DNA of 64,000 nt from a virus. Taxonomy: Duplodnaviria > Caudoviricetes. Shown piece by piece: positions 1-64,000 of the stretch (positions are counted from its first letter, which is position 1; the number at the start of each line of letters is the position of its first letter). The notes beneath the pieces were generated by a model. That model had not been told where the DNA came from. It searched no databases and worked only from the letters and a program-made list of their open reading frames with translations. The position numbers and the translations under genes were made by a program. The DNA is taken from IMG/VR virus record IMGVR_UViG_3300028886_001681, positions 32,001 to 96,000 of that record; one strand, 5' to 3'.

Positions 1-165
1 AAGCATTTCTACTACAATCCAAGTCATAAGTTCTTACACATTTTTGCACGACCATAATCAATCCTCCTTGTCGTTTTGGTAATACAATTTCTTTTCAAGC
101 GTAAATCACACCCTTTGCTTTATCAAGAAAACATTTTTGGTTGCAATCAAAATAACCTAGCCATA

Positions 166-483
166 TCATTCTTTTACCTCTTTGGATGTTATATTACATT
201 TAAGATTTGTGCAAGCGTAAACATCGCTCGATTTGACAACATGTGAGCAAATGTCATAAGCGATTCTGTCAAAATATCCTTTCATATATGAGGCACATTC
301 CGAAAAAGTTCCTTTGTAGACTATCTTGCTTTGTTCCTCGCATTCACTTTCTTTGCAACAGTCTATTCCTTTCAATGGCTTGCCACTAACGCTCTTTGTC
401 GGATACCAATACACAACAAATTCATCGTTTGCGCCTTCATTTTCGCAATTTTCATTTGTATTTATTACAACATCCTCAATCAT
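166..483 (-). CDS. hypothetical protein
   Basis: 105-aa ORF overlapping the upstream ORF; part of a minus-strand gene array. Confidence 0.65.
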   Translation of the reverse strand: MIEDVVINTNENCENEGANDEFVVYWYPTKSVSGKPLKGIDCCKESECEEQSKIVYKGTFSECASYMKGYFDRIAYDICSHVVKSSDVYACTNLKCNITSKEVKE

Positions 484-665
484 TTATCTTCCTTCAAAAA
501 GTCCATAGCTCTTTGCCTTGCGTATTCGTCAGAGTTGTCCAACAAGTCTTGAATGATTGTCTTTGCGTATTCAAGTTGCTCTTCAACGCTCGTTGTCTTG
601 GCGTTTTCGTTTTCTTCCGCAAGAGCCATGCTTGCGCCTATTCCCCATAGTAAAGCACCCAACAT
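480..665 (-). CDS. small protein with EQLxxAKxII...FLKE module
   Basis: AAGGAG RBS; C-terminal module shared with ORFs 1976-2455 and 17763-18422. Confidence 0.65.
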   Translation of the reverse strand: MLGALLWGIGASMALAEENENAKTTSVEEQLEYAKTIIQDLLDNSDEYARQRAMDFLKEDK

Positions 666-992
666 TTATTCGCTCTCCTTTAGTTCTGGAACAGAAATGA
701 AGAAATATGCTTTCACTTCTTGCCAAGAAAAATTTCCTTTCCGAGATTCCCAAAATCTACCGTTATAAAAGCCAAAAGTTTTAATACCTCTTCCTAATAA
801 TAAAAGATATTCTTTTTTATCGGTTGGCAAATCTTTTTCATCTTTCACATAATGCCATTCATTAGCCTTGTTATAGCCGTATTCAATGCCTTTTTGGATG
901 AGTTCACAAACTTTATCAACTTGTATAAAATTTCCGCTATGAGTTCTGCAACCATTTTGTCGCATTATTTCTTCCGCTTTTTCCTCAAACAT
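666..992 (-). CDS. DUF551-like hypothetical protein
   Basis: GYNKANEWH...DLP motif shared with 53275-53688; GAGG RBS. Confidence 0.65.
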   Translation of the reverse strand: MFEEKAEEIMRQNGCRTHSGNFIQVDKVCELIQKGIEYGYNKANEWHYVKDEKDLPTDKKEYLLLLGRGIKTFGFYNGRFWESRKGNFSWQEVKAYFFISVPELKESE

Positions 993-1010
993 AATTCACT
1001 CCTCTGCGCG

Positions 1011-1325
1011 TTATGGCATCTCGCACCATTCGATTACATCGTCGATTTTATCGTAATCGCTAGACCACCAACTATTTGAATGCGTGCTATACCAACTCAT
1101 CTGTTTGCCACCATCCGAAGTCTTAACAATGAATTGCTTCGCGTTTTCCTTCGGCAAGTCGTTTGGGTTTTTCCGCAAGTCGCGCCACTTCGGTCTGCCC
1201 TCGTTAAGCCCCGCAAGATAAGCATATTTCAAGTCAGTTTCTGTATATAACTTTTCACCGCTTTCTGTAGTGTCTAAAGGTACTTCATTATTACAGTATT
1301 CTTCCGCCATTTCTTTATCTGTCAT
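1011..1325 (-). CDS. DUF551-like hypothetical protein
   Basis: WRDLRKNPNDLP...VIEWCEMP motif. Confidence 0.65.
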   Translation of the reverse strand: MTDKEMAEEYCNNEVPLDTTESGEKLYTETDLKYAYLAGLNEGRPKWRDLRKNPNDLPKENAKQFIVKTSDGGKQMSWYSTHSNSWWSSDYDKIDDVIEWCEMP

Positions 1326-1401
1326 TTCACAATCCTTTCTAGTGTAAATCCAAAGAAATATCCAAATATGAATATTGCGCCCATAGTTAATATTGTTTCA
1401 T

Positions 1402-1791
1402 TCATACGCTTTGATACTCCATCGATTCCATTACCGCAATGTTCCGCTCGGTAGGCTCCAAGCCAAGCCTTCTGCACAAGCGAATTCGCAAGTAATGCTT
1501 TGCGTAAGCGAAGATAAAGTTCGCTAGCGCGTAACAAACATTATTCACGACCAAAACAACGGCAATCTTGATGAGTTCGTTGACTTTGCATTTGTCAAGC
1601 AATAACGTTCCAAAAATGAGAAACACGCCTGACAACGCTTGGTAAGGGAACGACTCGAATAGAACGGTCTTGGCGCTTCTAATTTCGTTGTAAACAGGCG
1701 TCTTTCCCTTTTCGATTCCGTCAAGAACCCTGTCAAATTCCGCCTTGTAATTCTTCAAGTCTTTCTCTTTTCGCATAAAAAGATAATACAT
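1402..1791 (-). CDS. membrane protein (2 TM)
   Basis: Start moved to MYYLF after a GGAGG RBS; two hydrophobic segments. Confidence 0.6.
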   Translation of the reverse strand: MYYLFMRKEKDLKNYKAEFDRVLDGIEKGKTPVYNEIRSAKTVLFESFPYQALSGVFLIFGTLLLDKCKVNELIKIAVVLVVNNVCYALANFIFAYAKHYLRIRLCRRLGLEPTERNIAVMESMEYQSV

Positions 1792-1975
1792 TTTAACCCT
1801 CCGTTCCGCCCATGGCAAACCACATCTTCGTCATTCCTTCGCCTCGCTTTCTGGCCTATAAATTAAAACGGAATGTCCTTGTTTTAACAACCGAACTATC
1901 CGCATTATCCATTTAAAAAATGAATGGTGATGTTCACCGTAGAACCTTCACGCTCGCCATAACTCAATGCGTATA

Positions 1976-2455
1976 TCATTCTTTCACATCCTCCAAGAAT
2001 CGCTCCGCTTCTTTTCTAACTTTATAATACGAACTTTTATCCGAACCGTTCATTTCCCAATACATATTGTTCTTTTCTTCCTCAAGAAGTTTTGCTAGAA
2101 TTTCTTTTGCTTTGGCAAGATTTTCGTTAATGTCCATTAAATCTTTTTCGTACTGTTCATTTTGCGCAAGAAAAGCGTTTCGTTCATTTCTTAAAGTAAA
2201 TTGTTGCTTTTTCAGTTCCGCAACTTCCTTTTCCAAACTTTTGAGATGCGCCCAACTAGTTCCTTCATCTGTTGCTTGCAGATATTTTGTTCTAAGTTCC
2301 TCGTTTTCCTTTTCAAGAGAAACTATGCGATTGAATGTTTCTTCAACGTGCTCCTTCCAATACTCCATGCTTGCGGGGCACATTCCGCTCGCTTGACCTT
2401 TCACATAAGCAATCAATTCTTTCGTCGCTAGTCGTTTTAACTCTTCGCCAGTCAT
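1976..2455 (-). CDS. coiled-coil hypothetical protein
   Basis: Heptad-rich; AKAKEIL...AERFL module. Confidence 0.65.
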   Translation of the reverse strand: MTGEELKRLATKELIAYVKGQASGMCPASMEYWKEHVEETFNRIVSLEKENEELRTKYLQATDEGTSWAHLKSLEKEVAELKKQQFTLRNERNAFLAQNEQYEKDLMDINENLAKAKEILAKLLEEEKNNMYWEMNGSDKSSYYKVRKEAERFLEDVKE

Positions 2456-2988
2456 TCCTTCACCTCAACAATTTCAAACCCTTTCAATACAAGTTCGTCT
2501 AATTCTTTATCTTTTTCGTCATACCAATCTTGTTCATCGCCCAACAAAGAATGCATCAATTTTCTTGTAAAAGCAAACAACCGAATCCAATCTGAAATTC
2601 CACTACAGATATGATAATACGAATCTTTTTCCGTTTCGTCAACTAAAGATTCATCATAATCTTCTCCATAGAACCACCAATGCGTGCAGAAATCCCATTT
2701 CCAATGCACTTTCGCAATAAATTTCTTTTCATAAATATCCGAATAATCACTTTCCCAAGAAATCGCTTTATAAATTATAAAATCGCAAAAATATTTGTCC
2801 AACTTTTCAATTTTCACCCCAAAAATCGGACATCCGTTAGAATCTTTCAAATGATATTTTTTCATTTTATTTTCTTCCGCTTCTGACTTCAGAACTTGTA
2901 TCAGAGCCTGTTGCTTCCAATGCTTGGACCCGTTCTCTTTCATTTCGTCAATGGTCATTCCTTTACCTCCACAATTTTGACAAATCAT
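2452..2988 (-). CDS. hypothetical protein (possible fusion of two ORFs)
   Basis: GGAGG RBS; N-terminal CxxC; internal MKKYHL start. Confidence 0.6.
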   Translation of the reverse strand: MICQNCGGKGMTIDEMKENGSKHWKQQALIQVLKSEAEENKMKKYHLKDSNGCPIFGVKIEKLDKYFCDFIIYKAISWESDYSDIYEKKFIAKVHWKWDFCTHWWFYGEDYDESLVDETEKDSYYHICSGISDWIRLFAFTRKLMHSLLGDEQDWYDEKDKELDELVLKGFEIVEVKE

Positions 2989-3006
2989 ATCATTCCTCCA
3001 ATTTTG

Positions 3007-3192
3007 CTAATATTCGCTTAACCCCAATCCAACCGCTCGCCATTTGACCGCAGTCGGCGACACTTTGAATCGTTCCGCGACCGCTTCCAAGCGTCCACAT
3101 TTCTCTTTCCATATCTGTCTGAATAACTTTTCCGGCATAAGAAAAGCGGCGGCAAAAGTATTGGCCTCTTTTTCAAGCTCTTCTTCATTCAT
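3007..3192 (-). CDS. C-terminal part of ImmA/IrrE-family metallopeptidase domain
   Basis: EKEANTFAAAFLMP...FKVS..AVKWR signature; no HExxH. Confidence 0.7.
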   Translation of the reverse strand: MNEEELEKEANTFAAAFLMPEKLFRQIWKEKCGRLEAVAERFKVSPTAVKWRAVGLGLSEY

Positions 3193-3466
3193 TCCTCAAT
3201 CTCCTTTCATCGCAGGCTTTCAAATAAATGTCCCACATCTTGTCCGCGTACTTCTCGTCGTTCTTCCATCTGAAATATCTGATTGCCGACAAGGGAATCC
3301 ATAGGGGAGACAAGACGAGATGAAAGGCGAAAGCGAACAAGTTCACGAGAAAAATCGTCGTTTCCTTAAAGCCGTCCGCGATGTTGCATAAATCCTCTCC
3401 GAAAGTTTCAGCAACCATGTTCTTGTTTCTTTTTGTGCAGTATTCTACAAATTCTTCCTTGGTCAT
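3185..3466 (-). CDS. small membrane protein
   Basis: One hydrophobic segment; overlaps neighbouring ORFs. Confidence 0.6.
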   Translation of the reverse strand: MTKEEFVEYCTKRNKNMVAETFGEDLCNIADGFKETTIFLVNLFAFAFHLVLSPLWIPLSAIRYFRWKNDEKYADKMWDIYLKACDERRLRNE

Positions 3467-4302
3467 ACCTTCGCCTCGCTATCTTTCTGTTTCGCTTGTT
3501 CAATTTTTTCTTTACTCAATTTTGTAGCATAAGCAAAATCTTCATCACTCATAGATAAATATTGCCAATCCCATTCATTCATTCCTTCCTTCACCTCCAT
3601 TCCGCAAGGGCTGTCGTTAAATGCTTTTTCGATAGGCCAGTGATATTTGTTTATCCTGTCCTTAACCTTAATATAATTTAATTTTAGTTCTTTACACCAT
3701 GCTGCTAAATGTTGCGTCTTTCCTTTATAGGTTATCATTTTATAACGAGCGTTTCCTTTTGTTTCAAACGCTTTTTCAACAGACCAATGAGAATCATTAA
3801 GTCTAGATATAACCGTGTAATATTTTAGATTTAATTCTCTGCACCAATCGGCAAGCGATTGAGTCCGCCCCTTATATGTTATAAGCCTTAGGCTATGATT
3901 TCCTTTTGTTTCAAACGCTTTGTCAACAGACCAACGCAAGGAGTTTATTCTGCATTTTATTTTATGATAATCAAGCCCAAGTTCCTCACACCATTGACTT
4001 AAAGGCTTTGTTTCGCCTTTATATTTTATTAAATGATTCCGTCTTTGGTTATTATTCTGTTGTTTTCTTGTCGCCCATCTACAATTCTCAGGACTGTAGC
4101 CTTTGTTATTGTCGATACGGTCAATGCTTAAATCATCATTATAACCGTTTGACAACGCCCATTCGTAAAATAAATTAGGTTTTTTCAACCACTCATCACA
4201 TATTGTTATCCCTCTTGCACCATAATCCTTAAAATTTTGGGCTTTAGGGTTGTAACATCTATTTTTCATTGCTTGATAAATTCTTTTTAATCTTTCATTC
4301 AT
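3463..4302 (-). CDS. HNH homing endonuclease with three repeated DNA-binding modules
   Basis: MKNRCY..YGARGI..SIDRIDNNKGYSPENCRWAT; 3x ITYKG.T..L..WC.EL repeats; AT-rich. Confidence 0.85.
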   Translation of the reverse strand: MNERLKRIYQAMKNRCYNPKAQNFKDYGARGITICDEWLKKPNLFYEWALSNGYNDDLSIDRIDNNKGYSPENCRWATRKQQNNNQRRNHLIKYKGETKPLSQWCEELGLDYHKIKCRINSLRWSVDKAFETKGNHSLRLITYKGRTQSLADWCRELNLKYYTVISRLNDSHWSVEKAFETKGNARYKMITYKGKTQHLAAWCKELKLNYIKVKDRINKYHWPIEKAFNDSPCGMEVKEGMNEWDWQYLSMSDEDFAYATKLSKEKIEQAKQKDSEAKV

Positions 4303-4894
4303 CTAAGACTCCTACGGGGCTTCCGTCCAAGTAGGTGTAGTCATCTAACAACTGCTCAAACCCAATTATGAAAGGATTAAAGTCAATGCTCACACTATCC
4401 TCGCGAAAAGAGGATACTAAAGTCTGGCGGTCAACATCCTTGCCCTTGAGCCAAATCGACGGTTCGCAGTATGGCGGACAGTCGACCTTGAATCGAGCGA
4501 TAAAGTCCGCAATTATTTCGGTGGAATCCTTATATGGACGGTAACGCTTTTCATCTTCTTCAGGCTTGATGCGATACTCAATATTCAAGTCCCAACGTGG
4601 ATTATATGCAGAACACCAGTCTCCACTTACATCGTCTTTAAATTGTATTTCTTTGCCCTCGTTGAAAGCCCTCTTGGCCTCGTAGTTTGGGTCGTAGTAT
4701 GCGAAACGATAGCGAACAAGGTCGTCGCTCTCAAAAGGCATTCCGTTATCTCTTGACCAACGAACCTTGTAAATTGACGCGCCTTTTTCCACGCGCTCAA
4801 TCAAAGAGTTTATGTTATCCGCCACAAAGACTTCCTTGCCTTCCAACTCGTCGTCCCACATGAAGCGGACGAATTTTTTGTCGAATAACTCCAT
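4295..4894 (-). CDS. hypothetical phage protein
   Basis: 199-aa ORF, GGAGG RBS, ends YTYLDGSPVG. Confidence 0.75.
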   Translation of the reverse strand: MELFDKKFVRFMWDDELEGKEVFVADNINSLIERVEKGASIYKVRWSRDNGMPFESDDLVRYRFAYYDPNYEAKRAFNEGKEIQFKDDVSGDWCSAYNPRWDLNIEYRIKPEEDEKRYRPYKDSTEIIADFIARFKVDCPPYCEPSIWLKGKDVDRQTLVSSFREDSVSIDFNPFIIGFEQLLDDYTYLDGSPVGVLDE

Positions 4895-4898
4895 AAGC

Positions 4899-5042
4899 CT
4901 ACCTCCAAATATCGGCCAAACTTTCAGTAATCAAGGCCAAGGGGAAAAGCACGGCCCCGCAAAGCAAGCCGAATAAAACCGCGAAGGGAAGGAGAATGAG
5001 CGAAAGGAGCGTCATCCCCAAATTCTTCAAAATCATCGTCAT
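4899..5042 (-). CDS. small membrane protein (not in ORF track)
   Basis: MTMILKNLG...ADIWR*, 47 aa, hydrophobic; AGGAG RBS; fills the gap between ORFs. Confidence 0.6.
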   Translation of the reverse strand: MTMILKNLGMTLLSLILLPFAVLFGLLCGAVLFPLALITESLADIWR

Positions 5043-5281
5043 TTACGCTCCTCTCCTTCCTCGTAGACCGTCAATGTTCCGTCAATCGGATTGTCGACCA
5101 CCATATTCACCTTTCTGTCGCTCTTGGTGCGATGGAGGAAAGTTCCGCCTTGAGTCTGAACCTCAAATTTCTTGTCCTTGACTAAATGCGAGCACGCGAG
5201 GTCGCCCCAATGTTTTTCCTTCAATTTCTCGTTCTCGTAGATTAAAACCTTCATCCTCCCAAACTCCTTTATCTGCAACAA
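5039..5281 (-). CDS. hypothetical protein
   Basis: ORF in array; true start probably the internal MKVLI. Confidence 0.55.
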   Translation of the reverse strand: MLQIKEFGRMKVLIYENEKLKEKHWGDLACSHLVKDKKFEVQTQGGTFLHRTKSDRKVNMVVDNPIDGTLTVYEEGEERK

Positions 5282-5715
5282 TCCCTAATTATTCTGCTTG
5301 AATACAAAGGGTCGTCCTTCCTCAACTCCTCCCATTCGACCAAGAATCCGTCCTTGTTCTCGTAGACTCCGTTGAAGTCGTAGGGAATTCCGTCTATCTC
5401 GCAGAGGAAATGCCCTTGAATCTCGTCGTATAGAATCGTTCCGTTGAACGCGTCCTTTAGAATCAAGGCGAAGAAATAGCAGTTTCCGCTAGTCCACTTG
5501 CAGTCGGTCGGAAACCTTCTCTTGATGAAATTCAAGACTTTTTTCTCGGTGTCCTCTCCGCCGTCTTTTTCCTCGAACAAGTCCGAACCCAAGGCGACCT
5601 TTCTCCAATAGCGGAACACTCCCATAGCCACTCCGAACCCTCCGTAAATGAAGGCGAAGGGGAAGGCCAAAAGGCTCGCCAAGAATGTCAAGGACAAGAA
5701 CAAAATTCGTTTCAT
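5269..5715 (-). CDS. hypothetical protein, N-terminal TM; GNCY..A/H motif (possible papain-like fold)
   Basis: First gene after sigma70-like promoter; GNCYFFA and GHF motifs. Confidence 0.6.
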   Translation of the reverse strand: MKRILFLSLTFLASLLAFPFAFIYGGFGVAMGVFRYWRKVALGSDLFEEKDGGEDTEKKVLNFIKRRFPTDCKWTSGNCYFFALILKDAFNGTILYDEIQGHFLCEIDGIPYDFNGVYENKDGFLVEWEELRKDDPLYSSRIIRDCCR

Positions 5716-5783
5716 TTCTTTTTCTCCATATGGTTATGATATACCGAAACTCGCCCTTTTGTCAAGGAAATTCCGATTTTTTT

Positions 5784-6137
5784 TTATGAAATTGCGAGGC
5801 TTTTCCTCGATTTTACGATGAAATCCACCCTTTCCAACACATCCAAGCCGATTATTTCGTCCAATTGAGTTAGAATCTCCTCGTCAGAGAGCGAGCACCA
5901 ATGGGAATCCATCGTCCTCAACATTCCGCCGAAGGAATACAACTTGGGATGCTCAAGAAACCTCTCGTCGTTCAACATTGGGAAGAACTCGCGGTATGTG
6001 GCGGAAAGCATTCGTTCAAGCGCCTTTTGTTGGGCTTCCTTCTTGGAGTCGGCCTCGACAATCAACTCTCTGTAAGTTTCCTTGCCGTACTTTCCGTGGC
6101 TTCCCTTGGCCACGACTCTGACTACGAACTCCTTCAT
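5784..6137 (-). CDS. hypothetical protein
   Basis: GGAGG RBS; own promoter at 6163-6191. Confidence 0.7.
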   Translation of the reverse strand: MKEFVVRVVAKGSHGKYGKETYRELIVEADSKKEAQQKALERMLSATYREFFPMLNDERFLEHPKLYSFGGMLRTMDSHWCSLSDEEILTQLDEIIGLDVLERVDFIVKSRKSLAIS

Positions 6138-6162
6138 GAAGTTTTCCTCCGTTTTCTAGTCA

Positions 6163-6191
6163 ATTATAACCCAAATTATCCAATTTGTCAA
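6163..6191 (-). promoter_or_regulatory. sigma70-type promoter
   Basis: TTGACA-N17-TATAAT on minus strand. Confidence 0.85.
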
Positions 6192-6303
6192 GGGAAATTG
6201 TTAAAAAATCGAAAAAAAAAACGGATTGAACATGGCTCTTTATGGAATCGACTTGGAGGAATGGCCGAAGCGGAGTTGTCTTGAAAGGAAAATTAGGGGG
6301 AAG

Positions 6304-6335
6304 AAAAAAGCCCCGCAATTGGATTTTTGCGGGGC
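6304..6335 (-). terminator. rho-independent terminator
   Basis: GCCCCGCAA/TTGCGGGGC stem followed by U tract on minus strand. Confidence 0.8.
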
Positions 6336-6360
6336 GTTCGTATTTATATAAAATCCGTAA

Positions 6361-6396
6361 GAATGATTCCACCCTTTAGGGTGGTGCGTAGTTCAC
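6361..6396 (+). mobile_element. IS200/IS605-like right-end remnant
   Basis: CCACCCTTTAGGGTGG hairpin followed by GTAGTTCAC; no transposase or TnpB nearby. Confidence 0.45.
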
Positions 6397-6803
6397 TTAA
6401 TTCTAGCGTCAACTTCTTTAATCAGATTATTGATTTCTTCTTCACTTGCAAGTTTTCCGCCTTTGATTGAAATTTCATCGTAATCTTCCATAAAAATTTC
6501 TTCATCCGCCACTTTATCAAGCGCGTAAGAATTATTCAAAACATAATTAGAAACTTGTCTCAAATCTTTTGTAGAAACTTCACATTCTTTTTTATCAAAT
6601 GTATCTTCAATGATATTTCCATACAAATCCATGCAACAAAATGGTTGATTCTGCATTTTTTCACCATAATTCATTTGAACCTTGATTCTTTTAGCATGAC
6701 CGCCGAGCTTATACCAACCGTTTTCATCAATCCAAATGTTGATTGGGAGTCCTGTCTGTCTTTTTCTTCTGTTGGCCATTTCGTAGATTCTTTCCATAAT
6801 CAA
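6393..6803 (-). CDS. hypothetical protein (EMAN...TGLP.NIW motif)
   Basis: GAGG RBS; promoter at 6819-6847. Confidence 0.75.
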   Translation of the reverse strand: MIMERIYEMANRRKRQTGLPINIWIDENGWYKLGGHAKRIKVQMNYGEKMQNQPFCCMDLYGNIIEDTFDKKECEVSTKDLRQVSNYVLNNSYALDKVADEEIFMEDYDEISIKGGKLASEEEINNLIKEVDARIK

Positions 6804-6818
6804 ATCACCTCAATAAAA

Positions 6819-6847
6819 AATATAGCATGAAACGCTTGTTTTGTCAA
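6819..6847 (-). promoter_or_regulatory. sigma70-type promoter
   Basis: TTGACA-N17-TATATT. Confidence 0.75.
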
Positions 6848-6885
6848 GTAAAATTATAATCTCAAATCCTTTCAACTTTCATGTA

Positions 6886-7692
6886 TCATTCATTCACCTT
6901 TTCCCAATAAGCGGAATCTTCACCCAAAGCCATGTCAATCAACCAAAAATCTCCGTTATATTCCATTATGTCTACAGACCAAACGCCTTCCAAGTCTGCA
7001 ATTGATTTCAATTTATCAGACACCAATTCACAAACCTTGCCTTTATTTTCATTATAATGTTTCAAAAGGTTGTCATAAACCGATTCATAAATTATTTTAT
7101 CGGTTTTATTAGAACTGATGGAATCATGGCAATAATCCCAATCCCAATAATTCACAACATCTAAAAGTTTATGCTTTGTAAAATCATAGAATATTCTATA
7201 TTCGTTTCTTAAAGGAAGTCCGTTATAAATGCAAGGCGTTTCGCAAGGATTATAAGGAATTCTTTCCCTTATCGCAATTTCATTGTTGCCCATGGTGTCG
7301 TAACAGAAAGAATAATACTGAATGTCTTGAATGCATTCGGAAATGCATTCTACAGTATTGTTTCTTGGCGCGGCGGTAACAAAATCAAATTTGTTGGAGA
7401 AGCATCCGTTTTTAATAAAAAGGTTGGTGTCTTTCAATTCTTGAGGAATGCTAGGATAGAGTTCGTTTCTCACCCATTCAGTGATTTTATCGGAATCATC
7501 TTTGTTGTCATGAAAGAAACATTCCATGATGTCTTTCGGAACTTGATATATGAAAGTTTTTGGTTGTTTAATTCCGCAATCCTTTATTTTCGGATACCAA
7601 TAAGATATGTTGTTTTTATTTGAAATCAAATCATTGTAAAATGACTTTCCCATTTCTTCTAAGTCTTGATTGTCAAAAATTAATTTTTCCAT
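6886..7692 (-). CDS. ATP-grasp-like phage protein
   Basis: LFIK..., EYRIF, WSVDIM, WLIDM motifs resemble ATP-grasp fold. Confidence 0.5.
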   Translation of the reverse strand: MEKLIFDNQDLEEMGKSFYNDLISNKNNISYWYPKIKDCGIKQPKTFIYQVPKDIMECFFHDNKDDSDKITEWVRNELYPSIPQELKDTNLFIKNGCFSNKFDFVTAAPRNNTVECISECIQDIQYYSFCYDTMGNNEIAIRERIPYNPCETPCIYNGLPLRNEYRIFYDFTKHKLLDVVNYWDWDYCHDSISSNKTDKIIYESVYDNLLKHYNENKGKVCELVSDKLKSIADLEGVWSVDIMEYNGDFWLIDMALGEDSAYWEKVNE

Positions 7693-8148
7693 TTATTCAT
7701 TCTCCTTTCTAGGCGGTGGAACTTCCACCGAACCTTCCAACCAAGCATAAATAGGATAATTTTTGTTTTCTCCGTTCCACACGCCGTCGCCTAAATACAT
7801 GAACTCATCGCATTCATAATCACCGTCACCGCAATCATAAGCGCAAATATAATTCAATGGCAGAATGGATTTGCCGTCTTCGCTTTCTTTTGGATTTGGC
7901 GGTAATTTATCCGTTACATAACACCATGTTTTAGCGTTTATATGTCCGTTTGACTCTCGATTTATATCGCCATAATCTTTTCCAAGATAATAGCCGTGAT
8001 TTTCTCCCATCTCCCATGAATATTCCGCGATTGAATAATAAGGCTCTAAAGGGCATTTATCGGAACGCCCAAATTCCTTTCCATAGTTGTCGTCCCAAAA
8101 CTGCTCAAAGACTTCATATTTTACATTTTCATTATATTCGTCGCTCAT
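7693..8148 (-). CDS. DUF551-like hypothetical protein
   Basis: W..V.DKLP...IYAW...PPP. Confidence 0.6.
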   Translation of the reverse strand: MSDEYNENVKYEVFEQFWDDNYGKEFGRSDKCPLEPYYSIAEYSWEMGENHGYYLGKDYGDINRESNGHINAKTWCYVTDKLPPNPKESEDGKSILPLNYICAYDCGDGDYECDEFMYLGDGVWNGENKNYPIYAWLEGSVEVPPPRKENE

Positions 8149-8178
8149 TTTTTATGTCCTCCTCAACTTTTCCCAAGT

Positions 8179-8853
8179 TCACTGCCTCATCATAGCCAAC
8201 GCTTTTATAAAATGCTTGAATCCAAATCCGCCACGCTTTTTATAAAAATTCGTAATGACCAATCGTTTCTCCAAATCTTTATAAAACTCTACATCTAGAT
8301 AATCATCTTCCAAGATGACATATTTTCCTTCAAAATGATTTCTTTCAATCCATTCCATTATTTGAGTTCCACGTGCATACTGCAGAATAAAATCTCGGTT
8401 CTTTATATTTTCAAATCCTTGGAATGTTGGTCTATTGCACCAATCAGTTATTTTATCTTCGTTCATTTCATAATTATTTTCAAGACTTAATTTTCCTTCT
8501 CTAGTGACTGAAATAACATTTATTCCATTCTTACGGAATAGAGAATCAGTCTTCATCATATCATGGCCTTTAATGTCTTTTCTTACAGAACCGTCTTCAT
8601 TCCACCCATATTTCCAAGTGGAAGATAAAACTACTTTAGATTTTGTCAGTCCGCATAACAAACTTAACCAAAACAAGTTTCTTTTGCAAATCTGGCTCAC
8701 CATATCATAGCCATTTTTCTTCACATTTCTTTGGTAATATTTTGATTTATAGAAATAATGATAGTTGAGAACACCGTCAATGTCTAGAAAAATTATTTTA
8801 TCTGTCATCTGTGTCTGTCTCAATATATTTAAAATTATCGTTATCAAATTCAA
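8179..8853 (-). CDS. HAD-superfamily phosphatase (HAD_SAK-like)
   Basis: IIFLDIDGVLN, VVLSSTW, RG.QI..W, YVILEDD. Confidence 0.8.
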   Translation of the reverse strand: MNLITIILNILRQTQMTDKIIFLDIDGVLNYHYFYKSKYYQRNVKKNGYDMVSQICKRNLFWLSLLCGLTKSKVVLSSTWKYGWNEDGSVRKDIKGHDMMKTDSLFRKNGINVISVTREGKLSLENNYEMNEDKITDWCNRPTFQGFENIKNRDFILQYARGTQIMEWIERNHFEGKYVILEDDYLDVEFYKDLEKRLVITNFYKKRGGFGFKHFIKALAMMRQ

Positions 8854-8877
8854 CTTCTACATTCATTTCGGATGTAT

Positions 8878-9069
8878 CTATTTTGCAACAAGAGTAAATG
8901 ATTCAAAATCATCTATAAAATTTTTCTTATCATAAAGATTCTTAAAATTTACTCTAATTTCAACCTCATGAGAATCTTCCATATCTCTGACTTCTGTAAT
9001 TAAAATTTCTTTATCCAATAATTCAGATAAAAGTTTTCTTTGTTCAAATTCAAAAGAATCCATTACCAT
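8878..9069 (-). CDS. hypothetical protein
   Basis: GAGG RBS. Confidence 0.55.
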   Translation of the reverse strand: MVMDSFEFEQRKLLSELLDKEILITEVRDMEDSHEVEIRVNFKNLYDKKNFIDDFESFTLVAK

Positions 9070-9490
9070 AATTTTAATCCTCTTCCCATTCCTTATTGAA
9101 CTTACTCATCGCGCGACTTAAAGTTTTTTATAAATCTTCAAGGAATTATGCTTTATTTTAATTTTCTAAAAAATATCGCTCCTTTCATTTTTAGAAAACC
9201 TTTCGCGTTAGAATCCAATTCTTCAAGAGTAAAAGAATTTTCATTCAATCCGACAAATCGATTTCCAAATCTCGAAAACTTGTATTTGGCTTTTCCGAGA
9301 TTTACCAATTCAATGACCTCTTTTAATTTCATAGTCATATTCATGCCTCCAAATCGTTTTTATAGTCTGTCTGACAGACAGACCGTTATATAGTTTCTTT
9401 TTATCTCCTACGAAATAAATTATTGCATTTCAACGATTAGTTTGTCAATATTTATGCGCCATATTCATTAAATGAAATGTCGTATTTTAA

Positions 9491-11191
9491 TTAATAATCC
9501 ATGAAATGTTCCTTGAAATAATCCTCCCTTTCATAAGCCTTGGTCTTAAAGTATTTGTAGGCAAGTTTTATTTTCGGCAACATATCAAGATATTTTTCCC
9601 TTTCTCGTCTGTCATTCAAATAATACCTCAAGTCTTTTTCCGTGGTCTGACTGATGTTGAAGAATTCCGTTTTGTCCAACCAAATCGCGGTTCTTTTCCT
9701 CTTGGTGTCGTCATGCCATCTTTCCTCAAAATAAAGGATTTTATATCCCCAATCTTCGTCATAATCCTTTATTTCGTAAACTTTGCTTCTATTCGGAATT
9801 CCCACCCATCTTCTTCTCCAATCCATATGATGCTCATAGATGAAATCCGAATCGTCGGTCGCTCTGCCGTAATAATTTTTAGAACCCCACAAGTCGGTGA
9901 CGATGATTCTGTCGCCTATTTTGCTTCTGTCTCTGTTTTCTTGAAGATAACTTCTCCAACTAGGCATCGTGTTGTCGCCAATCAAATCTTTTCTTTCCTT
10001 ATCGCGAACCAACACGATTTTTTCCTTGTCAAAAAGTCCGCATATGAGATTCGTCTTGAATTGGCAGTCCGTTCCGAGAATGTCGGTTCTGTCAAGAATG
10101 CCTTGAATCGCTATGAGAATGTATTTCCAAGGGAGAATGTTTTCCATGAAAGTTTCTTGGTCGAATTCTTCATCGCCGTTCCATTTCTTTCCCGCTTGAA
10201 TGCTTTGTTCTTCTGTGGGAAACATCGTGTCGTCTCTTGACTCGACATCGGAGAAAATTCTATAGAGCCTTTCTCCGTTTCTTATGAGAAAATAACAGTT
10301 GGCGTTATATCCGTTGCACACCATGTTTTCCCATCTGTCGCCGTAGTCTTTTCCCCGCCTTTTGATTCGCCACATCACAATTCCGCGCTCCGACGGAATG
10401 AACATCTTGTAATTCTTGACAATCCATTCGTCAAAAAGATTGATGTTCTTGTAATCAAAGTCGTCCGTTTCCACATAAGTGGTTTCCGTAATTTGCTCAA
10501 GATTCACGATTCCATATTCTTCGTCCATGAATCTAACGGCTTGGTACAAATGAATGGGTTCGTCGCTCGTCTTTCCTTCGCCGATAAGTTCGACGACCTC
10601 TTCTTTCGCCCCAAGATATGTTTCGTACGCGCAAATCACGCGATATTTTCCTTTAAGCCATTTTTCCATTTCGGCAACTTGCAACTTCAATTCTTGCCTC
10701 TGTTTTTCAAGTTCAAGCATTTTCCTTTCGATTTCATTTCTGCAATCATTGAAATCTTTCACCGTTTTGATTTTGCCTTCCTTGAATTCTTGCGGTAGGT
10801 TTTCGGAATAGGCTTTGACCGCGTCGTCTTTCAACAACGCTATTTCTTGGGAATCCGCTTTCTGCCCTTTGGACGACAGTTTCTTTTCCACATCGTCAAA
10901 ATTAAAGTTTTCAAATTCCGACACTTTGATTGTTTTCACGAGTTTATAATCTTCTTCCGTTTCAACATAGATGTTGATTTCGGCTTTATCATAACATCCG
11001 TCTTTAATGGCATATTTATTTGAATCATGATTGTATTCAGAAAGGCTATAGTCCGAGAGATATTTATAGATGTCGTCTTCCGTGTAAACAAATTTATATA
11101 CGGCGAATTCAAAGGAGTCCGCTTCAATCCAAACGCCCTCAAGTCTCGGATATCCGTTCGTTTCTTCTTTTCTGCCGAAAAAATATTTCAT
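9491..11191 (-). CDS. large hypothetical protein with coiled coil
   Basis: 566-aa ORF, GGGAG RBS. Confidence 0.8.
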   Translation of the reverse strand: MKYFFGRKEETNGYPRLEGVWIEADSFEFAVYKFVYTEDDIYKYLSDYSLSEYNHDSNKYAIKDGCYDKAEINIYVETEEDYKLVKTIKVSEFENFNFDDVEKKLSSKGQKADSQEIALLKDDAVKAYSENLPQEFKEGKIKTVKDFNDCRNEIERKMLELEKQRQELKLQVAEMEKWLKGKYRVICAYETYLGAKEEVVELIGEGKTSDEPIHLYQAVRFMDEEYGIVNLEQITETTYVETDDFDYKNINLFDEWIVKNYKMFIPSERGIVMWRIKRRGKDYGDRWENMVCNGYNANCYFLIRNGERLYRIFSDVESRDDTMFPTEEQSIQAGKKWNGDEEFDQETFMENILPWKYILIAIQGILDRTDILGTDCQFKTNLICGLFDKEKIVLVRDKERKDLIGDNTMPSWRSYLQENRDRSKIGDRIIVTDLWGSKNYYGRATDDSDFIYEHHMDWRRRWVGIPNRSKVYEIKDYDEDWGYKILYFEERWHDDTKRKRTAIWLDKTEFFNISQTTEKDLRYYLNDRREREKYLDMLPKIKLAYKYFKTKAYEREDYFKEHFMDY

Positions 11192-11259
11192 GCGTCAAAC
11201 TCCCATTTTAGTTGAGCCTTTAATCCATCAATTTCAGTTTTCATTAAAAATTATCCCAA

Positions 11260-11643
11260 TTACATATCCAAATAATTCGGCATTTTAATGTCATTCAAAC
11301 TAATTTCATCATTATTGTTCATATCCCACAACAAGCAAAGAACATCGAAATTAGTCAAACCTTCGGCAAACATTTTCTGATACTGTTTCTTCGGCTCGGA
11401 TTTCAAAAATTTCACCAAAAGTTTTCTTTCTTTAGCGTTCAAAGTGTCGGTGTACTGTCCATGAAAGAAATATTCATTGGCAAGCAATTTAACGCAACCT
11501 TGTTTTCCATTCTGCGGATTTCTGAAATGAAAATGAGGAATCGTGCCTTCTCCTTCATAGACCATCACTTCGTAATCGTCGAAGTTTCCGAGTCGAGCCA
11601 TTTCTTCCAATCTGTGAATTTCTTTCATAATGGTTTCCTCCAA
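11260..11643 (-). CDS. DUF4160-like protein
   Basis: EMAR...EG.IPHFHF; probable start at MKEIH after GGAGG. Confidence 0.6.
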   Translation of the reverse strand: MEETIMKEIHRLEEMARLGNFDDYEVMVYEGEGTIPHFHFRNPQNGKQGCVKLLANEYFFHGQYTDTLNAKERKLLVKFLKSEPKKQYQKMFAEGLTNFDVLCLLWDMNNNDEISLNDIKMPNYLDM

Positions 11644-11654
11644 GTTTCCGCGCC

Positions 11655-11683
11655 ATTATACACGCTTTCGTTCAATTTGTCAA
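11655..11683 (-). promoter_or_regulatory. sigma70-type promoter
   Basis: TTGACA-N17-TATAAT. Confidence 0.85.
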
Positions 11684-11765
11684 TGAAAATTATCAAAAAT
11701 TTAATGTTTATTTTCTTAGACAAAATTATTCAAAATGTCTAGGAATATCGACATTATGAAAAACA

Positions 11766-11796
11766 AAGAGCGGAAAATATAAAACTTTCCGCTCTT
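11766..11796. terminator. hairpin / probable terminator
   Basis: AAGAGCGGAAA/TTTCCGCTCTT inverted repeat downstream of ORF 11831-12256. Confidence 0.65.
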
Positions 11797-11830
11797 AGAA
11801 ACTGTTCTTACTCTCGCAAGTTAGATAATT

Positions 11831-12256
11831 TTATTCGTCGTCTTCGTCAGATTCAAAATATCCTTGGCCTACACACCAATTATAAAATGATTCTTCCCCA
11901 TCATCGAGATATTCTACTTTATCTTTAATAAAATCATTTTTGTTATGCTCAGACAAAGAATAAAAATTGCCGTAACCGTTCACTACATAATATTCTTCAT
12001 TTGGGTCAAAAGTATCTTTTGTATGAAAATCACCATTATAATATTGACCGCCAAAATATATTCGATTTAACAACCAATTCAAATCTTCTTTCTCTAAATA
12101 ATATTCAAGGTCATCCATATCATGAATGTAATCTTCCCAATCACGACCAACATCGTTGAGATATTCTTCTCCATATTCTTCCGCCATTTCATCAAAATCC
12201 CAACCTTTCGGGGCGTCGAATTTTTCAGTCATTCTTTTATCGTTCATAGTTTTCAC
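11831..12256 (-). CDS. acidic hypothetical protein (putative late/internal protein)
   Basis: AGGAG RBS, GTG start; TAACTATAT motif upstream. Confidence 0.7.
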   Translation of the reverse strand: MKTMNDKRMTEKFDAPKGWDFDEMAEEYGEEYLNDVGRDWEDYIHDMDDLEYYLEKEDLNWLLNRIYFGGQYYNGDFHTKDTFDPNEEYYVVNGYGNFYSLSEHNKNDFIKDKVEYLDDGEESFYNWCVGQGYFESDEDDE

Positions 12257-12348
12257 TCTCCTTTTTCATTGTGAACTGAATATGATAATATAGTTATTTT
12301 TCCGCGTAAAAACGCCTAAGATTGGAAGGAAATCCAACTATCTTTCCC

Positions 12349-12528
12349 ATGAGCGTAAGCGAAATTTGCGCCTTGGTCGGAACGGTTCTGTCCTTGGCGG
12401 TTATTCTGTACAAACTAGGCCGTCTCTCTTCAAAGGTGGACTCCAACACACATAGGTTGGACAGACACGAATCCGACTTGCGTGGCCTCAACGACAAGGT
12501 TTTCTCCTTGAAGTCAGAGCGGAAGTAG
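12349..12528 (+). CDS. small TM plus coiled-coil protein (holin/XhlA-like), probably leaderless
   Basis: One N-terminal TM and a heptad tail; CAACTATCT motif 5 nt before ATG. Confidence 0.55.
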   Translation: MSVSEICALVGTVLSLAVILYKLGRLSSKVDSNTHRLDRHESDLRGLNDKVFSLKSERK

Positions 12529-12551
12529 GAAAAAGCCTTGCAAGTTTTTAA

Positions 12552-12953
12552 TCAAAAAGGCTTTCTGTCCACATTTCCCAACTCGTCCGCCCACTTCTCA
12601 GGGTATCCTCGGTGATACCAATTGTATCTTTTTCGATACGCCCACTTTCTGTGGAACAGTCGGTCAAATATATTGCGAGCGAAGGAAGGAATTCCCACAA
12701 CAAGAAGATATAGCCAACCCAACCTCTTGGACTGTTCGGAATGCCCCAACTCGTGCTTTAGGTTGTCTTTCGCCACATACAAATTCCGTTGGATAATCAC
12801 ATGGCTTCCCAAACTCACCGCGGAGTCGAAAAACTTTAGCCTAGTGAACACATCCACATCGTTTATGGTCGTTTCGTACTTGCAAAAGAGCGAAACTGCG
12901 AATCCGACCAAGTTTTGCGGAAGTTGCCATATATATGAAAGAAATCGTTTCAT
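12552..12953 (-). CDS. membrane-associated HExxH protein
   Basis: WQLPQNLVG...HELGH..QS..LGWLYL...E.WA. Confidence 0.7.
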   Translation of the reverse strand: MKRFLSYIWQLPQNLVGFAVSLFCKYETTINDVDVFTRLKFFDSAVSLGSHVIIQRNLYVAKDNLKHELGHSEQSKRLGWLYLLVVGIPSFARNIFDRLFHRKWAYRKRYNWYHRGYPEKWADELGNVDRKPF

Positions 12954-12974
12954 TTAATCCTCCCTTGAAAAGCC

Positions 12975-13283
12975 CTACTTCAACATGTAGTCGAAGTAGT
13001 CTCCGTCCTCAAATCTGTCGTGTATGTAGAATGTCTTGAAGCCGTCGAAGTCCTTCATCTTCTTGCAATTTTTGACTTTCAAGTTTTCCAAGATGTAGTT
13101 TTTCGTCTTTTTCTCGACCTTCATCGACTCTAGAAATTCCTTGATTATTTCCTTCGCGTGCTTGGCTATGCTCCGCTTTCCTTTTTCCTTCAAGTATGAG
13201 GGAAGGCATAGGCACACGCATTTTATAGCCCAAGTCATGATGAAGTTGTGCTTGTTGTCGTTTATCGTTATTTCCACCAACAT
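12975..13283 (-). CDS. hypothetical protein
   Basis: ORF in array. Confidence 0.6.
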   Translation of the reverse strand: MLVEITINDNKHNFIMTWAIKCVCLCLPSYLKEKGKRSIAKHAKEIIKEFLESMKVEKKTKNYILENLKVKNCKKMKDFDGFKTFYIHDRFEDGDYFDYMLK

Positions 13284-13284
13284 G

Positions 13285-13632
13285 CTACAACTCCCACTCT
13301 ATGTCGGATAATATCGCTTCGATTTCACCCTTGTCCTCGAATTCCATTCCGTCAAGTTGCTTGCGCATTCTCTTGATGTAAGAGCGGATTTCCTCCAATT
13401 TACATTCCAATTCTCCGACTTGGGCTTCCAACTGCTCGTTGTCGTCCTCTAGTTCGAAAAGTTTGTCCGAAGCCCACTCTTGTTCGCCAATCCATTCGGA
13501 CAACGGCTCGCACAAGTCTTCGACATGACGGCTCACATCCGCGAAGTTAGGCTCAATCCCTAAACCTCTCAAATAGTCCATCTCCATGTTCTCCATTTTA
13601 GGGGATATTGTGTCCCAATTCAACTCATCCAT
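13285..13632 (-). CDS. acidic coiled-coil protein
   Basis: Start moved to MDELN after AAGGA. Confidence 0.6.
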   Translation of the reverse strand: MDELNWDTISPKMENMEMDYLRGLGIEPNFADVSRHVEDLCEPLSEWIGEQEWASDKLFELEDDNEQLEAQVGELECKLEEIRSYIKRMRKQLDGMEFEDKGEIEAILSDIEWEL

Positions 13633-13645
13633 ATCGTTTTCCTTC

Positions 13646-13852
13646 TTACATTTCCAACGCTTCATAGATTTCCTCGTCCACATCGATTTGGAAACCCTTG
13701 TTGGCTCGGTATTCCCAAATCACATCGTCCCAAACATTGAACTTCTTGGGGTCTTCCCTCAAGAGCCTAGACAAGACGACCTTGCCGTCCTCAATCTTGG
13801 CCAAGGCCTCATAGTTCTTTCCTTGCAAACTGAACGAAACGCACTCGCCCAT
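13646..13852 (-). CDS. hypothetical protein
   Basis: AGGAGG RBS. Confidence 0.6.
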   Translation of the reverse strand: MGECVSFSLQGKNYEALAKIEDGKVVLSRLLREDPKKFNVWDDVIWEYRANKGFQIDVDEEIYEALEM

Positions 13853-13861
13853 ACATTCCTC

Positions 13862-14284
13862 CTACCAATCTCCGTCGTAATCCAACACTGTTATCACTAA
13901 CTTGTCATGCTTGCTTCTGAACGAATAGGTTAATTTTTTGTTGGACTTGTTGTCAATCATTATGAAATTCGCTCTTTTCATTATTCTATAGTCGGACGAA
14001 CTTTTCCATTTCTTGCCCTTCTCCACGATAGGAGTCTTTGTCAAGAAAACCCAACCTTCCTTCAATCTTCCCACATTTACATTAGTCAAACTGACATTGA
14101 CATCCACGCTTCCGTCCAATTCCTCTGGAACATGGACATACACCTTGAACGCGTCCGCTTCCGAAGACTCGTTGACTACGATGATTTCTTCGTCCGCATC
14201 CTCGTTGAATGGAAATTCCATAGGCTCGCAGAAAACTGAAAACGAGAGCAAAAGCAAGGAAACCGCAAGAATGGCACTTTTCAT
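13862..14284 (-). CDS. secreted/periplasmic protein
   Basis: MKSAILAVSLLLLSFSVFC signal peptide after GGAGGAGG. Confidence 0.65.
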   Translation of the reverse strand: MKSAILAVSLLLLSFSVFCEPMEFPFNEDADEEIIVVNESSEADAFKVYVHVPEELDGSVDVNVSLTNVNVGRLKEGWVFLTKTPIVEKGKKWKSSSDYRIMKRANFIMIDNKSNKKLTYSFRSKHDKLVITVLDYDGDW

Positions 14285-14286
14285 TG

Positions 14287-14802
14287 TCAAGCCTCCTCCC
14301 TTTTCCAATCCTCGACTTTCATGTCCAAGGCTTGTTTCAAGTCTTTCTTCAACGAGTCCATTTTGGATTTCCAATACATTTCACCAGAGCCTCCGACGAA
14401 GCGGTTGGGGTATTCCAATCCGTCCTCCGCTCCCTTGATGTAGTTTGAGTTGAGCGAGATTCTGTAGCCCTTGAATGTCTTGTCGTCTCCGTTTCCGAAA
14501 TCCAAGTTCAAGTGAACCACATGGCTTTTTCCCAAGCAGATGTTGGCGGAAGAGTTTAGCGAGAATGAAAATTCCTTCCCTTTTTCAAGACCCACTCTCA
14601 TGGAGTCGTCCGCAATTTCTTCGAACCCCTCCGCTACCAACATTTCTTTGACCGCCTCGACGGTCTTTCTAATCTCCGAAACATACTTCACGAACATATT
14701 TTTTTTCAATTTCCTCCTATGAAAATCTCGATTAAAATCGCGGAAGCCCCGCAAGCCAAGCCGAACAGAATCAAAGGCCACTCTGTCCAAAATTCCGCTC
14801 AC
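14287..14802 (-). CDS. hypothetical protein
   Basis: ORF in array; internal start MFVKY possible. Confidence 0.6.
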   Translation of the reverse strand: MSGILDRVAFDSVRLGLRGFRDFNRDFHRRKLKKNMFVKYVSEIRKTVEAVKEMLVAEGFEEIADDSMRVGLEKGKEFSFSLNSSANICLGKSHVVHLNLDFGNGDDKTFKGYRISLNSNYIKGAEDGLEYPNRFVGGSGEMYWKSKMDSLKKDLKQALDMKVEDWKREEA

Positions 14803-15176
14803 AATCCCACCTCTTCGTAAACTTTCTTGAACGACGCTTCCTTGGCCTTCATCACCCTATAGGAATACCTAGCCAACTCGTCGTCCTCGAAAGTCGGTCG
14901 GTTTCTCAATGTGCCCCAACCCTTGAAGTTGCCCTTGAATTTCCTTTGTATTGCGTAGCCTTGGTCGTAGAACTCTTGAAGTTGCTCGGCGGTGTAGCGG
15001 TTCTCATAGGACAAGTCCCTTTCCTTGAAGCGGATTTTATTGACCTCATTGACCGTCATTTCAATCGCTCGAACCACATTCTCGCATTCCTTGGAAAGGG
15101 ATGTCGTCTTGGCGTATTCTTTCACGATTTTCTCGACCTTGATTAAAGCCGAGTTTACTTCGCTCAATTTGCCCAT
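14799..15176 (-). CDS. hypothetical protein
   Basis: ORF in array. Confidence 0.6.
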   Translation of the reverse strand: MGKLSEVNSALIKVEKIVKEYAKTTSLSKECENVVRAIEMTVNEVNKIRFKERDLSYENRYTAEQLQEFYDQGYAIQRKFKGNFKGWGTLRNRPTFEDDELARYSYRVMKAKEASFKKVYEEVGL

Positions 15177-15179
15177 TCC

Positions 15180-15419
15180 CTAACTCCAATCGAAAAGGGT
15201 GGGGAACAAAGAGAAGTCCACTTTCCAAATCTTGCGGAGAATGACCTCGCAGAAAAGGAAGTTCAAGAGAAAGATTCCGCACAAGACGAAGAACGGAACC
15301 GCCGTGGCAATCACCAAAATCTCGCTCGTTCCGAACACATAGCCCACGAACAACCCTACCGCCAACAGAGGGAGCGAAACCGCACCCAACGACCAAAACA
15401 CTTTCTCGAAAATGTTCAT
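15180..15419 (-). CDS. membrane protein (2 TM)
   Basis: Hydrophobic; GGAGG RBS. Confidence 0.65.
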   Translation of the reverse strand: MNIFEKVFWSLGAVSLPLLAVGLFVGYVFGTSEILVIATAVPFFVLCGIFLLNFLFCEVILRKIWKVDFSLFPTLFDWS

Positions 15420-15640
15420 TTCCTTCCTCCAAGGCCGACTTTGTCCGCCACGGCCTTCAACTCCAAGTAACTTTCCTTCAACTTGGCGTAGTCCTCGTCG
15501 CCTTGGAACGCCTCTTCGAATTCCTCAATCGACTTCACTTTCATCAGTTTGAGCGTCTTTTCCTTGGTCTTTTCGTCCATTCCTCTTCTGTCCAAGAATT
15601 CCTCGAATGTGGACGGCCATCTCTCTTCCTTCTTCGCCAT
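15416..15640 (-). CDS. hypothetical protein
   Basis: GGAGG RBS. Confidence 0.6.
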   Translation of the reverse strand: MAKKEERWPSTFEEFLDRRGMDEKTKEKTLKLMKVKSIEEFEEAFQGDEDYAKLKESYLELKAVADKVGLGGRK

Positions 15641-15647
15641 TTTTTTT

Positions 15648-15929
15648 CTATCCCTCCAACAGTTGGGAAAGCAAGAACCTTATGTCCGCGATGTAGGCCA
15701 CGCTTTCGCCCTTAGAATTTTCCACAATGTATGTTTCCGAGTCGTGCTTGCGGAATCTGACCGACTCGAATGTCGACTTGTTCATCAAGTTCAATCCGTT
15801 TCCCTTGTCCACGAAGACCGCCACCTTGTCGCCTTCGCTCAACTTGATTTTGACTCCGTTCCATTCCACTGTCGCTTTTTCCATAAGAAATTCCTCCTTT
15901 CCCATCGGATTTCTACCGCATATTACCAT
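15648..15929 (-). CDS. hypothetical protein
   Basis: Probable start MEKAT after AAGGAGG; promoter at 15920-15948. Confidence 0.6.
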   Translation of the reverse strand: MVICGRNPMGKEEFLMEKATVEWNGVKIKLSEGDKVAVFVDKGNGLNLMNKSTFESVRFRKHDSETYIVENSKGESVAYIADIRFLLSQLLEG

Positions 15930-15948
15930 ATAATGGGGATTTTGTCAA
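15920..15948 (-). promoter_or_regulatory. sigma70-type promoter
   Basis: TTGACA-N17-TAATAT. Confidence 0.7.
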
Positions 15949-16002
15949 GCGTTTTTGCCAAAATTCGCAACTATTTTAATCATTCCAAAAACGGAGGAAT
16001 CT

Positions 16003-16818
16003 ATGAAAACAGGAAAATTGGTCGAAAATTTCAAGAACAGAAAAATTTTCGAATGGAACGGAAAGGAATACTCCTACGACGAAATCTACAACTTGATAAA
16101 GGACTTGGATTATGTGAAGAGCGGAGAGGACTGCGATTGGCGGATTATAAGGGTGCGCGACATAAAGGACGGACGAGACTGCTACTGCTTGGCCTTCCAA
16201 GACTCGCGCTCGACGACGGATTGGATACACAACTTCATGTTCTTGCCTCGCTCCACCAAGGCCTACAAAGGATGGAGGAACAGGTTGAAGTTCGTGAAAG
16301 GCTTCTTCAAGGAATACCAATCGGCTAGGGACGAGATACACTCGAACCTTTCGCTCCTTTTGCAAGACATGGCGATTGAGCAAGATTGCGCGATTTCCGC
16401 CTTGAAGGTGTATGTGATAGGCTTCTCCTTGGGAGCGTCCATAGCCCCAATCGCTTGCGAGGACTTGAACTTCACTTACGGAGTGAACCCTGTCCTAATA
16501 GGATACGAGGGGGCGGAGTGTTGCTCGAACAACCACACTAGGAATGTGGTGGCCGACTCTTTGAACCAAGACGAGTCAATCTCTTTCGTGTTCGCCCAAG
16601 ACATAGTGCCTAGATGCCCCTTCTGCTTCGGAAGGAAACTGAAAGACTTCATCTACTTCTTGGACGACGGAACGGTGAAATTCCCCTTTAAATTCATAAA
16701 GTGGCTAGTTTCCACCATAACGAAGACCCCTTGGTATCACGCCAATGTCGACGAGGGAATATTGAGATACATGCCTTGGGACGAAAGCGAGTTGGCCAAG
16801 GCGGACAGAGGGGAGTAG
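16003..16818 (+). CDS. class 3 lipase / alpha-beta hydrolase
   Basis: GFSLG nucleophile elbow, DW..N, GF..EY, DIVP, C-terminal His; GGAGG RBS; CAACTATTT upstream. Confidence 0.8.
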   Translation: MKTGKLVENFKNRKIFEWNGKEYSYDEIYNLIKDLDYVKSGEDCDWRIIRVRDIKDGRDCYCLAFQDSRSTTDWIHNFMFLPRSTKAYKGWRNRLKFVKGFFKEYQSARDEIHSNLSLLLQDMAIEQDCAISALKVYVIGFSLGASIAPIACEDLNFTYGVNPVLIGYEGAECCSNNHTRNVVADSLNQDESISFVFAQDIVPRCPFCFGRKLKDFIYFLDDGTVKFPFKFIKWLVSTITKTPWYHANVDEGILRYMPWDESELAKADRGE

Positions 16819-16824
16819 GGCTTT

Positions 16825-17520
16825 ATGGAAGATTTTTTGTGTTTCGACGACAAAGACTTGGTTGAAAGAGTCCGAGAGTTGGCCGACGAGTATTTCTACG
16901 ACTTTCCGCTAATCGTGCACGACGCTTATTTCGGAAAGAAATCCAATTCCATCATGGGTCAAGCGATTCCCTTGGACGGAATTCCTTCGCAGAACATCGC
17001 GGAGATGAACTTGAAGGAAGTCGAAGGAAACCCCAAGAGCGTGGCTTGCGACATCGAAATCAACGGCCATTTCAAGGGCTTGAATGTGGACGAAACCCTT
17101 TTGCATGAAATGGTGCATTGCGTGAACTTCGCGGAAGGGGATTGGAATGCCAACCACGGAAAGAAGTTCAAGGAAGTGGCGGAGGCCATAGGAAAGAGGA
17201 GCGGACATGACTTCTCGTCCACTAGCGGAGACGACTACTTGAACACGCTTCTGTCGTCAATCAATCTGTTGAAGAAACTCAAGAAAGAGCCGTCGAACAT
17301 GGTGTTCTCTAGAAAGGTGTTGAAGAGTTACATGAAATTTGAGGACATCTACACCAAGACTATTGACGAACTCAACTCAATATACGAGGGTTGCGGAGAC
17401 TTGATGGCCGATTTGGTTGAGAATGGCGATGTGGACTCTGAAAAGGACTTGAACGAGTGCGCGGACGAGATGGACAAAATTTTGCCCAAACCGCAGTTGA
17501 GATGGTGGAACTTCAAATAG
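16825..17520 (+). CDS. SprT-like zinc metalloprotease
   Basis: ETLLHEMVH and HGKKF motifs. Confidence 0.8.
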   Translation: MEDFLCFDDKDLVERVRELADEYFYDFPLIVHDAYFGKKSNSIMGQAIPLDGIPSQNIAEMNLKEVEGNPKSVACDIEINGHFKGLNVDETLLHEMVHCVNFAEGDWNANHGKKFKEVAEAIGKRSGHDFSSTSGDDYLNTLLSSINLLKKLKKEPSNMVFSRKVLKSYMKFEDIYTKTIDELNSIYEGCGDLMADLVENGDVDSEKDLNECADEMDKILPKPQLRWWNFK

Positions 17521-17542
17521 GAAACGGTTGATGTGGAATGAA

Positions 17543-17575
17543 GAAAGCCCCGCAAGTGATTTGCGAGGCTTTTTT
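17543..17575 (+). terminator. rho-independent terminator
   Basis: GCCCCGCAA/TTGCGAGGC stem plus U tract after the SprT gene. Confidence 0.75.
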
Positions 17576-17762
17576 GTTCTCAATCCACAACATTCACAAT
17601 TTTATTTTTCTTAAACTTGTTCTTGAGATTTTCGACCACGACTTGAAGAAAATTTTTCGTACAATAACAAGCGGTCAGACCAATTATATCTTTGTTTTTG
17701 CAGATTCGACAAGGATTAAAAAATCCTTTAGCGTTTCCTAGAATGCATCTGCTCATAGTTTT

Positions 17763-18422
17763 TTAATCGCTCCATTTCCAAGACAATCTTATGGCGTCAT
17801 TTATGTTGATTCCATGATAGACCAAAACATCTTCCAAATCGGAAGTTAGAGAATTTGAACAAGTTAAATAATCCTCATTGGTGTGATTTATCAAACATTT
17901 GTTTATGGCATCGTTTAATGCTTGTGATGAATTCCCATATCCCATTTTTTCCAATCGCCATTTAATAGAATCTTTAATCCAAGAAGAAAATTCTATGCAC
18001 ATTGGATTTTTGAGAAAATCGCCTTCGAATGTTTTTAATGTACTACTCATTATTTTTTGCTCCTTTAAAAATTGCTCTGCTTGTTTATAAGTATCAAACT
18101 TTTCTTGTTCGTAACAGTATATGGCTCGTTCTTTACTTTCTTTGAAGTCTACAGTATCATCAATCAAATCTCTTACAATTCCTTTTGCAAGGAATAAAGA
18201 TTTTGACAATTTTTCTATAAGTTCTTTTGCTTCAGTAAGTTGCTCTTTATTAAAACTGTTGCTTGCATTAAGTACACTTAATCCTTTTTTCAGTTCTGCA
18301 TTTTCCGCTTCAAGTTCTGAAAGGTTCTTACAGATAATCTCAAATCCTTGTTGTAGTGTCGAGTCTTTAAGCGCCATAGATATTGCGCCCATAACAGATG
18401 AACGCGCTTCGTCTTTAGTCAT
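17763..18422 (-). CDS. hypothetical protein (probable fusion)
   Basis: EQLTEAKELI...AEQFLKE module, then internal AAGGAG RBS and MSSTLK. Confidence 0.6.
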   Translation of the reverse strand: MTKDEARSSVMGAISMALKDSTLQQGFEIICKNLSELEAENAELKKGLSVLNASNSFNKEQLTEAKELIEKLSKSLFLAKGIVRDLIDDTVDFKESKERAIYCYEQEKFDTYKQAEQFLKEQKIMSSTLKTFEGDFLKNPMCIEFSSWIKDSIKWRLEKMGYGNSSQALNDAINKCLINHTNEDYLTCSNSLTSDLEDVLVYHGININDAIRLSWKWSD

Positions 18423-18671
18423 TTTCTATTATCTCCCATCTAATGTTAAAATAACATCCGCTACCTTATGTATAAACTGTTGAAAATCCATAAGTTAATC
18501 CTCTGCCTAATTCAAATTACGCAATGAAAATTCCGAACCACATTTTAAAATAGGGTCTTTGCATTTATAATATCGAATAAAGCAAGAGTTTCTAATTTTG
18601 AAGCGCACATAAATTTTTGTCTTGTGTTAGATGCCTTCACTTCAATCATATTCAATCTCCTTACAGATATA

Positions 18672-18700
18672 AATATATCATAAAAGAGATTGAATGTCAA
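18672..18700 (-). promoter_or_regulatory. sigma70-type promoter
   Basis: TTGACA-N17-TATATT. Confidence 0.7.
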
Positions 18701-18771
18701 GGAAAATTATTAAAAATGTTAAATAAAAAATCCGCCCAAAAAATGAGCGGATTTCATAATATGATGCTAAT

Positions 18772-19368
18772 TTATCGTTTATTTATTTGATACAAAATTT
18801 TATTACAAAGGTCTTCGACTTCTTCAATCTTTCTTTTTAATTCTTTCAAACTTTTATCACTATAATTACTCTGATAATCGTCCATAGCATAAATTAATTG
18901 TTTAGTTGAACCTTTACACATCGCAAGCAAATCATCGTTTATCAAATCGTAATTAGATTCTTTCAGACTTCTCTTTGTTGTTCCTTTTATAGATTCTTCA
19001 AACTTGAAGAAATAATCTTCAATGTTAGAACTGATTACTTTATATGAATAATCAACATCATATTTTGCAAAATGCCAACTTCCAAGGTGGTCGTCTGTAT
19101 ATGATGCGCCGTCAGTATAATGTCTTATGATGTCTGCCCATCCACCCTCATCAAATGTAAAGAACAACCTTACAGGGAAATTATGATTCTCTGCTACAAT
19201 ATAACAGTTATCTTGACCATAATCAGCCTTAAACCACCAATCTTTCTTGAACTCTTTTGTAAGATATTCAACCATTCTCTTGAGATTAATATGAATCAAG
19301 AAATAAGCATATGTATCATCAGACCAATCGTCATCTCTCGGTTCAACTTTCCAATCGTATCTTGCCAT
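18772..19368 (-). CDS. hypothetical protein (putative late/internal protein)
   Basis: AGGAG RBS; TAACTATTT at 19408-19416; terminator at 18725-18754. Confidence 0.7.
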   Translation of the reverse strand: MARYDWKVEPRDDDWSDDTYAYFLIHINLKRMVEYLTKEFKKDWWFKADYGQDNCYIVAENHNFPVRLFFTFDEGGWADIIRHYTDGASYTDDHLGSWHFAKYDVDYSYKVISSNIEDYFFKFEESIKGTTKRSLKESNYDLINDDLLAMCKGSTKQLIYAMDDYQSNYSDKSLKELKRKIEEVEDLCNKILYQINKR

Positions 19369-19446
19369 AAATTTATCTCCTAAATTAATTTTCAGTTTTT
19401 ATATGTTAAATAGTTAATTTTCAAAATACATATTTAAAAAAAATTA

Positions 19447-19515
19447 AAGAGGTGTGGTCGAACGAGATTAGCGATTCAACCAATGTTTAGGGTAACGACC
19501 TAAACTTCACCTCTT
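19447..19515 (-). ncRNA. candidate ~70-nt three-way-junction small RNA
   Basis: AAGAGGTG/CACCTCTT closing stem, two internal hairpins, 3' U tract, AACTATT motif 8 nt upstream. Confidence 0.55.
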
Positions 19516-19529
19516 GTAATTTTCAATAG

Positions 19530-20669
19530 TTAGTTTTCCGTGTCTTGTGAAACCGCGTCGTTGTCGTTCGCGGTGACCTTCAAATCCGCCAACTCCGCTT
19601 TCTTCGCCTCAAGTTCGTCGGTTTTGTCGTCGTCTTGCATTACAGTCTTTTCGTCCGCGTTCTTGTAGGCGCTCAATGTTTCCTCATACAACTTGTCCTT
19701 GAATTCCTCATGCTCCTTCAAGTAGTTGCAGAAGGCCTCCTCTCCTTGCCATCTATGGTCGTCGGAACAAGACTCCTTGTTGGGGTAGTAGAACCAAGCC
19801 CCTCCTTTATTAACCGTCCCTAGTTGAACCGACGCTCTAGCCAAGTCGGTTATTTTGTCAATTCCTTGCCCATAACGACAAACGAGAGTGCACTTGCGGT
19901 AAGGAACTCCGACTTTGTTCTTGGTGACCTTGAATGTGATTTCGTTGCTCACCGCCAATCCGTCCTCTTCCGTAACTTTGGTTTGACGGCGCATTGTCAC
20001 TTGTTGGGAGAATGTAAACTCCCCTGCTCGTCCGACGGATTTCACTTCGGACGGGCCCATTCCCATCGTGTTGATTGAGGCTCTGACTTGTTCGATTACA
20101 ATCAAGGAACAATTGTTGTCCGCGCACACACCAGCCAACTGTTTGTATGCGTTTCCCAAAATGCGAGCCACCAAAGCCATGCTCACGCTAGTGATTTCCT
20201 CGTCGTTCGCCTTTGACGGAGAAAGGGCGGATGTTGAATCCAAAACCGCGATTCCATAGATTCCGCTAGCGATAGAGTCGCGCAATTTGGTCAATCCTTC
20301 CTCCGCGCTCTTCGTTTGGTCGATTACCGTTCTGTCCAAGTCCACACCTAGAGCCTTCAAATAGGACACATCTGTGCTCTGCTCAGCGTCGTATATGTAT
20401 GCGTAGAAGGACTCGTCCTTTCTCTGTTGCTCCGCAATCGTCATGTAGGCGAGAGAGGATTTTGCTGACGAATACGTTCCGTTGATTGCTGCCACACGTC
20501 CAACTGCTATACCTCCGTTTAGCGCTAGGTCGATGCCCATGATTCCTGTGCTATAGAATTTCACTTTCTCAAGGTTGTTGGCGGTTTTCACCGTTCCTTC
20601 CTCGCCGTACTGCTTGGCGAATTTTTTATTCAACTCCGCCAACTTCTTCTTTTTTTCAGACAAATCCAT
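19530..20669 (-). CDS. recA: RecA/UvsX recombinase
   Basis: STG..GID.ALNGG...GR; Walker A variant GTYSSAKS; DAEQ; LDS; KNKV; GAWFY. Confidence 0.95.
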   Translation of the reverse strand: MDLSEKKKKLAELNKKFAKQYGEEGTVKTANNLEKVKFYSTGIMGIDLALNGGIAVGRVAAINGTYSSAKSSLAYMTIAEQQRKDESFYAYIYDAEQSTDVSYLKALGVDLDRTVIDQTKSAEEGLTKLRDSIASGIYGIAVLDSTSALSPSKANDEEITSVSMALVARILGNAYKQLAGVCADNNCSLIVIEQVRASINTMGMGPSEVKSVGRAGEFTFSQQVTMRRQTKVTEEDGLAVSNEITFKVTKNKVGVPYRKCTLVCRYGQGIDKITDLARASVQLGTVNKGGAWFYYPNKESCSDDHRWQGEEAFCNYLKEHEEFKDKLYEETLSAYKNADEKTVMQDDDKTDELEAKKAELADLKVTANDNDAVSQDTEN

Positions 20670-20757
20670 GTTCTTTTCTCCTTTCTATATGATTTTTTTT
20701 CCAAAGCCCATTCTATTCCAAAACGCCCATTCCAATCAAGCGATTTTAGAAAATTTT

Positions 20758-20982
20758 TCATTCTTCCCATTCCTTGTTGAATTTTTTCATCCGCTCATAC
20801 GTCTCCAAAGCGAACTTCTTGGCGTCCTTGAACTCCTTCTCAACCCTAGGCTTTCCGTCCGCGCCCTTGACCGAGTATGTTCCGTCGGAATTCCATTTTA
20901 TCATGGGAACATGCTCGTGGGAAACGCACACTGTATGCCACTTTCCGCATATCAGTTCCTTCTTCCATCTGTAAGCCTTCAT
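20758..20982 (-). CDS. hypothetical protein
   Basis: ORF in array. Confidence 0.55.
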   Translation of the reverse strand: MKAYRWKKELICGKWHTVCVSHEHVPMIKWNSDGTYSVKGADGKPRVEKEFKDAKKFALETYERMKKFNKEWEE

Positions 20983-21224
20983 TCGTCAACTCCTCCGAAA
21001 ATTATTCCGTTTCCGTCCTTTTTCAAGACGAACTCAGTCCACTCACCCCACTTCATGAACTCTTCTTCGTTTTCAAGAATTCCCTTCAACAACAAAAGGA
21101 TTCCTTTCTTGTTGAAAAGTTTGTTTCGCTTCAACGACTCCGAGTGCCTTTCAATCCAATTCCTTATGTCTAGCAAGCACTTGAAGTAGCCTTGGCGGTA
21201 AATCGACTCCTCGACAAAGTTCAT
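20979..21224 (-). CDS. hypothetical protein
   Basis: GGAGG RBS. Confidence 0.6.
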   Translation of the reverse strand: MNFVEESIYRQGYFKCLLDIRNWIERHSESLKRNKLFNKKGILLLLKGILENEEEFMKWGEWTEFVLKKDGNGIIFGGVDE

Positions 21225-21421
21225 TTATAGCCTCCGTTCGATTCCATGTACAACACATCCTCGCCCTCAATTCTAATGTCAATCGTCCTAGTGGGCGGAA
21301 AGCACTTGATGTAAGACAATGTAATTTTAGGATGGCTATAAGCCTTCGCCACTCCGTCTTCAATTATCGTGATTGGCTCTCCGTCCTTCCATTCGTCGAA
21401 ATTTATGACCATTCTTCGCAC
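21221..21421 (-). CDS. hypothetical protein
   Basis: Abuts the ligase stop codon. Confidence 0.5.
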   Translation of the reverse strand: MRRMVINFDEWKDGEPITIIEDGVAKAYSHPKITLSYIKCFPPTRTIDIRIEGEDVLYMESNGGYK

Positions 21422-22747
21422 CTAGTTGTTCGGTTCTTGTCCTTCTTCCTTCAACTCAAGGAACACAGGAAATCTCAAAGATTTAACATGAGTTGTAGTA
21501 TTTTCAGTTTGCTCGAAATACTGTACGGAAATTACTCTACCAATCAATTCATCTTTCATGTTGTAGAATCTAATTCTTTCCTCTTCACTATATCCGCTTC
21601 CCACTTTAGCCTCAATGTGTCCAAGAGTGGGATGGTCTATGTCGCAAATCAACGCTCCTAGCCTTCCTTTGTTGGCGTTCGTTCCTTCCTCCACCCCTCG
21701 GACAATCAAGTCCATTTCGTCAAAAGCCTTGACCTTTAGCCAATCGTTCGTCCTTTTCCAAGAATATGTGCTATCCGTAAATTTAATGACCAAACCTTCC
21801 CAATCATCCTCGCGGACTATTCCTTTCATCAGTTCCTCGATTTTGGAAACATCGCTTCCGACATAAATGTCCTCTACGAAATTGAGATGATTGTGCTTGG
21901 TCTGTCCGAGAGTTTTTCTCAATATGCCGTGGCGCTCCTTGTATGTTTGAGGGCACTTCTTCTTGTTCCAACAATCAACATTCATCATGTCGAACACATT
22001 GTATGTGACCCCTCGTTTCTCTTCGTCTTTGGTGGAAATGACTTTTGTCGTCATTTTGTACACATCTTTTGACGGATATTTCATAAAGTCGTCAATTGTG
22101 AGTTCTCCGTCCAACACGAAGTTGTCGAAAGGCAGATTCTTGATTTCTTCCTCCACTTCAACCAAGCCCACCCAAGGCTTTCCTTGCCGACTAATGAGGC
22201 GGACATTGCCTTTTTCCTTCACCGCTATGCAACGGCAACCGTCTATCTTCACTGAAATTGCGAATTCCCTAGTTCCGTCGACGAGTTGCGGTTTGTCATA
22301 GTATTTGTTGCACAAGCAACAATCCCAAGTTGGCACGAAGTTGGGGATGGCTTTGTTCAAAGTTTTGGCATCCACTCCAAGAGGAAGGTCGCGCGTGACA
22401 ACTCTGTTGAAGAACTCGATGTCATCCTCGCTTTTGCATAGCAAGTTTCTGCAATATTGAACCACCGCTATGTCCTTGTCGGTTCCTGTCTTGTGGGATT
22501 CCAAGTAATCGAACATGCCGAACAAGTCGGTTATGTTGCTTGTCGCTTGTTCCCAACCTTCCGCGACATCCACATTCTTGTTGATTTTTTTGGACGAAAG
22601 CCCCGTAATGACGGAAGAGTCCAAGAGCCATTTCAAGAATTTCTTGAAGTCCTCATCATCAATCGTCTTCAAGAACTCCTTCTTTTCGTTTGTCGACGAT
22701 ATTTTCTTCAACTCGTCGCATGTTTTCTTTATTTTTGAAAATGTCAT
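21422..22747 (-). CDS. lig: ATP-dependent DNA ligase
   Basis: KIDGCR, LDGEL, VFD, EGLVIK, WLKVK, VGSG, SLRFP motifs. Confidence 0.95.
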   Translation of the reverse strand: MTFSKIKKTCDELKKISSTNEKKEFLKTIDDEDFKKFLKWLLDSSVITGLSSKKINKNVDVAEGWEQATSNITDLFGMFDYLESHKTGTDKDIAVVQYCRNLLCKSEDDIEFFNRVVTRDLPLGVDAKTLNKAIPNFVPTWDCCLCNKYYDKPQLVDGTREFAISVKIDGCRCIAVKEKGNVRLISRQGKPWVGLVEVEEEIKNLPFDNFVLDGELTIDDFMKYPSKDVYKMTTKVISTKDEEKRGVTYNVFDMMNVDCWNKKKCPQTYKERHGILRKTLGQTKHNHLNFVEDIYVGSDVSKIEELMKGIVREDDWEGLVIKFTDSTYSWKRTNDWLKVKAFDEMDLIVRGVEEGTNANKGRLGALICDIDHPTLGHIEAKVGSGYSEEERIRFYNMKDELIGRVISVQYFEQTENTTTHVKSLRFPVFLELKEEGQEPNN

Positions 22748-22957
22748 ATCGTTCCTCGCATATTGTTTTTTTATTAGGCTATTCTTCGTCGCCTTCCACG
22801 AAAATCGTGAATTCCTTTTCCTCCGACTTTCCGCTCTCGTTCCATTCCCTAGCGGTCAAGAACGCCTTCTCCCTATTGTTCTTGTACACGCTCATTCCGA
22901 GCACCGCCTCGTCGTCCAATTCTTCAAGCCATTTCTTCAAGTCTTTAACTGTGGTTC

Positions 22958-23224
22958 TCATTCCATTCCTCCAAAGTCCACGGACTCCACGCCAACCAAG
23001 CATTCCGCCCAATCGTAGTTTTCTTGGGAGAATGTCCTTTTGACAACCTTGTAAATTTTTCCGTTGACTTTCAAATAGTCGCCCCTTCTAGCCTCGCTCA
23101 ACGCATAGTCGCCTATCTGCAACTTGTCACCGTTCTCGTCTCGGCATTTCCATTTGACCATAAATATCTCCTTATTCCAACATTTCTTCCAATCCAACCA
23201 TAGGCCAAGCCTTCTCCCCTTCAT
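22958..23224 (-). CDS. hypothetical protein
   Basis: Probable start MVKWK after AAGGAG. Confidence 0.55.
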   Translation of the reverse strand: MKGRRLGLWLDWKKCWNKEIFMVKWKCRDENGDKLQIGDYALSEARRGDYLKVNGKIYKVVKRTFSQENYDWAECLVGVESVDFGGME

Positions 23225-23837
23225 CCAAGCGAAGGTTCATCTCGAATTTCCCTATGCATATTAGGCCGAACTTCCGCTTTTCCGCCCAATCTTGCATTGA
23301 ATTCCAAAAAGCGTCGTCCTTTATGAATTCGCAAGGGTTTTTGGCGAACAAGAAAATCCGTCCGCTTGGATTTTCCATAATCCACGAAAAGTTTGTCGCC
23401 TTCAACAGAGAGCAAGCCTTTTCCTTGCCCTTCAAATTGGCGACTTTCTCGACGAATTCCTTCTTGAAGCCATTGACCCAAGAAGGAATTTCGTCGCCAA
23501 CATTTTTCTCTTGGAATTCATTGTTGGAGCAAGTTTCGCACATCGAATTTCCCTCGCAATCATAGTCGTCGCCATACCCTCGGCACTCGTAGCACCGCTC
23601 CGCCCTATCACGCTCATCTTCGATTTTCTTGATTTCGCTCTCATCTATTTCTTCAACGAACGAGTCGTTTTCTTTCTTCCAACGAACCGACTTCAACTCT
23701 TCGGACACCGTGAAAGTTTCGTCCAACTTCGAATTCTCGCATAGGGAACATAACCGTTCCTTCGAAAAGTCGCCCTTAAATTCATTGTCGTCGACCTCAA
23801 CTTGAAAGCGGATTAATTTCTCGAATTCGACAATCAT
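23172..23837 (-). CDS. hypothetical Cys-rich protein
   Basis: Start moved to MIVEF; CxxC pairs. Confidence 0.6.
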   Translation of the reverse strand: MIVEFEKLIRFQVEVDDNEFKGDFSKERLCSLCENSKLDETFTVSEELKSVRWKKENDSFVEEIDESEIKKIEDERDRAERCYECRGYGDDYDCEGNSMCETCSNNEFQEKNVGDEIPSWVNGFKKEFVEKVANLKGKEKACSLLKATNFSWIMENPSGRIFLFAKNPCEFIKDDAFWNSMQDWAEKRKFGLICIGKFEMNLRLDEGEKAWPMVGLEEMLE

Positions 23838-24430
23838 TCTCCAACCTCCAAAGCCTTGAGCCAAGCGTCCGTTTTCTTCACCGCTCGCCATATCTCGGTC
23901 AAATCCAACTCGTCCACATTATCGAAAAGCCTAGAGCCTACGGAATGGAATTCATAGCCTTCGCTCGTCCATTCCCAAGTGGCGATTGAAAAACAGTTGC
24001 CTTCGAATCCGTTCTCGAAACAGTTCAATTCAAACGAGGGGTTGTTGGGCTTTCTTCCCAAATATGAGCACTCGCATATGGAGTAGCATTTTTTGGTTTC
24101 ATACGACTGCCATTCCCAACGGAGCGAGGGTTTTGTTCTGAACGCGCTTTCGCCGACATAAGGATGGCTTTCGTAATATTCCTCAGTCATGTCGTAGCAT
24201 ATTGACCCTTCTCCGTCCAACTCTTTTTCGATGAACTTAGACAAGTCTTTAATATTTTTTATGGGAGTCAATTCTCCCCTCCAAAATCCGTCTTTCTGCC
24301 AATTCCAATCCTTCGGCTCTTGCGTCGAGTCCTCGAACCAAACATTGTATTTATTGGACTCAACTATTCTTTTCAATCTATTCAAGTCCACGCTTCCATG
24401 AGGATACATCATTTTCCAACTCCTTGCCAT
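23834..24430 (-). CDS. hypothetical protein
   Basis: 198-aa ORF in array. Confidence 0.65.
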   Translation of the reverse strand: MARSWKMMYPHGSVDLNRLKRIVESNKYNVWFEDSTQEPKDWNWQKDGFWRGELTPIKNIKDLSKFIEKELDGEGSICYDMTEEYYESHPYVGESAFRTKPSLRWEWQSYETKKCYSICECSYLGRKPNNPSFELNCFENGFEGNCFSIATWEWTSEGYEFHSVGSRLFDNVDELDLTEIWRAVKKTDAWLKALEVGE

Positions 24431-25092
24431 TTGGCTTCCATTTTACGATATTGATTTATGGCGAAACACATGTCCATTATGATTGGACTGTATTTTCCTT
24501 TCTCCCTCTTGATTTTTCCATTTTCGTCCGTGAATGTGGAGTATCCGTTCTTCCTCGCGTATTCGACGAATTCCTCCCTAAACCTATTGTGCATTGGGTC
24601 GTGAATTCCCCAAAAGTAGTTGGGGATGAGCCAAGTTTCGACGAATCTTGACGCTTCTCTATAGTCGGAAGACAAGTGCCATTTGGTTATATCGTTGTCT
24701 TTCTTTATTCTGTCCACGATTTCGAGCCAAACCAAGTCATAGTCTTCGCCCCAAAAGAATTTGCTCTTCTTCAAATACTCGATGTTGAATTCCTTCTTCT
24801 CCTTCTTCGCCTTTCGGAAGGCCTTTATCGCTTGAATCACTTTCCAAGACAAGCGCTCCGCCTCCTCCGAGTCGATGAAAGACCTCTTGGACAAGTGGAT
24901 TACATTCCCCTCATCCTTGCTATAGCAACTCATCGCCTCCAAGTAAGTGTAGTAGGGAATCAAGTCGGTTTCGTCCTTGATGTCGATTTTGGCCCCGCAA
25001 AGATAGACGGCGGATTTCTCAACCATGCTCTTGGGGTCGTGTATCATTTCGCAAGAATCCGCGAAATCGCATTTGCCAGTCCAACGACTCAC
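24409..25092 (-). CDS. hypothetical phage protein
   Basis: AGGAGG RBS; MSRWTGKCDFAD N-terminus. Confidence 0.75.
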   Translation of the reverse strand: MSRWTGKCDFADSCEMIHDPKSMVEKSAVYLCGAKIDIKDETDLIPYYTYLEAMSCYSKDEGNVIHLSKRSFIDSEEAERLSWKVIQAIKAFRKAKKEKKEFNIEYLKKSKFFWGEDYDLVWLEIVDRIKKDNDITKWHLSSDYREASRFVETWLIPNYFWGIHDPMHNRFREEFVEYARKNGYSTFTDENGKIKREKGKYSPIIMDMCFAINQYRKMEAKWQGVGK

Positions 25093-25143
25093 ATAACCTC
25101 CTTTGTCGTTTCAAATGACGACAGTAATGGAATTTATTTTTTT

Positions 25144-25413
25144 TTATTTAATCAGAGTTATAATCAAGACCACAACTAAGACGGCCAACACAATCGGAAG
25201 CCCGACCCATAGCGGAAGGAACACCATGAACCAACCGTCCCACCAAGCGTCCGTGCTTTGCAAGAACCTTGGAAAGTATCCGTCCCAAAACGAGCACTTT
25301 TCCGTCAACTTCATCGCCAAGAAAAGGACGAACAAAAGGCTTCCTATCGTAAAGCCTTGACTAGTGGCATTCCTCTTCTCGCGCTCCCATTCGTATTCAG
25401 TTTCGCTCATCAT
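25144..25413 (-). CDS. membrane protein
   Basis: LFLAMKL...VFLPLW; two TM segments. Confidence 0.65.
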   Translation of the reverse strand: MMSETEYEWEREKRNATSQGFTIGSLLFVLFLAMKLTEKCSFWDGYFPRFLQSTDAWWDGWFMVFLPLWVGLPIVLAVLVVVLIITLIK

Positions 25414-25654
25414 CGCTCTCCATTCCCTTGAACCATTCGTCCGCCAACTTTAGGCAAGTGGAGAACCTTTCAAATTCCCCAAACTTGGTTCCGTTCTTGT
25501 CCAACTCGAAGGAAAATGTTGGCAACACAAGATAAATCTCCGCGTAGTTGTCGCCCAAAGACTTGACCGCCAATGTTTTCTTGTCGTCCTTGTCTCCCTT
25601 TATTCCATTGTAGTCGAACAAATTCCATCCGTCTATCACAATTCCCCTCGTCAT
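25397..25654 (-). CDS. hypothetical protein
   Basis: ORF in array. Confidence 0.55.
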   Translation of the reverse strand: MTRGIVIDGWNLFDYNGIKGDKDDKKTLAVKSLGDNYAEIYLVLPTFSFELDKNGTKFGEFERFSTCLKLADEWFKGMESDDERN

Positions 25655-26217
25655 TTCGCTTCCTCTTTTTCGATTTTAATTTTCTTTAGTTTGAGCCAAC
25701 CGTCGGACTCTTCGTACTCTTTCGTCATTTTGCCGTTTTTGTTCCAACTAGTCAAGAGAAATTTGGATTTTTTCAACCTAGATTTCTCGATTTCCTTTTT
25801 GGAAAGACCTTCCTTTCTCGCGCATTCCTTGCACAAGGGAAGAACCCAACCTCCCATTTCCCAAATCAAAAGTTTCCCCTTGGAATCTCTCGAAACCTTT
25901 CCACATTTGTAGCAAGTCCATTGGGAGAGCATGCAGAGTATGTCCTCCGCTTCGTTAGTACGCTCATCTCCGCCATAAATGTCCACTCTCAATGAACCCC
26001 ATTTTTCCTTGCAATCCATTATGCGGAAAAGGACTTTCCTTTCTTCGCTCCAAGAGTCGTAGATTTTTAAAATTTCGTCCAAGAACCTTTTCCACAGTCT
26101 TTCCCAACCAAGGCCGTCCCAATAAGTCCGCCAATTACTTTCCATAGCGGACTCTAGGCTCTCGTCGTCCTTGATTTTGAGAAAAGGGTATTTTTCCAAA
26201 AGTTCCTTAATTTTCAT
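25651..26217 (-). CDS. hypothetical Zn-binding phage protein
   Basis: Start moved to MKIKE; KEKWGSLR, CYKCG, LCKEC. Confidence 0.7.
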   Translation of the reverse strand: MKIKELLEKYPFLKIKDDESLESAMESNWRTYWDGLGWERLWKRFLDEILKIYDSWSEERKVLFRIMDCKEKWGSLRVDIYGGDERTNEAEDILCMLSQWTCYKCGKVSRDSKGKLLIWEMGGWVLPLCKECARKEGLSKKEIEKSRLKKSKFLLTSWNKNGKMTKEYEESDGWLKLKKIKIEKEEAK

Positions 26218-26428
26218 TCTCCCTAGCCTCGGCTTCGGCGAACAGTCTTTCCAACTCTTCCGCTTCGTAGCCGTAGTCGGTCGCCCCTTCGGTCGAAAGC
26301 CATTCCCATTCCTCGTAGGTCGGCTCCTTTCCATTAAGCCAACAAAGGCTCTCGTACTCAGACCAATCCATTCCGAACGAAACCGCTCCAATGGCCAACA
26401 AAGCCAAACCAACAAAAATCTTTTTCAT
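26207..26428 (-). CDS. small secreted acidic protein
   Basis: MKKIFVGLALLAIGAVSFG signal peptide; AAGGAG RBS. Confidence 0.65.
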   Translation of the reverse strand: MKKIFVGLALLAIGAVSFGMDWSEYESLCWLNGKEPTYEEWEWLSTEGATDYGYEAEELERLFAEAEARENEN

Positions 26429-26488
26429 TTTTTCTCCTTGACATCCTTCTTATATTGTCGGAATTTTGTCAAGTAACTTTATCATTTT

Positions 26489-26893
26489 TTATCCTTTTAT
26501 TGATTTTAATGTCAAAATCTTGGCTTCCGTGATTGTCTTGTATTTGTCCAACAAGTCCTTGCGTCCGCTAGCCTCAATCGCCTTTTGAGTGACCGTGAAT
26601 CCCTTTCGGCACTCCTCGTCCGTCAGTTCGTCCATGATTTTGGGGTCTATTGTCGACGACTTCTTGAACGACATCTCCAAGACCTTTCCGCATTCATCGT
26701 TAGTCCAAGATGTCTTCTCGTCGACCTTGAGTTTCAACACTTCATCCAAGCCTTTAATGTATTCTTCAATCCTTTCCTTCAAGATTGAAGCCCTTATTCT
26801 CTTGTCGGCCAAGACGGAAGGCTCCTCCTCCTTGTCCAAGATTTCAGTGTTCCACGCTTCCCTCAAGTTTTCCCAAAGTTCACTCGTTTCCAT
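26489..26893 (-). CDS. hypothetical protein
   Basis: AAGGAG RBS. Confidence 0.7.
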   Translation of the reverse strand: METSELWENLREAWNTEILDKEEEPSVLADKRIRASILKERIEEYIKGLDEVLKLKVDEKTSWTNDECGKVLEMSFKKSSTIDPKIMDELTDEECRKGFTVTQKAIEASGRKDLLDKYKTITEAKILTLKSIKG

Positions 26894-26903
26894 ATGTTTC
26901 TCC

Positions 26904-27365
26904 TTATTGGGGAAGAAGGCTCTCGACCAACTTCCGCTCTCTCTTCAATTCCGACAAATTCAACTCGCAGTGTCCGATAACCTCTCCGCAGTAGTCCAAA
27001 ATTTTTCCGAAGTGGGCTTTCAACCGCTCGAACTGCTCCTTCTTGATTGACCTCTCCTTGAAGTAACAGTCGTAAAGTTCCGTCATGTAGGGCGTGATTT
27101 CATTCTTCATGTCCTCGGCCTTTTCCTTCTCCTCAAGCCATTCTTCTTTCTCGGCTTCCAATCCGAGTAGATGGTCTTGGATTTCATCCTTCATGTACAT
27201 TAATCTGTCTTCCATGAAAGATGAGAAAATTCCGTATGTTGAATTGAATATTCGCTTGGCTTCAATTCTCAATTCATTGTCCGTGGCGTCGTCGATGGGA
27301 AGACACTTCTCGGCGATTTCCTTGCCTACTTCATGATACCACAATTCGAACATTCTCTTTTTCAT
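26904..27365 (-). CDS. hypothetical protein
   Basis: AAGGAG RBS. Confidence 0.7.
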   Translation of the reverse strand: MKKRMFELWYHEVGKEIAEKCLPIDDATDNELRIEAKRIFNSTYGIFSSFMEDRLMYMKDEIQDHLLGLEAEKEEWLEEKEKAEDMKNEITPYMTELYDCYFKERSIKKEQFERLKAHFGKILDYCGEVIGHCELNLSELKRERKLVESLLPQ

Positions 27366-27376
27366 TCAAAATCTCC

Positions 27377-27718
27377 TTAAAGTCCGTATTCGCCGTAGAT
27401 GATTGAAATGACTTCCTTCATCTTATCCATTATGTATTGCACTTGCTCGAAGTCGAATTCCTCAAAATTCTCGCAGACGATTTTTCCCTTGCACCACGGA
27501 CGCAAGAACATTTGGTAAAAGTCGGCGAACTTGTCTATCAAGTCATACATCTTGATGTAGCCGACGCCATCGAATCCGTCCAACAAGTTTCTGAAGGCCA
27601 CGCAGATGTGGAGGTCATCGTTGTCTAACTTTTCAGAATACAACAAGTCGATTGCCTTCTCCATCTTCTCCAAATCCTTCAACTTGATTGACGCGCTATA
27701 TGTGAAATTGTTCTTCAT
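27377..27718 (-). CDS. hypothetical protein
   Basis: ORF in array. Confidence 0.65.
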   Translation of the reverse strand: MKNNFTYSASIKLKDLEKMEKAIDLLYSEKLDNDDLHICVAFRNLLDGFDGVGYIKMYDLIDKFADFYQMFLRPWCKGKIVCENFEEFDFEQVQYIMDKMKEVISIIYGEYGL

Positions 27719-27733
27719 TGTCCGCTTCTCCTA

Positions 27734-27970
27734 TTAGAACACTCGCAAATGTATGTTTCTTTCGAACACTTGGCACATTCCCAAGACCAACTTTTGACAC
27801 TCCAACTCGTTTTCCAAGTCCTTGGGCGAAAGTCTGTCCGAATAGTGCCATTCTCCGTAAAGGAAGACGATTTCGTAAAATCCGCTTCCGTTCTTCACCG
27901 AGATTTTGTAAGGTTTGGTTTCCGCCAACTTTCTCACCCAATTCGTCAATTTGTCGATTGTCATTTTCAT
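27734..27970 (-). CDS. hypothetical protein
   Basis: ATGA overlap with ClpP stop. Confidence 0.6.
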   Translation of the reverse strand: MKMTIDKLTNWVRKLAETKPYKISVKNGSGFYEIVFLYGEWHYSDRLSPKDLENELECQKLVLGMCQVFERNIHLRVF

Positions 27971-28653
27971 GCCTTTCTTCTCCTTTTCTTGCTCGTCGTT
28001 CCGTTCAAACTCTTGTCGATTTCCTTTTGAGCCATCGACGAGTACTTGCTCGTGATTTTCTGAATCGACTCCATTTTCTCAATTTCGTCCTTTTGGTAGT
28101 TATTCAACCGCTCCATGGTCTCCTCATTGTCGAAGTAGAAGTCCTTGCCTCCCAAGCACTCCTCAATTTCCTTGTCGGTCATGAAGTTCTTGTAGAGTTC
28201 CTTGAAATGGCGAACCGCCACCTTCTTGTCGAAGTCGTACTTGGCGACCAACTCATTCCACTTGCCGTATCCGCAGTCAGTCCAACAATGAACCATGCAA
28301 TAGGCGTGCTTTGAAATTTCCCAAGCGTTGGCTCCCAACATAATCATCGTCGCTGCGGAACAACAAGCCCCTTCAATTGAAACCACTACATCCGCGTTCG
28401 ACGACCTCAACTCGTCGTATATGTTCCAAGCGGTGTCAGCCAACCCTCCGTAGCAGTTGATGTGGATTGTGACCAAGTCTCCGCTTCGGCAGTTTCCGAC
28501 CGCTCTCAAGAAATCGATGTAGTTCTCGATTTCGGCGATTTCTCCGCTCAAGTAAAAGTCGATTTCCTTGCGCTCGCCAGTGTCCTTGATTTGAAGGGGG
28601 TTGTTCTGAAATTCCTCCGCTCCGTCAATTACTGTTGAAATTCTTTTCTTCAC
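27967..28653 (-). CDS. clpP: ClpP-family protease
   Basis: IHINCYGG, GACCSAATMI (catalytic Ser), CMVH. Confidence 0.85.
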   Translation of the reverse strand: MKKRISTVIDGAEEFQNNPLQIKDTGERKEIDFYLSGEIAEIENYIDFLRAVGNCRSGDLVTIHINCYGGLADTAWNIYDELRSSNADVVVSIEGACCSAATMIMLGANAWEISKHAYCMVHCWTDCGYGKWNELVAKYDFDKKVAVRHFKELYKNFMTDKEIEECLGGKDFYFDNEETMERLNNYQKDEIEKMESIQKITSKYSSMAQKEIDKSLNGTTSKKRRRKA

Positions 28654-29366
28654 TTTAAGTCGTCCTCCTCTCTCGATTTTTTATAATCCTCTATTATTTT
28701 ATCCTTCAATCCTTCCAAACCCTTGGGCATTCGTCCGCAACACTTGATTTCCTTGCAGTAACCGATGTCCTCGCACTTGGGGACGAAGTAGTTGTCGCAA
28801 ATCCACTTCCATTCCTCGGAGTAGGCGGAAAGTTTATCCTTGATTTCCTTGGACAATTCCCTAATCTCATTGTAAGCCCTAGAGCAAAGCCTTTCGTTCA
28901 TGAAGTGAATCAATGCTCGCAAGTTTATCTTCCACACGATTTTCGTGTCCATTCCCAACGGAAGGATGTTGGCTATGTCCTCTTTCGGCATTCCCAATTC
29001 CGCCAATTTTCCGTATGAGTCGGAAATCTCGTCCATCACCGTCTCGTAAATTTCTAGTTGCTTGGAGGATACTCCTTTGGGAGTATAGTAGTTGAAGTTC
29101 TCATAGTCAACATACCTCGTGGACGATTGTAAATAAGTGGTTCCCACTATATGACGACCCAATTCTCTGATACATCTTGCGGATTTACAATCTATAATAA
29201 ATACCACATCCACATATTCCATTATTCGCCCGTGTCCGCTATTGATGCATGACTTGGCTCGTTTTATATTTTTATCAACATCGTCAATATTAGAATTCCA
29301 ACAAACCCCAGCGATTTTTCCAATATAATTCAATGGATTTTTTTGGCAAGACTCAATCAATATCAT
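28650..29366 (-). CDS. thyX: flavin-dependent thymidylate synthase
   Basis: SGH...EY, RH-x7-S-x-R-Y (RHIVGTTYLQSSTRY), NLR.L..F...R...RA..EIR. Confidence 0.92.
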   Translation of the reverse strand: MILIESCQKNPLNYIGKIAGVCWNSNIDDVDKNIKRAKSCINSGHGRIMEYVDVVFIIDCKSARCIRELGRHIVGTTYLQSSTRYVDYENFNYYTPKGVSSKQLEIYETVMDEISDSYGKLAELGMPKEDIANILPLGMDTKIVWKINLRALIHFMNERLCSRAYNEIRELSKEIKDKLSAYSEEWKWICDNYFVPKCEDIGYCKEIKCCGRMPKGLEGLKDKIIEDYKKSREEDDLK

Positions 29367-30586
29367 TTATCTCTCCTTTCAGATACATAATCATTCAAAT
29401 CATAAGCGTTTTGTTCAAAATGTTCAAACGCATCAAATAAATCATCTTTCTTTAAAATTTTGACATTATTGACAATCATACAGTTTTGTTTTTCAATCAA
29501 CAATTCATTTTTATTATAAGGATTGATTAATTCACCTTTTTCGTTAAAAAAATGGTCGCCTTTTATTTCAACCAATTCTCCATTTATCAAAAAATCAGGT
29601 TCGTATGAGTGTACTTTTCCATCTATTTCATAAGTTATGTTGGTTTTGGGATGAAAAATAAAATCAATTTTATTATCTTTCAGATACATATAATAAATTA
29701 ATTCCCACGAACTATCAAATTTATTATTATCATATTCGAATTTATATTGATTCCATTGCTTTCCGTATTTTTCGATACATGTTTTTCTTATTTTATCTCT
29801 AACCCATTCTAATTTATTAATATTATCTACTCCATATTTCGCTAATGAAGATTCCGCTTTATGTTGTTTTACAACATCGCTTGAATTTGGACTTTCGACT
29901 CCGTATTTCAATAGGCTAGTTTGTTTGGTTTTTTCTTTATAATCTTTCGTTCCTAAATATTCTTCACTTCCATATTTAATTAGATTTGTTTGTTTTTTCT
30001 TTTTTTTAAATTCCTCAACTTGGCTCACATTTTCAATATTGTTGCCATAGCGACTTTTTAATGTATTTTTAGTGTGCTCTTTCATAATTTCAGATTGAGT
30101 TGTATATTCAACTCCGTATTTTTTAAGATTTGTTTCTTTGGTTTTTTTCATTTTTAATTCATTGAAATTTTCCAAAGAACCATATTTTTCAATAATGGTT
30201 TTATTTCTTTTTTCGGCGGAAATTTTATTAAAATTTTCCAAAGAGCCAAAACGCTCGATTATTTTATTTTTGCGATTTTTTATATTTTTTTCAGTATTCA
30301 TTGTACACGAAACCCCATATTTTGTTAAATTTGTTTCTTTTGCTTTATCGGCATTTACATAATTTTCATTTCCATATTTTAATAATTTAGTATGTTTTAC
30401 TGAACAAACCATACATCGAGAAATATTATTTCTATTTTTTATATTTTTTGCAAATTTTGAAAATGGTTTTCCACAAACGCAACAAAGACCTTCAAACATT
30501 ATGTTTGATGATTTTTTAAACAAAATATCATCGTTTACAATATCATTTATATTCGATGAAGTTATTGTGATAATATTATATTCCAT
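29363..30586 (-). CDS. putative homing endonuclease (KETNL.KYG repeats, C-terminal PD-(D/E)xK-like nuclease)
   Basis: Many T...KYGV repeats; DSSWE...YEPDF...VEIKG; very AT-rich. Confidence 0.75.
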   Translation of the reverse strand: MEYNIITITSSNINDIVNDDILFKKSSNIMFEGLCCVCGKPFSKFAKNIKNRNNISRCMVCSVKHTKLLKYGNENYVNADKAKETNLTKYGVSCTMNTEKNIKNRKNKIIERFGSLENFNKISAEKRNKTIIEKYGSLENFNELKMKKTKETNLKKYGVEYTTQSEIMKEHTKNTLKSRYGNNIENVSQVEEFKKKKKQTNLIKYGSEEYLGTKDYKEKTKQTSLLKYGVESPNSSDVVKQHKAESSLAKYGVDNINKLEWVRDKIRKTCIEKYGKQWNQYKFEYDNNKFDSSWELIYYMYLKDNKIDFIFHPKTNITYEIDGKVHSYEPDFLINGELVEIKGDHFFNEKGELINPYNKNELLIEKQNCMIVNNVKILKKDDLFDAFEHFEQNAYDLNDYVSERRDK

Positions 30587-30598
30587 TCAATCCTCCAA

Positions 30599-31063
30599 TC
30601 AAAAGTCGTCGTCGAACATCGAAGGCTCGACATAATCGACCCCGATTTTCCAACCGTGAAGTTTGGCCATGTTGAGCAAGGTTTCCTTCTTGTAACCTGT
30701 CGCCTTGGACAAGGACGGAATTTTGTTGCTTTCATACAACCTTCGCTCGTCCAAAATTTCTTGCGGTATGTCGCTAGCCCTAACAGTCACCTCGCATATG
30801 TCGAACAAGGTTTCCCTATACTTTTTCAACTCATTGAACTCAATCTTGAAGTCCAACTCGTTGAGCACTTCGTCTCTCTTGGCTCTCTTCTTGCGATAAA
30901 CCTTCCATTCCTCGAAGTCCTCCGTCAAGAACTCCACATCCGCGTCCTCTATGGCGGATAAAAGAATTGCAGAAGCCAACTGCTTTATGTTTTGCAAACT
31001 CGCCGACTCTAAGGCGATGTCCATGTATGGCGTTATTTGTTTCGTTCGCTCGCTCTTTTTCAT
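30599..31063 (-). CDS. hypothetical protein
   Basis: Start moved to MKKSE. Confidence 0.6.
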   Translation of the reverse strand: MKKSERTKQITPYMDIALESASLQNIKQLASAILLSAIEDADVEFLTEDFEEWKVYRKKRAKRDEVLNELDFKIEFNELKKYRETLFDICEVTVRASDIPQEILDERRLYESNKIPSLSKATGYKKETLLNMAKLHGWKIGVDYVEPSMFDDDF

Positions 31064-31500
31064 TCGCCAATCTCCGCGTGGTACTTCACGCTCTCGTCCG
31101 TCAATTCGACCAACTTTTTGAAATCCTTTTCGTCCAACTCGTTCTTGGCCTCGATGTAGAACCGCCAAAGCCAATGCTCCTTTTCCCTTTGGTTGCTCTC
31201 CTTTTCGTTTCTGTCGTACATGTTGACTTTCGCCAAAGAGCGTTTTAGACAAGCCATGGCGGTCTTGTACTTGGCCATTTGCTTGAAGAAGTTCTTGGAG
31301 TTCAACTCCTCTTCGTTCTCCGCTTGGTAGCGCATTCTCTTGGCGGACACCTCTTCGATGTTGCATTGCAAGTCTTGCTTCAACTGTTTCAGTTGCTCGC
31401 GCGTCATTTCAGACAAGTCCTCGTCGGAATAGACGATTTCCTCCCTCCCAATCCTAACTTTAACCATTTTGTCGTTTCCTCCAAATTTTTTATATTTCAT
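31060..31500 (-). CDS. coiled-coil hypothetical protein
   Basis: ORF in array; start MKYKK or MVKVR. Confidence 0.6.
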   Translation of the reverse strand: MKYKKFGGNDKMVKVRIGREEIVYSDEDLSEMTREQLKQLKQDLQCNIEEVSAKRMRYQAENEEELNSKNFFKQMAKYKTAMACLKRSLAKVNMYDRNEKESNQREKEHWLWRFYIEAKNELDEKDFKKLVELTDESVKYHAEIGE

Positions 31501-31517
31501 CCGAGCCTCTTGTCGGT

Positions 31518-31691
31518 TCAAGCGTTCGGATTGTTTCTCATGCAATCGCTGATTCTTTTGACTTCCACAATCTTGTTGTTGGGAAACTTCTTCCTAGCCT
31601 CTAGTTCCGCGCAATATCCGTCGGCAGTCACACAGACATATTCGGAAGGCTTTCCGCTTTCGTCAACCATTTCGACTTTATACTTATACAT
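31518..31691 (-). CDS. small hypothetical protein
   Basis: MYKYKVEM start with GGAGG RBS inside the TopIB 3' end. Confidence 0.55.
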   Translation of the reverse strand: MYKYKVEMVDESGKPSEYVCVTADGYCAELEARKKFPNNKIVEVKRISDCMRNNPNA

Positions 31692-32406
31692 TGGGGTATT
31701 TCCTCCAATAATCGGAAGGCACATTGTTAGCCCAAACATTGAATCTTTCGACCAAAGACTTGGAATAAATCGTCGTAGGCTCGTGGTTCGTATCCTTGCA
31801 CAATGAATATGCCACTTTCGGATTTGAGTAGTTTGTCATCGCGGTATTCAAAGCGATGTTTCTGTTTTCCGAATTGGATTTGGCCAATTTCTTAATGTCC
31901 TTGAATTTCTGTTCCGCCCCCTTCAACTTGTCGTTCAATTCTTTTCTTTGAGCGGATATTTCGCTCAATTTCTCCTTGAGAAGTTTTCCGTCAAGGCAAG
32001 ATTTGTAGTCGGATTCTAGTCCGTCAAGTTTCGCCAATTTTTTCTCTATTGAATTTTTGGACTTGTCGAACGAAGCCTTCGCTTTCTTGGTTTTGTTTTT
32101 CGTGGATTCGTCAATTTTTTCGTTTTGCTCTTTGGTTAGCGTTTTCTTATGGTTGAGTTTAATCGTGACCACTTTAGCGCAATCCATGTATTGATTCTTG
32201 AACTGTTTGTCGGTCAGATTGCTCCAATCTCTCTTTTGAATTTCTTCCGCAAGCAAAGATGTGCCGAAATAAGTTCTGAATGTTTTTGCTGTTGCGAACT
32301 CATATTTATTTTTTATTGTTTCCAATAACGAATCGTCAATTTCAAATTTATCGACCGATAGCAAGTTCTTCAAGCGTTTTGGTAATTTTGTCATAATTAT
32401 AAGCAT
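31684..32406 (-). CDS. DNA topoisomerase IB, C-terminal part (linker and catalytic Tyr)
   Basis: AKTFRTY, KLNH, coiled-coil linker, ALNTAMTNYSNPK; AAGGAGGG RBS 5 nt before ATG at 32406. Confidence 0.88.
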   Translation of the reverse strand: MLIIMTKLPKRLKNLLSVDKFEIDDSLLETIKNKYEFATAKTFRTYFGTSLLAEEIQKRDWSNLTDKQFKNQYMDCAKVVTIKLNHKKTLTKEQNEKIDESTKNKTKKAKASFDKSKNSIEKKLAKLDGLESDYKSCLDGKLLKEKLSEISAQRKELNDKLKGAEQKFKDIKKLAKSNSENRNIALNTAMTNYSNPKVAYSLCKDTNHEPTTIYSKSLVERFNVWANNVPSDYWRKYPNV

Positions 32407-33292
32407 ATTTGCCCTCCTTAATATTATTATATACTGTTTGTGTGTATTCGTCAAAATAATTTTTATAAACTTTTATAAAATCATTCCAAGCAATATCAAT
32501 GTTAAATTTATTATATAAAAATTGTTGTAATGCTTTATTTGATTTTATTTTTAATTTTACTTTTTCATTTTTAGCGATGTTTTTTTCACCCTTCATGGAA
32601 TCACTTCGTATTTTTTTACTTTCTTCAGTGATTCCATTTTTGCGTTTTTCAGAATAAATTTTTTTATCTCCATCGGATAAAGAATCCCAAAACATTTTAT
32701 TTTTTTCAGATTTATTTTTCTTTTCTTTTTCATTCCAATGTTTCCCTTTCATTGGATTGATATAATTTTTTTGTTTTGCTAATTTTTTATGAGTTTTGCT
32801 TGATTTTTCTTTCAATTCATTTGTCCACATTTCTTTAACTTTTTGTTTATGAAAATCTTTAACTTTTTCAAAGCCATCTCTTTGATGTTGTCTTAATGTA
32901 TCGAATTCTTCTTTTGATAAAGATTTATACCATGATTTTGTAGATTGAGATTTTTTTAATTTTTGTTCATCAGTTATATATAAATTATAATTAGATTCCC
33001 CACCTTCGGTCATGTTGTATCCAAAATTTAAATCATTGGAATGAAAAAGTTTAATTAATCTTTTTTCCCAATAATTTAAGTCATAAGTTTCAATTAATAT
33101 TTCAAAAGAAAAATTTTTAACGCCATATTTTCTTATTGCTTTATGAATATAACAATCATCTTTTGAATTTATATGAGAAATCCATCTATTGTGAATATCA
33201 ATTGATTGACCGATATAAACTTTATGATTTATGAGATTTTCAATTTTATAAATTCCACTAATATGATTATTATATATTTTATGTCTACTCAT
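32348..33292 (-). CDS. GIY-YIG homing endonuclease inserted in the TopIB gene
   Basis: SGIYKI.N.IN.KVYIGQS..I..RW..H, GYN...GG; AT-rich; overlaps both TopIB parts. Confidence 0.92.
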   Translation of the reverse strand: MSRHKIYNNHISGIYKIENLINHKVYIGQSIDIHNRWISHINSKDDCYIHKAIRKYGVKNFSFEILIETYDLNYWEKRLIKLFHSNDLNFGYNMTEGGESNYNLYITDEQKLKKSQSTKSWYKSLSKEEFDTLRQHQRDGFEKVKDFHKQKVKEMWTNELKEKSSKTHKKLAKQKNYINPMKGKHWNEKEKKNKSEKNKMFWDSLSDGDKKIYSEKRKNGITEESKKIRSDSMKGEKNIAKNEKVKLKIKSNKALQQFLYNKFNIDIAWNDFIKVYKNYFDEYTQTVYNNIKEGKYAYNYDKITKTLEELAIGR

Positions 33293-34469
33293 TTAAATAA
33301 TCCATTACATTATATTTAACAATCAAACCTATCGCTAATTTAATGTCATTTTCATTTTTAGATAACAATAGTTCGTCAATTTTTATTTTTAAGCATACAT
33401 TATTTAAAAATTCGTTCACATCGTTAGACGATATTTTGTCGAACGCTCTGTCTTTTGGGCTTTTGTCTTTCAAGCATTTTTTCAACGAATCAAAAGCGTC
33501 CTCATCAACTTTCATCGTGTTGTCCATTACCATTGAGTCTTTACCCAAGAAATGCAAACGGACTTTTTTGCTTTCCAACAAAATGATGTTCTCAACTTTA
33601 AGGGTGGACGCTCCGACGACCCCATTGTTCCGTTTGTCCTCGTTGCCCGCTCGTATACCAAATTTAGAGATTATGTAGGCACAACAACCAATTTGCCGTT
33701 TCTTGGCGTTGTCGGACAAGTAAGCGTCTTTTATCGCCTTGGTGACCTTTCTGATGTTTTGTTGCAGAAGCCTAGCATTCTCGAATTTTTCCTCGTCGGA
33801 ATCCGCCTTGAATAAAGACTTGTTGGAAAACCAAATCGCCTTTTGAATCGTGACGCTAGGATTTCCAATCAACCGCTCGGTGTAGGTGGCAATTGAAGAG
33901 GTGTCCTTGAACGACACATCCTTCCATTTGTGAGTTCCGTAATCGCACGGAAACGGATAAGACGAATTGATTGACACATCTTCAGGCATTACATCTTCCA
34001 CAACAAATCCGCTCCATTCGCAAGCACCGCGCCCTATGAATATTCGGCTAGACTCGATTAATGAGTTTCCTATCTCAACCTTCTCTCCGTCAACCAAAGC
34101 GTAGCCGTAGGTTTCCTTCCATTTTTTGTTTTCTTCCGCTATTTCCTTTCTATGTTCTTTATTGTAAAGTTTCTTTTCTTCCGCGTATTTTTCTTTAATC
34201 GCTTTCATTCTTGACAGAACCGTTTCGAAGTCGGACGGAAATTTCAATTCCTTCTGTTCCTTCGTCAGTTCCGTTTTTAATGACTTATAAAAATTCTTTT
34301 GGTAGACATTTTCGCTTTTGTATTTGTCCGCCAAAGTAGACCACATGAAGAGCCATTTCACCGCTCGATATGACAATCTCATTTTATTCTCGTTGGAATA
34401 ATATTCGTCAATGTAGGGTAATTCCTTGGGGAATTTCACGCACCCTTCAATTAATTTGAGTTCTTTCAT
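33285..34469 (-). CDS. DNA topoisomerase IB, N-terminal/core part
   Basis: YGYALVDG...IGN...F.GRG...PEDVSIN; KFE.AR; GIRAGNE; GASTL; FLGKDS. Confidence 0.9.
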   Translation of the reverse strand: MKELKLIEGCVKFPKELPYIDEYYSNENKMRLSYRAVKWLFMWSTLADKYKSENVYQKNFYKSLKTELTKEQKELKFPSDFETVLSRMKAIKEKYAEEKKLYNKEHRKEIAEENKKWKETYGYALVDGEKVEIGNSLIESSRIFIGRGACEWSGFVVEDVMPEDVSINSSYPFPCDYGTHKWKDVSFKDTSSIATYTERLIGNPSVTIQKAIWFSNKSLFKADSDEEKFENARLLQQNIRKVTKAIKDAYLSDNAKKRQIGCCAYIISKFGIRAGNEDKRNNGVVGASTLKVENIILLESKKVRLHFLGKDSMVMDNTMKVDEDAFDSLKKCLKDKSPKDRAFDKISSNDVNEFLNNVCLKIKIDELLLSKNENDIKLAIGLIVKYNVMDYLNE

Positions 34470-34478
34470 ATGTTTTCC

Positions 34479-34853
34479 TTAAAATTGATTTCCGTTTTCG
34501 TCCAAGAAGTTGGACATGAAGTAAACGACAGGCACCAAATGAACCGAGGCCACGCTCTTCCATTCCGACAACTCGACATTCCAACAGTCCGCGAACCGCA
34601 AGCCTCTGAACACCCACTTCGTTCCGTTGGCGTCTATGGCGAAGACCTCTCCGTTCGACGAGTATAGCCTAGAGAACAACCTCTGAACCAACTCTTCCTT
34701 GGGGCACTCGTCATGGTAACGTTTGTGCTCGATTCTGTCCTTTCCGTTGAAAATCACTCTGTCCAAGTAGTCCGTTCCGCTCTTTATCAAGTTTCCGCAC
34801 TTTAGGCACACATAGTCCTTCTTGGCAGTCCTTACGATGATGGAATCGCTCAT
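34479..34853 (-). CDS. Zn-binding hypothetical protein
   Basis: RTAKKDYVCLKC...YHDEC; first gene after promoter. Confidence 0.65.
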   Translation of the reverse strand: MSDSIIVRTAKKDYVCLKCGNLIKSGTDYLDRVIFNGKDRIEHKRYHDECPKEELVQRLFSRLYSSNGEVFAIDANGTKWVFRGLRFADCWNVELSEWKSVASVHLVPVVYFMSNFLDENGNQF

Positions 34854-34889
34854 AATTCTTCCCTCGTTTTTTCTTTGTTCGTTTTAAGA

Positions 34890-34918
34890 ATTATAGCATG
34901 TATTGCTCGCTTTGTCAA
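34890..34918 (-). promoter_or_regulatory. sigma70-type promoter (extended -10) for the topoisomerase/thyX/clpP operon
   Basis: TTGACA-N17-TATAAT with TG extension. Confidence 0.85.
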
Positions 34919-34928
34919 GGAAAAAATG

Positions 34929-35217
34929 AAAAAAAAATCCACCCATGTTGTGGGTGGAGTCCGATGTGATTGCGTCACTTTGAGCGTTCGTTTTACACAC
35001 ACTCGCTTGCAAGAAACTAGGTTCTTGGTGGTTCTCCTTTTGTTCAAAGGCATACTTTTGGTAACTACCACTTATGTTTTCTCTTTTGTTCTTATCGCCA
35101 CCACATCCCACAATGCTTGTGATGGCTAAGTCAGAACACACTTCCGCTTTTTCAAGAGCAGTAACTCAGACAAACCCACTTGGGTTAGAACAATGTGAAT
35201 TTGTTATTTCCGACCGT
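34929..35217 (-). ncRNA. candidate ~290-nt structured ncRNA
   Basis: TAACTATTT upstream, many stems, ends in TCCACCCA/TGGGTGGA terminator plus U tract; no credible ORF. Confidence 0.55.
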
Positions 35218-35232
35218 TTCTTAAATAGTTAG

Positions 35233-35760
35233 GGTTGGAAACATCGGTTAGTTTATCACGATGGTTTTTATAGAGAATATCAATCGGCAAGAGATGAAAT
35301 AAAATCCTATTTATCTCCATTGCTTCAAGATTTAGCAATAGAACAAAGTTGCCGCATAGATGAATTAAAACTTTATGTGATTGGCTTTTCTTTGGGTGGT
35401 TCAATTGCACCTATCGCTATGGAAGATTTTTATGAAGTTTATGCTATAAAACCAACATCGATTGCTTTTGAAGGTGCGAATCCGTGTGAAAGTTTACATA
35501 CTAGAAATTATCTGATGAATTGTATGAATCTTGATGAATCTATAGCATTTGTATATTCAAACGATTTTGTTCCAAGATGTGCCCCATTCTTCGGTAAAAA
35601 ATTAAAAGATATTATTTATTATTTAGACGACCATAAATGTAAGTTTCCGTTTTATTTTATAAAGAAGATAATCTCATTCATAAAAGATACAGAGTATTAT
35701 CATACTAGTGTGGATGAGGGTATAAGAAAATATATGCCTACAGAATGGGGATTAAATTAA
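35233..35760 (+). pseudogene. 5'-truncated paralogue of the class 3 lipase
   Basis: GWKHRL..DGFYREYQSARDEI..GFSLGG aligns with 16003-16818; in-frame TAG at 35230; N-terminal ~70 aa missing. Confidence 0.75.
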
Positions 35761-35911
35761 AAAAAATGTACTCTATTTAATAGGGTACAAATTTTATATA
35801 AATTTGATTTGATTTTTTTATATTTTAACTTATATATTCCAACGCAACGTATGTGCATAAAGGATTGGTTTCTCCCACCCTCTAAAGAGTAGGGAGATTA
35901 ATTTGGTGTGA

Positions 35912-37960
35912 TTACATAGGGTCAATCATCTGTGCCATTGCACAAACAAATCCACCATCATGCAGGAGCGTTCCATATTCTGTTATGCCTTGGATATCTA
36001 TAGTGCCTCCACACTTTACAAATGTAGTAGTAACGTTATTAAATGTTCCAGCTTGTGAAACAGCATTAAATGCATAAACGCCCATCCACGCACCATGGCT
36101 ACTAGATAAGGTCAGTTGTACTCTATAGCGTGTTCCCGCAACACAACCAAACTTCTGTTGAGCGTACCATAACAGACTATCACTCTGTGCAGTCTTAAAG
36201 ACTTTTATTTCATTCTCAGTGACAAGTTTATATATAGGTAGAACAATGCCAGTAGGTTCTACTGTGGTTTTAATTCCCATACCAGTCCATCTACCATACA
36301 CCTTGACATGAGCATAACAATATGACTGCATACCTAGCCATATATGTTTATTATTATCCAACCTAAGTTGTTCAGTAGCCGATGTTTGAGTATCGTTTAA
36401 ATTTACTGCTTTAATATAATTTAAGTCAGCCATAGTTCCACTACAAGAAACTAATATCTTTGACTGACCCCCATCTACTCTACCGTAAGTTATTTCATAG
36501 AATAAAAATGCTTGCGAATTACTTGTAGATGTCGATGTTCCCAAATCAAACCAAGCATAATTATCACCACCAACTGATAATTGATAGTCGCTTAAAGTTA
36601 TATTTGTCAAATTCTCTGTTGTAGTAAGTTTCTGTATAGTCCATGAATCTGATAATGAATAAGTCTTGTATACATAGTATTCTGCTCCTGCTTCAGAACG
36701 TAAATTCCCAATACCATACCAATAGCCTTCTATGCCTATATTAATGCAGATGTCGTAGTCATGCCACAATGCCGTACTTGATAAATAAGCCTTTCCTTTA
36801 TAAAAACCTGTTCCTCTTGTTTTTAAGTCTGCTAAGAGAGCATTCATATCAGTAAAAGTATCTGACGAAAGTATCTTAACACTATTATCCTCTGTAGCAA
36901 GTTTCTTCCAACTAGACCATGTTCCGTTTACCCTTACACGATAATATTGCTCTCCTTCCGTATTAACTGTGTATTGAGCAATGTCGTCAGAAATAGAAGT
37001 TGTGTTTTTACTTTGTACTTGTAAGATGCAGTATGCACTAGGAATGTTAGTACATCCCGTAGTGAGATAATACAATCCTGTAGTGGTGAGTGTATTTGCA
37101 TCAGTATTTGATACTGCGGTGTATGCTTTAATTTTTTCAATATCACTTGTGTTCTGTGCAATAGCACCTTCAACAGTAGAAGCACCTGCAATTGGAGAAG
37201 ATAAATCTTTTTTCTGATAATCAGTAAGGTCAAATGCGTTACCCATGTAGTTGAACAGATAAGTGTCCGCACCTGCCTTGATGATTCCAACGTTATCACC
37301 TATATTGATTGTAAGTCCTGCTCCGTTGATAAACAAAGCACTTGTAGTTCCGCTATCACTCATCGTGTATATATTTCCTACATTATCCTCAATCAATAAA
37401 CTTGATGTAAGTTCTGCACAAGTCAATTCTCCACGAGGAGTGTAGATTGAACTTAAAGCATTATTAATGGCACTGTAAACAGAACCGCTTTCGACCAACT
37501 CATGTGAATTTGGTCTAACCAAGTCAGTAAAATTTTTTCCGCTTGCAGTTCCTAATCCACCTTTAATCTCATCTATAGCATCTTGTACATTAGTTGCAAT
37601 AAGTTCACTTGTAGTGTTATCATAAGAAACATCAGTCGCAGTTGCATTGCTAGGTTGTACGTTCTTTTGAACCCAAGAATATGTCGGTGTAGATTCTCCG
37701 TCAGAAACACATTCATAGAAATAACCATTAACATAAGTTCCCGTACTTCCAATGAATTCGACTATCATGTTTTCATTTTCTGCACTAGCAATAGGCATTG
37801 TGTCAACTTGAATGGAAGAACCACCACTCGAAAGGTCACCATCTTCATAGGCTTGCTGAATGGATTTTGAAGTTCCGTCTATATCTATACCCACATTTTC
37901 TGATTCTACTGCATAGAAATCGTTTGACATGGGTGCGAGAGTGTCTGCAAGTTTAATCAT
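35912..37960 (-). CDS. tail fibre / receptor-binding-like structural protein
   Basis: S/T-rich; NVQDAIDE; DANTLTTTGLYY...WSSWKKL knob-like module; AACTATTT upstream. Confidence 0.7.
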   Translation of the reverse strand: MIKLADTLAPMSNDFYAVESENVGIDIDGTSKSIQQAYEDGDLSSGGSSIQVDTMPIASAENENMIVEFIGSTGTYVNGYFYECVSDGESTPTYSWVQKNVQPSNATATDVSYDNTTSELIATNVQDAIDEIKGGLGTASGKNFTDLVRPNSHELVESGSVYSAINNALSSIYTPRGELTCAELTSSLLIEDNVGNIYTMSDSGTTSALFINGAGLTINIGDNVGIIKAGADTYLFNYMGNAFDLTDYQKKDLSSPIAGASTVEGAIAQNTSDIEKIKAYTAVSNTDANTLTTTGLYYLTTGCTNIPSAYCILQVQSKNTTSISDDIAQYTVNTEGEQYYRVRVNGTWSSWKKLATEDNSVKILSSDTFTDMNALLADLKTRGTGFYKGKAYLSSTALWHDYDICINIGIEGYWYGIGNLRSEAGAEYYVYKTYSLSDSWTIQKLTTTENLTNITLSDYQLSVGGDNYAWFDLGTSTSTSNSQAFLFYEITYGRVDGGQSKILVSCSGTMADLNYIKAVNLNDTQTSATEQLRLDNNKHIWLGMQSYCYAHVKVYGRWTGMGIKTTVEPTGIVLPIYKLVTENEIKVFKTAQSDSLLWYAQQKFGCVAGTRYRVQLTLSSSHGAWMGVYAFNAVSQAGTFNNVTTTFVKCGGTIDIQGITEYGTLLHDGGFVCAMAQMIDPM

Positions 37961-38023
37961 TGTTATTCTCCTATCTATTCAAAATTAAAACAAATCATAA
38001 ATATATCTTATGTAAATAGTTAA

Positions 38024-39205
38024 TTAGTCCGCATATTCAAATCTATATCCAAAATATGTTTTTCTTTTCAAATCACCTCTACATATATTACGAATTGCAT
38101 CTTTTATACTTCTATCTTTAGAATTTGAAATAGTATTTTTTCTTAAATATTCCAACAAATCTTCCATTATGAAAATTCCTACAAATTCATTATGATAAAA
38201 AACTTTAATTTTATGTGCTTTTGCTCTATGTGTTTTGGTTGTTTGTTCGATTCTTAATTTATTTGCTAATTCTTTATCGTAAAAACACAATCCGTATTCC
38301 GTTCCAATATTCAAATATTTTTCAACTGTACTTCTATCTAAATCAAATATTTTAGATATATTTAATGTACTTTTATTTTCATCTTTTGCGTTTTTATAAT
38401 ATTCACAAACTTTAATTAAGAGGTTACTCAACGCCCATTTTCCACAATCTTCCCAATTAACTTTAGATAAATCAAGTATTTCGGATAATTGTGATTTCAA
38501 AATACTTTCTTTTATAAAATCAACAGATGATACATCACAATTTATTCTTATCACTTCAATGTCATGTTCTTTTGCTAATATATCTTTATATCTATCTCGT
38601 TCTAATCCTTCAACATCTTTTTCTTTAGAATTAAATTTCAATTTACCATGACCAATCCCACCATCCATCTCAATTATGTATTTTTGTTCATTAAATTCAA
38701 AATAGCAATCGTATTTATACGGTTTTATCCACGAAGGATGATATTCATATTCTAAATTATTTACATCAAAATGTTTCATAAACGCTCGAAGAAATTTATT
38801 AGGATAACTTAACGAATCGTTAGGGCAATTATAACATTTATATTTAATCACATATCTACCTTGTTCATATTTTTCATCTCCACAGACAGGACATTTGAAC
38901 AAAAATTTATGTCTTGTTCCATAACTGTATGTTTTTGCCAAATCTTTATTTACAATTAAATACATTAAATTAGAATAAGTACTATATAAATCATTCACAC
39001 CTTGAGTTACTTTAAGATTAGTACGAGGATAATTAAGTCTGACAATTTCATATTCTTCTTCATCGTAATTTCTTAAACAATCACCACAAAAAGTATATTG
39101 CCAATTTTTACAAGATTCTGTATTACATATAAAATCTTTATGACAATAATCACACTCACAAACAAATCTGTTTTTATCGTTTCTTAATTGATGTTTAAAT
39201 CCCAT
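38024..39205 (-). CDS. putative homing endonuclease (Zn ribbons plus Vsr/DUF559-like nuclease)
   Basis: CxxC pairs; YD.YF...IIEMDGG.GH...D..KD..A; AT-rich. Confidence 0.7.
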   Translation of the reverse strand: MGFKHQLRNDKNRFVCECDYCHKDFICNTESCKNWQYTFCGDCLRNYDEEEYEIVRLNYPRTNLKVTQGVNDLYSTYSNLMYLIVNKDLAKTYSYGTRHKFLFKCPVCGDEKYEQGRYVIKYKCYNCPNDSLSYPNKFLRAFMKHFDVNNLEYEYHPSWIKPYKYDCYFEFNEQKYIIEMDGGIGHGKLKFNSKEKDVEGLERDRYKDILAKEHDIEVIRINCDVSSVDFIKESILKSQLSEILDLSKVNWEDCGKWALSNLLIKVCEYYKNAKDENKSTLNISKIFDLDRSTVEKYLNIGTEYGLCFYDKELANKLRIEQTTKTHRAKAHKIKVFYHNEFVGIFIMEDLLEYLRKNTISNSKDRSIKDAIRNICRGDLKRKTYFGYRFEYAD

Positions 39206-39342
39206 AATTGCTTTTCTGACAAAATAACTATATAATCATCTTGTCATTCGATAACCTCTTTATCGTTTGATGTTTCAAAAAGGTTGGAATTCACAGTTCT
39301 GACCTTTTTCATTGCATACCGCAACACTAGAATAAATAGTTA

Positions 39343-39378
39343 CAAAAAAAAACGACACTGATAAAAAGTGTCGTTTTT
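39343..39378. terminator. bidirectional rho-independent terminator
   Basis: AAAAACGACACT/AGTGTCGTTTTT. Confidence 0.8.
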
Positions 39379-39402
39379 CAATTAAAATCAGATTATAATG
39401 AA

Positions 39403-41523
39403 TTATTCAAACACCATTGTGATTGAACCTAATCCACTTCGAGTGGTTCTCACAATATCATAAACAACTACACCACCGCTAGAATTAGTAAATGATATAG
39501 CATTTTCTTTAACCAATTCGGTGTCAAATCCGCCTATTTTACATACGGATTTTATATTCCATGACTTAGGGCAACAAACAAATCCATATTCACCGTTGCC
39601 GATTGTGATATTAAAACTTCCTTTATATGTTGAATTGTTGAATTTGTGATTACTCAATCCAAGAATAAAAGCGGAATCATAATCTTGAGGAATACTTGCA
39701 GAACCATAGAATATTTGATTTTGGAACTGTATATTGATACTCTTTTCCGCACTCTCCGTACCATCCGATACAACAAGTTTGAATGATTTATTTGTACTAA
39801 AAGGTGTATCGTATGTGAACGCTCTAATATCGTTGTCAACGCTTGTTCCATTAAAAGTTTGTGTAATCGGTGTCTTATTCAAATTCCATGCAAATTGAAG
39901 TTCTGAAATCTCATTTCCAATTTCATAGATTGTGGTCGATGGAGAAACCGAAAGGCTAGAAATGACAATTTTTTCATAATAAACCTTAGCCAGCAGATTA
40001 TCCAAAGTTTTCTTTACATTATCCAAACTTGGATAAGTAGCATTTTCATAACTTACATCACTTGCGTCATTTCCCATAGAACTAGGGTCTACCAAGGCAA
40101 GATTACCCTCGTCATTCACTTGAAGAATCTTTCCTTCATTCGCAATTCCTTGAGCGGTTGAAACCTTTCCACTTACACTAGTGTCTACTAGAGTCTTCAA
40201 TGCGTCCATAGCACCCAAGTTTGGTATTTTAGTCTTGTCAACTTCTTGTCCACTATAAGTATCAACCACATCATTTGTCTTTGAAACATAATCCGACAAA
40301 TCTATCGTAGATTGTGGGTCTACCAATCCGAGGTTTCCGCTAGAATTAACTTGAAGAATTTTTCCTTCGTTTGCTAAACCTTGGTCAACATCAACTTTCT
40401 TTGCAAATTCTGTATACAATGTCGATGATTTAACAGGATTGTCGCTTGAAGATGATACGCTAGATTCGACATCTGAAACATTTACCTTTTCATCTAATTC
40501 TGTATCAACCAAAGTTTTCAATGCATCCATAGCACCGATGTTAGGAATCTTGGTTTTATCAGCGTCAGAACCACTATATGTGCTTGTTACATCGTTTGTC
40601 TTTGAAACATAATCAGAAAAGTTCACGCTTGCTACAGTATCAGTAAATTCAGTATTTTCAATCCAAATCGTACTGTAATTTACATTATTGTCAGTATAAT
40701 AAAATTTCGTCTTGTTGTCCGAAGTGATGGTCTTTTCAACTCCACCTTGATAGTAAGTGATTGTAGTTCCGCTCAATGTAGGCTTTGCGTCACAAACGAT
40801 AGCAGTTTGTCGAATAGCGTTTTGTATGCTTGTATCCGTATAAGATTTACTGTCGGTCAAGCAAGTGGCAACTTTCTTGTCAACACTTCCGTTTACCGTA
40901 GTGTCGCCATTAAGAACAGTTATTGCGTTTTCATTTGCAGTAACTCTGTTTCCCAAAGCGGTGTCGTCATAGTTTTCAAGATTGTCCAACTTTGTTTTAA
41001 GTTCATCAGTAAAATCGTTTGTTGAAAGTCCTTTTCCGCTAACTTTGTCTACTTTCTTCGCACATTCAGTGTCCGTGTAACTTGTAGCGTTTGAGTAAGC
41101 GGTGGCAACTTTGGAATCAACCGAACCTACAACAGTTGAATCACCGTTGAGGGTGTCTATTGCGGTTTTATTGTCGTCAATCTGTTGTTTGTAAGCGTCA
41201 GTAAAATCGTTTGTTGACAAGTCTTTTCCGCTAACCTTATCCACTTTATTGTTGAGAAGATTGTTTGTTTCAGTTTTAGTGTAGTATGATGATAGGTCTC
41301 CACCACCTTCTCCAATTACTCGCCATTTTCCAGTTATTTCATCTATAGTGTTACTTCTATTAAATCTGTATTTCAATCCTGTTTCATAACAGAAGGAATC
41401 ATACATATCTGGGAGATAATCTTCTCTAAATGCTTTCATATCGGCTATTGTAGAAAAGGCATCTCGTTCATTCGTTTGAGCCTTCATGTTAATTTTCAAA
41501 TTTGAAAGTAAACTGATTGCCAT
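39403..41523 (-). CDS. virion structural / fibre protein with internal repeats
   Basis: 2x KVDKVSGK.LSTNDFTD; duplicated ~40-aa and ~23-aa blocks. Confidence 0.7.
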   Translation of the reverse strand: MAISLLSNLKINMKAQTNERDAFSTIADMKAFREDYLPDMYDSFCYETGLKYRFNRSNTIDEITGKWRVIGEGGGDLSSYYTKTETNNLLNNKVDKVSGKDLSTNDFTDAYKQQIDDNKTAIDTLNGDSTVVGSVDSKVATAYSNATSYTDTECAKKVDKVSGKGLSTNDFTDELKTKLDNLENYDDTALGNRVTANENAITVLNGDTTVNGSVDKKVATCLTDSKSYTDTSIQNAIRQTAIVCDAKPTLSGTTITYYQGGVEKTITSDNKTKFYYTDNNVNYSTIWIENTEFTDTVASVNFSDYVSKTNDVTSTYSGSDADKTKIPNIGAMDALKTLVDTELDEKVNVSDVESSVSSSSDNPVKSSTLYTEFAKKVDVDQGLANEGKILQVNSSGNLGLVDPQSTIDLSDYVSKTNDVVDTYSGQEVDKTKIPNLGAMDALKTLVDTSVSGKVSTAQGIANEGKILQVNDEGNLALVDPSSMGNDASDVSYENATYPSLDNVKKTLDNLLAKVYYEKIVISSLSVSPSTTIYEIGNEISELQFAWNLNKTPITQTFNGTSVDNDIRAFTYDTPFSTNKSFKLVVSDGTESAEKSINIQFQNQIFYGSASIPQDYDSAFILGLSNHKFNNSTYKGSFNITIGNGEYGFVCCPKSWNIKSVCKIGGFDTELVKENAISFTNSSGGVVVYDIVRTTRSGLGSITMVFE

Positions 41524-41595
41524 ATTTATATTCTCCTATGCTATATTTTCTTTATAATATTTTTGGAATCTATTCCAACCGTCATTAATAATTCC

Positions 41596-42804
41596 TTATT
41601 TGAATACCAATTCTACAGAATCAGCCTGAACAGGCTCATTAAGTGTATAGCAAAAATATGGAATAGAGTCAATCGTCAAACTAGTCTTGGTAAAACTTTC
41701 AAAATAAGAAAAATTATTTTTTTCATCCTTTATATAACTTAATGCTCCAAAACTACTAGGATAAGCATAAACAACCTTACCATAATCCATTGTAATTCCA
41801 CTATAAGTCAAATTCTTTGTATCTTTCAGAACATTGTTTTGCAATGCCTTAATAATTGCTTCCGTAGGTTCACCAACATCTGCACTTACCGTTCCATAAT
41901 AAGATTTTCCTACAAATTTCACGGTTATTGATTTACTTGCACTCATAGGTGTTCCACTCTTGGAATCATAAACAACTGCTTTCAGAGTAAAATCTGTATT
42001 TGTCGGTGTCGTCCAAGTCATGTCATATTGATAAGTTCCACTAGCGGAAATATTCTGTGTATACTTCAAAACATTATCAAGATAAAATTCTACTTTAGAA
42101 AGATTGTATGTGTTCTTTGTACAAGTTGCTTTCATGGTTACTGCAGAAATTACAGTGTCAACAACATCATACAAAGTTGTACTAGGAACAATAGCAAGAG
42201 TAAGACTAGGAGCGACTTCCTTAATAAGCATATCTCTAATTACGGTTTCGATTTTTGTGTCTTTTGGATAAACCTTTCCGTTTGTTGCTGAACCTATAGG
42301 ATTACTTACTGTTAAAGATTGTTCAAGTTTCGCACCGCTAGATAAAGCCGAATCCAACGCTTTCTTCACATTGTCTAAAGTAGGAAAACTAGAATTTGTA
42401 TATGAAACATCGCTCGCATCTTCGACAATATTATTTAATGCTTCATCGAGACCTTGTTTTACATTTGTAATACTAGGTTTACTAGAATTGGTGTATTTTA
42501 CGGTAGATGAATCATCTACAGTTGGAAGAACACCTGCGTCTATAACGTTACCATTTGATAAAGCAAGTAATAGATGATTCCCACTTCCAATTGAAGCACT
42601 TACAACGGAAATTCCGTCCTTTACCTTAATTTTGCGAGTGTTTGTGCTTCCGTCGTCACCTGTCCATTTGAAGGTAATTTCTGTTCCGTCTGATACTGTT
42701 TCAGTCTTTGAAATCGTACATGGAGCGCCTTTCAACGCCCCCAATCCCACAAGCGAATCTCGTGTATATTTTTCGGCAATCGCCAATGTTACAACATCAA
42801 TCAT
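41596..42804 (-). CDS. virion structural protein (Ig-like C-terminus)
   Basis: MIDVVTLA.A.KYT N-terminus; DASDVSY...LDNVK module shared with neighbour. Confidence 0.65.
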   Translation of the reverse strand: MIDVVTLAIAEKYTRDSLVGLGALKGAPCTISKTETVSDGTEITFKWTGDDGSTNTRKIKVKDGISVVSASIGSGNHLLLALSNGNVIDAGVLPTVDDSSTVKYTNSSKPSITNVKQGLDEALNNIVEDASDVSYTNSSFPTLDNVKKALDSALSSGAKLEQSLTVSNPIGSATNGKVYPKDTKIETVIRDMLIKEVAPSLTLAIVPSTTLYDVVDTVISAVTMKATCTKNTYNLSKVEFYLDNVLKYTQNISASGTYQYDMTWTTPTNTDFTLKAVVYDSKSGTPMSASKSITVKFVGKSYYGTVSADVGEPTEAIIKALQNNVLKDTKNLTYSGITMDYGKVVYAYPSSFGALSYIKDEKNNFSYFESFTKTSLTIDSIPYFCYTLNEPVQADSVELVFK

Positions 42805-42833
42805 ATGGTTATTCTCCTAAAAATGCGAATGAA

Positions 42834-43052
42834 TTAAATCTGATACCAAGTCTTTGAAGTTTCTTCGTAGAACCAAACTTCACCTGTGTCGACGCAGAAA
42901 GCGGTGGAACCTGTGATGGTGTTCTGCATTTCATTAGGAAGAAGAGTGACATCGGAACTCAAGCCCATGAAGAGTTTGTGGTTGCCCTTTATCTCAGTTA
43001 AAACAAAACTACCGTAATGCTCTGTCGTGTCTGGTATATTCGTGTTTGCCAT
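42834..43052 (-). CDS. small structural-cassette protein
   Basis: GLSSD..LP...GS.AF.VDTG...Y...W; first gene after TAACTATTT at 43081-43089. Confidence 0.65.
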   Translation of the reverse strand: MANTNIPDTTEHYGSFVLTEIKGNHKLFMGLSSDVTLLPNEMQNTITGSTAFCVDTGEVWFYEETSKTWYQI

Positions 43053-43239
43053 ATCATTACTCCATTCATTGTGATTTTTTAAATAGTTATTCCAACCTTT
43101 CGTAAGTTGGTTTCGTAAAATTTTTCATGAAATTGTTGAAAAGAATTTCGATGTGCGCTAATATGCGAAAAACACTAAATGTTGGGTTGAAAACGATAAC
43201 TATTGTTAGTCCGACACTACATACAGAGAGGTAAAAATC

Positions 43240-44046
43240 ATGAAGGTAAGAAAAAGAGACGGAAGATTTGCGAATTTCAACGAATCAAAAATTGCGAACG
43301 CCATTAAATTGGCGTCTGAAAATTCAAAAAGCGACAACAAAATAACAGACGAACAAATAAAAAACACCCTTACTTTTGTAAAGTTATCTATTGAAGGTAA
43401 AGATGAGGTTAGTGTCGATGACATTCATGACTTGGTTGAAAAATCTTTGAAAAAAGAAAACAAGGATGTCGCCAAGTCATACATCGAATACAGAAAAAAC
43501 CGAGAACTTGACAGATTTAGAAATCTTGAAATTACAAAAAGAATTTTTGAAAAATTGAACGCGACGAATGTCATGAATCAAAACGCAAACCTCGACGAAT
43601 TTTCGTTCGGAGGAAGAAAGGGCGAAGCGGATTCCGCATTGTTGAAGGAGTTAGCCTTGAACTATTTGATTTCTCCCAAATTCGCCAAAAACCACAATAA
43701 CAATAGAATTTATATACACGACCTAGACTCTTATTTTGTCGGAATGCATAACTGTTTATCGCTTCCCATTGACGATTTGTTAAGAAACGGAATGAAAACT
43801 AGACAAGTTTTCATTAGACCCGCCAACAGTTTGTCGACCGCAATGCAACTTGTCGCAGTGGCGATTCAATTACAATCTTTGCAACAGTTCGGAGGTGTGG
43901 CGGTAACTCACATCGATTGGACTATGGTTCCTTACATTCGAAAATCGTTTTTCAAGCATTATAATGATGGCCTTAAATACGCGGAAGGCAAATCGGATAA
44001 AGAAATTGAAAAAATCGACAATGGGATTTTAGAAAAAAGTAAGTGA
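43240..44046 (+). CDS. nrdD: anaerobic ribonucleotide reductase, N-terminal part (NrdD-a)
   Basis: ATP-cone (VRKRDG), NQNANLDE, IYIHDLD, HNCL, QFGGV. Confidence 0.93.
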   Translation: MKVRKRDGRFANFNESKIANAIKLASENSKSDNKITDEQIKNTLTFVKLSIEGKDEVSVDDIHDLVEKSLKKENKDVAKSYIEYRKNRELDRFRNLEITKRIFEKLNATNVMNQNANLDEFSFGGRKGEADSALLKELALNYLISPKFAKNHNNNRIYIHDLDSYFVGMHNCLSLPIDDLLRNGMKTRQVFIRPANSLSTAMQLVAVAIQLQSLQQFGGVAVTHIDWTMVPYIRKSFFKHYNDGLKYAEGKSDKEIEKIDNGILEKSK

Positions 44047-44074
44047 TTTCCCAATCGGATTAACTATTTGTATT

Positions 44075-45409
44075 ATGAAAGAAACATTGATAGAAATATT
44101 TAAGAAAAAAGGCATTCTCAATAAAAATAACGGACGAAAATTCTGTTATAAAAATTATTGGGACGACGAATGCGAATCGTTGTGGGGAAAATATTCTTCT
44201 AATTATAGAAGTAATGATGAAGCGTGGTATTGCTTGTCTAAAAATGTAGAACCTCCGAAATGTCCATTGTGTGATAAGTTATGTAGATTTGTGGGCGGAA
44301 AGCGAGGTTATAAAATAACTTGCGAAACTTGTGACCCAAATAAAGTTCCGTCTAAATTAAAACATTTTTCCAAGACTATTTCTAAAAGAACAGAAGAAGA
44401 AAAAAGGAAAATCTTTGAAAAAAGAAAACAAACTAATTTAGAATTATACGGAGATGAAAATTTTACATTGTATGGCTCTAAATCTTTCAAAGAAAACATG
44501 TTGAATAAATATGGCAATGAAAATTACTCTAATCACGAAAAAGCAAAAGAAACTAGTATCGAACGATATGGTGTGGATTGCAATTTTAAAAGGGAAGGAT
44601 TTCAACAATATTCTGCGAATAAAAAACGAGAACTATACGGCAACGCCTCTAATTATGAAAAAACCATGAAAACCAACATGAAGAGGTATGGTGTTCCCCA
44701 CATAGGACAATGTAGAGAAATAATAAATAAAAATAATCTCGAAAAACAAGAAAAATATGATAAATTCGAAATTGAAAACGATTGCACATCGAGGAGTAAA
44801 TTAAAAAAATTATACGGTGTAGGATGGTGGTCTCTCGGTATAGAATATCTTGAATACATGGGGCATTATTTTGTACCTAATGAATTTTTAAAAGATATAA
44901 TAGAATATTCTAGCGAAGGTACGCACACCAACAGTTATATTTCTAAACGAGAAGTTGAGCTTAGAAATTACATTAAAGAAATTTATGATGGTGAAATTCT
45001 CAACAATGTGACCAATGTCGTAAAAAATAACAATCATAGATATTTTGAATTAGATTTGTATTTGCCTCGATTAAAAATTGCATTTGATTTTGACGGAATG
45101 TATTGGCATTCCATAAAATTTAAAGATAAATATTATCATCAAAGAAAAAGTGTATGTTGTTTGGAGCAAGGGGTTAGATTGGCTCATATACAAGAAGATG
45201 AATGGGTGAATAATCGTGAGGTTTTGTGCGATAAAATAAGACAATTAATTTTTGAAAACAAAACATTTAATGATGGTTGTTTCCCACCTTCGTTGAACGA
45301 TTATAATTTTTCTGAACCTAGAAAGATTATGATTGATAAATTTGGTAAAAAAACACTTGACGAAAGCCAGTGTAATTTAATATATTATGATACAGGAGTT
45401 ATTTTATGA
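44075..45409 (+). CDS. homing endonuclease (Hef/Vsr-like) splitting nrdD
   Basis: Zn finger, T...YG repeats, ELD.Y.P.LKIAF.FDG.YWHS...EDEW; TAACTATTT 5 nt before ATG. Confidence 0.82.
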   Translation: MKETLIEIFKKKGILNKNNGRKFCYKNYWDDECESLWGKYSSNYRSNDEAWYCLSKNVEPPKCPLCDKLCRFVGGKRGYKITCETCDPNKVPSKLKHFSKTISKRTEEEKRKIFEKRKQTNLELYGDENFTLYGSKSFKENMLNKYGNENYSNHEKAKETSIERYGVDCNFKREGFQQYSANKKRELYGNASNYEKTMKTNMKRYGVPHIGQCREIINKNNLEKQEKYDKFEIENDCTSRSKLKKLYGVGWWSLGIEYLEYMGHYFVPNEFLKDIIEYSSEGTHTNSYISKREVELRNYIKEIYDGEILNNVTNVVKNNNHRYFELDLYLPRLKIAFDFDGMYWHSIKFKDKYYHQRKSVCCLEQGVRLAHIQEDEWVNNREVLCDKIRQLIFENKTFNDGCFPPSLNDYNFSEPRKIMIDKFGKKTLDESQCNLIYYDTGVIL

Positions 45410-45558
45410 GAGATGTGATTGATGTGTCCATTGATGACGAAAAGTACAAAAAGCATAAAAAAGCGTATCAATACGCCATGGATATGCTACAAAAAGAAGT
45501 TCACCAATCGATAGAAGGATTGTTGCACAATTTAAATTCATTGCAAAGCAGGTCGGGT
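45406..45558 (+). CDS. nrdD: NrdD-b exon 1 (not in ORF track)
   Basis: CAGGAG RBS; ATGA overlap with the endonuclease stop; MRDVID...AYQYAMDM...HNLNSLQSRSG. Confidence 0.88.
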
Positions 45559-45819
45559 AGACTTTAGATTGCCCCATTCATCAGTAATGATGAATTGATA
45601 ATTCGGTAAAATCGGTGAAGACTAAATCATTAAGATATGTTGATACCGAGATAAGCATTCGAATTGCGAAAGGTCGAATGACATTGTAGAGCATAGAAGG
45701 TGAATAAATATAATCCTTCCACGAGTACCGAACATCCAAATATTTGGATGAAAATGTATGCCGAACTTATGAGAAATCATAAGAAGTATGGATAAAAAGC
45801 CATACGATAACAAATATTG
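45559..45819 (+). mobile_element. group I intron (261 nt, no ORF)
   Basis: Removal restores QSRSG|NQLPF; 5' exon ends in U, intron ends in G; P1 GGGU/GCCC; P7-like GCAUA/UAUGC. Confidence 0.88.
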
Positions 45820-47664
45820 AATCAATTGCCGTTTTCGTCCATAAATTACGGAACTTGCACATTGAAAGAAGGTCGTTTACTAACCAAAGAAATTTTGGAA
45901 TGCACAATCGATGGTGTTGGAAATCACGCGACTTCCATTTTCCCATGCCAGATTTTTCAATTGATGGACGGTGTAAATGTGAAAGAAAGCGACCCTAATT
46001 ATGATTTATTCAGATTAGCAATCGAATGTACATCAAAACGCTTATATCCTAATTATGTAAACTGTGATTGGAGCAACGACCAAGGATATAATAAAGATGA
46101 CCCTAGAACTTATCCTAGTACAATGGGTGCGGTTCGTGGAGACGAAATTGTTTCTATTAAAATCAACGATGTTGAATTTAATGATATTTCGATTAAAAAA
46201 GCAATAGAAATGATTAATGCATATACTTCTAATGTCGAATGGATTAACAATGAATCTGATAAAATTGGATATACAAAACATAAACGAGTAAAAGATTGTC
46301 AGATTAAGTGTCAATCAAAATGGGTTAGAATTCTCAACATCGAATTCAACGACAAATCATCCCCCTTAAAATTATACGAAGTCACTTTTGATAAAAACGA
46401 AACCGAGCAAACTCTCCATATCACGGAAGACCATCCTTTACACACTAGCAGAGGAAGAGTCGAGGCTAGGGATTTGAAGGTCGGAGATGTGATTTATGAC
46501 TCCATTAGCGGTTACGGTTACAAAATCGTTTCCGTAAAAGAAACTAACGAAAAATGCGACACTTACGACTTCACTACAGAAACAGACATGTTTGATTTGA
46601 GCGGAATCGTCTCTCATAACTGTAGGACTTATAGCAGTAGCGACATAAACGCGGAGTCTGCGGAATTGTCGCATATTAAGGACGGACGAGGAAACATAAC
46701 ACCTGCGACTATAGTTTTGCCAACAATAGCCATGGAATCAAAAAAGAAAATGAAAGACGATACTGATGAAAAGGTTTTGATTGAACTTTTCATGAAAAAT
46801 CTCGAAGACGCGATAATCGACTGTAAAGACGAATTGATTGAAAGATTCAATTACATTTGCTCGCAAAATCCAAAATCCGCTTCCTTCATGTATGAAAACG
46901 GAACATTCTACGGATATAAAGAAAGCGAGGGAATTCGTTCAGCGTTGAAACACGGCAGTTTGGCGGTGGGACAAATAGGCTTGGCGGAAACTTTGCAAAT
47001 TTTAATTGGAACAGACCAATGCACGAAAAAAGGAATGGAGTTGGCAAAGAGAATTGAGGAATTATTCAAGCGAAAGTGTTCTGAGTTTAAGAACGAATAT
47101 AAATTGAATTTTGGAGTTTATTACACACCTGCGGAAGGATTATCAAAGACTTCATTCGATAAATTTGTGAAAAAATACGGTCTTATTGAAAATGTCACTG
47201 CATATAAAGATGAAAACGGAAAATTACAACCTAGAGGATATTTCACGAATTCGATTCATGTTCCTGTTTGGAAGGAAATTTCTCCGTTTGAAAAAATAGA
47301 CATAGAATCCCAATTAACGAATTATTCTTCGGCAGGTTGCATTACTTATGTTGAAATCGGAGACAACGCTTCCAACAACTTGAAAGCCCTCGAAGAACTC
47401 GTATTGTACGCCAAGTCGAAAGATGTTCCATATTTCGCATTGAATCTTCCGTTGTCGCATTGCAAAAAATGCGGTTGCGACGAAAACATTGGTTTTGAGG
47501 AAAGTTGTCCTAAATGTGGAGCGGATAAAGATGAAATTGAACATCTCGCTCGCGTGACAGGTTATCTCTCCACGGACTACAAGCATTTTAATTTAGGAAA
47601 GCAACACGAAGTCAAAGACCGATATGTTCATGTGAATAAATTGTCGTCATGGAAACAAAAATGA
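45820..47664 (+). CDS. nrdD: NrdD-b exon 2 (contains intein)
   Basis: PFSSINYG, IFP.QIF, STMG|CRT, GRGN, TPAE, YFTNS, CxxC, RVTGYL glycyl-radical motif. Confidence 0.93.
   Translation, partial: NQLPFSSINYGTCTLKEGRLLTKEILECTIDGVGNHATSIFPCQIFQLMDGVNVKESDPNYDLFRLAIECTSKRLYPNYVNCDWSNDQGYNKDDPRTYPSTMGAVRGDEIVSIKINDVEFNDISIKKAIEMINAYTSNVEWINNESDKIGYTKHKRVKDCQIKCQSKWVRILNIEFNDKSSPLKLYEVTFDKNETEQTLHITEDHPLHTSRGRVEARDLKVGDVIYDSISGYGYKIVSVKETNEKCDTYDFTTETDMFDLSGIVSHNCRTYSSSDINAESAELSHIKDGRGNITPATIVLPTIAMESKKKMKDDTDEKVLIELFMKNLEDAIIDCKDELIERFNYICSQNPKSASFMYENGTFYGYKESEGIRSALKHGSLAVGQIGLAETLQILIGTDQCTKKGMELAKRIEELFKRKCSEFKNEYKLNFGVYYTPAEGLSKTSFDKFVKKYGLIENVTAYKDENGKLQPRGYFTNSIHVPVWKEISPFEKIDIESQLTNYSSAGCITYVEIGDNASNNLKALEELVLYAKSKDVPYFALNLPLSHCKKCGCDENIGFEESCPKCGADKDEIEHLARVTGYLSTDYKHFNLGKQHEVKDRYVHVNKLSSWKQK
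46129..46620 (+). mobile_element. mini-intein (164 aa, Ala1) at the NrdD catalytic Cys
   Basis: Interrupts STMG|CRT; block B TEDH, block F TYD, terminal SHN, +1 Cys. Confidence 0.88.
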
Positions 47665-48164
47665 GATACGCGAATATCATAGAAAACGACATAGTTGACT
47701 CCATAAGTGGAATCAATGTGTCGTTTTGGTGTCAAGGTTGCAATTTCCATTGTCCTCATTGTCATAATCCGCAAACATGGAATTTGTGTGGCGGTCAAGA
47801 ACTCCCATCAAATTACAAAGAAATCGTTTTGGAATTGCTTCATAAAAACGGAATCAATCGAGGACTGTCTATTTTAGGCGGAGAACCTTTGATTGAGCAA
47901 AATCGTCAACTTGTTTCTGATTTGGTGAATTATGTCAAAGATAAATCTCCTACCACAATCATATATCTGTGGAGCGGATACACTTTGGAAGAGTTGAGAA
48001 AAATGAACGATGCTAGCGTGAACTTCATTCTGTCAACAATCGATTACCTAATCGACGGTCGCTACGAGGACGGCAAGAAGGACTTGTCGCTAAAGTTGAG
48101 AGGAAGTTCCAACCAAAATGTCTATCGACGAGTGAACGGCAAATTGAAGAAAATCGAAATTTAA
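47649..48164 (+). CDS. nrdG: anaerobic RNR activating enzyme (radical SAM)
   Basis: C-x3-C-x2-C (CNFHCPHC), GGEP, IDG.Y, RGSSNQ. Confidence 0.93.
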   Translation: METKMRYANIIENDIVDSISGINVSFWCQGCNFHCPHCHNPQTWNLCGGQELPSNYKEIVLELLHKNGINRGLSILGGEPLIEQNRQLVSDLVNYVKDKSPTTIIYLWSGYTLEELRKMNDASVNFILSTIDYLIDGRYEDGKKDLSLKLRGSSNQNVYRRVNGKLKKIEI

Positions 48165-48167
48165 ATG

Positions 48168-48197
48168 AAAAAAACGCTCGGAAATTCGAGCGTTTTT
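48168..48197. terminator. bidirectional terminator
   Basis: AAAAACGCTCG/CGAGCGTTTTT between convergent genes. Confidence 0.8.
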
Positions 48198-48205
48198 ATA
48201 TTCCT

Positions 48206-48865
48206 TTATTTTCTTGAACAAATTTCATCAATATAAACGATTTTGTTCCAATCTTCCATAGACAAGCCTTTCATCTGTATCTTGCGGTTTTGGAAAAACT
48301 TGATTTGCCAACCGCTAAACTTGGTGTCCACCGTGGCTAGGTCAATCCATGAACCGTATCGAATTTGATACTGAAGATATGTTCGAGGGTAGAAATAGGT
48401 TTCGGTGTCGTTGGGATATTTGTCCGCGTAGTCTTGAGCGACATCCATAAGATTATGACCAATTGAGCCGTCGCGGATGAATTCGTTCGTTTTCAAATAC
48501 CAAAGCAAGTCGAAAAACAACATGGAATCGAACGAACGAGAATAATCATGGAATTCACCAATCTTTGATTCTACAGAAAGTTCGCCAAACAAATAATGGA
48601 ACTTATCTTTCAGTTTTGCATCATCAGCACCGTCTCCAATTTTATCCTTAATCATAGAATATAACTGTTTATAATCCTTTACATCTCGGAAATAAACTTT
48701 AAATCCTACAGAATCGCAAATAAAACATCTGTCTCGGAATCCTACATAAATTCCAAATTCTTCTGAAAGTTTACTAGCAATCATCTTGCCATACAAATCT
48801 TCAACGTCATATTGATATTCATATTCTTTAGCGAGTTCTGCAAGCAAATCATAATCAATAATCAT
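48206..48865 (-). CDS. hypothetical protein (putative late)
   Basis: AGGAG RBS; TAACTATAT at 48895-48903. Confidence 0.7.
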   Translation of the reverse strand: MIIDYDLLAELAKEYEYQYDVEDLYGKMIASKLSEEFGIYVGFRDRCFICDSVGFKVYFRDVKDYKQLYSMIKDKIGDGADDAKLKDKFHYLFGELSVESKIGEFHDYSRSFDSMLFFDLLWYLKTNEFIRDGSIGHNLMDVAQDYADKYPNDTETYFYPRTYLQYQIRYGSWIDLATVDTKFSGWQIKFFQNRKIQMKGLSMEDWNKIVYIDEICSRK

Positions 48866-48900
48866 AAATTATTTCTCCTAATAATGTTATAAATATATAG

Positions 48901-49269
48901 TTATGCAAAATATTTTTCATATTCAGGGTGACTACTAAGAATCTCTTCCTTTGAAGGATTAGATTCCATAAAATCACGTTCTTCGTATTCTTCCATCCAA
49001 TCGTTTTCGTCTTCGATGAAATCATCGTATTCTTTATCCAAGTCAACCAAAGGATTAAAACCCTCTTTAAGAAGATTACGAAATTCTTCAATGTTTGGAT
49101 TTCCACTGTAAGCGTTCACACACATTGTACGCTCATCTCTTGGACGAAAACCATGAATATCCTTGTACATATCTGAATAATTAGCACAAAGATTTTCAAA
49201 CTTTTCAACATTTTCCGATGTATAAGTTCCATTCAAGATTCTGTTATAAAATTCTGTGTTATTTGCCAT
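48901..49269 (-). CDS. hypothetical protein
   Basis: YSD.YKD.HGFRPR; promoter at 49294-49322. Confidence 0.7.
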   Translation of the reverse strand: MANNTEFYNRILNGTYTSENVEKFENLCANYSDMYKDIHGFRPRDERTMCVNAYSGNPNIEEFRNLLKEGFNPLVDLDKEYDDFIEDENDWMEEYEERDFMESNPSKEEILSSHPEYEKYFA

Positions 49270-49293
49270 AAGATTTAATCTCCTTACTCTTAT

Positions 49294-49322
49294 AATATAC
49301 TACGAATAAAATAATTTGTCAA
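49294..49322 (-). promoter_or_regulatory. sigma70-type promoter
   Basis: TTGACA-N17-TATATT. Confidence 0.75.
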
Positions 49323-49357
49323 GTAAAATTATCAAAAAATTCAACTATTTTTAATAC

Positions 49358-49837
49358 ATGAGTCTACAAAATTATGCGAATAAAATGCGGAATCATTCTC
49401 ATGAAATGGAATCCAAGTTAGCCTTTTTGAAGGCCAAGAAAAAGAGAGGTAGCAAGGGCGAACAAATCACTAGAGATTTCTTGAAGCGATATGAATTGCC
49501 GTTCAAGGAGCAAGTTTCTTTCAACAACCTTTACTACAAGAGCAAGGACTTTCCACTCCGCTTTGATTTTCAAATATTTTTTAAAGATTCTTGGTTTCTT
49601 CTTGAAGTCCAAGGAGGACAACATTACAAGCCCACCAATTTCGGAGGCCATTTGACCGAAGAAGAAATTCAACAAAACTTCGAGGAAGGCCAAGAGCGCG
49701 ACAGAATGAAAAAAGAATACTGCGAAAAACACAATATCCTTTTAAAATGCGTGGATTGGAACGGCAACAAAAAGAAACTAATCGAGGATTTGGGGAAATT
49801 GTTCAGAAATCAGTTGAGGGATTCCACAGTGTCGTAG
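49358..49837 (+). CDS. Vsr/DUF559-like endonuclease, probably leaderless
   Basis: SKGE...LRFDF...LEVQGGQHY...RD..K..YC; CAACTATTT 7 nt before ATG. Confidence 0.75.
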   Translation: MSLQNYANKMRNHSHEMESKLAFLKAKKKRGSKGEQITRDFLKRYELPFKEQVSFNNLYYKSKDFPLRFDFQIFFKDSWFLLEVQGGQHYKPTNFGGHLTEEEIQQNFEEGQERDRMKKEYCEKHNILLKCVDWNGNKKKLIEDLGKLFRNQLRDSTVS

Positions 49838-50030
49838 AAAGTTTCCGACGCAAAATACTTTTCCGTAAGGTTAATCAAGTCTTTCTTGAATTCTTCCTTT
49901 GTTTTCTGCCCTTCCATCAATTCCGCCATTTCGTCCGAAATCGCCAAATCGACCGCCAACGAACTTTGAAGGCCTACCGAAGGGTCTCCAACATCAACCA
50001 CTAAAAAATGTTTCATAAAGATTTCCCATT

Positions 50031-50270
50031 CTAACGGAATTTATCCCAAAGCATTGAATAGACTTGGTCACTAGTTTCGTTCACGAAGCCCATGTAGTCA
50101 AAACTTTCCCCATCCTCATCTTTCCATTGAACGCAAAAAGATTCCTCTTCAATTCTTTCCGTCACTTCTCGCATAGTCGGCATATAGTCGAAACTGTCGG
50201 CTATTCTTTGCGTGTCTGAATCATTCCAATTTCCAATCATTTCAAACCTCGTTCTTTTTTTTTCATTCAT
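50031..50270 (-). CDS. hypothetical protein
   Basis: ORF in array. Confidence 0.55.
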   Translation of the reverse strand: MNEKKRTRFEMIGNWNDSDTQRIADSFDYMPTMREVTERIEEESFCVQWKDEDGESFDYMGFVNETSDQVYSMLWDKFR

Positions 50271-50726
50271 CTCTCGTTTTCTTGCTTAATTTGTCAGAAA
50301 TCACATTGATTAAGATTTCGTCGAGAATGAATTCCGCAATCAAAATCGGAAGCGCCACACGAACAAACTCTCCCCACGAAATGCTCGCCATTTTGATTAC
50401 GCAAATTATTGAACTAATCATTTATTTCCTCCTTTAGTTGAACTGAATTATTTTCCAACGACTTCCGCTCATGTGAAGCGTATCTATCCGTCGTTTTATT
50501 ATTATAATAGAAATCCTTAAAAATCTTTACCTTTGGTCATTTTCAACATTCCTCTTGATTCTTTCCCTAACTTCTTCAACCGTCGTGCCATCATTCGCTT
50601 TGTTAAACACTTCTCGGCAAACAATAGGAAAACATCTGTCGCATAAATCTTGTTCCTCATAAGGGAATATTTCCATTTCTTTTCCGCAACAGAGACATTT
50701 CTTTTTAATCTTTGTTATCGGCATAA

Positions 50727-51080
50727 TCATTGAATCGCTTGCCATTTCCCCTCCTTCCGTCTTCGCAAGAACTCTTGGTACAAAGGATACCAAGGCTCTT
50801 TCTGCCCCAGCCTTACGTCCTCGAAGCACTCGTCCACAAAACGCTCGCTCTTTATGTTGAACGCCTTTTCCATTTGTGCCAAGAAAGACTTGAGGGCGAT
50901 GTCATCGTCTTTCATTTCGGCCAACCGCATTATTGAAAGTTTGACGGAGGATGTCATCAAGTCGGAAGAGCAGAAAACGAAAGCCTCATAAGGGTCGTCC
51001 GCGACTGTTTTAAGCCAAAACTCGTATTTCTTGTGGGACTGCCAATAGGCGCAGAACAAAATCCATTCCAAGAAACTCAT
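50727..51080 (-). CDS. hypothetical protein
   Basis: ATGA overlap with upstream ORF. Confidence 0.6.
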   Translation of the reverse strand: MSFLEWILFCAYWQSHKKYEFWLKTVADDPYEAFVFCSSDLMTSSVKLSIMRLAEMKDDDIALKSFLAQMEKAFNIKSERFVDECFEDVRLGQKEPWYPLYQEFLRRRKEGKWQAIQ

Positions 51081-51430
51081 TCCTTCTCCTCCGTTTCATA
51101 AACCGCGTCAAGACACGCTACGCAATCCTTGTCATAGTGGCCGCAAGTTTTCCAATCTTTCAAACAACCTTCGCAAACATGCTCTTGGTGCCAATTCGGA
51201 TGCTCGTTTCTGTATTGGACTACCCATCTGTCCCACTTGACCAAAGGAACATACTTCAAAGAGCCATAATTCAAATGAAAGTCAATATCTGGTTCCGTGA
51301 AAACCGGCGCCCCGCAGTTGCAAGTCAAACAACCGACAGTATGCTTTCCTGTAGTGGCATCGGTCGTGCAAAGGCTGGGTCGGACTAGACAAAGAGGACA
51401 TCTATAGGGTGATTCATTGTCGTCATACAT
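51077..51430 (-). CDS. Cys-rich Zn-binding protein
   Basis: Four CxxC pairs; GGAGG RBS. Confidence 0.6.
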   Translation of the reverse strand: MYDDNESPYRCPLCLVRPSLCTTDATTGKHTVGCLTCNCGAPVFTEPDIDFHLNYGSLKYVPLVKWDRWVVQYRNEHPNWHQEHVCEGCLKDWKTCGHYDKDCVACLDAVYETEEKE

Positions 51431-51431
51431 G

Positions 51432-51803
51432 TTAAATCTTGCCCTCCCTCCAATCCTTATCGTAGCGCCTCATCTCCAACTCTTGCCTCACTTCATAAAC
51501 TATTGTTCCGGGAAGGACGATGAGCCAAGCGAGGAAGAACGGAAGGATGAACTGGAAATAGCCGTCGTCGTCCCAACCGAACTTATTATAATAGCGCAAC
51601 TCCTTCCAAGTCTTGCGGTGGCTTGTCCACCAATAGTCGAATCCGTAGTCTCCGTCGCCTGCGTAACTGTCGTAGGTTTCCCACAACATTCCGAGTTTTG
51701 GGCGTTTGTCGTAGAACCCCTTTCCTACACCCATTATGCACCAAAATCCGTATTTGAAAGGGTGGATTATGTGGTTGATTTTGTCTTTAAGAAACCAAGT
51801 CAT
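51432..51803 (-). CDS. membrane protein
   Basis: C-terminal TM. Confidence 0.6.
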   Translation of the reverse strand: MTWFLKDKINHIIHPFKYGFWCIMGVGKGFYDKRPKLGMLWETYDSYAGDGDYGFDYWWTSHRKTWKELRYYNKFGWDDDGYFQFILPFFLAWLIVLPGTIVYEVRQELEMRRYDKDWREGKI

Positions 51804-52240
51804 TTCTCTTCCTCCACCTTCTCAAACCACTCGCAACCGTAACCGTCGCAAGTCCAATCAATCCAATCCCAACCTTGCTCGGTTTTGTTGAACAATATCT
51901 GGAAACTTTTTGATTCATGGTTGAAACTGATGAAGCCTTCCGCAAGCCTTGGCAAGTTCTTCATCTTCCAATTATCCTTGTATCCTTTCTCCTCAAAGTA
52001 GAACCGCACTTTGTCGCCTTGGCAACAAGGCGTGTTGTTGCGGTCGAAGATGTAGCCTCCGTGTTGCAACTTCTTTTCGATGTCAGGAATGGAGCGGAGA
52101 AAGGCTTGGACTTTGTCTTGGAGTTCGTTGTATTTCTCCGCTTTTCTAAACTCACTTGCAGGCATATCGTCGTAAATCGCATCTCTTTTATCAAACTTTG
52201 AGATGATATAGTCCAATAATTCTTTCGTCTCTTGCTTCAT
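51800..52240 (-). CDS. YopX-like hypothetical protein, paralogue of 62141-62500
   Basis: GGYI.D.N.TPCC.GDKV shared. Confidence 0.65.
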   Translation of the reverse strand: MKQETKELLDYIISKFDKRDAIYDDMPASEFRKAEKYNELQDKVQAFLRSIPDIEKKLQHGGYIFDRNNTPCCQGDKVRFYFEEKGYKDNWKMKNLPRLAEGFISFNHESKSFQILFNKTEQGWDWIDWTCDGYGCEWFEKVEEEK

Positions 52241-52246
52241 TTCCGC

Positions 52247-52567
52247 TCACTCCTTCATCAAGAATGTTTTCGCGACAAATCCGAACTTCTCAAGTTGGTC
52301 TACAGGAATCGCAAGCGTGTCAGCCTTGCTGCAGCTCAAGTCGCCCCAAGACACATTCCCTTTGGGAAACTCCAGCCAAGAAGGGAGTCCTTTCCAATGC
52401 TCCTTCATTTCTGAAAGAGTGTACCGTCCCGCTTTGTTGAAGTCGGTGGTGTAGCCGGAATACTCGTCTTGCCACATAACGAAGTTTGGCATCCAAGACA
52501 AGTCCGTGTGCTTTAAGCTGACTAGAATATATTCTTCTTCCATAGTTTCAATCCTCCTTGCTCGCAA
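52247..52567 (-). CDS. hypothetical protein
   Basis: SLKHT...W...GYT...AG.Y. Confidence 0.6.
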   Translation of the reverse strand: MRARRIETMEEEYILVSLKHTDLSWMPNFVMWQDEYSGYTTDFNKAGRYTLSEMKEHWKGLPSWLEFPKGNVSWGDLSCSKADTLAIPVDQLEKFGFVAKTFLMKE

Positions 52568-52844
52568 TTTCGCCGATTTTGCTTCTCAACAACGAATAAG
52601 CCTTGTTCGCGTCCTCTCTGTAAAGGACAACTTTTTGCCCTTCCTTGATGAATAACTTCAAGCAAGGCAAGTAGTCGCCGTAGCCGTTCGGATAGTCGTG
52701 CTTATATTCCATTCGCTCCAAATAGTCCAAGTTAATTGTATGTTCTACGCATTTTCTTTCATCGAGATGTAGATAAGCACCTGTTATTTCATGCTCATAG
52801 ATTACGCCAAACATTCTAGTCCTCCTTTATTTTATGGCAACATT

Positions 52845-53297
52845 TCATATCTGCCACCTTTTCTTATATTCTCTAATAACTTCACATTCTTCATGACAAT
52901 AGAGTCCATCTTTCTCTGTGATTTTCAACCAATCAAGAAAGTCCTTGAAAGAACCGTTATAACATTCACCCCAATCAAGATATGCTTGATATCTTCTTTT
53001 ACTTCTGCTTGGTTTGTTTTCTTTCTTTTTCTTGAGCCACAAATCAACTACATAATCTTTTCCAACATCTGTTACAGAATAAACTTCTTCGTTCCAATCA
53101 GTCGTTCCGTCTTTTTGCATATATCCTTTTTCAACAAGAGATTTAATTGCTTTATAATCTCCGTTATCTTCACTTGGATATATGCCGAACCAATTTCTAT
53201 AACCACCTCTATCATCATTCCAACTCGGCTGATATTCATAACCTAATGTATGAAACATTACCTTTTCTTCTTTTTCAGTAATTTCTGTCATACTCAT
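52845..53297 (-). CDS. hypothetical protein
   Basis: HTLG...YRN.F...SRSKRRY. Confidence 0.65.
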   Translation of the reverse strand: MSMTEITEKEEKVMFHTLGYEYQPSWNDDRGGYRNWFGIYPSEDNGDYKAIKSLVEKGYMQKDGTTDWNEEVYSVTDVGKDYVVDLWLKKKKENKPSRSKRRYQAYLDWGECYNGSFKDFLDWLKITEKDGLYCHEECEVIREYKKRWQI

Positions 53298-53688
53298 TCC
53301 TTGTCGGTAAAACTATTCTTCTCCAATAATCAGGTTCATCTACTTTGTTCCAATAATCTCTGTCACCATATACACTATTTTCATCAGCACCAAACCAACG
53401 AACTAATTTTTCGTCTAACTCACCAATTTCGTGATACCAACGAACTTTGAAAACATCCCAATGAACTTTATCTTTATAATAATAAAGATATAAACCTTCT
53501 ATCCATTCACCTTCGTTAGGCAAATCATTTGGATTTTCATTTAAATTATGCCATTCATTAGCCTTGTTATATCCAAACTCCGCACCGTTTCTCCAATCAG
53601 TTTCTTTCGCATATCGTTCATGGTCTGTTGGCTCATACATTCCAAAATCTTTATCTGCATATTCTTCCGCTTCTTTCTCAAACATCAT
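53275..53688 (-). CDS. DUF551-like protein, paralogue of 666-992
   Basis: MFEKEAEE...GYNKANEWH...NPNDLP. Confidence 0.65.
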   Translation of the reverse strand: MMFEKEAEEYADKDFGMYEPTDHERYAKETDWRNGAEFGYNKANEWHNLNENPNDLPNEGEWIEGLYLYYYKDKVHWDVFKVRWYHEIGELDEKLVRWFGADENSVYGDRDYWNKVDEPDYWRRIVLPTRNEYDRNY

Positions 53689-54035
53689 TCAATTTCTCCT
53701 ATGTGGACTTCCAACTTCCAATCATTGAAATTCCCTTGCCTTGAATCTTTCAAGTGAGGCAAGAACTCCCTTGCAATAGTGTCAGCAAGAGAAATGAGCA
53801 GTTCTTTTGTGATGTATTGGAAGTGAAACTTCGACAAGTAGTTGCGAAACCGCATCGCAACTTCACTTGGAAATTCAGGCTCCTCAATTTCAATTCCGTC
53901 AATGAAGAAGCGAACGAACGCTTGGTCGCCGATGTTATGAATTCTCACTTCTTTATTTTCATTTACCGCGGAATACACTTGAACGGTTTTCATAACATTT
54001 TCGCAACACTTCATTGTCCATTCTCTGTAATTCAT
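53685..54035 (-). CDS. hypothetical protein
   Basis: ORF in array. Confidence 0.6.
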   Translation of the reverse strand: MNYREWTMKCCENVMKTVQVYSAVNENKEVRIHNIGDQAFVRFFIDGIEIEEPEFPSEVAMRFRNYLSKFHFQYITKELLISLADTIAREFLPHLKDSRQGNFNDWKLEVHIGEIE

Positions 54036-54278
54036 TTCAAAGCCTCTGCCAAAGCGACCAACCCATTCTTCAGGTATTCTATTTGCATTCTCGCCATAGC
54101 GGACGAAAATGAAAATCTAGTTTGCAATTTGGAGTTGTCCCAAATCTTCAACGCTTTCTCAACCTTGTCCTCTTCGACCAACTTTATGATGTTGTCCGCT
54201 CCATAAATGTAGGACAAGTTCACCAACATATTGTGCTTCAAATGCTTGTAAGACTTTCTCACGCTTCCTCCAACAAAG

Positions 54279-54782
54279 TCATTTCAACCCAATCTCCTTC
54301 AACAATTCCTCAACCTCGCCCATAAGATTGTGCTTGTCGAGCACCGCTCTCATCGCCACCATTCTGTTGTGGTACTTGAAGTTTTCCTCAAGCAAGTTGC
54401 AAAGATACTTGTTCTTTTCGTAGGATTCGTCCTTCTCCTCGACTTTTATCTCGTAGTTTCCAAGATACTTCGACTGGTCTTGCAACTCAATCCTAACCAT
54501 TCCCTCGCAAGAGCAGTCTTTCTCCAAGCAATACTTCAAGTTCACGGGGTCTAAACTTACGGCCTCTTCAACAATTTTATAGACGTAATCGATATCCGTC
54601 GTTTCTTCAAAAGAAAATCTTCCGTCATATAAAGTGATTATCGCTTTAGTAGCCCCTTCGCAAGAAATCTCGAAGTCGCCAACCGGTTTGGGAGATTCTT
54701 GGGTGAGTTTTGTCTTAATCACATCGCAAGCGTGGGCTAATTTCGGGGTTAGTTGGTTGACGACATCCTCATAGCCTTTCAT
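54279..54782 (-). CDS. hypothetical protein
   Basis: Start moved to MKGYE after GGAGG. Confidence 0.6.
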   Translation of the reverse strand: MKGYEDVVNQLTPKLAHACDVIKTKLTQESPKPVGDFEISCEGATKAIITLYDGRFSFEETTDIDYVYKIVEEAVSLDPVNLKYCLEKDCSCEGMVRIELQDQSKYLGNYEIKVEEKDESYEKNKYLCNLLEENFKYHNRMVAMRAVLDKHNLMGEVEELLKEIGLK

Positions 54783-54783
54783 C

Positions 54784-55020
54784 TTATTCCTCCATATGTT
54801 CTGAAGCGGTCTTCGCCACGCTCGCCAAATCGCCCATGCATTTCTTGCAAAGAAGAAGCATGCATTTCGTTTTGCGCGAATCAATGTAAATGTTGTGGAG
54901 TTTGCCAAGTTCTCCGCAATTCTCGCAAGCCATAGGATAATCTTTCATGTCGCTTCCTATCATACTTGTTCCTCCGACAAATAATACTCTTCCAACTTTG
55001 AACGGACATAATTCTCGCAA
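54784..55020 (-). CDS. small Zn-finger protein
   Basis: CENC...CKKC. Confidence 0.5.
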   Translation of the reverse strand: MRELCPFKVGRVLFVGGTSMIGSDMKDYPMACENCGELGKLHNIYIDSRKTKCMLLLCKKCMGDLASVAKTASEHMEE

Positions 55021-55130
55021 TCGTATTTGTCGTTCGAGCCGTAAACCACATCTCCGCTTATTCCGTTGTTGTCAATTCTATAATCCAAATCTCCAAGCCA
55101 ATGAACATACCAATTAGGGAAAAGCATAAT

Positions 55131-55559
55131 TCATTCCTCCCACCCTTTCTCAACGAAAGTCTTGTAGTAAACCCAAAATCGCCCTCCGCTATATCCGCAA
55201 GAAACGATGCTCTCCGGGCGAATCTTTCTCAAGAATTCATTGACAAAGCAAGACGCGCTCTCATATCCTCTGGAGCGGCTCATCGCTTCAAAACTTTCGC
55301 ATTGGACGACTTCCTCAGCCGTTCGCTTGAAGAATTTGTCGCGGTCGGACCTCTTAATCATATAATACTCGTTGTCCCAATCGTAGCGAGGGTCTTGAAC
55401 GACCAACTCGACGAAGTCGTTTGCGCCGATGTTCGTCACTCGGTCTCCAATTTCCACCATCTCGCCTTTATGGAAATCGGCTTCCGCGTTCTCATAGCGG
55501 CCGTTTCCTACTTGCTCCATTAAAAACAATTTGCAATCTTCAATACATGTTCCGTCCAT
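55131..55559 (-). CDS. hypothetical protein
   Basis: ORF in array. Confidence 0.6.
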   Translation of the reverse strand: MDGTCIEDCKLFLMEQVGNGRYENAEADFHKGEMVEIGDRVTNIGANDFVELVVQDPRYDWDNEYYMIKRSDRDKFFKRTAEEVVQCESFEAMSRSRGYESASCFVNEFLRKIRPESIVSCGYSGGRFWVYYKTFVEKGWEE

Positions 55560-55756
55560 TTCCTATTTCTCATTTGTCGAAAATCAATAAAAGTTTAGCC
55601 ACCGCTAATACTAGACCCACTGAACCAAAAATCAAGCAACCCCAATACCATTCCACCAAGAACGACATCGCCACAGGAATCAAGATTGCGAGAAAAACTC
55701 CAATCATTGTGAATATCCAAATGAATTTTCTATAACGCCAATTCATATATTTCCTC

Positions 55757-56098
55757 CTACCAATCCTTCATATCGTCATCCATTGCATCGTCCAACTGGT
55801 CTTCGTCGCAACCGTAATAGTCCGCCCAATCGCTTCTGTTCCAATGAATCTCCCTCCAACCGCACTCGAATTCCTCAAGCGCGTCCTCGAAAGAATCGTC
55901 GTTTATGTTGGAGAAGAAATATCCGTCCGACGAGCGGACTTCTCCGTTGGGGAAGCGGTAGATTAAAACCGACTCCTCTCCGTTGGAGATTGTCTTAATC
56001 AACTCTCCGTCCATTTCCTCAAAATATTCGTTCATGCGAATCTCCTTTTCTATCTTTTGAATAATTCCAATAAAGTGTTCAAGCCGTTGGAATCCCAT
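55757..56098 (-). CDS. acidic hypothetical protein
   Basis: Probable start MNEYF after AAGGAG. Confidence 0.6.
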   Translation of the reverse strand: MGFQRLEHFIGIIQKIEKEIRMNEYFEEMDGELIKTISNGEESVLIYRFPNGEVRSSDGYFFSNINDDSFEDALEEFECGWREIHWNRSDWADYYGCDEDQLDDAMDDDMKDW

Positions 56099-56376
56099 TC
56101 CTCGTTCACTTTCTTCATCTCTCGGACAACTATGCTTCTAATCATTTCGTCCGCTTGCTCCCTAGTGTTGCCCAAGGACATAAACTCCTTGACTTGTTCC
56201 TCGTACACTTCTTGATAAGGGTTCGGTTTGTATCTGTTTTTATAAAAGGACTTGCAAGCATACATCATGGAGTCAATCATTCCGTAGAATTCCGTCTTGT
56301 TGTCCTCCGACTCCCTAACCCAATCCGCTATGGAGTTTGGAATTGAAACGCTAGTTTCTCCGACAGTAATGACCAT
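56050..56376 (-). CDS. hypothetical protein
   Basis: GGAGG RBS. Confidence 0.6.
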   Translation of the reverse strand: MVITVGETSVSIPNSIADWVRESEDNKTEFYGMIDSMMYACKSFYKNRYKPNPYQEVYEEQVKEFMSLGNTREQADEMIRSIVVREMKKVNEEWDSNGLNTLLELFKR

Positions 56377-56397
56377 TCAATTTTCCTCCCAAAAAAA

Positions 56398-56766
56398 TCA
56401 AACATAGTCGCCCCATTCCCAACCTTCGAGAATTCCGAATGTCTTCATCGCGTCGAGAATGGTGTACAACTTCTTTTGAATTTCCTTCGCGGTTTGAGGG
56501 GCGTCGTCGCCTCGGCTCTGAATCATGTATTGAAAGTCGTAGGGTTGAAGCCACTCGTCGTCCAACACATCAATCTCTCCGACCTCGTCGTCCAAAATTT
56601 TGATGTTCACGCTTACATCGTTCAAGCACTCGCATAGAATCCAAAATCCGTCGGTATGCTCGAATCCGACTTTTCTCATGATGTCCTTGTCGACGATGTG
56701 GAAGCGAAGATTTTTGTTCTGCCCTCGCTCGTCCACTTCCGTGGCCTTGATTTCCCAAACCTTCAT
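56398..56766 (-). CDS. hypothetical protein
   Basis: VLDDEWLQPYDFQ; abuts upstream stop. Confidence 0.65.
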   Translation of the reverse strand: MKVWEIKATEVDERGQNKNLRFHIVDKDIMRKVGFEHTDGFWILCECLNDVSVNIKILDDEVGEIDVLDDEWLQPYDFQYMIQSRGDDAPQTAKEIQKKLYTILDAMKTFGILEGWEWGDYV

Positions 56767-56959
56767 TTAAAATACCCTCATTCCGTAGAAGTCCGCGAAC
56801 ACAGAGCGTTCCGTCTCCAACATGTCGAATTTGATGACCAAGACCGTCTTGCCCTTGGTTTCGTAAGTTGACAGAACCTTGCCTTTCCCAAAGTTCTTGT
56901 GGATTACATTTCGGTCGATGTAGTTCATATTCTTCCTCCATATTTCTCCCACATCGACT

Positions 56960-56988
56960 ACTATAACACATTTCCTTGAAAATGTCAA
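56960..56988 (-). promoter_or_regulatory. sigma70-type promoter
   Basis: TTGACA-N17-TATAGT. Confidence 0.7.
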
Positions 56989-57143
56989 GGAAAATTACGA
57001 TTTTTCTCGATTATTTGAAGGTTGTCCATCATGTCCAAAGATTTCTTCCATTCTTCATACGACTCTTTGGAAGTGGGCAATCCTTGCGACTTTTCCTTCT
57101 TTTCTTCTGTTTCCGCTTTTTCTTCCTTCATATTCATTTCTCC

Positions 57144-58382
57144 TTATTTTTCGATTAAATTCCACAAAGGCTCAATTTCTTTTTCCGACATTTCATTCCA
57201 TCTTTTCTTGCCTCGAATTCCCAATTGAAGGAATATTGCGGAAAGGACAGATGTCACTATCGAATTTCCGAACTGTCTTTCGATTTGAGTTTTGGTGTTG
57301 ACGGACTTCATTCTCTCTATGTCGGAGTCCTTCACTCCCATCAACCTTCCCTTTTCCTTTTCGGTGAGTTTTCTTATTTTCGGCTTGTCGCTTCCCTCCA
57401 CAAGCATTGACGCTTCGTAGCAAGTCGTTATCGAGTTGGCGGTCGAACAGTTGCCTATTTCCAAAGTTTGGTTGTAGTTTCCATCGACTTTTCTGCCTCG
57501 TATCGCGCAAGAATAAACCTTGGGGTCTTCGCAAATGAGTATGCCATAACCTCCGCCTTCCGACTTCACCACGGAGGACAACCCGTTGGGGTTCATCACT
57601 CTATACCCTTCTCCGTAGCCCTTGCATTCCAAAGTCCCCATTCTTATTATTTTGTCGGAAACTTCACTGTTCTTGTTTTTAAGCAACAACTTTCTAGTCT
57701 TCTCGTTGTCGATGTAATAACTTTCATCGACATGTCTTTCCAAAATGTCCTTCAAATGGTTTTTCAACTCAATCGGCTTTGGAAATTCATATTCTTCGCT
57801 TTCCGAGAGAATGGACACACAGAAGCAACGAATTCTGTTTTGCGGAATTCCATAATCCTTGGCATTCAAGTCTTGGCAAAAATTCTTGTATCCTTTGGAG
57901 CGAAGAAACGAAAGCCACTTGTCGAATTCCTTGATGTTTTTCTTCGCTCGCACTTGGGGGACATTCTCCATTATTAAAAATTTGGGAAGTTCGCTTTCGT
58001 TCAACTCTTTCATTATTCTTTTCACTTCCCAAAGCAAAGACGACGATGTTCCGCTCCCTTCAACCATTCCTTTTTGTTGACCTGCCGATGAAAGCGATTG
58101 GCAAGGGAAGGAATAAAACATGATGTAGTCGTATTTATCGGTTTCGATTATCCTCAAGTCTTTTCCGCGTACATCTCGTATGTCGATGGGCTTGAAGTTG
58201 GTTCCGTGCAAGATGTTGTACGACTTCATCGCTTTCTCGTCGAACTCAATCGCTTTCCAAATCTCAAAGTCCGCACCTATGTTTTTCATAGCCATTTCTT
58301 GTGACCCGTATCCGCTAAAGAGAGTGATTAATCTAATCGGCTTGTTTAACTCAACCAATTTGTTTCCGAAAAAATCTTCCAT
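57144..58382 (-). CDS. DNA (cytosine-5)-methyltransferase
   Basis: LFSGYG (I), SFPCQ (IV), MENV (VI), QNR.R (VIII), QFGNS (X); start moved to MEDFF. Confidence 0.93.
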   Translation of the reverse strand: MEDFFGNKLVELNKPIRLITLFSGYGSQEMAMKNIGADFEIWKAIEFDEKAMKSYNILHGTNFKPIDIRDVRGKDLRIIETDKYDYIMFYSFPCQSLSSAGQQKGMVEGSGTSSSLLWEVKRIMKELNESELPKFLIMENVPQVRAKKNIKEFDKWLSFLRSKGYKNFCQDLNAKDYGIPQNRIRCFCVSILSESEEYEFPKPIELKNHLKDILERHVDESYYIDNEKTRKLLLKNKNSEVSDKIIRMGTLECKGYGEGYRVMNPNGLSSVVKSEGGGYGILICEDPKVYSCAIRGRKVDGNYNQTLEIGNCSTANSITTCYEASMLVEGSDKPKIRKLTEKEKGRLMGVKDSDIERMKSVNTKTQIERQFGNSIVTSVLSAIFLQLGIRGKKRWNEMSEKEIEPLWNLIEK

Positions 58383-58396
58383 ATCAAATCGTTTCC

Positions 58397-58900
58397 TTAA
58401 TCGAAGAATCCGTTTTCCTTTAGCCAAAAGTGCCAATTCTTCCACAACCTTTCTATTCCGCCGTTCAAGCCTTCCCATGATTTGTCGTCTATGTACACAT
58501 CCGCGCTAACTTTTCGGCAATTCAATCCGAACTTTTTCAAGTTTCTTTCGCAGTTTTCGTTCACATAGTCAAACTTGACTCCGTAAGCGGAGCAGAAATT
58601 CAAGGCTTCCTCCAATTCCTTCCCTTCTCGGCAACTCCACAAAATCAATGTGCAGTTTGGGTCTTCCGACAAATTCCGCAAGACTTCCATAGCGTAAGGA
58701 ATCGGCTTTATTATGGTCGGCCATTTGGTGTAGGCTATCGTGTTGTCGAAGTCAATGGCGTAGACTCGTTCTTGGTGGACTTTTTTGGGAATGACGATTT
58801 CCCCTTCAATGAAAGCGGACAACATTTTACGCTCCTTGTTTTTCTCGTGGCACCACATCAAAAGAAAATAATAGGCCACTAGCAGAAACTTCAACATCAA
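58397..58900 (-). CDS. HAD-superfamily phosphatase
   Basis: YAIDFDNTI, LILWSCR, RK..ADVYIDDK; probable start at 58825. Confidence 0.8.
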   Translation of the reverse strand: MMLKFLLVAYYFLLMWCHEKNKERKMLSAFIEGEIVIPKKVHQERVYAIDFDNTIAYTKWPTIIKPIPYAMEVLRNLSEDPNCTLILWSCREGKELEEALNFCSAYGVKFDYVNENCERNLKKFGLNCRKVSADVYIDDKSWEGLNGGIERLWKNWHFWLKENGFFD

Positions 58901-58952
58901 TTTCCTCCGAATTCAATATATCTCAATTTTTATTTTCAATCAACAATTTTCA

Positions 58953-58988
58953 AAAAAAATCGGCCGAAATTCAATCCGACCGATTTTT
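58953..58988. terminator. bidirectional terminator
   Basis: AAAAATCGG/CCGATTTTT imperfect stem. Confidence 0.6.
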
Positions 58989-59007
58989 CGCTTGATTTTA
59001 CGAAAGC

Positions 59008-59289
59008 CTACTTCTTGTCTTCGTTCAGTTGAACCAAGAACACATGACCGTAACAACAACGATATGTGGCGTAGGCGTTTCCGTTCTTTAGTTTTACCGA
59101 AGTCTCGAAATCCCTATGGGCGATTCCAATCGAGACCATTCTGTCCTTTCTCTTGGTTCTGTCCTCCAAGCATTTGGGGCATTTCATGGCATAGGAATAT
59201 CCGAATCCCAAGGCACATAAAATCAAGGCGACAAATCCTATCAAAACAATCTTTCTCATTTCTTTAAAACCTCTAATTAAATAGTTCAA
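59008..59289 (-). CDS. small secreted/membrane protein with CxxC
   Basis: MRKIVLIG signal-like segment; GAACTATTT at 59279-59287 upstream of that start. Confidence 0.6.
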   Translation of the reverse strand: MNYLIRGFKEMRKIVLIGFVALILCALGFGYSYAMKCPKCLEDRTKRKDRMVSIGIAHRDFETSVKLKNGNAYATYRCCYGHVFLVQLNEDKK

Positions 59290-59487
59290 AAGAAAACGGA
59301 TTTTTTGCGGATTATTCTACTAACAACCTCAACCGCACACATTCCCAAAGCCACGATTCCCAAGACCGTGAACTCGACCCAACAATTCTCTCCGCTTTCC
59401 GATTGAAAGAACTCAACATATTTTTCAAACATATAATATCTCCTTGCTTTAATTCTCGGATTTTAAGGAAAAAACTTTAGGATTTTT

Positions 59488-61728
59488 TTAGAGCGTGATT
59501 ATATTACAATCCGTATCATTTGCTTGAATATACGCAACCATATCTTTTGAATGAGTTACAACAATCATCTGTTCAAACACATCTTTCATTTCTAACAAAG
59601 ATGAGTAGAACATTTCTTTTCTAGTCGCGCTTAACGGAGCGTCAGGTTCATCAAGCAAAATCATATTCAAATTCAAATTCTTATTGAAACTTTCACAGAA
59701 TCCGATATTTGTAATAGCCTTTTCCGCGCCACTCAATCGTTCAACTTTAATGTCATCTCCAAATCTCATTGAAATTCCACCACGAGTCATGTCGAATTTG
59801 ATGTTCAACGGTTTGTAATAAACTTGGTCAATAAACTCATTTATGTCATTTTCGATATTCTTCAAGTTTTGTAGTATTGCCCAAGACGGATAATCGGTTG
59901 TGAGAATCTTCTTACTGTTTTCCAAATCAAACTTTTCTTTCTCAAACTTTTGTTTTCTTTCCTTAAACTTTTCAAGTTCCTTCTTGTCCGCTTTCTTCGT
60001 TTCTTCAAGTCGCTCGTTGTATTCTTTCACGACTTTGTTTTCTACAACAACAGAATTATAAGATTTAAGTTCTTCTTCAAGTTCATTAATTTTATTTTCA
60101 TCAAAAGTTCCGATAGAGAATAATTCAATTTTCTTTGAAAGTTCTTCCATTTCTTTTAATTTAGAACTATGTTGATTTTCCAAATCATTTATCTCTTTTT
60201 TCAAACTTTCAATCTGTGAAGAATATAAATCTGCTTTTTCTTTAATGGAATTTAATTTAGATTCTTTTTCACTATCAACCGATTCGAGAATTCTTTTTTC
60301 ACTTTCAATCTGATTAATATAATTTTCTTTCTTCTGTGAAAGAGAATCATTTAACGATTTCTGTTCGGTTCGTTTGTTTTCAATTAAAGACTGTTTTTTC
60401 AAAAGTTCATTGGAAAGATTGTTTTTCTTTTCTTTCAATTCTTCATTCTTTTTTGATTTCTCTTCAATGTCTTTTTTCTTAGTAAGCAAATCGTCAATCA
60501 CACCTTCGCATTCTATAATTTGTTTATCATAAGAAATCGCTTCATCTACAAATTCTTGATATTTATGTTTACAACTATCACCGCTAGAACCACATGTAGG
60601 GCAAACTCCGCTTTCCAAAGTTTTTGAATTTTTCCATGCAATTGAAGACTTTGTTTTGAGTTCTGTCAAATTATTCCTTGCTTTTGTCAAAGAATCCTCA
60701 TCAAACTTAATCAACTTCATCAAACGAATGGAATCAATCTCTTTCACAAGTTCGTTTCCTTCATCTTCAATTTTTTTAATTTCACAATCGAGATTAAGGG
60801 ATTTCTCGCTTACGGTTTTATCAAGGCTTTCCTTCTGCTCTTCCAACAACTTGATTTTGTTTTCAGATTCAAGTTTCTTGTCTGCGAATTCTTTTTCAAT
60901 CTTTTCTTTTTCACTATCAAAATTAAACTGTTTGGCGTTTATAATTGAAACTTTTTTAGTTGAAATTTTAGAATCAATATTTATACATTCATTATTTAAT
61001 GAAGTTTTTCTTTCTTCCAAATCTTTCAACTGATTCTTCTTTTCTTCTACTAAAGATTTTTCCGCATTTAATTTATCTAACTGTGATTTTTTTAATTTAT
61101 ATTCATCTTCTGTAAACGGAAATTCACTGTATGATTTCATCTCATACTTTTTATTTTCGAGAGCAAAAATATTCTTATCTACTTCAATAATTTTTTCTTT
61201 AGTTTGCTCAATTTTTGGCTCAATAAGAGTCTTGATTTCTTTTGTATAATCGAGGTCTTGAATTTTTTTAAATAAATCTCGTCTTTCACTATCCGAACAA
61301 TGAATGATATCCATATCGGAATTCTGTCTTACAAAAAGAGCATACTTTGATGTTGCAACAGGAAGTCTTTCATTCAACCATTCTTTTACACCCTCACCAT
61401 TAGCAAGGTCTGTATCGATATCAACATCTTTAAGGTTTCGTGTGGTTATGTAAGTTTTTCCTTTTTTACAAGTTAATGTTTCAAGAAGATGTTTACCATC
61501 GAGCATGAATTCCAAAGAGATTGTAAACTCATTGCATTCTCTGTTCATATAATCGGCAAAACTACCCTCATATTCTGACAATAAAAGAATTGAAATTGCA
61601 TTTATTTGTGTAGTTTTTCCACTTCCATTTTCCGCACGGATTATATTGACACCGCTTTCGTACTCGAAAATCTTTTCATCTTTAAAACAACCGAATCCTT
61701 TTAACGAAAGTTTTATAAGTTTAAGCAT
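59488..61728 (-). CDS. SbcC/Rad50 (gp46-like) ATPase
   Basis: NGSGKT Walker A, long coiled coil with CPTC zinc hook, LSGAE signature, LLDE Walker B, VTH. Confidence 0.92.
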   Translation of the reverse strand: MLKLIKLSLKGFGCFKDEKIFEYESGVNIIRAENGSGKTTQINAISILLLSEYEGSFADYMNRECNEFTISLEFMLDGKHLLETLTCKKGKTYITTRNLKDVDIDTDLANGEGVKEWLNERLPVATSKYALFVRQNSDMDIIHCSDSERRDLFKKIQDLDYTKEIKTLIEPKIEQTKEKIIEVDKNIFALENKKYEMKSYSEFPFTEDEYKLKKSQLDKLNAEKSLVEEKKNQLKDLEERKTSLNNECINIDSKISTKKVSIINAKQFNFDSEKEKIEKEFADKKLESENKIKLLEEQKESLDKTVSEKSLNLDCEIKKIEDEGNELVKEIDSIRLMKLIKFDEDSLTKARNNLTELKTKSSIAWKNSKTLESGVCPTCGSSGDSCKHKYQEFVDEAISYDKQIIECEGVIDDLLTKKKDIEEKSKKNEELKEKKNNLSNELLKKQSLIENKRTEQKSLNDSLSQKKENYINQIESEKRILESVDSEKESKLNSIKEKADLYSSQIESLKKEINDLENQHSSKLKEMEELSKKIELFSIGTFDENKINELEEELKSYNSVVVENKVVKEYNERLEETKKADKKELEKFKERKQKFEKEKFDLENSKKILTTDYPSWAILQNLKNIENDINEFIDQVYYKPLNIKFDMTRGGISMRFGDDIKVERLSGAEKAITNIGFCESFNKNLNLNMILLDEPDAPLSATRKEMFYSSLLEMKDVFEQMIVVTHSKDMVAYIQANDTDCNIITL

Positions 61729-61756
61729 AGCATATTACTCCTTACATGTTACAATA

Positions 61757-61785
61757 AATATAAAATAAATCGAATGACTTGTCAA
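61757..61785 (-). promoter_or_regulatory. sigma70-type promoter
   Basis: TTGACA-N17-TATATT. Confidence 0.7.
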
Positions 61786-61802
61786 GTTTATTTATAATTT
61801 TT

Positions 61803-62114
61803 TTATTTTCTTCTTTTACCTAGCGTGAATTTTGCACCACAATTTATACAAACTCCAACAAAAGAACCTTTTCTTGATTGTTTTAATTCTCCGTTACATT
61901 TCGCACACTTTACTTGGATAATTCGCTTTTCCATAAATTCATCAATTTGTGAAGAATTATTTTTTCTAGGTTTGCGTTTTATTAATCCCAATTGTTTCGC
62001 TATTTGTTTGTATTCTTTTTCTACCCAAGCATCGTAATCTCCATCCCCTAGCATTTCTCCAAGACGAATGAATTGCGACCATAAGAATTCGTTATCATCA
62101 AATGTTTTATCCAT
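61803..62114 (-). CDS. Zn-ribbon hypothetical protein
   Basis: QFIRLGEM.GDG...CAKC...CINC. Confidence 0.65.
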   Translation of the reverse strand: MDKTFDDNEFLWSQFIRLGEMLGDGDYDAWVEKEYKQIAKQLGLIKRKPRKNNSSQIDEFMEKRIIQVKCAKCNGELKQSRKGSFVGVCINCGAKFTLGKRRK

Positions 62115-62140
62115 AATCTATTCTACCTTTTCAAACTATT

Positions 62141-62500
62141 TTATGGTACTATTTTTACAAAAGATTTAATTTTTGTGAAATCATAATCACCATAAATACT
62201 AGCAATTATAAATCTTGCGTTCTTTTTATCCCATTCTAAAATACCTTCATAAACTTCATCATAAATAACTTTATCGCCATGACAACAAGGTGTTCCGTTT
62301 TTATCTTGAATGTATCCGCCCAAACGTAAATGAGATTCTATTTGTGGAATTGATTTCAAGAACTTACAAATTTTATCTTGATGATAATTATATTTATCAA
62401 TCGATTCATATTCTTCATCACTCAAACCGCTAGGCCTCGCATATCTATTAGAATGCTCCATTATCAATCCATCGAGTATTTTTTTACTTTCTTCTTTCAT
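62141..62500 (-). CDS. YopX-like hypothetical protein, paralogue of 51800-52240
   Basis: Shared motif GGYIQDKNGTPCCHGDKV. Confidence 0.65.
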   Translation of the reverse strand: MKEESKKILDGLIMEHSNRYARPSGLSDEEYESIDKYNYHQDKICKFLKSIPQIESHLRLGGYIQDKNGTPCCHGDKVIYDEVYEGILEWDKKNARFIIASIYGDYDFTKIKSFVKIVP

Positions 62501-62892
62501 ACAAACTCCTTTTGTTTCTTTATTTGTTTCATCATTTGAGTTTCTACATCTTTATTCAAGCAAATGCCAATCAAATGTGAATTAAAAGTTTCCATTACAA
62601 TCTTCATTACAATTAAATAAACAGTTATGTAATTTGAAAATTGTCCCAACATCGCTTTGTCAAATTCTTCATTGAAACTATTCAAATCAAAATCCATAAT
62701 CAACGCAACATCGGACGGAATGAAATAATTAACTTTAATGTTAAAAGTATCAATCGATTCAACCTTGAATGTGACGCAAGAATGAAAAGATTTTTGATAT
62801 TCGTTTAAGGAATATAATTCTGCTATTTCGGTTTGATTTTTAATTTTTGTTTCAACCGTCGGATAACTGCAAGAACAATCATCGTATTCCAT
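62497..62892 (-). CDS. hypothetical protein
   Basis: ORF in array. Confidence 0.6.
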   Translation of the reverse strand: MEYDDCSCSYPTVETKIKNQTEIAELYSLNEYQKSFHSCVTFKVESIDTFNIKVNYFIPSDVALIMDFDLNSFNEEFDKAMLGQFSNYITVYLIVMKIVMETFNSHLIGICLNKDVETQMMKQIKKQKEFV

Positions 62893-63223
62893 AAAAATTC
62901 CTTCTTAAATCTTATTTATTAAGTTTGTTATAATTTCTTCAAGTTCGTCTTTACTTACTTCATAATTTTTAGATTTTAGATATGCGATAAGAGTCATTAA
63001 AACACTTTTACATTTTGCATATTCTATAAAAGTATCCAATGTTCTTTCAAAAGCACTGTCGTTGTCAAACAAATATTCAATCGATTTAATTCTATCCGCT
63101 GTCATATTATTCTCCTCCTTTTGCCAAATCATGATAATAATCTGCTAATCCACTCTGTTTAAGAATGAATCCTAACACCCAAAAAATTCCTAAAATTATA
63201 AGAAAACTTTTCATATTTATCCC

Positions 63224-63799
63224 TTAAACTAATTTTCTGCCAAAATTACATTTAATATCAGTTCGTCCTTTCATAAGTTCATTGGCAGTAATACCACGAT
63301 TGTCAATGGCATATGGGTTAATATCTGCATAACCACAAAACTCATCCCAATCGTCAAGGTTTCTAACGCTCTTATTCCATTTTACAAGCACCAAATCAAA
63401 TCTTGTGCTTGTTTCATATTCGGTCTTTCTTAACGCATCAAAATTGTCATAAAGGCTTTTGGCAATTTCGTAACATAAAATTTTCTTCTGCTCTTCTTCC
63501 CATATTTCAGTAGGAACCCTACTATAAGATTCGAGGTTTTTCGGAACCGCCAAAGATAAAGTAATCAGTTCTTTATTACCGTCAAGAAATTCCTTTTTAA
63601 GTTGGTCAAAATACTTCTTTTTATATTCTTCTGTCTTTTCTTCTTGTTCTTCTAGTTTCCTAGAACATTTTCGAAAATCAGATAATGCACTATAATACGC
63701 ATTTGTACAACCACGAACTTCATTTTTAAGAGTGTTGATTTCTACATTTTTAGAAACGATTTCATTTCGATATTTATTTCGTTTTGCTTTTCTGTTCAT
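63224..63799 (-). CDS. coiled-coil hypothetical protein
   Basis: GGAG RBS. Confidence 0.6.
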   Translation of the reverse strand: MNRKAKRNKYRNEIVSKNVEINTLKNEVRGCTNAYYSALSDFRKCSRKLEEQEEKTEEYKKKYFDQLKKEFLDGNKELITLSLAVPKNLESYSRVPTEIWEEEQKKILCYEIAKSLYDNFDALRKTEYETSTRFDLVLVKWNKSVRNLDDWDEFCGYADINPYAIDNRGITANELMKGRTDIKCNFGRKLV

Positions 63800-63802
63800 A
63801 TA

Positions 63803-64000
63803 TTATTCTCCATCATTAGCCTTTACATTCCAAATAGGTTTTATGATTTTCAAAACTTCACAAGTATCATCTATAGTTTCAAGAATTTGTTGCATAGGTT
63901 TATAAGCCATTGGAGATTCGTCAATAGTTCCGACACAAACCGAAGTGGTGTAAACTTCCTTCATAGATTTTTTAAAATCTTCCATTTTCAAAGATTCTTT
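63803..64000 (-). CDS. rtcB: RtcB RNA ligase, C-terminal end (continues past window edge)
   Basis: VYTTSV...TIDESPMAYK...I...I.P..N.KA is the RtcB C-terminal signature. Confidence 0.8.
   Translation of the reverse strand, partial: KESLKMEDFKKSMKEVYTTSVCVGTIDESPMAYKPMQQILETIDDTCEVLKIIKPIWNVKANDGE

Follow-up and report, generated by a model that had tools for sequence, protein, structure and literature searches.

A GIY-YIG endonuclease cassette inserted in the topoisomerase IB gene of a large uncultured phage

Results

The catalytic core of a phage topoisomerase IB is encoded on both sides of an endonuclease gene

What becomes of a topoisomerase IB (TopIB) gene when an endonuclease gene stands in the middle of its catalytic core: is it spliced, is it dead, or does it yield an enzyme made of two chains? 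The question is raised by a stretch of 64,000 nt (hereafter the window) from an uncultured Caudoviricetes genome, positions 32,001 to 96,000 of IMG/VR record IMGVR_UViG_3300028886_001681. An earlier note, made from the sequence alone, described three minus-strand open reading frames here and proposed that an intron-less GIY-YIG element, supplying its own expression signals and terminal tags, had cut TopIB into two subunits. The three ORFs lie exactly where that note placed them, and the features of the locus are as follows.

33285-34469, minus strand: TopIB-N ORF, 394 aa
33393-34469, minus strand: TopIB N-part core, residues 1-359 (Pfam; alignment to human TOP1 chains)
33288-33392, minus strand: tail of the N-part, residues 360-394, 35 aa; cassette-encoded, absent from intact alleles
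32348-33292, minus strand: GIY-YIG homing endonuclease gene, free-standing, 314 aa (Pfam; PHROG)
32412-32419, minus strand: Shine-Dalgarno sequence AAGGAGGG of the C-part, inside the endonuclease coding sequence
31684-32406, minus strand: TopIB-C ORF, 240 aa
32287-32406, minus strand: head of the C-part, residues 1-40; absent from intact alleles
31684-32286, minus strand: TopIB C-part core (Pfam; alignment to human TOP1)
32287-33404, minus strand: whole mobile cassette, 1118 nt (blastn against the unsplit allele L005; GC content)

Together, the two TopIB ORFs hold the complete domain set of the long (eukaryote/archaeal-type) enzymes: as judged by Pfam, the N-part comprises Topoisom_I_N and positions 2-143 of the 228-position Topoisom_I profile, the C-part comprises positions 140-225 of 228 and Topo_C_assoc, and no section of the Topoisom_I profile is missing across the pair. 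The catalytic residues of human TopI are R488, K532, R590, H632 and Y723. Alignment to the human TOP1 chains places the equivalents of R488 (RAGNE) and K532 (GKDS) on the N-part, the core of which corresponds to the DNA-binding fragment plus the first section of the catalytic core, and those of R590 (FRTY), H632 (NH) and Y723 (NY) on the C-part. The Arg-Lys-Arg-His-Tyr pentad is present in full and divided 2+3, as had been read from the sequence; the split falls between the equivalents of K532 and R590, inside core subdomain III, and is unlike the kinetoplastid one, as claimed.

The insert is a 1.1-kb cassette that supplies a tail, a nuclease and a head

Alignment with intact relatives, a check that the earlier note had proposed, maps the insertion site. 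The unsplit allele L005 is ~99% identical to the window in the DNA outside the cassette, and blastn shows the cassette standing in place of 36 nt of L005 that code for GSICKDIPHLSN; a second pair, L004 and L003 (1125 nt versus 37 nt), has identical boundaries. Homology to the intact relatives stops at Cys359 (codon 33395-33393) and restarts at Glu36 (32301) to Lys41 (32286), in agreement with the boundaries first proposed, and the insert is indeed AT-rich, with a GC content of 0.20-0.25 against 0.40-0.48 in the flanks. Four replacement codons (NNVC) form its upstream end. The stop codon of the N-part tail (33285-33287) overlaps the start of the endonuclease, and in the head of the C-part 35 unique residues are followed by five replaced TopIB codons (EFATA).

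The nuclease matches the Pfam GIY-YIG family (E 2.3e-7) and PHROG homing-endonuclease families (phrog_314, E 1.6e-19), with a dN/dS of 0.19 relative to the L004 copy. Its reading frame differs from that of the flanking extensions, which at nine loci are in frame with the TopIB halves. The ribosome-binding site of the C-part is carried by the insert, within the endonuclease ORF, as the note had it: AAGGAGGG ends six bases upstream of the ATG at 32406, L004 has AAGGAAGG at this position, and both the Shine-Dalgarno sequence and the ATG are conserved. These comparisons confirm that the TopIB gene of a large uncultured phage holds an inserted selfish endonuclease cassette, and bear out its description as a free-standing GIY-YIG element carrying a tail and a head.

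A further expression signal had been suggested in the N-part tail. While the motif, AACTATTG, is present there (33366-33373), its role as a signal did not hold up: the window contains five copies against 2.5 expected, a count reached by 12 of 100 shuffles, and in one (L004) of the three cassette types the motif reads AATTATTG. As a promoter it was rejected as well, since the preceding base is G and so does not fit the (T/C)AACTAT motif of the genome. A 10-nt direct repeat, AAATTGACGA, occurs in identical codon phase in the tail (33382-33373) and the head (32342-32333); it is not conserved in the L110-type cassette, 12-13 nt repeats are frequent in this AT-rich stretch, and we take it to be chance or a relic.

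The cassette recurs at one site and bears the marks of recent homing

The cassette occupies the identical site in eight more contigs from separate samples (L004 and L110-L116, drawn from several ENA and Logan samples), and the three-ORF layout is common to all nine split loci, with all frames open as far as the contigs reach. Each of the window's three proteins is recorded on 2 contigs, and an intact 567-aa TopIB allele is known from the window's own lineage. Between the window and L004 the cassette is 83-96% identical, while the exons are 60-78% identical. In L110, L111, L113 and L115 the cassettes differ by 0-3 substitutions while exon dS is 0.18-0.37, and identical (co-conversion) tracts reach about 45-65 nt into each exon. 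Near-identical cassettes in diverged TopIB alleles, together with these tracts, indicate by sequence comparison that the cassette homed recently. Several signs by which a homing endonuclease is recognised are found here: presence and absence at one site, an element younger than its flanks, and co-conversion tracts.

A search of cultured phages (megablast and tblastn, 50,697 phage records) gave no match, and PHROGs has no family for either TopIB half. A search with the head (C-part residues 1-60) returned no further split copies; close C-parts probably cluster under longer representatives. Searching viral and metagenome contigs with the nuclease yielded 99 loci, none of them with a TopIB; their catalytic domains are no more than 59% identical to that of the query. 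An apparent split in L006 is a scaffold gap of Ns and was discarded. Finally, a distant phage TopIB has a second GIY-YIG split, tag-less and at Pfam position 84|89, so TopIB is repeatedly found in pieces.

Tail and head are constrained as coding sequence and are predicted to touch

The two tags show coding-type constraint. Between the window and L004, the tail has five synonymous and three non-synonymous changes (dN/dS 0.11) and the head 13 and seven (dN/dS 0.08); variable sites in the tail and the non-overlapping head fall 4, 4 and 13 on the three codon positions (binomial P = 0.007). These substitution counts are small, there being three cassette types in total, and the constraint on head codons 1-19 is confounded by overlap with the nuclease frame. 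The pattern supports the view that tail and head evolve as selected coding sequence. The earlier note had named a dN/dS near 1 as the mark of pseudogenes. The tags, at ~0.1, lie well away from it; the exons are low too, but because the cassette spread recently, their intact ORFs and low dN/dS mostly reflect history before the insertion and are no measure of function in the split state. Relative to L005, the N-part core has six substitutions (and L005 a 25-nt deletion), and the C-part core six synonymous and no non-synonymous differences.

A phmmer search of 193 TopIB family members and a family HMM found no similarity to the tags, the only match being the tail of L004, and an origin of the tags as duplicated TopIB segments was rejected. 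Being unlike the TopIB family and travelling with the nuclease into diverged alleles, the tags are element-borne, as had been proposed.

The tail is predicted to be helical. A point against the two-chain reading is the low confidence of the head, whose pLDDT stays under 50 in a prediction of the C-part by itself. A model of the N-C complex reached an ipSAE of 0.66, against 0.01 for the best of three controls; among solved complexes 58 of 80 attained this level, as did 2 of 110 pairs that were mismatched, counts that are only rough because our own alignments were used. The runs share at least 79% of contacts, with a partner pLDDT of at least 80. The core-core interface in the model may simply reproduce TopIB structures that have been solved; the predicted tail-head contacts (residues 378, 381, 382 and 385 with 28-32, and 363 with 31) have no solved counterpart. 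The two-chain prediction that the note had called for places tail and head in mutual contact, and the model suggests that the tags probably hold the two TopIB halves together.

Splicing and inactivation as alternative explanations

Were the insert a cryptic group I intron with an endonuclease ORF, splicing would give a single-chain TopIB, and the resulting Cys359|Glu36 junction would indeed have a loop length normal for the family. The shortage of free space, with only about 100 nt and 45 nt outside the nuclease ORF, is not decisive on its own, since the 3' end of the T4 I-TevI ORF overlaps the Rfam match of the td intron. However, substitutions in both of these stretches follow the codon phase of the TopIB halves, a Shine-Dalgarno sequence and an ATG belonging to the C-part are conserved, and Rfam scans of 4 kb and 1.3 kb at the locus returned no intron family at E values up to 10. 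The Rfam scan does find the ORF-bearing T4 td and nrdB introns (E 9e-8 and 2e-6); T4 was taken as the positive control because the window gave nothing in a whole-window scan at the gathering threshold and no intron in an E-value scan of its nrdD region. The claim that the insert has no intron is upheld, and splicing at the RNA level is very improbable. Splicing at the protein level is still less credible. Tail and head could be relics of a split intein, trans-splicing or merely docking the halves, and the tail does come after a Cys; yet this residue, Cys359, belongs to the host protein and aligns with the TopIB family's own position, neither half matches a Hint/intein family in Pfam at E up to 0.1, the tags amount to ~70 aa together and are predicted helical rather than beta, and the head lacks a terminal His-Asn with a Cys, Ser or Thr after it.

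A more serious alternative, which we nonetheless consider unlikely, is that the cassette killed TopIB and the ORFs are young remnants, tolerated since the enzyme is dispensable for the phage. Near-identical cassettes within diverged alleles mean that the insertions are recent, so decay would not yet be visible. Furthermore, the deletion in the unsplit L005 allele is frameshifting and suggests that the gene can be lost; TopIB may be dispensable if this deletion is real and not an assembly error. Against this, tail and head are kept in all three cassette types and most of their changes are synonymous, a pattern hard to explain without a useful protein; the Shine-Dalgarno sequence and ATG of the C-part are conserved, the window's lineage has its intact 567-aa allele, and every frame is open at all nine split loci.

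Discussion

The reading we favour, and consider reasonably probable, is that of a homed cassette and a two-chain TopIB rejoined through a tail-head clasp. The 1.1-kb cassette has homed into a long TopIB gene of the eukaryote type, at a variable surface loop immediately upstream of where the conserved TAK-FRT motif is encoded. The replacement codons presumably abolish the nuclease target and would thereby make the carrier genome immune. Two chains would be translated, an N-chain of 394 aa with the R488 and K532 equivalents and a C-chain of 240 aa with those of R590, H632 and Y723, and we infer that they reassemble non-covalently into a single active site able to relax DNA, with the helical tail and the head packing as a clasp. 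The insertion would thus be nearly neutral for the phage, with neither RNA nor protein splicing.

The architecture is already known for two other phage enzymes. In T4-like phages, the MobA element splits topoisomerase II genes 39/60, its nuclease ORF lying out of frame between a C-terminal and an N-terminal extension, and the element has inserted repeatedly at one site (Manning and Atkins, bioRxiv 10.1101/2022.08.31.505936). The TopIB cassette resembles it in its size of ~1.1 kb, in giving the upstream half a C-terminal and the downstream half an N-terminal extension, in exchanging a short target stretch for a homologous version, in hitting one site repeatedly (with element-free relatives that are 96-99% identical) and in splitting within the catalytic domain. 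It differs in nuclease (GIY-YIG rather than HNH), target (type IB rather than type IIA topoisomerase) and extension length (~35 rather than ~44 aa), and comes without a translational bypass cassette. With its GIY-YIG nuclease it is an analogue of MobA/MobE outside the Mob lineage. In Aeh1 nrdA-a/mobE/nrdA-b, the insertion-derived NrdA tails are essential for activity (Crona et al. 2011, PMC3045599). There, too, a free-standing nuclease splits an enzyme gene, its ORF overlaps the downstream half, and active-site residues lie on two chains; the enzyme and the nuclease family are different. The Aeh1 tails were tested biochemically, whereas the TopIB tags are known from sequence and model; conversely, many copies of the TopIB cassette show the tags moving with the element.

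Kinetoplastids also build a long TopIB with a single active site from two separately encoded chains, as proposed here for the phage enzyme. In Leishmania LdTopIL/LdTopIS, whose genes sit on separate chromosomes and involve no mobile element, the large subunit retains the Arg-Lys-Arg(-His) tetrad, and only the Tyr is on the small subunit (PMC2063514, PDB 2b9s). The phage pentad, divided 2+3 in core subdomain III, does not follow this division into a full Arg-Lys-Arg-His core and a Tyr-bearing C-terminal domain. T4 td/I-TevI is a similar case in being a GIY-YIG homing endonuclease within an AT-rich insert of ~1 kb in a phage nucleotide- or DNA-metabolism gene. The td intron has an Rfam-detectable ribozyme core, whereas none is found in the TopIB insert, the non-nuclease parts of which are translated as protein ends.

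New here are the target, the point at which it is split and the use of a GIY-YIG nuclease. The locus adds a third independent homing-endonuclease cassette with protein extensions for a gene split, its nuclease family and target being unlike the earlier two, and unlike Aeh1 it comes with population data in which the extensions accompany the nuclease into diverged alleles. Tentatively, and with somewhat less than even confidence, we suggest that the tail-head pair is the cassette's own adaptation, a helical clasp that is portable, has no relation to the target enzyme and is required to reassemble a core cut through its active site. If so, the clasp, together with MobA and the Aeh1 MobE, would establish that homing endonucleases have a third general way, in addition to introns and inteins, of making their insertion into important genes harmless, and would offer a ready-made tag pair for splitting proteins. 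For topoisomerase research, the sequence points to a natural two-chain long TopIB with active-site residues divided 2+3 inside the core, unlike the kinetoplastid enzymes, and it is more evidence that large uncultured phages of gut or wastewater commonly have long TopIB genes.

A split topoisomerase IB gene

The topoisomerase IB (TopIB) locus belongs to a 160-kb IMG/VR virus record (estimated completeness 77%); phage-type genes in the window include thyX, nrdD/nrdG, ATP-dependent ligase and an Ig-domain structural protein, and window genes are preceded by Shine-Dalgarno sites. We found no cultured phage record matching the locus or the TopIB protein, and no PHROGs family for this TopIB. As the earlier note had claimed, the gene is split in two by a GIY-YIG ORF, as judged by the three ORFs that tile the locus and by Pfam domains:

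31684-34469, minus strand: three-ORF TopIB locus
N-part, minus strand: 394 aa, Topoisom_I_N and Topoisom_I profile positions 2-143 of 228 (Pfam)
Middle ORF, minus strand: 314 aa, GIY-YIG domain (Pfam), phage homing-endonuclease families (PHROG)
C-part, minus strand: 240 aa, ATG at 32406, Topoisom_I positions 140-225 and Topo_C_assoc (Pfam)

The nuclease ORF overlaps both neighbours: its start overlaps the stop of the N-part, and its last 19 codons the beginning of the C-part. The proposed ribosome-binding site of the C-part, AAGGAGGG, is indeed present six bases upstream of its ATG. The insert has a GC content of 0.20-0.25, versus 0.40-0.48 in the flanks. Alignment to human TOP1 chains assigns the equivalents of R488 and K532 to the N-part and those of R590, H632 and Y723 to the C-part, the same two-plus-three division that the note had described. 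In Leishmania the large subunit has the whole Arg-Lys-Arg tetrad region and the small one only the Tyr (PMC2063514), and the phage split, located between the K532 and R590 equivalents, is therefore at a different point; the claim of a split point new relative to kinetoplastids thus holds. In the family alignment the insertion site is a variable-length loop, with the conserved VNxFL helix on one side and the TAK-FRT motif on the other.

Cassette boundaries and mobility

For boundary comparison we used L005, an ENA metagenome scaffold without the cassette, with 12 substitutions relative to the window across ~1640 nt of TopIB-derived coding sequence (exons). The 1118-nt cassette (32287-33404, minus strand) corresponds to 36 nt in L005, coding GSICKDIPHLSN; its first four codons (NNVC) and its last five (EFATA) are replacements, and between them lie a 35-aa C-terminal extension of the N-part (tail), the nuclease and an N-terminal extension of the C-part (head). 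A second pair, from a lineage with ~78% identical protein, has identical boundaries: 1125 nt in the split L004 versus 37 nt in L003, a 218-kb contig with an intact TopIB of 568 aa. In L005 itself, a 25-nt deletion (around L005 1050-1086) shifts the frame, yielding 136-aa and 411-aa ORFs; this may reflect misassembly, or a real loss of function with TopIB dispensable. An intact 567-aa allele is on record for the same lineage.

The same three-ORF layout is found on seven further contigs (L110-L116) from several samples, with all frames open to the limits of each contig. Window and L004 are 83-96% identical in the cassette versus 60-78% in the exons. The cassettes of L110, L111, L113 and L115 are 0-3 substitutions apart while exon dS is 0.18-0.37, and the identity tracts reach ~45-65 nt into each exon. 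Near-identical cassettes in diverged exons, flanked by identical tracts, point to recent homing with co-conversion. The low exon dN/dS (0.03-0.1) is accordingly for the most part older than the insertions, and is therefore no test of function after the split.

Tail and head evolve as coding sequence

Neither tail nor head has detectable similarity to TopIB. A comparison of the window with L004 gives 5 synonymous and 3 non-synonymous substitutions for the tail (dN/dS 0.11), 13 and 7 for the head (dN/dS 0.08), and a dN/dS of 0.19 for the nuclease. Across three cassette types (window, L004 and L110-like), the tail and the portion of the head outside the overlap together have 4, 4 and 13 variable sites at codon positions 1, 2 and 3 (P = 0.007). 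Given the low dN/dS and this skew, both extensions evolve like coding sequence that is translated and under constraint, each in frame with its TopIB half. The tail (33373-33382) and the head (32333-32342) share a direct repeat of 10 nt, AAATTGACGA, in the same codon phase, and deletion between the copies would join the TopIB halves in frame; in cassettes of the L110 type the copies do not match perfectly.

Such evolution in TopIB codon frames is not expected of an intron core. At the locus, E-value scans with Rfam over 4 kb and 1.3 kb yielded no hit to any intron family, with matches admitted up to E 10. Since other scans within the window found no intron to serve as an internal positive control, T4 136-146 kb was used instead; there the same scan detected the td intron, which carries the I-TevI ORF (E 9e-8), and the nrdB intron (E 2e-6). 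A group I intron is therefore very unlikely, in agreement with the intron-less insert originally proposed. An intein is likewise very unlikely: neither TopIB half matches a Hint or intein family, and the extensions are short and predicted to be helical.

Predicted pairing of the two chains

When the N-part is predicted alone, its last native helix runs on into the tail and is followed by two further helices (pLDDT ~60-83). When the C-part is predicted alone, its head is low-confidence, with two short helices. The modelled complex of the two chains scored an ipSAE of 0.66 (best of 3 controls, 0.01), a value that 58 of 80 solved complexes attain, as do 2 of 110 mismatched pairs; these counts are rough, as our own alignments were used. 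Contact agreement between runs was at least 79%, with a partner pLDDT of 80 or more. For the core-core contacts, recall of solved single-chain TopIB structures is a possible source; the tail-head contacts (378/381/382/385 with 28-32, 363 with 31, 359 with 35) are without counterpart in solved structures. Pairing is thus predicted, as a matter of model confidence and modelled contacts.

Other split loci and nearby elements

More distant phage TopIB loci are split at another variable loop. In L008 (893-3399) the split lies between Pfam positions 84 and 89, i.e. between the R488 and K532 equivalents, and is made by a different GIY-YIG gene, with no extension longer than ~5 aa. In L007 (2-1082) the C-part starts at the same point and the GIY-YIG gene is divergently oriented; L009 is also listed as split at this second site by another GIY-YIG gene, without long extensions. 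In L010 (735-1655) a 306-aa TopIB N-fragment precedes a 47-aa ORF and a gene for a lytic transglycosylase, and the next 1.5 kb contain no C-part; the fragment is possibly a remnant, unless its partner is encoded elsewhere.

Two further regions of the window carry DUF7487 ORFs:

29133-30582, minus strand: second AT-rich cassette, replacing 236 nt of L005
29363-30586, minus strand: 407-aa ORF, DUF7487 and PHROG homing-endonuclease families
43240-48164, plus strand: nrdD in pieces, then nrdG

The 236 nt of L005 are replaced by the 407-aa ORF, which is missing from L003, L004 and L005, and a diverged first ~234 nt of thyX; the nuclease thus seems to have brought a substitute thyX 5′ end. The first nrdD piece is a 268-aa ORF (ATP-cone and NRDD positions 2-136) and the second a 615-aa ORF (NRDD 258-562; residues 196-253 are weakly Hint-like), separated by a 444-aa DUF7487 ORF. 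The Rfam E-value scan that detects the T4 introns found no group I intron in 43000-48300.

Relation to known elements

The MobA element (~1.1 kb) has a nuclease between out-of-frame C-terminal and N-terminal extensions, replaces a homologous stretch on insertion, and has inserted independently, with element-free relatives 96-99% identical (Manning and Atkins, bioRxiv 10.1101/2022.08.31.505936). The TopIB cassette shares the size, flanking extensions, replaced stretch and insertions beside element-free relatives, while differing from MobA and Aeh1 in nuclease family and target; it also has no bypass cassette. By analogy of layout, we assign it to this already known, MobA-type kind rather than to a new one. 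Activity of Aeh1 NrdA depends on its tails, as Crona et al. showed (PMC3045599), and Manning and Atkins propose that tails of this sort represent a general strategy (bioRxiv 10.1101/2022.08.31.505936).

Follow-up and report, generated by a model that had tools for sequence, protein, structure and literature searches.

The window analysed here, a 64,000-nucleotide stretch of DNA (positions 32,001 to 96,000 of IMG/VR record IMGVR_UViG_3300028886_001681), encodes a type IB topoisomerase (TopIB) of the eukaryote/archaeal TOP1 long form at positions 31684-34469 on the minus strand. The coding sequence is divided between two open reading frames (ORFs). The N fragment (394 aa; 33285..34469, minus strand), identified from its ORF and Pfam matches, contains the CAP module and the beginning of the catalytic core. 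The C fragment (240 aa; 31684..32406, minus strand) was assigned by Pfam, residue positions, and an AlphaFold2 model; the open frame of this half extends over 31684..32454 on the minus strand (256 aa), and the ATG at 32406 is its best start. The coordinates of the locus in the initial annotation were exact, and the motifs listed there were found in the two ORFs, with YGYALVDGEKVEIGN, FIGRG, and PEDVSIN in the N ORF and ALNTAMTNYSNPK in the 256-aa C ORF. However, the "joined protein" of that annotation is not one ORF, as a 314-aa GIY-YIG homing endonuclease ORF (32348..33292, minus strand; Pfam GIY-YIG, 2.3e-07) separates the halves. The endonuclease ORF also matched the PHROG homing-endonuclease families phrog_314 (1.6e-19) and phrog_5123 (4.9e-14). 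Its start overlaps the stop of the N fragment, and at its other end the last 59 bp are shared with the beginning of the C fragment.

Domain architecture and active site

The domains are arranged in the order CAP module (Topoisom_I_N), catalytic core, antiparallel two-helix linker of ~90 residues, and C-terminal tyrosine domain. The HMM check against Topoisom_I_N, Topoisom_I, and Topo_C_assoc returned all three. In Pfam, Topoisom_I_N (PF02919; cut-off of 25 bits) matched residues 24-202 of the N ORF with an E value of 8.5e-26, and Topo_C_assoc (PF14370) matched residues 182-249 of the 256-aa C ORF with an E value of 5.9e-12. Topoisom_I (PF01028) was found in both ORFs, with profile positions 2-143 in the N ORF (5.9e-33) and 140-225 in the C ORF (1.8e-10). 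The short-form N-terminal domain (PF09266-like) gave no Pfam match in the window TopIB at E values up to 1, and no PHROG family matched either TopIB half.

The catalytic pentad is complete, and its five residues (R, K, R, H, Y) do not vary among 26 relatives. The N fragment carries the equivalents of Arg488 (R273; codon 33651-33653, minus strand) and Lys532 (K310; codon 33540-33542, minus strand), and the C fragment those of Arg590 (R44; codon 32275-32277, minus strand), His632 (H86; codon 32149-32151, minus strand), and, in its C-terminal domain, Asn722 and Tyr723 (N192 and Y193; Tyr codon 31828-31830, minus strand). The AlphaFold2 model of the C fragment (mean pLDDT of 83.7) placed the two-helix linker at about residues 92-180, within 31684..32406 on the minus strand. 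The linker consists of two long helices, 92-137 and 140-180, both with pLDDT above 90, so the ~90-aa coiled-coil linker between His and Tyr that had been proposed from the sequence is correct.

Topoisomerase activity is predicted from homology. The enzyme would clamp round duplex DNA and nick one strand via a 3'-phosphotyrosine link at Y193 (C fragment), with the help of R273 and K310 (N fragment) and of R44 and H86 (C fragment); the DNA would then swivel and be resealed. In five TopIB-carrying phage contigs, of which two are at least 92% complete, neither PF00521 nor PF01131 was found, while the controls matched; very divergent type II enzymes of phages may escape PF00521. Given that no type IIA or type IA topoisomerase was detectable, TopIB is probably the only topoisomerase, and the sole swivelase, of these phages, a reading bounded by the 23% of the genome that is missing. 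The residues that contact camptothecin are also conserved, namely the equivalents of human F361, G363, R364, D533, T718, and N722. However, camptothecin sensitivity, which had been raised as a possible consequence of the long form, cannot be inferred, because CsTOP1, a long archaeal enzyme, is camptothecin-resistant (PMC8748870).

Comparison with long and short TopIB enzymes

TopIB enzymes are classed as long (eukaryotes and some archaea) or short (bacteria, poxviruses, and mimivirus), and the reviews and structural papers that describe these classes name no phage TopIB (PMC2647321, PMC2621148, PMC8748870). Our literature search turned up no earlier description of a long-form TopIB in a phage.

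An unsplit homologue of 568 aa (L003) is encoded by a related 218-kb phage. It is 78-81% identical to the window halves, and the 78% identity with the N fragment extends across residues 1-355. Residues 17-558 of L003 align with human TOP1 end to end (E value of 7.7e-50), as opposed to only ~110 residues aligned with the variola topoisomerase (1.9e-05). The AlphaFold2 model of L003 (pLDDT of 91.5) contains two long helices at 420-465 and 469-508, forming the linker that is also seen in the model of the window C fragment, and its CAP module superposes on that of the human enzyme. The top Foldseek match of the model was human TOP1 (1k4t_A), with a TM score of 0.79/0.79 over 581 columns, which is essentially full length, whereas the variola and Deinococcus enzymes matched over ~230 columns with a query-normalised TM score of ~0.3. 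The initial assignment to the long eukaryote/thaumarchaeal type is thus borne out by both sequence and fold, since human TOP1 is matched over its full length and the short enzymes over the catalytic domain only.

Human TOP1 (PDB 1K4T/1A36) shares with the phage TopIB the CAP module, the core, the coiled-coil linker, the C-terminal Tyr domain, and the pentad, with an identity of only ~27-30%. Some differences exist between the two. The phage TopIB has no counterpart of the long charged N-terminal extension of eukaryotes, and its linker is slightly longer, with 107 residues from His86 to Tyr193 of the C fragment compared to 91 in the human enzyme (standard numbering). Furthermore, the phage protein ends in ...YW.KYPNV, whereas the labelled eukaryotic and giant-virus sequences end in ...WAxD....F.

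Among archaeal enzymes, CsTOP1 from Caldiarchaeum subterraneum (PDB 6Z01) matched the phage TopIB with an E value of 2.6e-46. Long archaeal TopIBs (Nitrososphaeria, Bathyarchaeia, and Methanomethylicia) resemble the phage enzyme in having no eukaryotic extension and a length of ~520-600 aa. However, their identity with it is 33% or less, and the window's clade lies outside theirs. The long TopIBs of giant viruses (NCLDV; Marseillevirus LCMAC202 and GVMAG contigs) have the same three Pfam domains as the phage enzyme, but they group with eukaryotes (100/100) and keep the eukaryotic-type C-terminus, neither of which holds for the phage TopIB; giant viruses also belong to a different virus realm and presumably infect a different host domain. 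The short TopIBs of poxviruses, mimivirus, and bacteria, including those of vaccinia/variola and Deinococcus radiodurans, have a homologous catalytic domain with the pentad and the same chemistry. They are, however, proteins of ~310-450 aa with a small N-terminal domain and no linker, and their overlap with the phage TopIB is limited to the catalytic domain.

The TopIB of Leishmania donovani (PDB 2B9S) is a long form assembled from two separately encoded polypeptides, indicating that the fold tolerates splitting. Its chain 2b9s_A matched L003 with an E value of 1.5e-34 and a TM score of 0.80 normalised to the target. In kinetoplastid TopIB, R, K, R, and H all lie in the core, and the break separates this core from a small subunit that has only the Tyr. 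In the phage, by contrast, a mobile endonuclease cassette makes the break upstream of the second Arg, and the active site is thus divided R,K / R,H,Y.

The gene-splitting cassette

The endonuclease gene is part of a cassette of 1,121 bp (32284..33404, minus strand; 22.9% GC), the boundaries of which are exact and were taken from an endonuclease-free allele. Besides this gene, the cassette contributes a 39-codon tail to the N fragment (residues 356-394, within 33285..34469 on the minus strand), a 41-codon head to the C fragment (residues 1-41, within 31684..32406 on the minus strand), and a ribosome-binding site. This site, read from the sequence, is an AAGGAGG Shine-Dalgarno motif (32413..32419, minus strand) that precedes the ATG of the C fragment (32404-32406) by 6 nt. 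The tail and the head were also considered as diverged duplicates of each other (K-I-D-E-L-L-L versus E-I-D-D-S-L-L), a relationship that we rejected because BLASTP gave no alignment at E values up to 100.

Where the cassette stands in the window, endonuclease-free alleles have 39 bp encoding GSICKDIPHLSNK. A contig of run X4 joins position 32283 to 33405 with 39 other letters between them; as this contig derives from DNA and carries these letters, it represents an endonuclease-free allele and not a spliced RNA. Another allele, P0008, is unsplit and yet 99-100% identical to both window halves, and P0007 has the same cassette tail (92% identical) on a TopIB core that is only 78% identical. Judged from these two sequences, the insertion is recent and the cassette is mobile. 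It has landed in a surface loop just ahead of the Arg590-equivalent helix. From the cassette come the stop and tail that close the first fragment, as well as the ribosome-binding site, start, and head with which the second begins. With the cassette inserted, TopIB is therefore most likely made as two polypeptides of 394 aa and 240 aa, which would reassemble non-covalently.

Genes in pieces are known from other phages, as in nrdA-a/mobE/nrdA-b of Aeromonas phage Aeh1 and the split topoisomerase II of T4 (gene 39/60). The arrangement in the window resembles these cases in that an endonuclease gene cuts an essential DNA-metabolism gene into two ORFs, that unsplit alleles exist in relatives (L003, P0008, and the X4 contig), and that the downstream part has its own translation start. 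It differs from them in its target, TopIB, and in that the cassette replaces 39 bp and adds an in-frame tail and head; the function of the split enzyme is putative.

GIY-YIG endonucleases are commonly carried by group I introns of phages, e.g., T4 td/I-TevI, and the insertion adjoins the catalytic Arg590 equivalent, which is a classic target of intron and endonuclease homing. The 1.1 kb of intervening DNA could accordingly be read as a self-splicing group I intron with its homing endonuclease, so that the ORFs would be exons and splicing would restore a single full-length TopIB. A spliced loop can indeed be drawn, with NNVC followed by about nine residues ending in ATAK, of approximately the same length as the replaced peptide. 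However, three ORFs cover the whole cassette (tail, 33404-33285; endonuclease, 33292-32348; head, 32406-32284), and the two segments outside the endonuclease ORF, of 112 nt and 64 nt, are too short for a group I core. In addition, the GC content of the cassette is low, and its ends folded as RNA no better than shuffled sequences (z of -0.63, +0.32, and +1.15). The perfect AAGGAGG-N6-ATG, in frame with the downstream half, would be needless for an exon, and both cassette ends stay open for ~40 codons in the frame of their own TopIB half, with a probability of ~0.012 each by composition. An Rfam intron search of the cassette gave no match even at an E value of 10, but the nrdD region used as a control was equally silent, so this absence is uninformative. 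In RNA data, the stretch was found in one run (X20) as two small contigs, neither of them at the cassette borders or informative on transcription or splicing. We consider an intron unlikely, and two subunits are the likelier product of the locus.

The split gene might also be broken, in which case the cassette would have freshly inactivated TopIB in this phage, the ORFs would be decaying leftovers, and only the unsplit relatives would have a functional long TopIB. The near-identity of the halves to P0008 leaves too little time for selection, and because the insertion is so recent, the window alone cannot show selection on the split gene. TopIB might be dispensable, and the tail and head peptides have no detectable homologues, the head being modelled at a pLDDT of only 50-66. 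However, all five catalytic residues are intact, no other topoisomerase was found to compensate, and the P0007 tail closes an otherwise intact N fragment. The occurrence of the same tail on that diverged background indicates that the split arrangement has spread rather than decayed. Furthermore, the cassette brings a ribosome-binding site, a start, and in-frame extensions, as in the genes-in-pieces ribonucleotide reductase of phage Aeh1, which Friedrich and colleagues reportedly found in 2007 to be functional. Inactivation is thus quite improbable in our view. In the split allele, nature has itself tried out a position at which the TopIB fold can be cut.

Phage context and phylogeny

The window's contig comes from a large uncultured phage of the cattle gut, with TopIB located at 63-66 kb of 160 kb. 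Its phage genes include those for a tail sheath (phrog_23, 5.4e-15), GroEL, a UvsX-like recombinase, NrdD, a ligase, and many homing endonucleases. The Pfam profiles Gp23, Terminase_6C, and Phage_sheath_1 gave no match in the window's genome, whereas the PHROG sheath family did, and a giant-virus capsid search returned no match anywhere, controls included. The tail sheath of the 218-kb relative is 75% identical to that of the window contig. The contig is that of a contractile-tailed phage; "bacteriophage" rather than archaeal virus is assumed. Long TopIB genes also occur in four further sheath-bearing phage contigs (G003, G007, G008, and G010), and G003 additionally carries a T4-type Gp23 capsid gene. 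In total, at least five tailed-phage contigs besides that of the window have a long TopIB, with six confirmed in all. The proposal of a bacteriophage lineage with long-form TopIB is therefore supported, and was an understatement, with a bacterial host assumed. Long-form TopIB, previously known only from eukaryotes, some archaea, and giant viruses, is shown here to occur in diverse large tailed phages, which changes the known distribution of the family.

Two further searches gave no relatives. A scan of GTDB genomes with phage-type peptide patterns found none in 185,579 species, and the GenBank phage collection gave no match by megablast with the stretch or by tblastn with both halves, a search that is weak evidence because the phage's own genome or near relatives may have been hidden.

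In the maximum-likelihood trees, the window's clade lay on one side of a branch supported by 97/95 in one tree and by 100/99 in the tree rooted with short forms, outside both the Archaea clade (100/99) and the Eukarya+NCLDV clade (100/100). In the short-form-rooted tree, for which seven short bacterial TopIBs served as the outgroup, all long forms including that of the window were monophyletic (100/100, on a branch of 1.67), and the window sequence did not cluster with the short bacterial enzymes. A tally of 62 of 301 Chloroflexota genomes includes the unpublished G158 and G186; none of our conclusions draws on these two, and the outgroup loci were taken from other genomes. The relevance to TopIB origin suggested in the initial annotation was supported, in that the phage clades are deep and nested in neither Archaea nor Eukarya. 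They provide new deep branches for rooting the TOP1 tree and bear on whether the TopIBs of Archaea and Eukarya were inherited vertically or exchanged with viruses.

The gene might also be foreign to the phage, either misplaced during assembly or binning or captured very recently from a eukaryote, archaeon, or giant virus of the gut: the long form is otherwise eukaryotic, archaeal, or giant-viral, ciliates, fungi, and archaea occur in rumen and gut samples, and IMG/VR contigs may be chimeric. This reading is effectively refuted. TopIB lies mid-contig among same-strand phage genes, and the 218-kb contig, which is independent and comes from another sample, has the flanking genes in the same order. 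Bovine-gut DNA runs from several studies also contain the stretch. Identity to archaeal, eukaryotic, and giant-virus proteins reaches ~33% at best, starred branches set the window's clade apart from Archaea and from Eukarya with giant viruses, and the C-terminal ending YW.KYPNV is phage-specific rather than of the eukaryotic/giant-virus W-A-x-D...F type. We consider it very probable that the locus is a genuine long-form TopIB gene of a large contractile-tailed bovine-gut phage, split by a mobile GIY-YIG cassette and likeliest made as two polypeptides.

Of the best 150 clusters at 50% identity, ~80 fell in phage-type clades of the overview tree, most members of which (P0012, P0018, P0030, and other metagenomic sequences) are phage only by association. 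With the short-form outgroup, the root of the long forms fell among the phage sequences, a placement subject to long-branch effects. The AU test did not reject a topology that places the three phage groups together on one side of a branch (p of 0.32), and we thus do not propose that phages acquired the gene several times independently. Bathyarchaeota dominated the second protein search, and the third returned mostly giant-virus relatives and only three named eukaryotes; eukaryotes are consequently represented in the trees largely by unnamed proteins grouping with these three.

Tailed phages could represent an old and diverse reservoir of long-form TopIB that came from neither Archaea nor Eukarya, with an enzyme able to withstand a new R,K / R,H,Y split made by a mobile cassette with expression signals of its own. 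We offer this wider interpretation as a doubtful but serious possibility. If it were true, the archaeal, eukaryotic, and giant-virus TOP1 enzymes would derive from a virus-borne enzyme or have a common ancestor with it, and the phage sequences would bear directly on the old debate over a viral origin of topoisomerases. The unsplit phage proteins, with ~560-570 aa and no disordered N-terminal extension, are compact long-form TOP1s that might express easily and could serve in mechanistic studies and in studies of camptothecin-class inhibitors.

Domain organization and fold of the split topoisomerase

Three ORFs lie in a row on the minus strand of the window at 31684-34469. The N fragment (33285..34469, 394 aa) matched the Pfam domains Topoisom_I_N (E 8.5e-26) and Topoisom_I at profile positions 2-143, which are the first two thirds of the latter. 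The middle ORF (32348..33292, 314 aa) matched GIY-YIG (2.3e-07). The C fragment (31684..32454) matched the final third of Topoisom_I (profile positions 140-225) and Topo_C_assoc (5.9e-12), and its best start was the ATG at 32404-32406, giving a product of 240 aa. The catalytic pentad of type IB topoisomerases (TopIB) was complete, with R273 and K310 in the N fragment and R44, H86 and Y193 in the C fragment. This pentad was invariant across 26 aligned relatives, and 107 residues separated the catalytic His and Tyr in the window's C fragment.

The initial annotation had assigned the enzyme to the long type, and the sequence strings it quoted were all found in these ORFs. Topoisom_I_N, Topoisom_I and Topo_C_assoc all matched across the two fragments, and no Pfam match to the short-form N-terminal domain was found in the window's TopIB ORFs. 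In a relative, the 218-kb IMG/VR phage contig L003/L004, the TopIB gene is uninterrupted (568 aa) and shares 78-81% identity with the two halves in the window. Residues 17-558 of this L003 protein aligned with the human TOP1 70-kDa construct (E 7.7e-50), and matches were also obtained to CsTOP1, the long archaeal TopIB of Caldiarchaeum subterraneum (6z01, E 2.6e-46), and to the Leishmania large subunit (E 1.5e-34). In contrast, the variola and vaccinia enzymes reached just 1e-5 with ~110 residues aligned. The AlphaFold2 model of the L003 protein (mean pLDDT 91.5) contained two long helices, 420-465 and 469-508. Its top Foldseek match was human TOP1 with topotecan (1k4t_A), with a TM score of 0.79 under both normalisations over 581 columns, so that human TOP1 matched the whole length in both sequence and fold. 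The short variola and Deinococcus TopIBs, however, could be superimposed over only ~230 columns, with a query-normalised TM of ~0.3. The window's C fragment modelled alone showed the same linker as L003, with helices 92-137 and 140-180 at pLDDT >90. Domains, sequence and fold were thus all those of the long form, and the assignment to the long type was correct.

The interrupting cassette and readings of the split

In a contig from a bovine-gut DNA sequencing run (X4), position 32283 was joined to 33405 via 39 other letters, which translate to GSICKDIPHLSNK, the loop also present in L003 and in the metagenomic protein P0008. Given this endonuclease-free DNA allele, the window carries a cassette of 1,121 bp (32284-33404, minus strand, 22.9% GC) that replaces 39 bp. 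P0008 is unsplit, yet it matched the two halves in the window at 99% (197/199) and 100% (199/199) identity. In another metagenomic protein, P0007, the core was just 78% identical to that of the window and the cassette tail was 92% identical. These identities indicate that the cassette is recent in the window and moves between diverged TopIB alleles. In the L003 model, its site is a surface loop flanked by helix 349-359 and by the helix with the Arg590 equivalent.

The cassette was fully coding: 39 codons and a stop extend the N fragment, followed by the endonuclease ORF and then a 41-codon head of the C fragment, which is preceded by AAGGAGG-N6-ATG. The probability that either cassette end would be open for 40 codons by chance was ~0.012 at the cassette's composition. 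We consider it probable that TopIB is made here as a two-subunit enzyme. That the interruption is instead a spliced intron seems unlikely; the cassette ends folded no better than shuffled sequence, and an Rfam search found no intron in the interruption, a result given no weight since the search was equally silent on the nrdD region. It is improbable that the recently arrived cassette has freshly broken the gene, whose catalytic residues are all retained in the two fragments.

Other phage-type TopIB clusters look as if they were split elsewhere along the protein. P0381 (306 aa) stops directly after ...STLKVENI, P0342 and P0345 (265-266 aa, in distinct clusters) both begin with a Met eight residues ahead of the GKDS motif, and P0316 (225 aa) begins at ...ITSNDVN, near the window's break. 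It may be that gene-splitting elements repeatedly target TopIB, or that the proteins were cut short by contig ends.

Phylogeny and distribution of the long form

An unrooted tree was inferred with IQ-TREE (LG+C20+F+G4 PMSF; 101 rows, 543 columns). It was labelled from three named eukaryotes, named archaeal MAGs, one named marseillevirus, GVMAG contig names and hallmark-gene checks, most of the remaining rows being unnamed metagenomic proteins. The phage TopIBs fell into three groups. Phage A, the window's group (35 rows including the sheath-bearing L013), formed one side of a branch with 97/95 support; phage B, which includes a 388-kb T4-like phage, had 98/95; and the small phage C, which includes the sheath-bearing L057, was sister to Archaea (94/85). 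Support was 100/99 for Archaea, 99/99 for eukaryotes, and 100/100 for eukaryotes with giant viruses. An AU test did not reject all phage rows as one clan (p 0.32).

A second tree (72 rows) was rooted with seven short Chloroflexota TopIBs. The long forms, including the window's TopIB, were monophyletic apart from this short bacterial outgroup (100/100, branch 1.67), as the initial annotation's reading implied. Phage A (100/99), Archaea with C (98/98), and Eukarya with giant viruses (100/99) were separate clades, and the root was placed inside a phage B grade. This root position is offered only as a hypothesis, since fast-evolving phage rows may be drawn to the long branch of the outgroup. The sequence trees argue firmly against a recent capture of the phage genes from inside the Archaea, eukaryotes or giant viruses sampled, and just as firmly against a grouping with short bacterial TopIB.

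Phage C included L057 and L041 (on IMG/VR contigs 189 kb and 131 kb long) and P0346. The L057 contig had a tail sheath match (6.9e-84). The group was sister to the archaeal clade in both trees (94/85 unrooted, 98/98 rooted), and its C-terminus was the archaeal/eukaryote-like ...W-A. Its members may be viruses of archaea, or they may reflect a separate exchange.

A word-indexed search retrieved 49 TopIB relatives, and a full HMMER scan retrieved 1,323 cluster representatives at E <1e-3 (276 at <1e-30). A relative was encoded on 152 IMG/VR contigs, many of them giant-virus MAGs and several of them tailed phages. Besides its long TopIB, G003 (388 kb, 98% complete) encoded a sheath and a capsid protein of the T4 Gp23 type (1.4e-71), and a sheath was also found in each of the TopIB contigs G007, G008 and G010. 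The phage-type proteins ended in a Y-P-N-V-like sequence, whereas those of giant viruses and labelled eukaryotes ended in W-A-x-D...F.

Phage-type TopIB was absent from the species-representative prokaryote genomes scanned. The long forms in those genomes, all ≤33% identical to the phage type, came from Bathyarchaeia, Nitrososphaeria, Methanomethylicia, one Aenigmatarchaeota MAG and a few Chloroflexota MAGs. Among 301 searched Chloroflexota genomes, including the unpublished G158 and G186, 62 had TopIB, mostly of the short type (360-450 aa). The few Chloroflexota/Anaerolineae MAGs with the long form (G011, G012, G015, G028; Topoisom_I_N E 1e-70) had ORFs of 759-809 aa at loci L126 and L168 and about 570-596 aa at L170 and L172. 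These proteins nested within the archaeal clade, and either archaea-to-bacteria transfer or bin contamination would account for them.

Standard accounts confine the long form to Eukarya and part of the Archaea, and list poxviruses and mimivirus as the only viruses with TopIB. Full-text searches under several wordings turned up no phage TopIB in the literature covered, which was incomplete, and one may have been reported elsewhere. The enzyme is a new member of an established family, from an unexpected range of hosts, and it is split in a new manner.

Predicted function and phage context

Homology predicts that the phage TopIB acts as a swivelase, relaxing positive and negative supercoils without ATP. 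Neither a type IIA (PF00521) nor a type IA (PF01131) topoisomerase was detected in five TopIB phage contigs (G000, G001, G003, G007 and G010), which include ones 92% and 98% complete, with controls matching in 12 and 14 genomes. These phages thus probably bring no topoisomerase besides TopIB, unlike T4, whose topoisomerase is type II. Topo II is the sole phage entry in a distribution table (PMC2647321). The long form had also been noted as possibly relevant to camptothecin sensitivity, which it does not allow one to predict. The equivalents of human F361, G363, R364, D533, T718 and N722 at the camptothecin site were conserved in the alignment, yet the long-form archaeal CsTOP1 is resistant, since sensitivity hinges on the dynamics of the linker and C-terminus (PMC8748870).

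The window covers positions 32001-96000 of its source contig (160 kb in IMG/VR, estimated 77% complete), which encodes a tail sheath (phrog_23, 5.4e-15), GroEL, a UvsX/RecA-like recombinase, an ATP-dependent ligase, NrdD, thymidylate synthase, an SbcC-like protein, a DNA methyltransferase and many homing endonucleases. The sheath was 75% identical to that of the 218-kb relative, and both contigs showed the identical order of TopIB, two small conserved ORFs and thymidylate synthase. The closest cultured phages were very distant (sheath ≤25% identical, recombinase 34%). The stretch was present, whole or in part, in runs labelled bovine gut metagenome from several studies, and contigs in three DNA runs matched it at 90-99% identity. 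We assumed a bacterial host from the Shine-Dalgarno sites and gene content.

Further endonuclease genes were observed in the window. A 407-aa homing-endonuclease-like ORF (29363-30586, minus strand; phrog_3339, phrog_12131) has thymidylate synthase (28650-29366) on one side and, on the other, the pair of small conserved ORFs that follow TopIB. L003 has no gene at this position, which makes the ORF a second recent insertion of an endonuclease in the TopIB neighbourhood. At 43240-47664 (plus strand), NrdD homology begins only at residue 262 of the ORF 45817-47664, upstream of which lies a 444-aa homing endonuclease ORF (44075-45409). This layout is consistent with another interrupted gene; Rfam gave no intron in the region, either at the gathering scores or with an E cut-off of 1. 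Upstream of TopIB in L003 (183-3780, plus strand), three ORFs with CxxxCxxC motifs resemble radical-SAM/SPASM proteins, and a fourth ORF, without the motif, separates the second from the third. These ORFs are missing upstream of the window's TopIB, a region occupied instead by a 124-aa ORF and non-coding sequence.

Follow-up and report, generated by a model that had tools for sequence, protein, structure and literature searches.

A candidate structured non-coding RNA with two divergent alleles at a module boundary of a large rumen phage

To our knowledge, structured phage RNAs other than tRNAs, introns and riboswitches are few, and most of them have no known function. In the phi29 pRNA, loops pair between molecules, and the RNA builds a ring on the portal. 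In bacteria, many small RNAs derived from 3′ untranslated regions (3′ UTRs) arise from the terminator-proximal 3′ end of a coding transcript. In Shiga-toxin phages, a terminated by-product of the late promoter, StxS, acts as a regulatory RNA in trans (PMC7547250). GOLLD RNA rises during lysis, and the kissing loops that covariation has defined in ROOL and GOLLD include intermolecular contacts, a quaternary kissing loop of ROOL having first been read as a tertiary contact (preprint 10.1101/2024.12.08.627333).

The locus described here belongs to a 160-kb IMG/VR virus record, estimated to be 77% complete, of which positions 32001–96000 were analysed as one stretch of 64,000 nucleotides (the window, to which all coordinates refer unless otherwise stated). 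A sequence-only reading of the window had pointed to a ~290-nt structured RNA on the minus strand, with its own promoter motif and terminator, as an undescribed, late-expressed phage RNA possibly acquired as a module. Having followed up this proposal, we consider with moderate confidence that 34930–35217 (minus strand) is a new non-coding RNA of ~285 nt, made late, acting as a free molecule and compactly folded.

The locus and its transcription signals

With at least 160 kb of double-stranded DNA and a gene for a tail sheath, the phage belongs among the large tailed phages. Its record has a G+C content of 38.5%, and its only tRNA genes are two for tRNA-Glu, both outside the window. From upstream to downstream of the RNA, the locus contains the following features:

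35912–37960: tail-fibre-like gene, 682 aa, upstream of the RNA element
35767–35789, unstranded: two-way terminator hairpin T2′, behind the tail-fibre-like gene
35233–35760, plus strand: 5′-truncated class-3 lipase paralogue on the strand opposite to the RNA, aligning to residues 106–274 of the full copy at 15955–16818
35223–35231, minus strand: exact promoter-type 9-mer TAACTATTT, with a predicted RNA start at ~35217
34930–35217, minus strand: candidate non-coding RNA, ~285 nt, window allele, with homology to a second allele through the terminator
34929–34958, minus strand: intrinsic terminator T1, an 8-bp G+C-rich stem (34958–34938) and then nine U
34890–34918, minus strand: sigma-70 promoter agreeing with the consensus at 12 of 12 positions; extended −10 (preceding TG)
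34479–34853, minus strand: 124-aa cysteine/histidine-rich ORF downstream of the element, always found behind it

Along the minus strand, TAACTATTT is followed by ~285 nt without a convincing ORF, then by the terminator, the sigma-70 promoter and the 124-aa ORF. The motif (35231–35223), the terminator hairpin and its U tract (T9) are as the earlier reading described them. The sigma-70 promoter is identical in all contigs; it lies outside the RNA and serves the next gene. The operon downstream begins with the 124-aa ORF and continues with a eukaryote-type topoisomerase IB split by a GIY-YIG gene, and ThyX is also encoded downstream. The 124-aa protein has an identical copy on 14 metagenome contigs and a 90%-cluster member on one further contig. 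It belongs to no Pfam or PHROG family, a protein atlas search with it returned only unnamed phage proteins, and its AlphaFold model (pLDDT 34) is unusable; a CxxC ... HDEC pattern is invariant between it and its two distant homologues. The GIY-YIG insertion in the topoisomerase gene (31684–34469) is polymorphic among contigs whose 124-aa neighbour is identical: such contigs may carry an intact topoisomerase of 564–567 aa and no endonuclease (e.g., at L002:1669–3363, related loci being given L numbers), and at L003:643–2321 the topoisomerase consists of two ORFs (136 and 411 aa), also without a GIY-YIG gene.

On the other side of the element, lipase homology starts at 35233, directly beside the motif, and nothing upstream of this position aligns to the full copy; the unit does abut the lipase truncation point, as had been remarked. 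Could the element then be the decayed 5′ end of the lipase gene? This candidate was rejected, since there is no protein similarity upstream of 35233 and the same stretch is found in L002, which has no lipase.

The 9-mer TAACTATTT occurs in 36 exact copies in the 160-kb genome, against ~5 expected from composition (~7-fold enrichment). Nearly all copies are intergenic and lie 14–285 nt upstream of same-strand ORF starts, the genes behind them including those for the tail sheath, the adjacent tail-fibre-like protein, several HNH homing endonucleases and a transposase-like protein. A by-product of the analysis is a definition of the late-type promoter core of this phage group as TAACTATTT. In six cases an ATG comes only 5–9 nt after the motif (examples lie at 44061–44077 in the window and at 118032, 142844, 153671 and 5525 in the record), so that transcripts would start ~6 nt after TAACTATTT. 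These six copies have no Shine-Dalgarno sequence, and the sequence suggests that the phage makes leaderless late mRNAs. Applied to the element, the ATG spacing predicts a start at ~35217, one base from the point where homology to L002 begins (35218); the start at 35217 that had been guessed earlier appears well founded on both counts.

Does the RNA then have a promoter motif of its own, as was claimed? The claim finds partial support. In favour of it, the 9-mer is enriched and typically lies upstream of genes. Against it, the element's copy has the least typical flanks of all 36, which are G+C-rich and include a CCC immediately before the motif, positions held by A or T in the other copies, and the second allele has no TAACTATTT within one mismatch upstream. 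Elsewhere in the record (G000), three tandem copies, all within 55 nt, stand before a transposase-like gene of 431 aa (phrog_506; G000:C1:153625–154980, outside the window). Back-to-back inverted copies, AAATAGTTA adjoining TAACTATTT, are found at G000:C1:104669–104695 and 118023–118040 (72669–72695 and 86023–86040 in window numbering, beyond its 64000 bases), and these are probably divergent promoters sharing one site.

An element at such a place might also act as DNA, double- or single-stranded, in the manner of a replication origin or of a packaging or recombination signal. Its position at a module boundary, that is, at a recombination hot spot, would suit this, and G-T wobble pairs also form in DNA hairpins. 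We nevertheless hold a DNA-level role to be very improbable: the element is bounded by a promoter-type motif on one side and by a terminator with a U tract on the other; the phage is a large one with double-stranded DNA and a sheathed tail; the element contains neither iterons nor families of tandem or direct repeats, nor an A+T-rich stretch for unwinding; and its G+C content is above the genome mean (42.5% in the window allele and 51% in the other allele, vs 38.5%). An argument from a G+C peak in itself fails for the window allele (42.5% vs 38.5%) and holds only for the other (51%). A covariance model of the element, searched against the genome for a second copy, matches only the element itself and the T2′ hairpin.

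A second allele and its compensatory changes

The whole element is found upstream of the 124-aa gene in five loci (L002, L004, L005, L006 and L010) and its 3′ half in L003, and the loci carrying it derive from several independent rumen samples. The five loci represent one second allele: L004, L005 and L006 are identical, and a few bases distinguish L002 and L010 from L004. Between the window and L004 the element is 69% identical, with 82 substitutions over 267 aligned positions and 24 indel columns, whereas the adjoining downstream promoter and 124-aa gene are 97–100% identical between contigs. Similarity between the window and the second allele begins at 35218 in the comparison with L002 and at 35206 in that with L004, and in both it extends through the terminator; the element is kept in three different upstream contexts. 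Its distribution is narrow. Exact or gapped pattern scans of viral, metagenome and genome contigs gave no further homologues, blastn and tblastn against GenBank phages gave nothing useful, and related-locus searches with the 124-aa protein and with the lipase fragment gave no match. Neither the loci of distant homologues of the 124-aa gene nor L011–L014, relatives to which topoisomerase IB led, contain the element; L011–L014 were searched with nhmmer, blastn and the covariance model.

The earlier statement that the element has no ORF with a ribosome-binding site agrees with the comparison of the alleles. No ORF is common to both, and substitutions between the window and L004 are distributed over the codon positions as 32/25/25. 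The lack of codon periodicity and the open frames that differ between alleles indicate that the element is non-coding, and a coding reading was rejected on these grounds together with the indels of 1, 1, 1 and 2 nt.

In comparison with shuffles, the fold of the window allele has a z-score of −2.45 for the minus strand, against −1.33 for the plus strand, and that of the second allele one of −3.97. Single-sequence folding is only suggestive, and it is the homologues that supply the decisive evidence; of the 84 pairs in the minimum free energy (MFE) structure of the window allele alone, 17, for the most part long-range, cannot form in L004. RNAalifold, run on four distinct sequences, gave local helices, and from its model a pairing between the purine tract and the terminator U-tract was removed, as were misaligned terminator columns. 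The curated model of 66 pairs is 99.6% paired and has 13 pairs changed on both sides. In addition, we enumerated all helices of at least 4 bp whose strands could pair in both alleles while occupying identical alignment columns. The top hit was not a local stem but a long-range helix between the H4 and H10 loops (AUUGUG/CGCAAU in the window, GCGAAG/CUUCGC in L004) with compensatory changes at five of its six pairs; the highest count for any helix in 200 column shuffles was three. The final model, which includes this loop–loop helix, has 72 pairs and is 99.3% paired. Its covariation, proposed earlier as a check, is strong: 18 of the 72 pairs are changed on both sides, against 0–2 double-changed pairs and 33–49% pairing in slid controls (partners shifted by 1–3 columns), each compensatory change being one event in a comparison of only two real lineages and the structure being partly derived from the same alignment on which it is scored. 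The helices of the model are arranged as follows:

35170–35204, minus strand: H1, the 5′ hairpin (35204–35193 with 35179–35170), the most sequence-conserved part
35128–35161, minus strand: H2 (35161–35157 with 35148–35144) and H3 (35143–35140 with 35131–35128)
35097–35126, minus strand: H4, a 9-bp stem with a 12-nt loop (35126–35118 with 35105–35097)
35109–35114, minus strand: 5′ strand of the loop–loop (kissing) helix, AUUGUG in the H4 loop, pairing with 34974–34969
35072–35096, minus strand: purine-rich linker, probably single-stranded, unpaired in the curated model
35028–35071, minus strand: H5 (35071–35068 with 35031–35028), enclosing H6 and H7
35063–35061 with 35055–35053, minus strand: H6, with 1 compensatory pair
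35050–35046 with 35040–35036, minus strand: H7, kept, and lengthened by a 12-nt insertion in the other allele
34962–35027, minus strand: span of H8, H9 and H10, with 1, 2 and 2 compensatory pairs, respectively
35027–35023 with 35014–35010, minus strand: H8
35004–34995 with 34991–34982, minus strand: H9
34980–34976 with 34968–34962, minus strand: H10
34969–34974, minus strand: 3′ strand of the loop–loop helix, CGCAAU in the H10 loop

The best-supported of these predicted helices is the newly found long-range one (35114–35109 with 34974–34969), which is absent from the stems listed by the earlier reading. H1 retains all 10 of its pairs, with C-G replaced by U-G in two, and the region of this 5′ hairpin (alignment columns 20–64) contains only transitions and one indel between alleles. 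In the other allele H2 is longer by a matched A-U pair; two of the four pairs of H3 are compensatory, and H4 has four compensatory and two one-sided changes. H5 reads GUGG/CCAC in the window and GCGG/CCGC in the other allele, with one compensatory pair, and the terminator stems differ by paired changes as well (TCCACCC/GGGTGGA vs TGTACCC/GGGTACA). Between alleles that are 69% identical, the alignment shows ten predicted local helices, one predicted loop–loop helix and the terminator stem to be kept, and the pattern of change shows the predicted fold, not a protein, to be under purifying selection. A deviation is seen in L010:747–1053, where two nearby A-to-C changes (columns 108 and 117 of A2, the alignment used for testing stems) break one H4 pair and one loop–loop pair; jointly they create a small GCG/CGC hairpin, which could be an alternative conformer or an assembly error.

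About 30 cells of the pair table are G-U and would be A-C mismatches on the plus strand, from which it follows that the functional strand is the minus one. A plus-strand RNA was rejected because of these G-U pairs and its weaker z-score (−1.33).

Might all this still be a functionless spacer or the remnant of a decayed gene, with hairpins arisen by chance? The window allele's MFE z-score is only moderate (−2.45) and the distribution is narrow, both of which would fit. At 31% divergence, however, most pairs would be broken if the sequence were neutral; instead, 99% are paired, 18 are doubly changed and H2 has received a paired insertion. A mere spacer is thus barely credible.

The observation of a structured non-coding RNA made in the sequence-only reading is confirmed by these results, and its interpretation, with late expression as a prediction, is supported apart from the closing stem. 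Tested on A2, eight of its eleven stems are supported by the second allele, one is ambiguous and two are not conserved. Those kept are CTGCT/AGCGG (both arms having received a matching A/U insertion), GCCATCACA/TGTGGTGGC (4 compensatory pairs), CCTTT/AAAGG (extended by the 12-nt insertion), CAAGAA/TTCTTG (1 compensatory pair), GAGTGT/ACGCTC and GTGA/TCAC (2 compensatory pairs each) and the terminator hairpin (CC/GG to GT/AC); AACCC/GGGTT is compatible (C-G to U-G), though a longer alternative helix fits equally well. Seven of the eight pairs of CTGAGTTA/TGACTTAG are kept, but the stem competes with AAGU/ACUU (AGGC/GCCU in the other allele), a helix with 2 compensatory pairs. Finally, the closing stem TTGTTCT/AGAACAA and the stem TGGT/ACCA, which the second allele does not conserve, are replaced in the model by H5 and H6, with one compensatory pair each.

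Locus history and possible modes of action

To judge from the sequences compared, the locus is mosaic. L002 shares with the window and L004 only the block running from the element and its terminator through the promoter to the 124-aa gene, both flanks being different. The window is 97% identical to L003 from 34966 onward, yet the two have different element alleles, and contigs of the other allele carry the element without the lipase fragment. T2′ is identical at 33 of 36 positions to the terminator ending the element in L002, L004 and L010, is unique in this genome, and looks like a recombination footprint. In L014, a more distant relative (72% topoisomerase identity), the topoisomerase operon is immediately preceded by an intact 258-aa lipase_3 gene in the opposite orientation, and there is no element. 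The block made up of the truncated lipase, the motif and the element allele of the window would have been brought in by recombination at the module boundary. The notion of a unit acquired as a module fits this, the element being 69% identical vs 97% just downstream and the other contigs being without the lipase fragment. Intact lipase_3 genes with tRNA islands nearby are also seen in the relatives L014 (2437–3213, 67–806) and L012 (443–920); these islands comprise Met, Asp, Leu and Gln tRNAs, and none stands at the matching place in this genome.

How would the RNA be made? In this genome it would be produced late, starting ~6 nt after TAACTATTT and ending at T1. In the other allele, which is without the motif, it would be the 3′ end of the tail-fibre-gene transcript, obtained by read-through. 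The element as a whole can also be read as the cis-acting 3′ end of a late tail-fibre transcript, a structured 3′ UTR with its terminator that would shield the late mRNA from 3′ exonucleases and keep late transcription out of the sigma-70-driven replication operon. In L002 and L004/L005/L006/L010 it indeed trails tail-fibre-like genes by 60–210 nt, with no motif, and it ends ~20 nt before the −35 of the next promoter. For such a task, however, the terminator hairpin alone would suffice, and eleven helices with a covarying loop–loop contact are excessive. Furthermore, the window element is separated from the tail-fibre-like gene by T2′ and the 530-nt antisense lipase remnant, and still none of its helices is lost and a promoter motif marks the 5′ end. 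On these grounds a 3′ UTR is rather unlikely. The retention of every helix despite the cut-off from the tail-fibre-like gene favours a free RNA acting by its shape, as does the composition of the unit: a strong T1 and the exact motif flank the element, and only the element lies between them.

The operon downstream offers a further reading, in which the element is a cis-regulatory leader, riboswitch-like or acting by antitermination, that gates read-through at T1 into the genes behind it (124-aa ORF, topoisomerase IB). Attenuators classically have this arrangement, a structured RNA followed by a terminator and then a gene; loop–loop contacts are common in riboswitch aptamers; and the element and the 124-aa gene are always adjacent, a placement that counts against a free RNA. 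We consider a leader unlikely all the same. A perfect sigma-70 promoter stands between terminator and gene, T1 and T2 are strong and have long U tracts, the window's allele of the element was exchanged independently of the gene, and the distant homologues of the 124-aa gene are without the element. Enumeration of helices over only two alleles also gave no covarying alternative partner for the terminator 5′ arm, the sole candidate being four base pairs that the 5′ arm of H4 could form with the terminator's 3′ arm. This match (A2 columns 103–106/302–305, window ~35125–35122/34944–34941) contains three paired changes, falls in a poorly aligned stretch and may be due to chance.

The free, compact RNA that we prefer might bind a protein, serve as a scaffold or perhaps assemble with itself, and its nearly invariant 5′ hairpin and purine-rich linker would then possibly be the likeliest sites of contact. 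It is probably not a simple antisense regulator: a 14-mer antisense scan across the phage genome gave ~25 scattered inexact sites vs ~15 expected, which is close to chance. By analogy with phi29 pRNA and ROOL one may also imagine that the H4–H10 loop pairing is intermolecular and that the RNA assembles head-to-tail into a ring or cage. This idea is speculative and we think it doubtful, but if true, the element would be a new phage RNA, small and able to assemble with itself, whose task late in infection would be structural or one of sequestration.

Relation to described RNAs

No Rfam 15 family matches either allele, and the element is thus undescribed in Rfam 15, as had been supposed. Over the window, no family reaches its gathering score, and at E values up to 10 only noise of at most 19 bits is seen; the families covered include tRNA, tmRNA, RNase P, 6S, SRP, group I intron, ROOL, GOLLD, HEARO, T-box and riboswitches. 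ARAGORN and Rfam found no tRNA or tmRNA, in agreement with the earlier reading. A type III toxin–antitoxin RNA (ToxI-like) was rejected, there being no tandem repeats and a separate sigma-70 promoter before the gene. So was a CsrB/RsmZ-type sponge: the element has 5–8 GGA triplets, about the number expected by chance, and only two or three of them lie in loops or linkers. The template or guide RNA of a reverse transcriptase (DGR, retron, group II intron) was likewise rejected, PF00078 being absent from the 160-kb record (77% complete).

What makes the element attractive for study is its compactness (~285 nt, eleven helices and a loop–loop contact, with support from only two alleles) and the simplicity of its transcription unit, in which the RNA stands between promoter motif and terminator and no gene accompanies it. 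The element is a clean example of an RNA gene swapped as a cassette at a late/early module boundary. For RNA biologists, the loop–loop helix and multimer formation constitute a defined experimental target, although the host of the phage is uncultured.

Among described systems, lambda 6S RNA and StxS come close to the layout predicted for the element, in which a putative late-type promoter with an intrinsic terminator close behind it would give a short non-coding RNA upstream of a large operon. In the window allele, motif and terminator lie within ~300 nt with no shared ORF, which makes a candidate lambdoid PR′-type unit, the motif being absent in the other allele and the start being a predicted one. 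In contrast to lambda 6S RNA and StxS, to which it has no sequence or Rfam similarity, the element has a far more elaborate fold, and one of its alleles has no promoter of its own. Moreover, what follows here is not a set of late genes, as in the lambdoid PR′ case, where a Q-type antiterminator overrides the terminator, but replication genes with their own sigma-70 promoter: the 124-aa ORF, topoisomerase IB and ThyX.

In L002 and L004, the element would coincide with the terminator-proximal 3′ end of a protein-coding transcript, as do 3′-UTR-derived small RNAs. The latter, however, are usually 50–150 nt long with one seed region, whereas the element has ~285 nt and eleven helices, and, unlike them, it has no target in the phage genome in the 14-mer antisense scan.

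The likeness to phi29 pRNA lies in two loops that keep their complementarity through covarying changes (35114–35109/34974–34969, 5 of 6 pairs compensatory). The pRNA, though, is a molecule of 120–174 nt encoded at the genome end of small protein-primed podoviruses. The element is ~285 nt long, lies mid-genome in a tail-sheath phage of at least 160 kb, and has an unlike secondary structure.

ROOL and GOLLD are, like the element, phage-encoded and highly structured, with kissing loops found by covariation. ROOL was first seen in rumen data, and the element also comes from a rumen phage; both RNAs often have tRNA islands in their vicinity, and in relatives of this phage tRNA genes occupy the corresponding position. 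They are, however, two to three times longer (~580–800 nt and more), and their Rfam models do not match the element. Thus, while it belongs neither to the lambdoid transcripts nor to ROOL/GOLLD or pRNA, the element is best classed as a new RNA family of a known general kind.

Follow-up and report, generated by a model that had tools for sequence, protein, structure and literature searches.

In a large uncultured phage, a single nrdD gene bears three independent selfish elements, being split by a nuclease gene and interrupted again by a group I intron and by an intein; it is nevertheless most likely still functional, through the pathway proposed below. Every one of these kinds of interruption was already known singly, but the presence of all three in one nrdD is unusual, as is the recurrence of the nuclease and the intron together in related phages. 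Because relatives show exact empty sites, the three-element anatomy is more than chance. The window analysed here is a 64,000 nt stretch of the phage genome; its features are listed in Table 1. ORF calls and reading of the sequence upheld all coordinates given in an earlier note on this DNA.

Table 1. Features of the invaded nrdD region (window coordinates).
Feature	Position	Strand	Description and basis
nrdD-a	43240..44046	+	268 aa; ATP-cone and N-terminal part of the class III RNR core; ORF, Pfam, PDB, T4 alignment
nrdD-a acidic tail, last ~21 codons	43979-44046	+	motif in five split alleles; only in split alleles
Spacer, nrdD-a stop to endonuclease ATG	44047..44074	+	28 nt; sequence
Free-standing homing endonuclease	44075..45409	+	444 aa; Cys cluster, KYG modules, Vsr-like EDxHD domain
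nrdD-b restart signals, within endonuclease 3′ end	45393..45409	+	CAGGAG 45393-45398, 7-nt spacer, ATG
nrdD-b exon 1	45406..45558	+	51 codons, ends ...NLNSLQSRSG; aligns to uninterrupted NrdDs
ORF-less group I intron	45559..45819	+	261 nt; empty allele L004, homology, covariation
nrdD-b exon 2, N-extein part	45820..46128	+	NQLPFSSINYG ... PSTMG
Mini-intein	46129..46620	+	164 aa; AVRGDE...VSHN then CRT; block B TEDHPL, block F TYDF, SHN
nrdD-b C-extein	46621..47664	+	CRT..., Zn Cys cluster, glycyl-radical motif RVTGY
nrdG activase (radical SAM)	47649..48164	+	Pfam Fer4_12 9e-36, Radical_SAM
Terminator-like hairpin	48170..48197	+	sole + strand one within 42900-48400

The nrdD fragments and their relatives

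The gene has the features of a class III NrdD, namely two active-site cysteines, a glycyl-radical motif, a Zn cysteine cluster and an adjacent nrdG. NrdD-a matches the Pfam ATP-cone (1e-19) and NRDD N-terminus (1e-28) as well as NrdD entries in the PDB (7e-27), and the C-extein of nrdD-b matches Pfam NRDD (3e-92) and Gly_radical (1e-10). Alignment to T4 NrdD equates the cysteine of the HNC motif in NrdD-a with C79 and, in NrdD-b, MG|C with C290 and the glycine of RVTGY with G580, in agreement with the earlier placement of the catalytic residues on the two chains. The start of nrdG overlaps the end of nrdD by 16 nt. Moreover, the single + strand terminator-like hairpin follows nrdG, suggesting one transcription unit.

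In the closest relative, L004 (86% aa), precisely the 261 nt of the intron are missing. Its nuclease site is also empty: 111 nt stand in place of a foreign tract at window positions 43979-45490. Homology of nrdD-a to L004 stops at 43978 and the first ~85 nt of nrdD-b exon 1 are not L004-like, while the 68 nt that lead up to the intron (45491-45558) match L004 at 82%. The N-extein part of exon 2 shares 94% aa identity with L004 (pN 0.028). The intein's 164 codons are exactly absent from four further loci (L005, L009, L057 and L135).

The splitting endonuclease

ORFs 43240-44046 and 44075-45409 bear out the claim that nrdD-a stops at 44046 with a nuclease starting 28 nt later. Inspection of this spacer revealed no Shine-Dalgarno-like purine run, and it has no significant fold (z -1.06). 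The restart described for nrdD, with CAGGAG inside the nuclease 3′ end and an ATGA stop/start overlap, is read directly from the sequence: the ATG at 45406-45408 overlaps the nuclease stop TGA at 45407-45409, with an AGGAG ribosome-binding site upstream. The restart region was unstructured in the folding test.

The nuclease consists of an N-terminal Cys cluster, repeated KYG modules (DUF7487; Pfam 6e-10) and a C-terminal nuclease domain, and it matches PHROG 3339 'homing endonuclease' (2e-36). In an AF2 model (pLDDT 80), the best specific Foldseek match of the C-terminal part is I-Bth0305I (3r3p; target-normalised TM 0.75-0.80, rmsd 2.6-2.9 Å); Vsr is matched with TMt ~0.53. The window protein carries the motif ELD...FDFDGMYWHS...QEDEW. 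Across 23 homologues E325, D327, H345 and W377 are invariant. The pattern ELD...[ED]F[ND]G.YWHS...E[DN].W varies little or not at all; at the first acidic position of the FDFDG block the window protein has Asp and most homologues Glu. By modelled fold and catalytic residues the protein is a member of the EDxHD (Vsr-like) family, with predicted cleavage activity. The label of Vsr-like nuclease given in the earlier note is therefore justified by the I-Bth0305I catalytic-domain fold and the intact catalytic motif. An orthologous nuclease occupies the same nrdD position in four other diverged phages. Inside the nuclease 3′ end, within a structured stretch at 45190-45420, lies a 17-bp hairpin that an account with two separate NrdD chains leaves unexplained.

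The group I intron and the intein

Homology and covariation identify the 261-nt insert as a real group I intron, as had been proposed, and self-splicing is predicted. Exon 1 ends at U45558, the terminal G of the intron is 45819 and exon 2 starts at 45820. P1 (45555-60/45569-74, GGGUAG/UUGCCC) places a U45558·G45571 wobble at the 5′ splice site, and for P10 GAUU (45566-69) pairs with the exon-2 AAUC. The core comprises P3 (45602-07/45727-32) and P7 (45691-95/45757-61), which form a pseudoknot, P4 (45612-17/45644-49), P6 (45656-62/45674-80), P7.1 (45696-700/45715-19) and P8 (45733-38/45745-50), followed by P9 and P9.1. The MFE z is -4.3. Relatives were found in 123 phage records at 66-76% identity, including the annotated terL intron of JCL1032. 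Among 18 sequences, 80.5% of cells were paired versus 63.7% when shuffled, none of 500 shuffles was as good, and slid controls gave 35-44%. Pairing reached 99% for P3, 100% for both P7 and P7.1, 96% for P4 and 89% for P8, with compensatory changes in all six pairs of P3. Rfam RF00028 gave no match to the intron at E<=10. However, the same model found the T4 nrdD intron (105 bits) and missed the annotated JCL1032 intron; its silence here is thus an uninformative coverage gap.

The intein lies in frame at the conserved site MG|C, so that its +1 residue is the catalytic cysteine. It is absent from the four orthologues named above and has blocks A, B, F and G, ending in HN followed by Cys. The earlier reading of a 164-aa intein is borne out by its HINT fold, the family blocks and the four exactly empty sites. 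It matches the NrdJ-1 intein (E 0.0035), and its Pfam matches fall just under the curated cut-offs (27.1 vs 27.7 bits). The mean pLDDT of its model is just 60; 48 of the 50 fold matches listed are inteins and the other two are intein-like BIL domains. The intein belongs to an NrdD-specific family, some members of which carry a GIY-YIG domain. Ala1 is present in 70/72 members, block B T..H and block F Asp are invariant and the SHN|C junction is nearly so. The class-3 WCT triplet (Trp at B:12, Cys at F:4, Thr at G:5) is absent from the family, which has Leu at B:12, an invariant Asp at F:4 and Ser at G:5. Given Ala1 and the lack of this triplet, the intein appears class-2-like by the criteria of PMC2807308, its chemistry being assigned from sequence signatures.

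Alternative readings

Two separate chains are the best reading of the split, since we see neither RNA structure nor homology for splicing out the nuclease region, and the restart is conserved. The break has what is expected of a gene in pieces: a stop, a free-standing endonuclease gene and an independent restart. We found no RNA or protein splicing element there by nhmmer, folding or inspection of the ends, and the chain ends, which contain no intein blocks, are shorter than split-intein halves would be. A ribosome-binding site and start codon for the downstream half are kept in 4/5 diverged split alleles; an equivalent SD and ATG occur in L057, L135 and L136, and also at a second split in L004. 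Were the endonuclease region instead part of a large ORF-bearing intron, NrdD would be made as a single chain. Such an intron could account for the shared frame of NrdD-a and NrdD-b, 1359 nt apart, and for the structured stretch 45190-45420 (z -3.2), and relatives such as TR-TP1 do carry an HNH ORF in a stop-rich nrdD insert. However, the mere 28 nt preceding the endonuclease ORF are unstructured, nhmmer gave no intron-family match around that ORF, and, compared with intact NrdDs, the two chains leave no residue out at the break. Moreover, the acidic tail is conserved as protein, a related one being present in diverged split alleles L056, L057, L135 and L136 (five including the window), as are the SD and ATG restarts in four other split alleles. 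We therefore give a single spliced chain very little credence. It is only slightly less improbable that nrdD is a decaying graveyard of mobile elements encoding no active reductase. Three interruptions in a single gene might suggest as much, and for Campylobacter phages it has been proposed that RNR genes degenerate yet go on propagating inteins (PMC3653736). Yet ~770 extein codons are free of frameshifts and stops, no catalytic residue has been lost, the Zn site is retained, nrdG is intact and overlaps nrdD, and the split layout with intact pieces persists in five lineages that are 47-60% diverged. In addition, every piece has a pN well below its pS: against L004, pN is 0.03-0.10 across the gene pieces, intein included (pN 0.10, pS 0.69), except for 0.28 in nrdD-b exon 1, and pS is 0.6-0.8 and saturated, although L004 is unsplit at the window's nuclease site and much of this low dN/dS may hence predate the split. 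The invaded nrdD is thus most likely still functional, judging by its conservation.

The relation between nuclease and intron is more finely balanced. An ORF-less intron is likewise present in three of the four other diverged nuclease-bearing phages, 11 or 16 nt away from the position of the window's, so that such an intron lies near the site in 4/5 nuclease-bearing versus 0/12 nuclease-less alleles. This recurrent co-occurrence suggests a nuclease-intron partnership. If so, alleles without the intron would be expected to be cut in their NLNSLQSRSGNQLPF-coding DNA, and the allele carrying it to resist cleavage. For this sub-claim alone, it is an even call whether the two are simply unrelated neighbours, the nuclease cutting close to where it is itself inserted and the intron contributing nothing. 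L136 lacks an intron at the motif while keeping an intact orthologous nuclease, the foreign tract ends on its right side short of the intron, with native-looking sequence in between, and nrdD is a general hot spot, L006-L014 having introns at MG|C and before RVTGY. Against mere proximity, the introns of those four nuclease alleles, which represent two sequence families, occupy three positions inside a span of 16 nt, and none of the 12 nuclease-less alleles has an intron there. L004, moreover, has a second pair of nuclease and ORF-less intron, 42 nt apart, at another nrdD site.

Proposed pathway and comparison with known systems

From the anatomy, element families, empty sites, covariation and conservation observed, we infer each biochemical step of the following pathway. 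A single transcript would run from nrdD-a through nrdG, and the intron would self-splice to join 45558 to 45820. Ribosomes would translate NrdD-a and separately initiate the NrdD-b precursor at ATG 45406. The endonuclease would probably be made in small amounts, as its start has no obvious ribosome-binding site. The Ala1 mini-intein would excise itself by class-2-type chemistry, in which a direct attack by Cys+1 on the Gly-Ala junction is followed by cyclisation of Asn164, yielding STMG-CRT with the catalytic cysteine freed and a mature NrdD-b of 501 aa. NrdD-a and NrdD-b would form a non-covalent complex, to which the acidic tail of NrdD-a probably contributes, and NrdG would install the glycyl radical on the assembled enzyme. 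The endonuclease would serve as the mobility engine of the invaded region; as the intron is only ~150 nt downstream, it would be co-mobilised with the nuclease, and it may also shield the phage's own nrdD from cleavage.

A close parallel in kind is nrdA-a/mobE/nrdA-b of Aeromonas phage Aeh1 (Friedrich et al. 2007; Crona et al. 2011, PMC3045599; reviewed in PMC2988022). There too an RNR catalytic subunit is split by a free-standing homing endonuclease, with no splicing repair and with extra terminal tails on the fragments. The split Aeh1 enzyme is active and needs its tails (PMC3045599), whereas the role of the tail in the window is predicted by likeness. Aeh1 has a class Ia nrdA and an HNH nuclease, unlike the class III nrdD, EDxHD nuclease and additional intron and intein here. 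The nuclease itself resembles those of the Vsr-like/EDxHD 'fractured genes', which have the same fold and catalytic motif and are free-standing in phage DNA-metabolism genes; I-Bth0305I is an EDxHD homing endonuclease (Taylor et al. 2011, PMC3239194). Most fractured genes rely on split-intein repair, whereas the ends that flank the nuclease here are of ~20 residues and have no intein blocks. A Vsr-like endonuclease also splits an intein-less SbcD-like gene with 25- and 9-residue extra ends (Dassa et al. 2009, PMC2677866). nrdD is not among the hosts reported for such genes (PMC2677866, PMC3239194).

A free-standing endonuclease gene adjoining a group I intron that lacks an ORF, or has a defunct one, within a conserved phage gene recalls collaborative homing, as outlined in a review (Bonocora and Shub 2009; Zeng et al. 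2009, in PMC3984707), and the trans-homing of the T4 nrdB intron by mobE (PMC2790892). Unlike the cases outlined there, the nuclease gene in the window sits within its target gene and splits it, and the orthologous allele L136 is without the intron. T4 nrdD (sunY) has a group I intron with I-TevII in the same conserved segment; that intron lies ~33 nt upstream (AYEY|EVNTL), matches RF00028 and has its own GIY-YIG ORF, whereas the window intron is ORF-less. Lactobacillus phage JCL1032 carries an intron of the same family, with ~70% core identity, in its gene for the terminase large subunit, and further relatives occur in phages of Streptococcus thermophilus and Staphylococcus. The JCL1032 intron, annotated from the joined CDS of its record, differs in host gene and guide sequence.

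An intron and an intein also share one phage RNR gene in SPbeta bnrdE ('lightning strikes twice', as cited in PMC3653736), which in that account is class Ib and without an endonuclease split. Finally, the intein has Ala1, Cys+1, block B T..H and block F Asp and lacks WCT, as do class 2 KlbA-type inteins (Southworth et al. 2000, as relayed in PMC2807308). The KlbA intein is a distant fold match (rank 43). KlbA inteins are described there as archaeal and few, whereas the present family occupies the thiyl-radical cysteine site of NrdD in phages and bacteria. Ala1 throughout the intein family and the nuclease-intron pairing in other phages are both additions to the earlier note.

Organisation of the nrdD locus

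An earlier note had described nrdD of this phage (a 160-kb IMG/VR record) as invaded in three ways, by a gene-splitting endonuclease, by a group I intron and by an intein. A six-frame ORF list and the raw sequence bore out all of its coordinates in the nrdD region (see table), including the restart of nrdD at ATG 45406, preceded by CAGGAG (45393-45398) and with an ATGA overlap with the upstream stop. Alignment to T4 NrdD also placed the catalytic residues as claimed: HNC in NrdD-a, the chain upstream of the endonuclease gene, corresponds to C79, whilst MG|C and RVTGY in NrdD-b, the downstream chain, correspond to C290 and G580. The Zn cysteines are also within NrdD-b, which after RNA and protein splicing is predicted to be 501 aa long. 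The sole terminator-like hairpin on the + strand of the locus is at 48170-48197 and therefore the set from nrdD-a to nrdG looks like a single transcription unit.

Features of the split nrdD locus in the window and introns of the related loci L056, L057, L135 and L136, with intron offsets relative to the window site
Locus	Feature	Position	Strand	Size	Offset	Remarks
Window	NrdD-a	43240-44046	+	268 aa		
Window	spacer after NrdD-a			28 nt		
Window	endonuclease ORF	44075-45409	+	444 aa		
Window	nrdD-b exon 1	3' end at 45558				
Window	putative intron, ORF-less	45559-45819		261 nt	0	
Window	frame after intron	to 47664		615 codons		includes 164-codon insert, 46129-46620
Window	nrdG	47649-48164	+			overlaps nrdD end
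L056	putative intron, ORF-less	4964-5313			-11 nt (CAGU|CA)	3' half of window's family
L057	putative intron, ORF-less	4996-5320			-16 nt (CU|U)	second family, classic R/S elements
L135	putative intron, ORF-less	2567-2893			-16 nt	L057 family and site
L136	no intron at motif					

A megablast search against phages returned no matches. In the closest relative, locus L004 (86% amino acid identity in NrdD-a), nrdD is uninterrupted across both the nuclease and the intron sites. DNA homology with L004 ends at 43978 and restarts at 45491, with 1512 nt intervening in the window versus 111 nt in L004. The 261 nt of the intron are exactly absent, such that L004 position 6925 equates to window 45559/45820. 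nrdD is also continuous at both sites in the related loci L005-L014 and in Thomasclavelia phage TR-TP1, and the 164 intein codons are precisely absent from L005, L009, L057 and L135.

An EDxHD endonuclease probably divides nrdD into two chains

The inserted nuclease had been called Vsr-like, and modelling agrees with this, predicting an I-Bth0305I-type fold with a conserved EDxHD motif. Profile matches of the protein are to PHROG 3339 'homing endonuclease' (2e-36) and to DUF7487, and its family is very large, with 13,870 cluster representatives; a PDB sequence search gave nothing useful. Three more regions of the same phage match the nuclease. A model built from 23 homologues (pLDDT 80) matched the I-Bth0305I catalytic domain (3r3p) with a target-normalised TM-score of 0.75-0.80, an rmsd of 2.6-2.9 A and 21-22% identity, and Vsr more weakly. 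The catalytic motif ELD...FDFDGMYWHS...QEDEW is conserved and consistent with the EDxHD family (PMC3239194, PMC2677866). The closest homologues are the proteins P0083 (86%) and P0084 (51%). Related loci were reached with an alignment as query, a single nuclease sequence having found none. Orthologous nucleases (38-46% identity) occupy the same place in nrdD of L056 and L057 from IMG/VR and of L135 and L136 from metagenomes, phages whose NrdDs are about 50-68% identical to that of the window across aligned segments.

We read these sequences as a sign that the nuclease region stays in the RNA and that nrdD is a two-chain gene. An intron profile search around the nuclease region gave no match, the 28-nt spacer and the nrdD-b restart region are unstructured, and no residues are absent between NrdD-a and NrdD-b when compared with intact NrdDs. 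A two-chain gene predicts conserved translation-restart signals, and the pattern among the split alleles fits this. A Shine-Dalgarno sequence and ATG precede the downstream half in the window, L057, L135 and L136, and NrdD-a ends after GLKY in all five split alleles (those of the window, L056, L057, L135 and L136). GLKY is followed by a related acidic tail, EG[KL][ST][DE]E[ED]I[EQ]K, in the window, L056, L057 and L135; the tail of L136 is acidic, with only a loose fit to this pattern. This two-chain layout with terminal tails resembles the Aeh1 nrdA/mobE split, in which the chain tails are indispensable (PMC3045599), and an SbcD-like gene broken up by a Vsr-like nuclease (PMC2677866). A split intein at the break was rejected, as the ends are of some 20 residues, with no intein blocks and no HN followed by Cys, Ser or Thr.

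The NrdD-a tail and the start of exon 1 both match Pfam profile positions 124-136 and both align to one T4 segment; the signal is too weak to claim the tail as a diverged duplicate of the exon 1 start. The 3' end of the endonuclease ORF (window 45190-45420) is unusually structured (z -3.2). Within it, some 70 nt upstream of where nrdD-b begins, is a perfect 17-bp hairpin with no U-tract after it (45298-45335), which could act in processing or in the control of translation. L056, from a 410-kb phage, has two small ORFs between nrdD-a and the endonuclease (3002-3412), and its nrdD has a third interruption, a stop-containing stretch of about 380 nt (5616-5995) just before MG|C.

The 261-nt insert as a group I intron

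The identification of the insert as a group I intron is upheld by a U·G splice site, P10, a terminal G, blastn relatives and P3/P7 covariation, all of which point to such an intron. As read from the sequence, U45558 at the end of exon 1 is paired to G45571 within P1. P10 is formed by GAUU, immediately 5' of the guide sequence, together with the first four bases of exon 2, and the final base of the insert is G. By blastn, sequences 66-76% identical to the insert occur in 123 phage records, among them Streptococcus thermophilus and Staphylococcus phages, a crAss-like helicase gene and terL of Lactobacillus phage JCL1032. Another 34 members of the family came from a motif scan of IMG/VR. The profile search found the family in single copy in the phage genome. 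Rfam gave no group I match in the region, the locus or the whole window, nor any on a 3-kb piece searched at E<=10. With this model the T4 nrdD intron receives a score of 105 bits; the intron in the JCL1032 terminase gene, which is annotated as a joined CDS, is missed. Given these two controls, the silence of Rfam means little.

The minimum free energy (MFE) fold of the insert has a z of -4.3. We placed helices P1-P9.1 and the P3/P7 pseudoknot on our own alignment of 18 sequences. Within the proposed structure 80.5% of cells are paired, versus 63.7% when shuffled (0/500 shuffles equal) and 35-44% in slid controls. P3 is 99% paired, with compensatory changes at all six of its pairs; pairing reaches 100% in P7 and P7.1, 96% in P4 and 89% in P8. 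A first P3 from the MFE fold (UUCGGU with the invariant GCCGAA) was dropped, since only ACCGAA (45727-32) covaries. A helix lies between P7 and P3', an arrangement that we take to be associated with subgroup IA. Insertion at the same site as the T4 nrdD intron was ruled out, since the two sites are some 33 nt apart, that of T4 being upstream; the T4 intron is also of another family.

A family of NrdD inteins that begin with alanine

The 164-aa insert at MG|C had been read as an intein, and sequence and model comparisons, together with its exact absence from relatives, favour that reading. Pfam HINT-type matches were just below threshold, and the top PDB sequence match, at E 0.0035, was the NrdJ-1 intein. 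Of the 50 matches listed for a low-confidence model (pLDDT 60), 48 were inteins and the other two intein-like BIL domains, and the TM-score to the TFIIB mini-intein was 0.61-0.64. Searching with the intein residues alone recovered 82 proteins, all of them NrdDs. Ala1 (AV[RAK]G[DNE]E) is present in 70/72 inteins with both junctions located, the exceptions being one Ser and one doubtful match. The [HN]N|C[RK] junction is found in 81/82 proteins and is nearly always SHN|CR. Members are either about 164 aa long or, with a GIY-YIG domain, 267-286 aa. T..H in block B and Asp in block F never vary, and position B:12 has no Trp. Class 3 was set aside because a Cys three residues before the block F Asp is not conserved; judged on these sequences by published criteria (PMC2807308), the predicted intein is class 2 rather than class 3. 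Against L004 its pN is 0.10 and its pS 0.69, and such purifying selection is not expected of a dead intein at a catalytic cysteine. The class-2 KlbA intein is reported to keep its activity when Ala1 is changed to Cys or Ser.

Other inserts occur in related nrdD genes. In L011-L014 the other catalytic cysteine is the exact site of an in-frame intein of 301 aa (MQN|C...GN|C; for example L012 6505-7407). In L006-L014 stop-rich inserts of 246-820 nt occur precisely at MG|C, where the window has its intein, and the window intron family has a member just before RVTGY. L136 has an insert spanning 495 codons at MG|C (2988-4472), the last ~70 residues of which match the window intein. Its upstream frame contains stops, which might mean that the L136 intein is interrupted or else that it includes a separate ORF.

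Selection on nrdD and relation to known systems

Between the window and L004 pS is saturated (0.6-0.8), whilst NrdD-a, the intein and the two extein parts have a pN of 0.03-0.10. Some of this low-pN signal predates the split, L004 being unsplit. Intact pieces kept in five diverged split alleles are the stronger argument for a live gene. If functional, one gene of an essential pathway would need RNA splicing, protein splicing and non-covalent reassembly, and the locus would be a compact natural test bed for how much invasion a working gene tolerates.

Several components are already described, namely an endonuclease-split RNR gene (Aeh1), gene-fracturing EDxHD nucleases, the T4 nrdD intron and class-2 inteins, as well as an intron and an intein together in one RNR gene, in SPbeta bnrdE and Brochothrix phage A9 (PMC3653736). 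In the literature searched, coverage of which is incomplete, we found no description of one gene interrupted in all three ways, of an nrdD split by an EDxHD nuclease and conserved between lineages or of variable-position introns beside that split, and no named NrdD intein or Ala1-starting NrdD intein family. The NrdD inteins form a sizeable, previously uncatalogued Ala1 set in which the radical cysteine of the enzyme itself is the +1 nucleophile, and are of interest for the mechanism of splicing and as a supply of new intein tools.

Are the endonuclease and the intron partners?

Exon 1 has a pN of 0.28 against L004, a three- to tenfold higher value than in neighbouring parts. The NrdD-a tail and the first ~85 nt of exon 1 are like those of L056 and L136 and unlike L004, and we therefore conclude that a cassette was imported into an L004-like gene. 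An intron was present at this segment in none of 12 nuclease-less alleles. The L056 intron looks mosaic, nt 97-174 matching the L057/L135 family and the 3' 136 nt the window family. L004 holds a second nuclease-intron pair at another nrdD site. There a distantly related cassette of the same nuclease family (8204-9582; ORF 8339-9199) splits nrdD further downstream, after ...AEFKKE, with a Shine-Dalgarno and ATGA-type restart at 9193/9196.

Such a pattern is predicted by collaborative or trans homing (PMC3984707, PMC2790892). The nuclease would recognise DNA encoding the conserved NLN(S/T)LQSRSGNQLPF motif, and any group I intron landing in a window of ~16 nt would be retained, as it would protect its own nrdD and co-travel during homing. 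If true, this would account for the three points of insertion, the two intron families and the one mosaic intron found next to orthologous nucleases, as well as the second pair of L004. Against a strict partnership, the nuclease of L136 is intact and the motif there uninterrupted, without an intron, and the 68 nt directly upstream of the window intron are L004-like (82% identity). On these comparisons we put the chance that the endonuclease and the ORF-less intron are functional partners at about even or somewhat below. The joint reading, in which this pair is combined with the Ala1 inteins as a large class-2 group of phages and bacteria and the first such group besides archaeal KlbA, is one that we hold tentatively and think somewhat improbable as a whole. 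Should the partnership be real, the five lineages with the same nuclease insertion and introns at 0, -11 or -16 nt or none, plus the second pair of L004, would be a natural series of intermediates toward mobile introns.

Both endonuclease splits (window 43240/45406 and L004 6001/9193) leave the flanking nrdD pieces in one reading frame, either by coincidence (1 in 9) or perhaps as a vestige of the mode of cassette insertion.

A 407-aa protein (window 29363-30586, - strand) has the repeated KYG modules of the nrdD endonuclease and another C-terminal nuclease-like domain; its gene directly adjoins a thyX-like gene (28650-29366). Two more EDxHD paralogues of 540 and 519 aa (G000 121121-122743 and 125469-127028; L055 3621-5243 + and 7969-9528 -) each have an additional conserved C-terminal domain, look free-standing and flank a 517-aa structural-protein-like ORF (L055 5340-6893). 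Lastly, a GIY-YIG homing endonuclease gene is present at window 32348-33292 (- strand).
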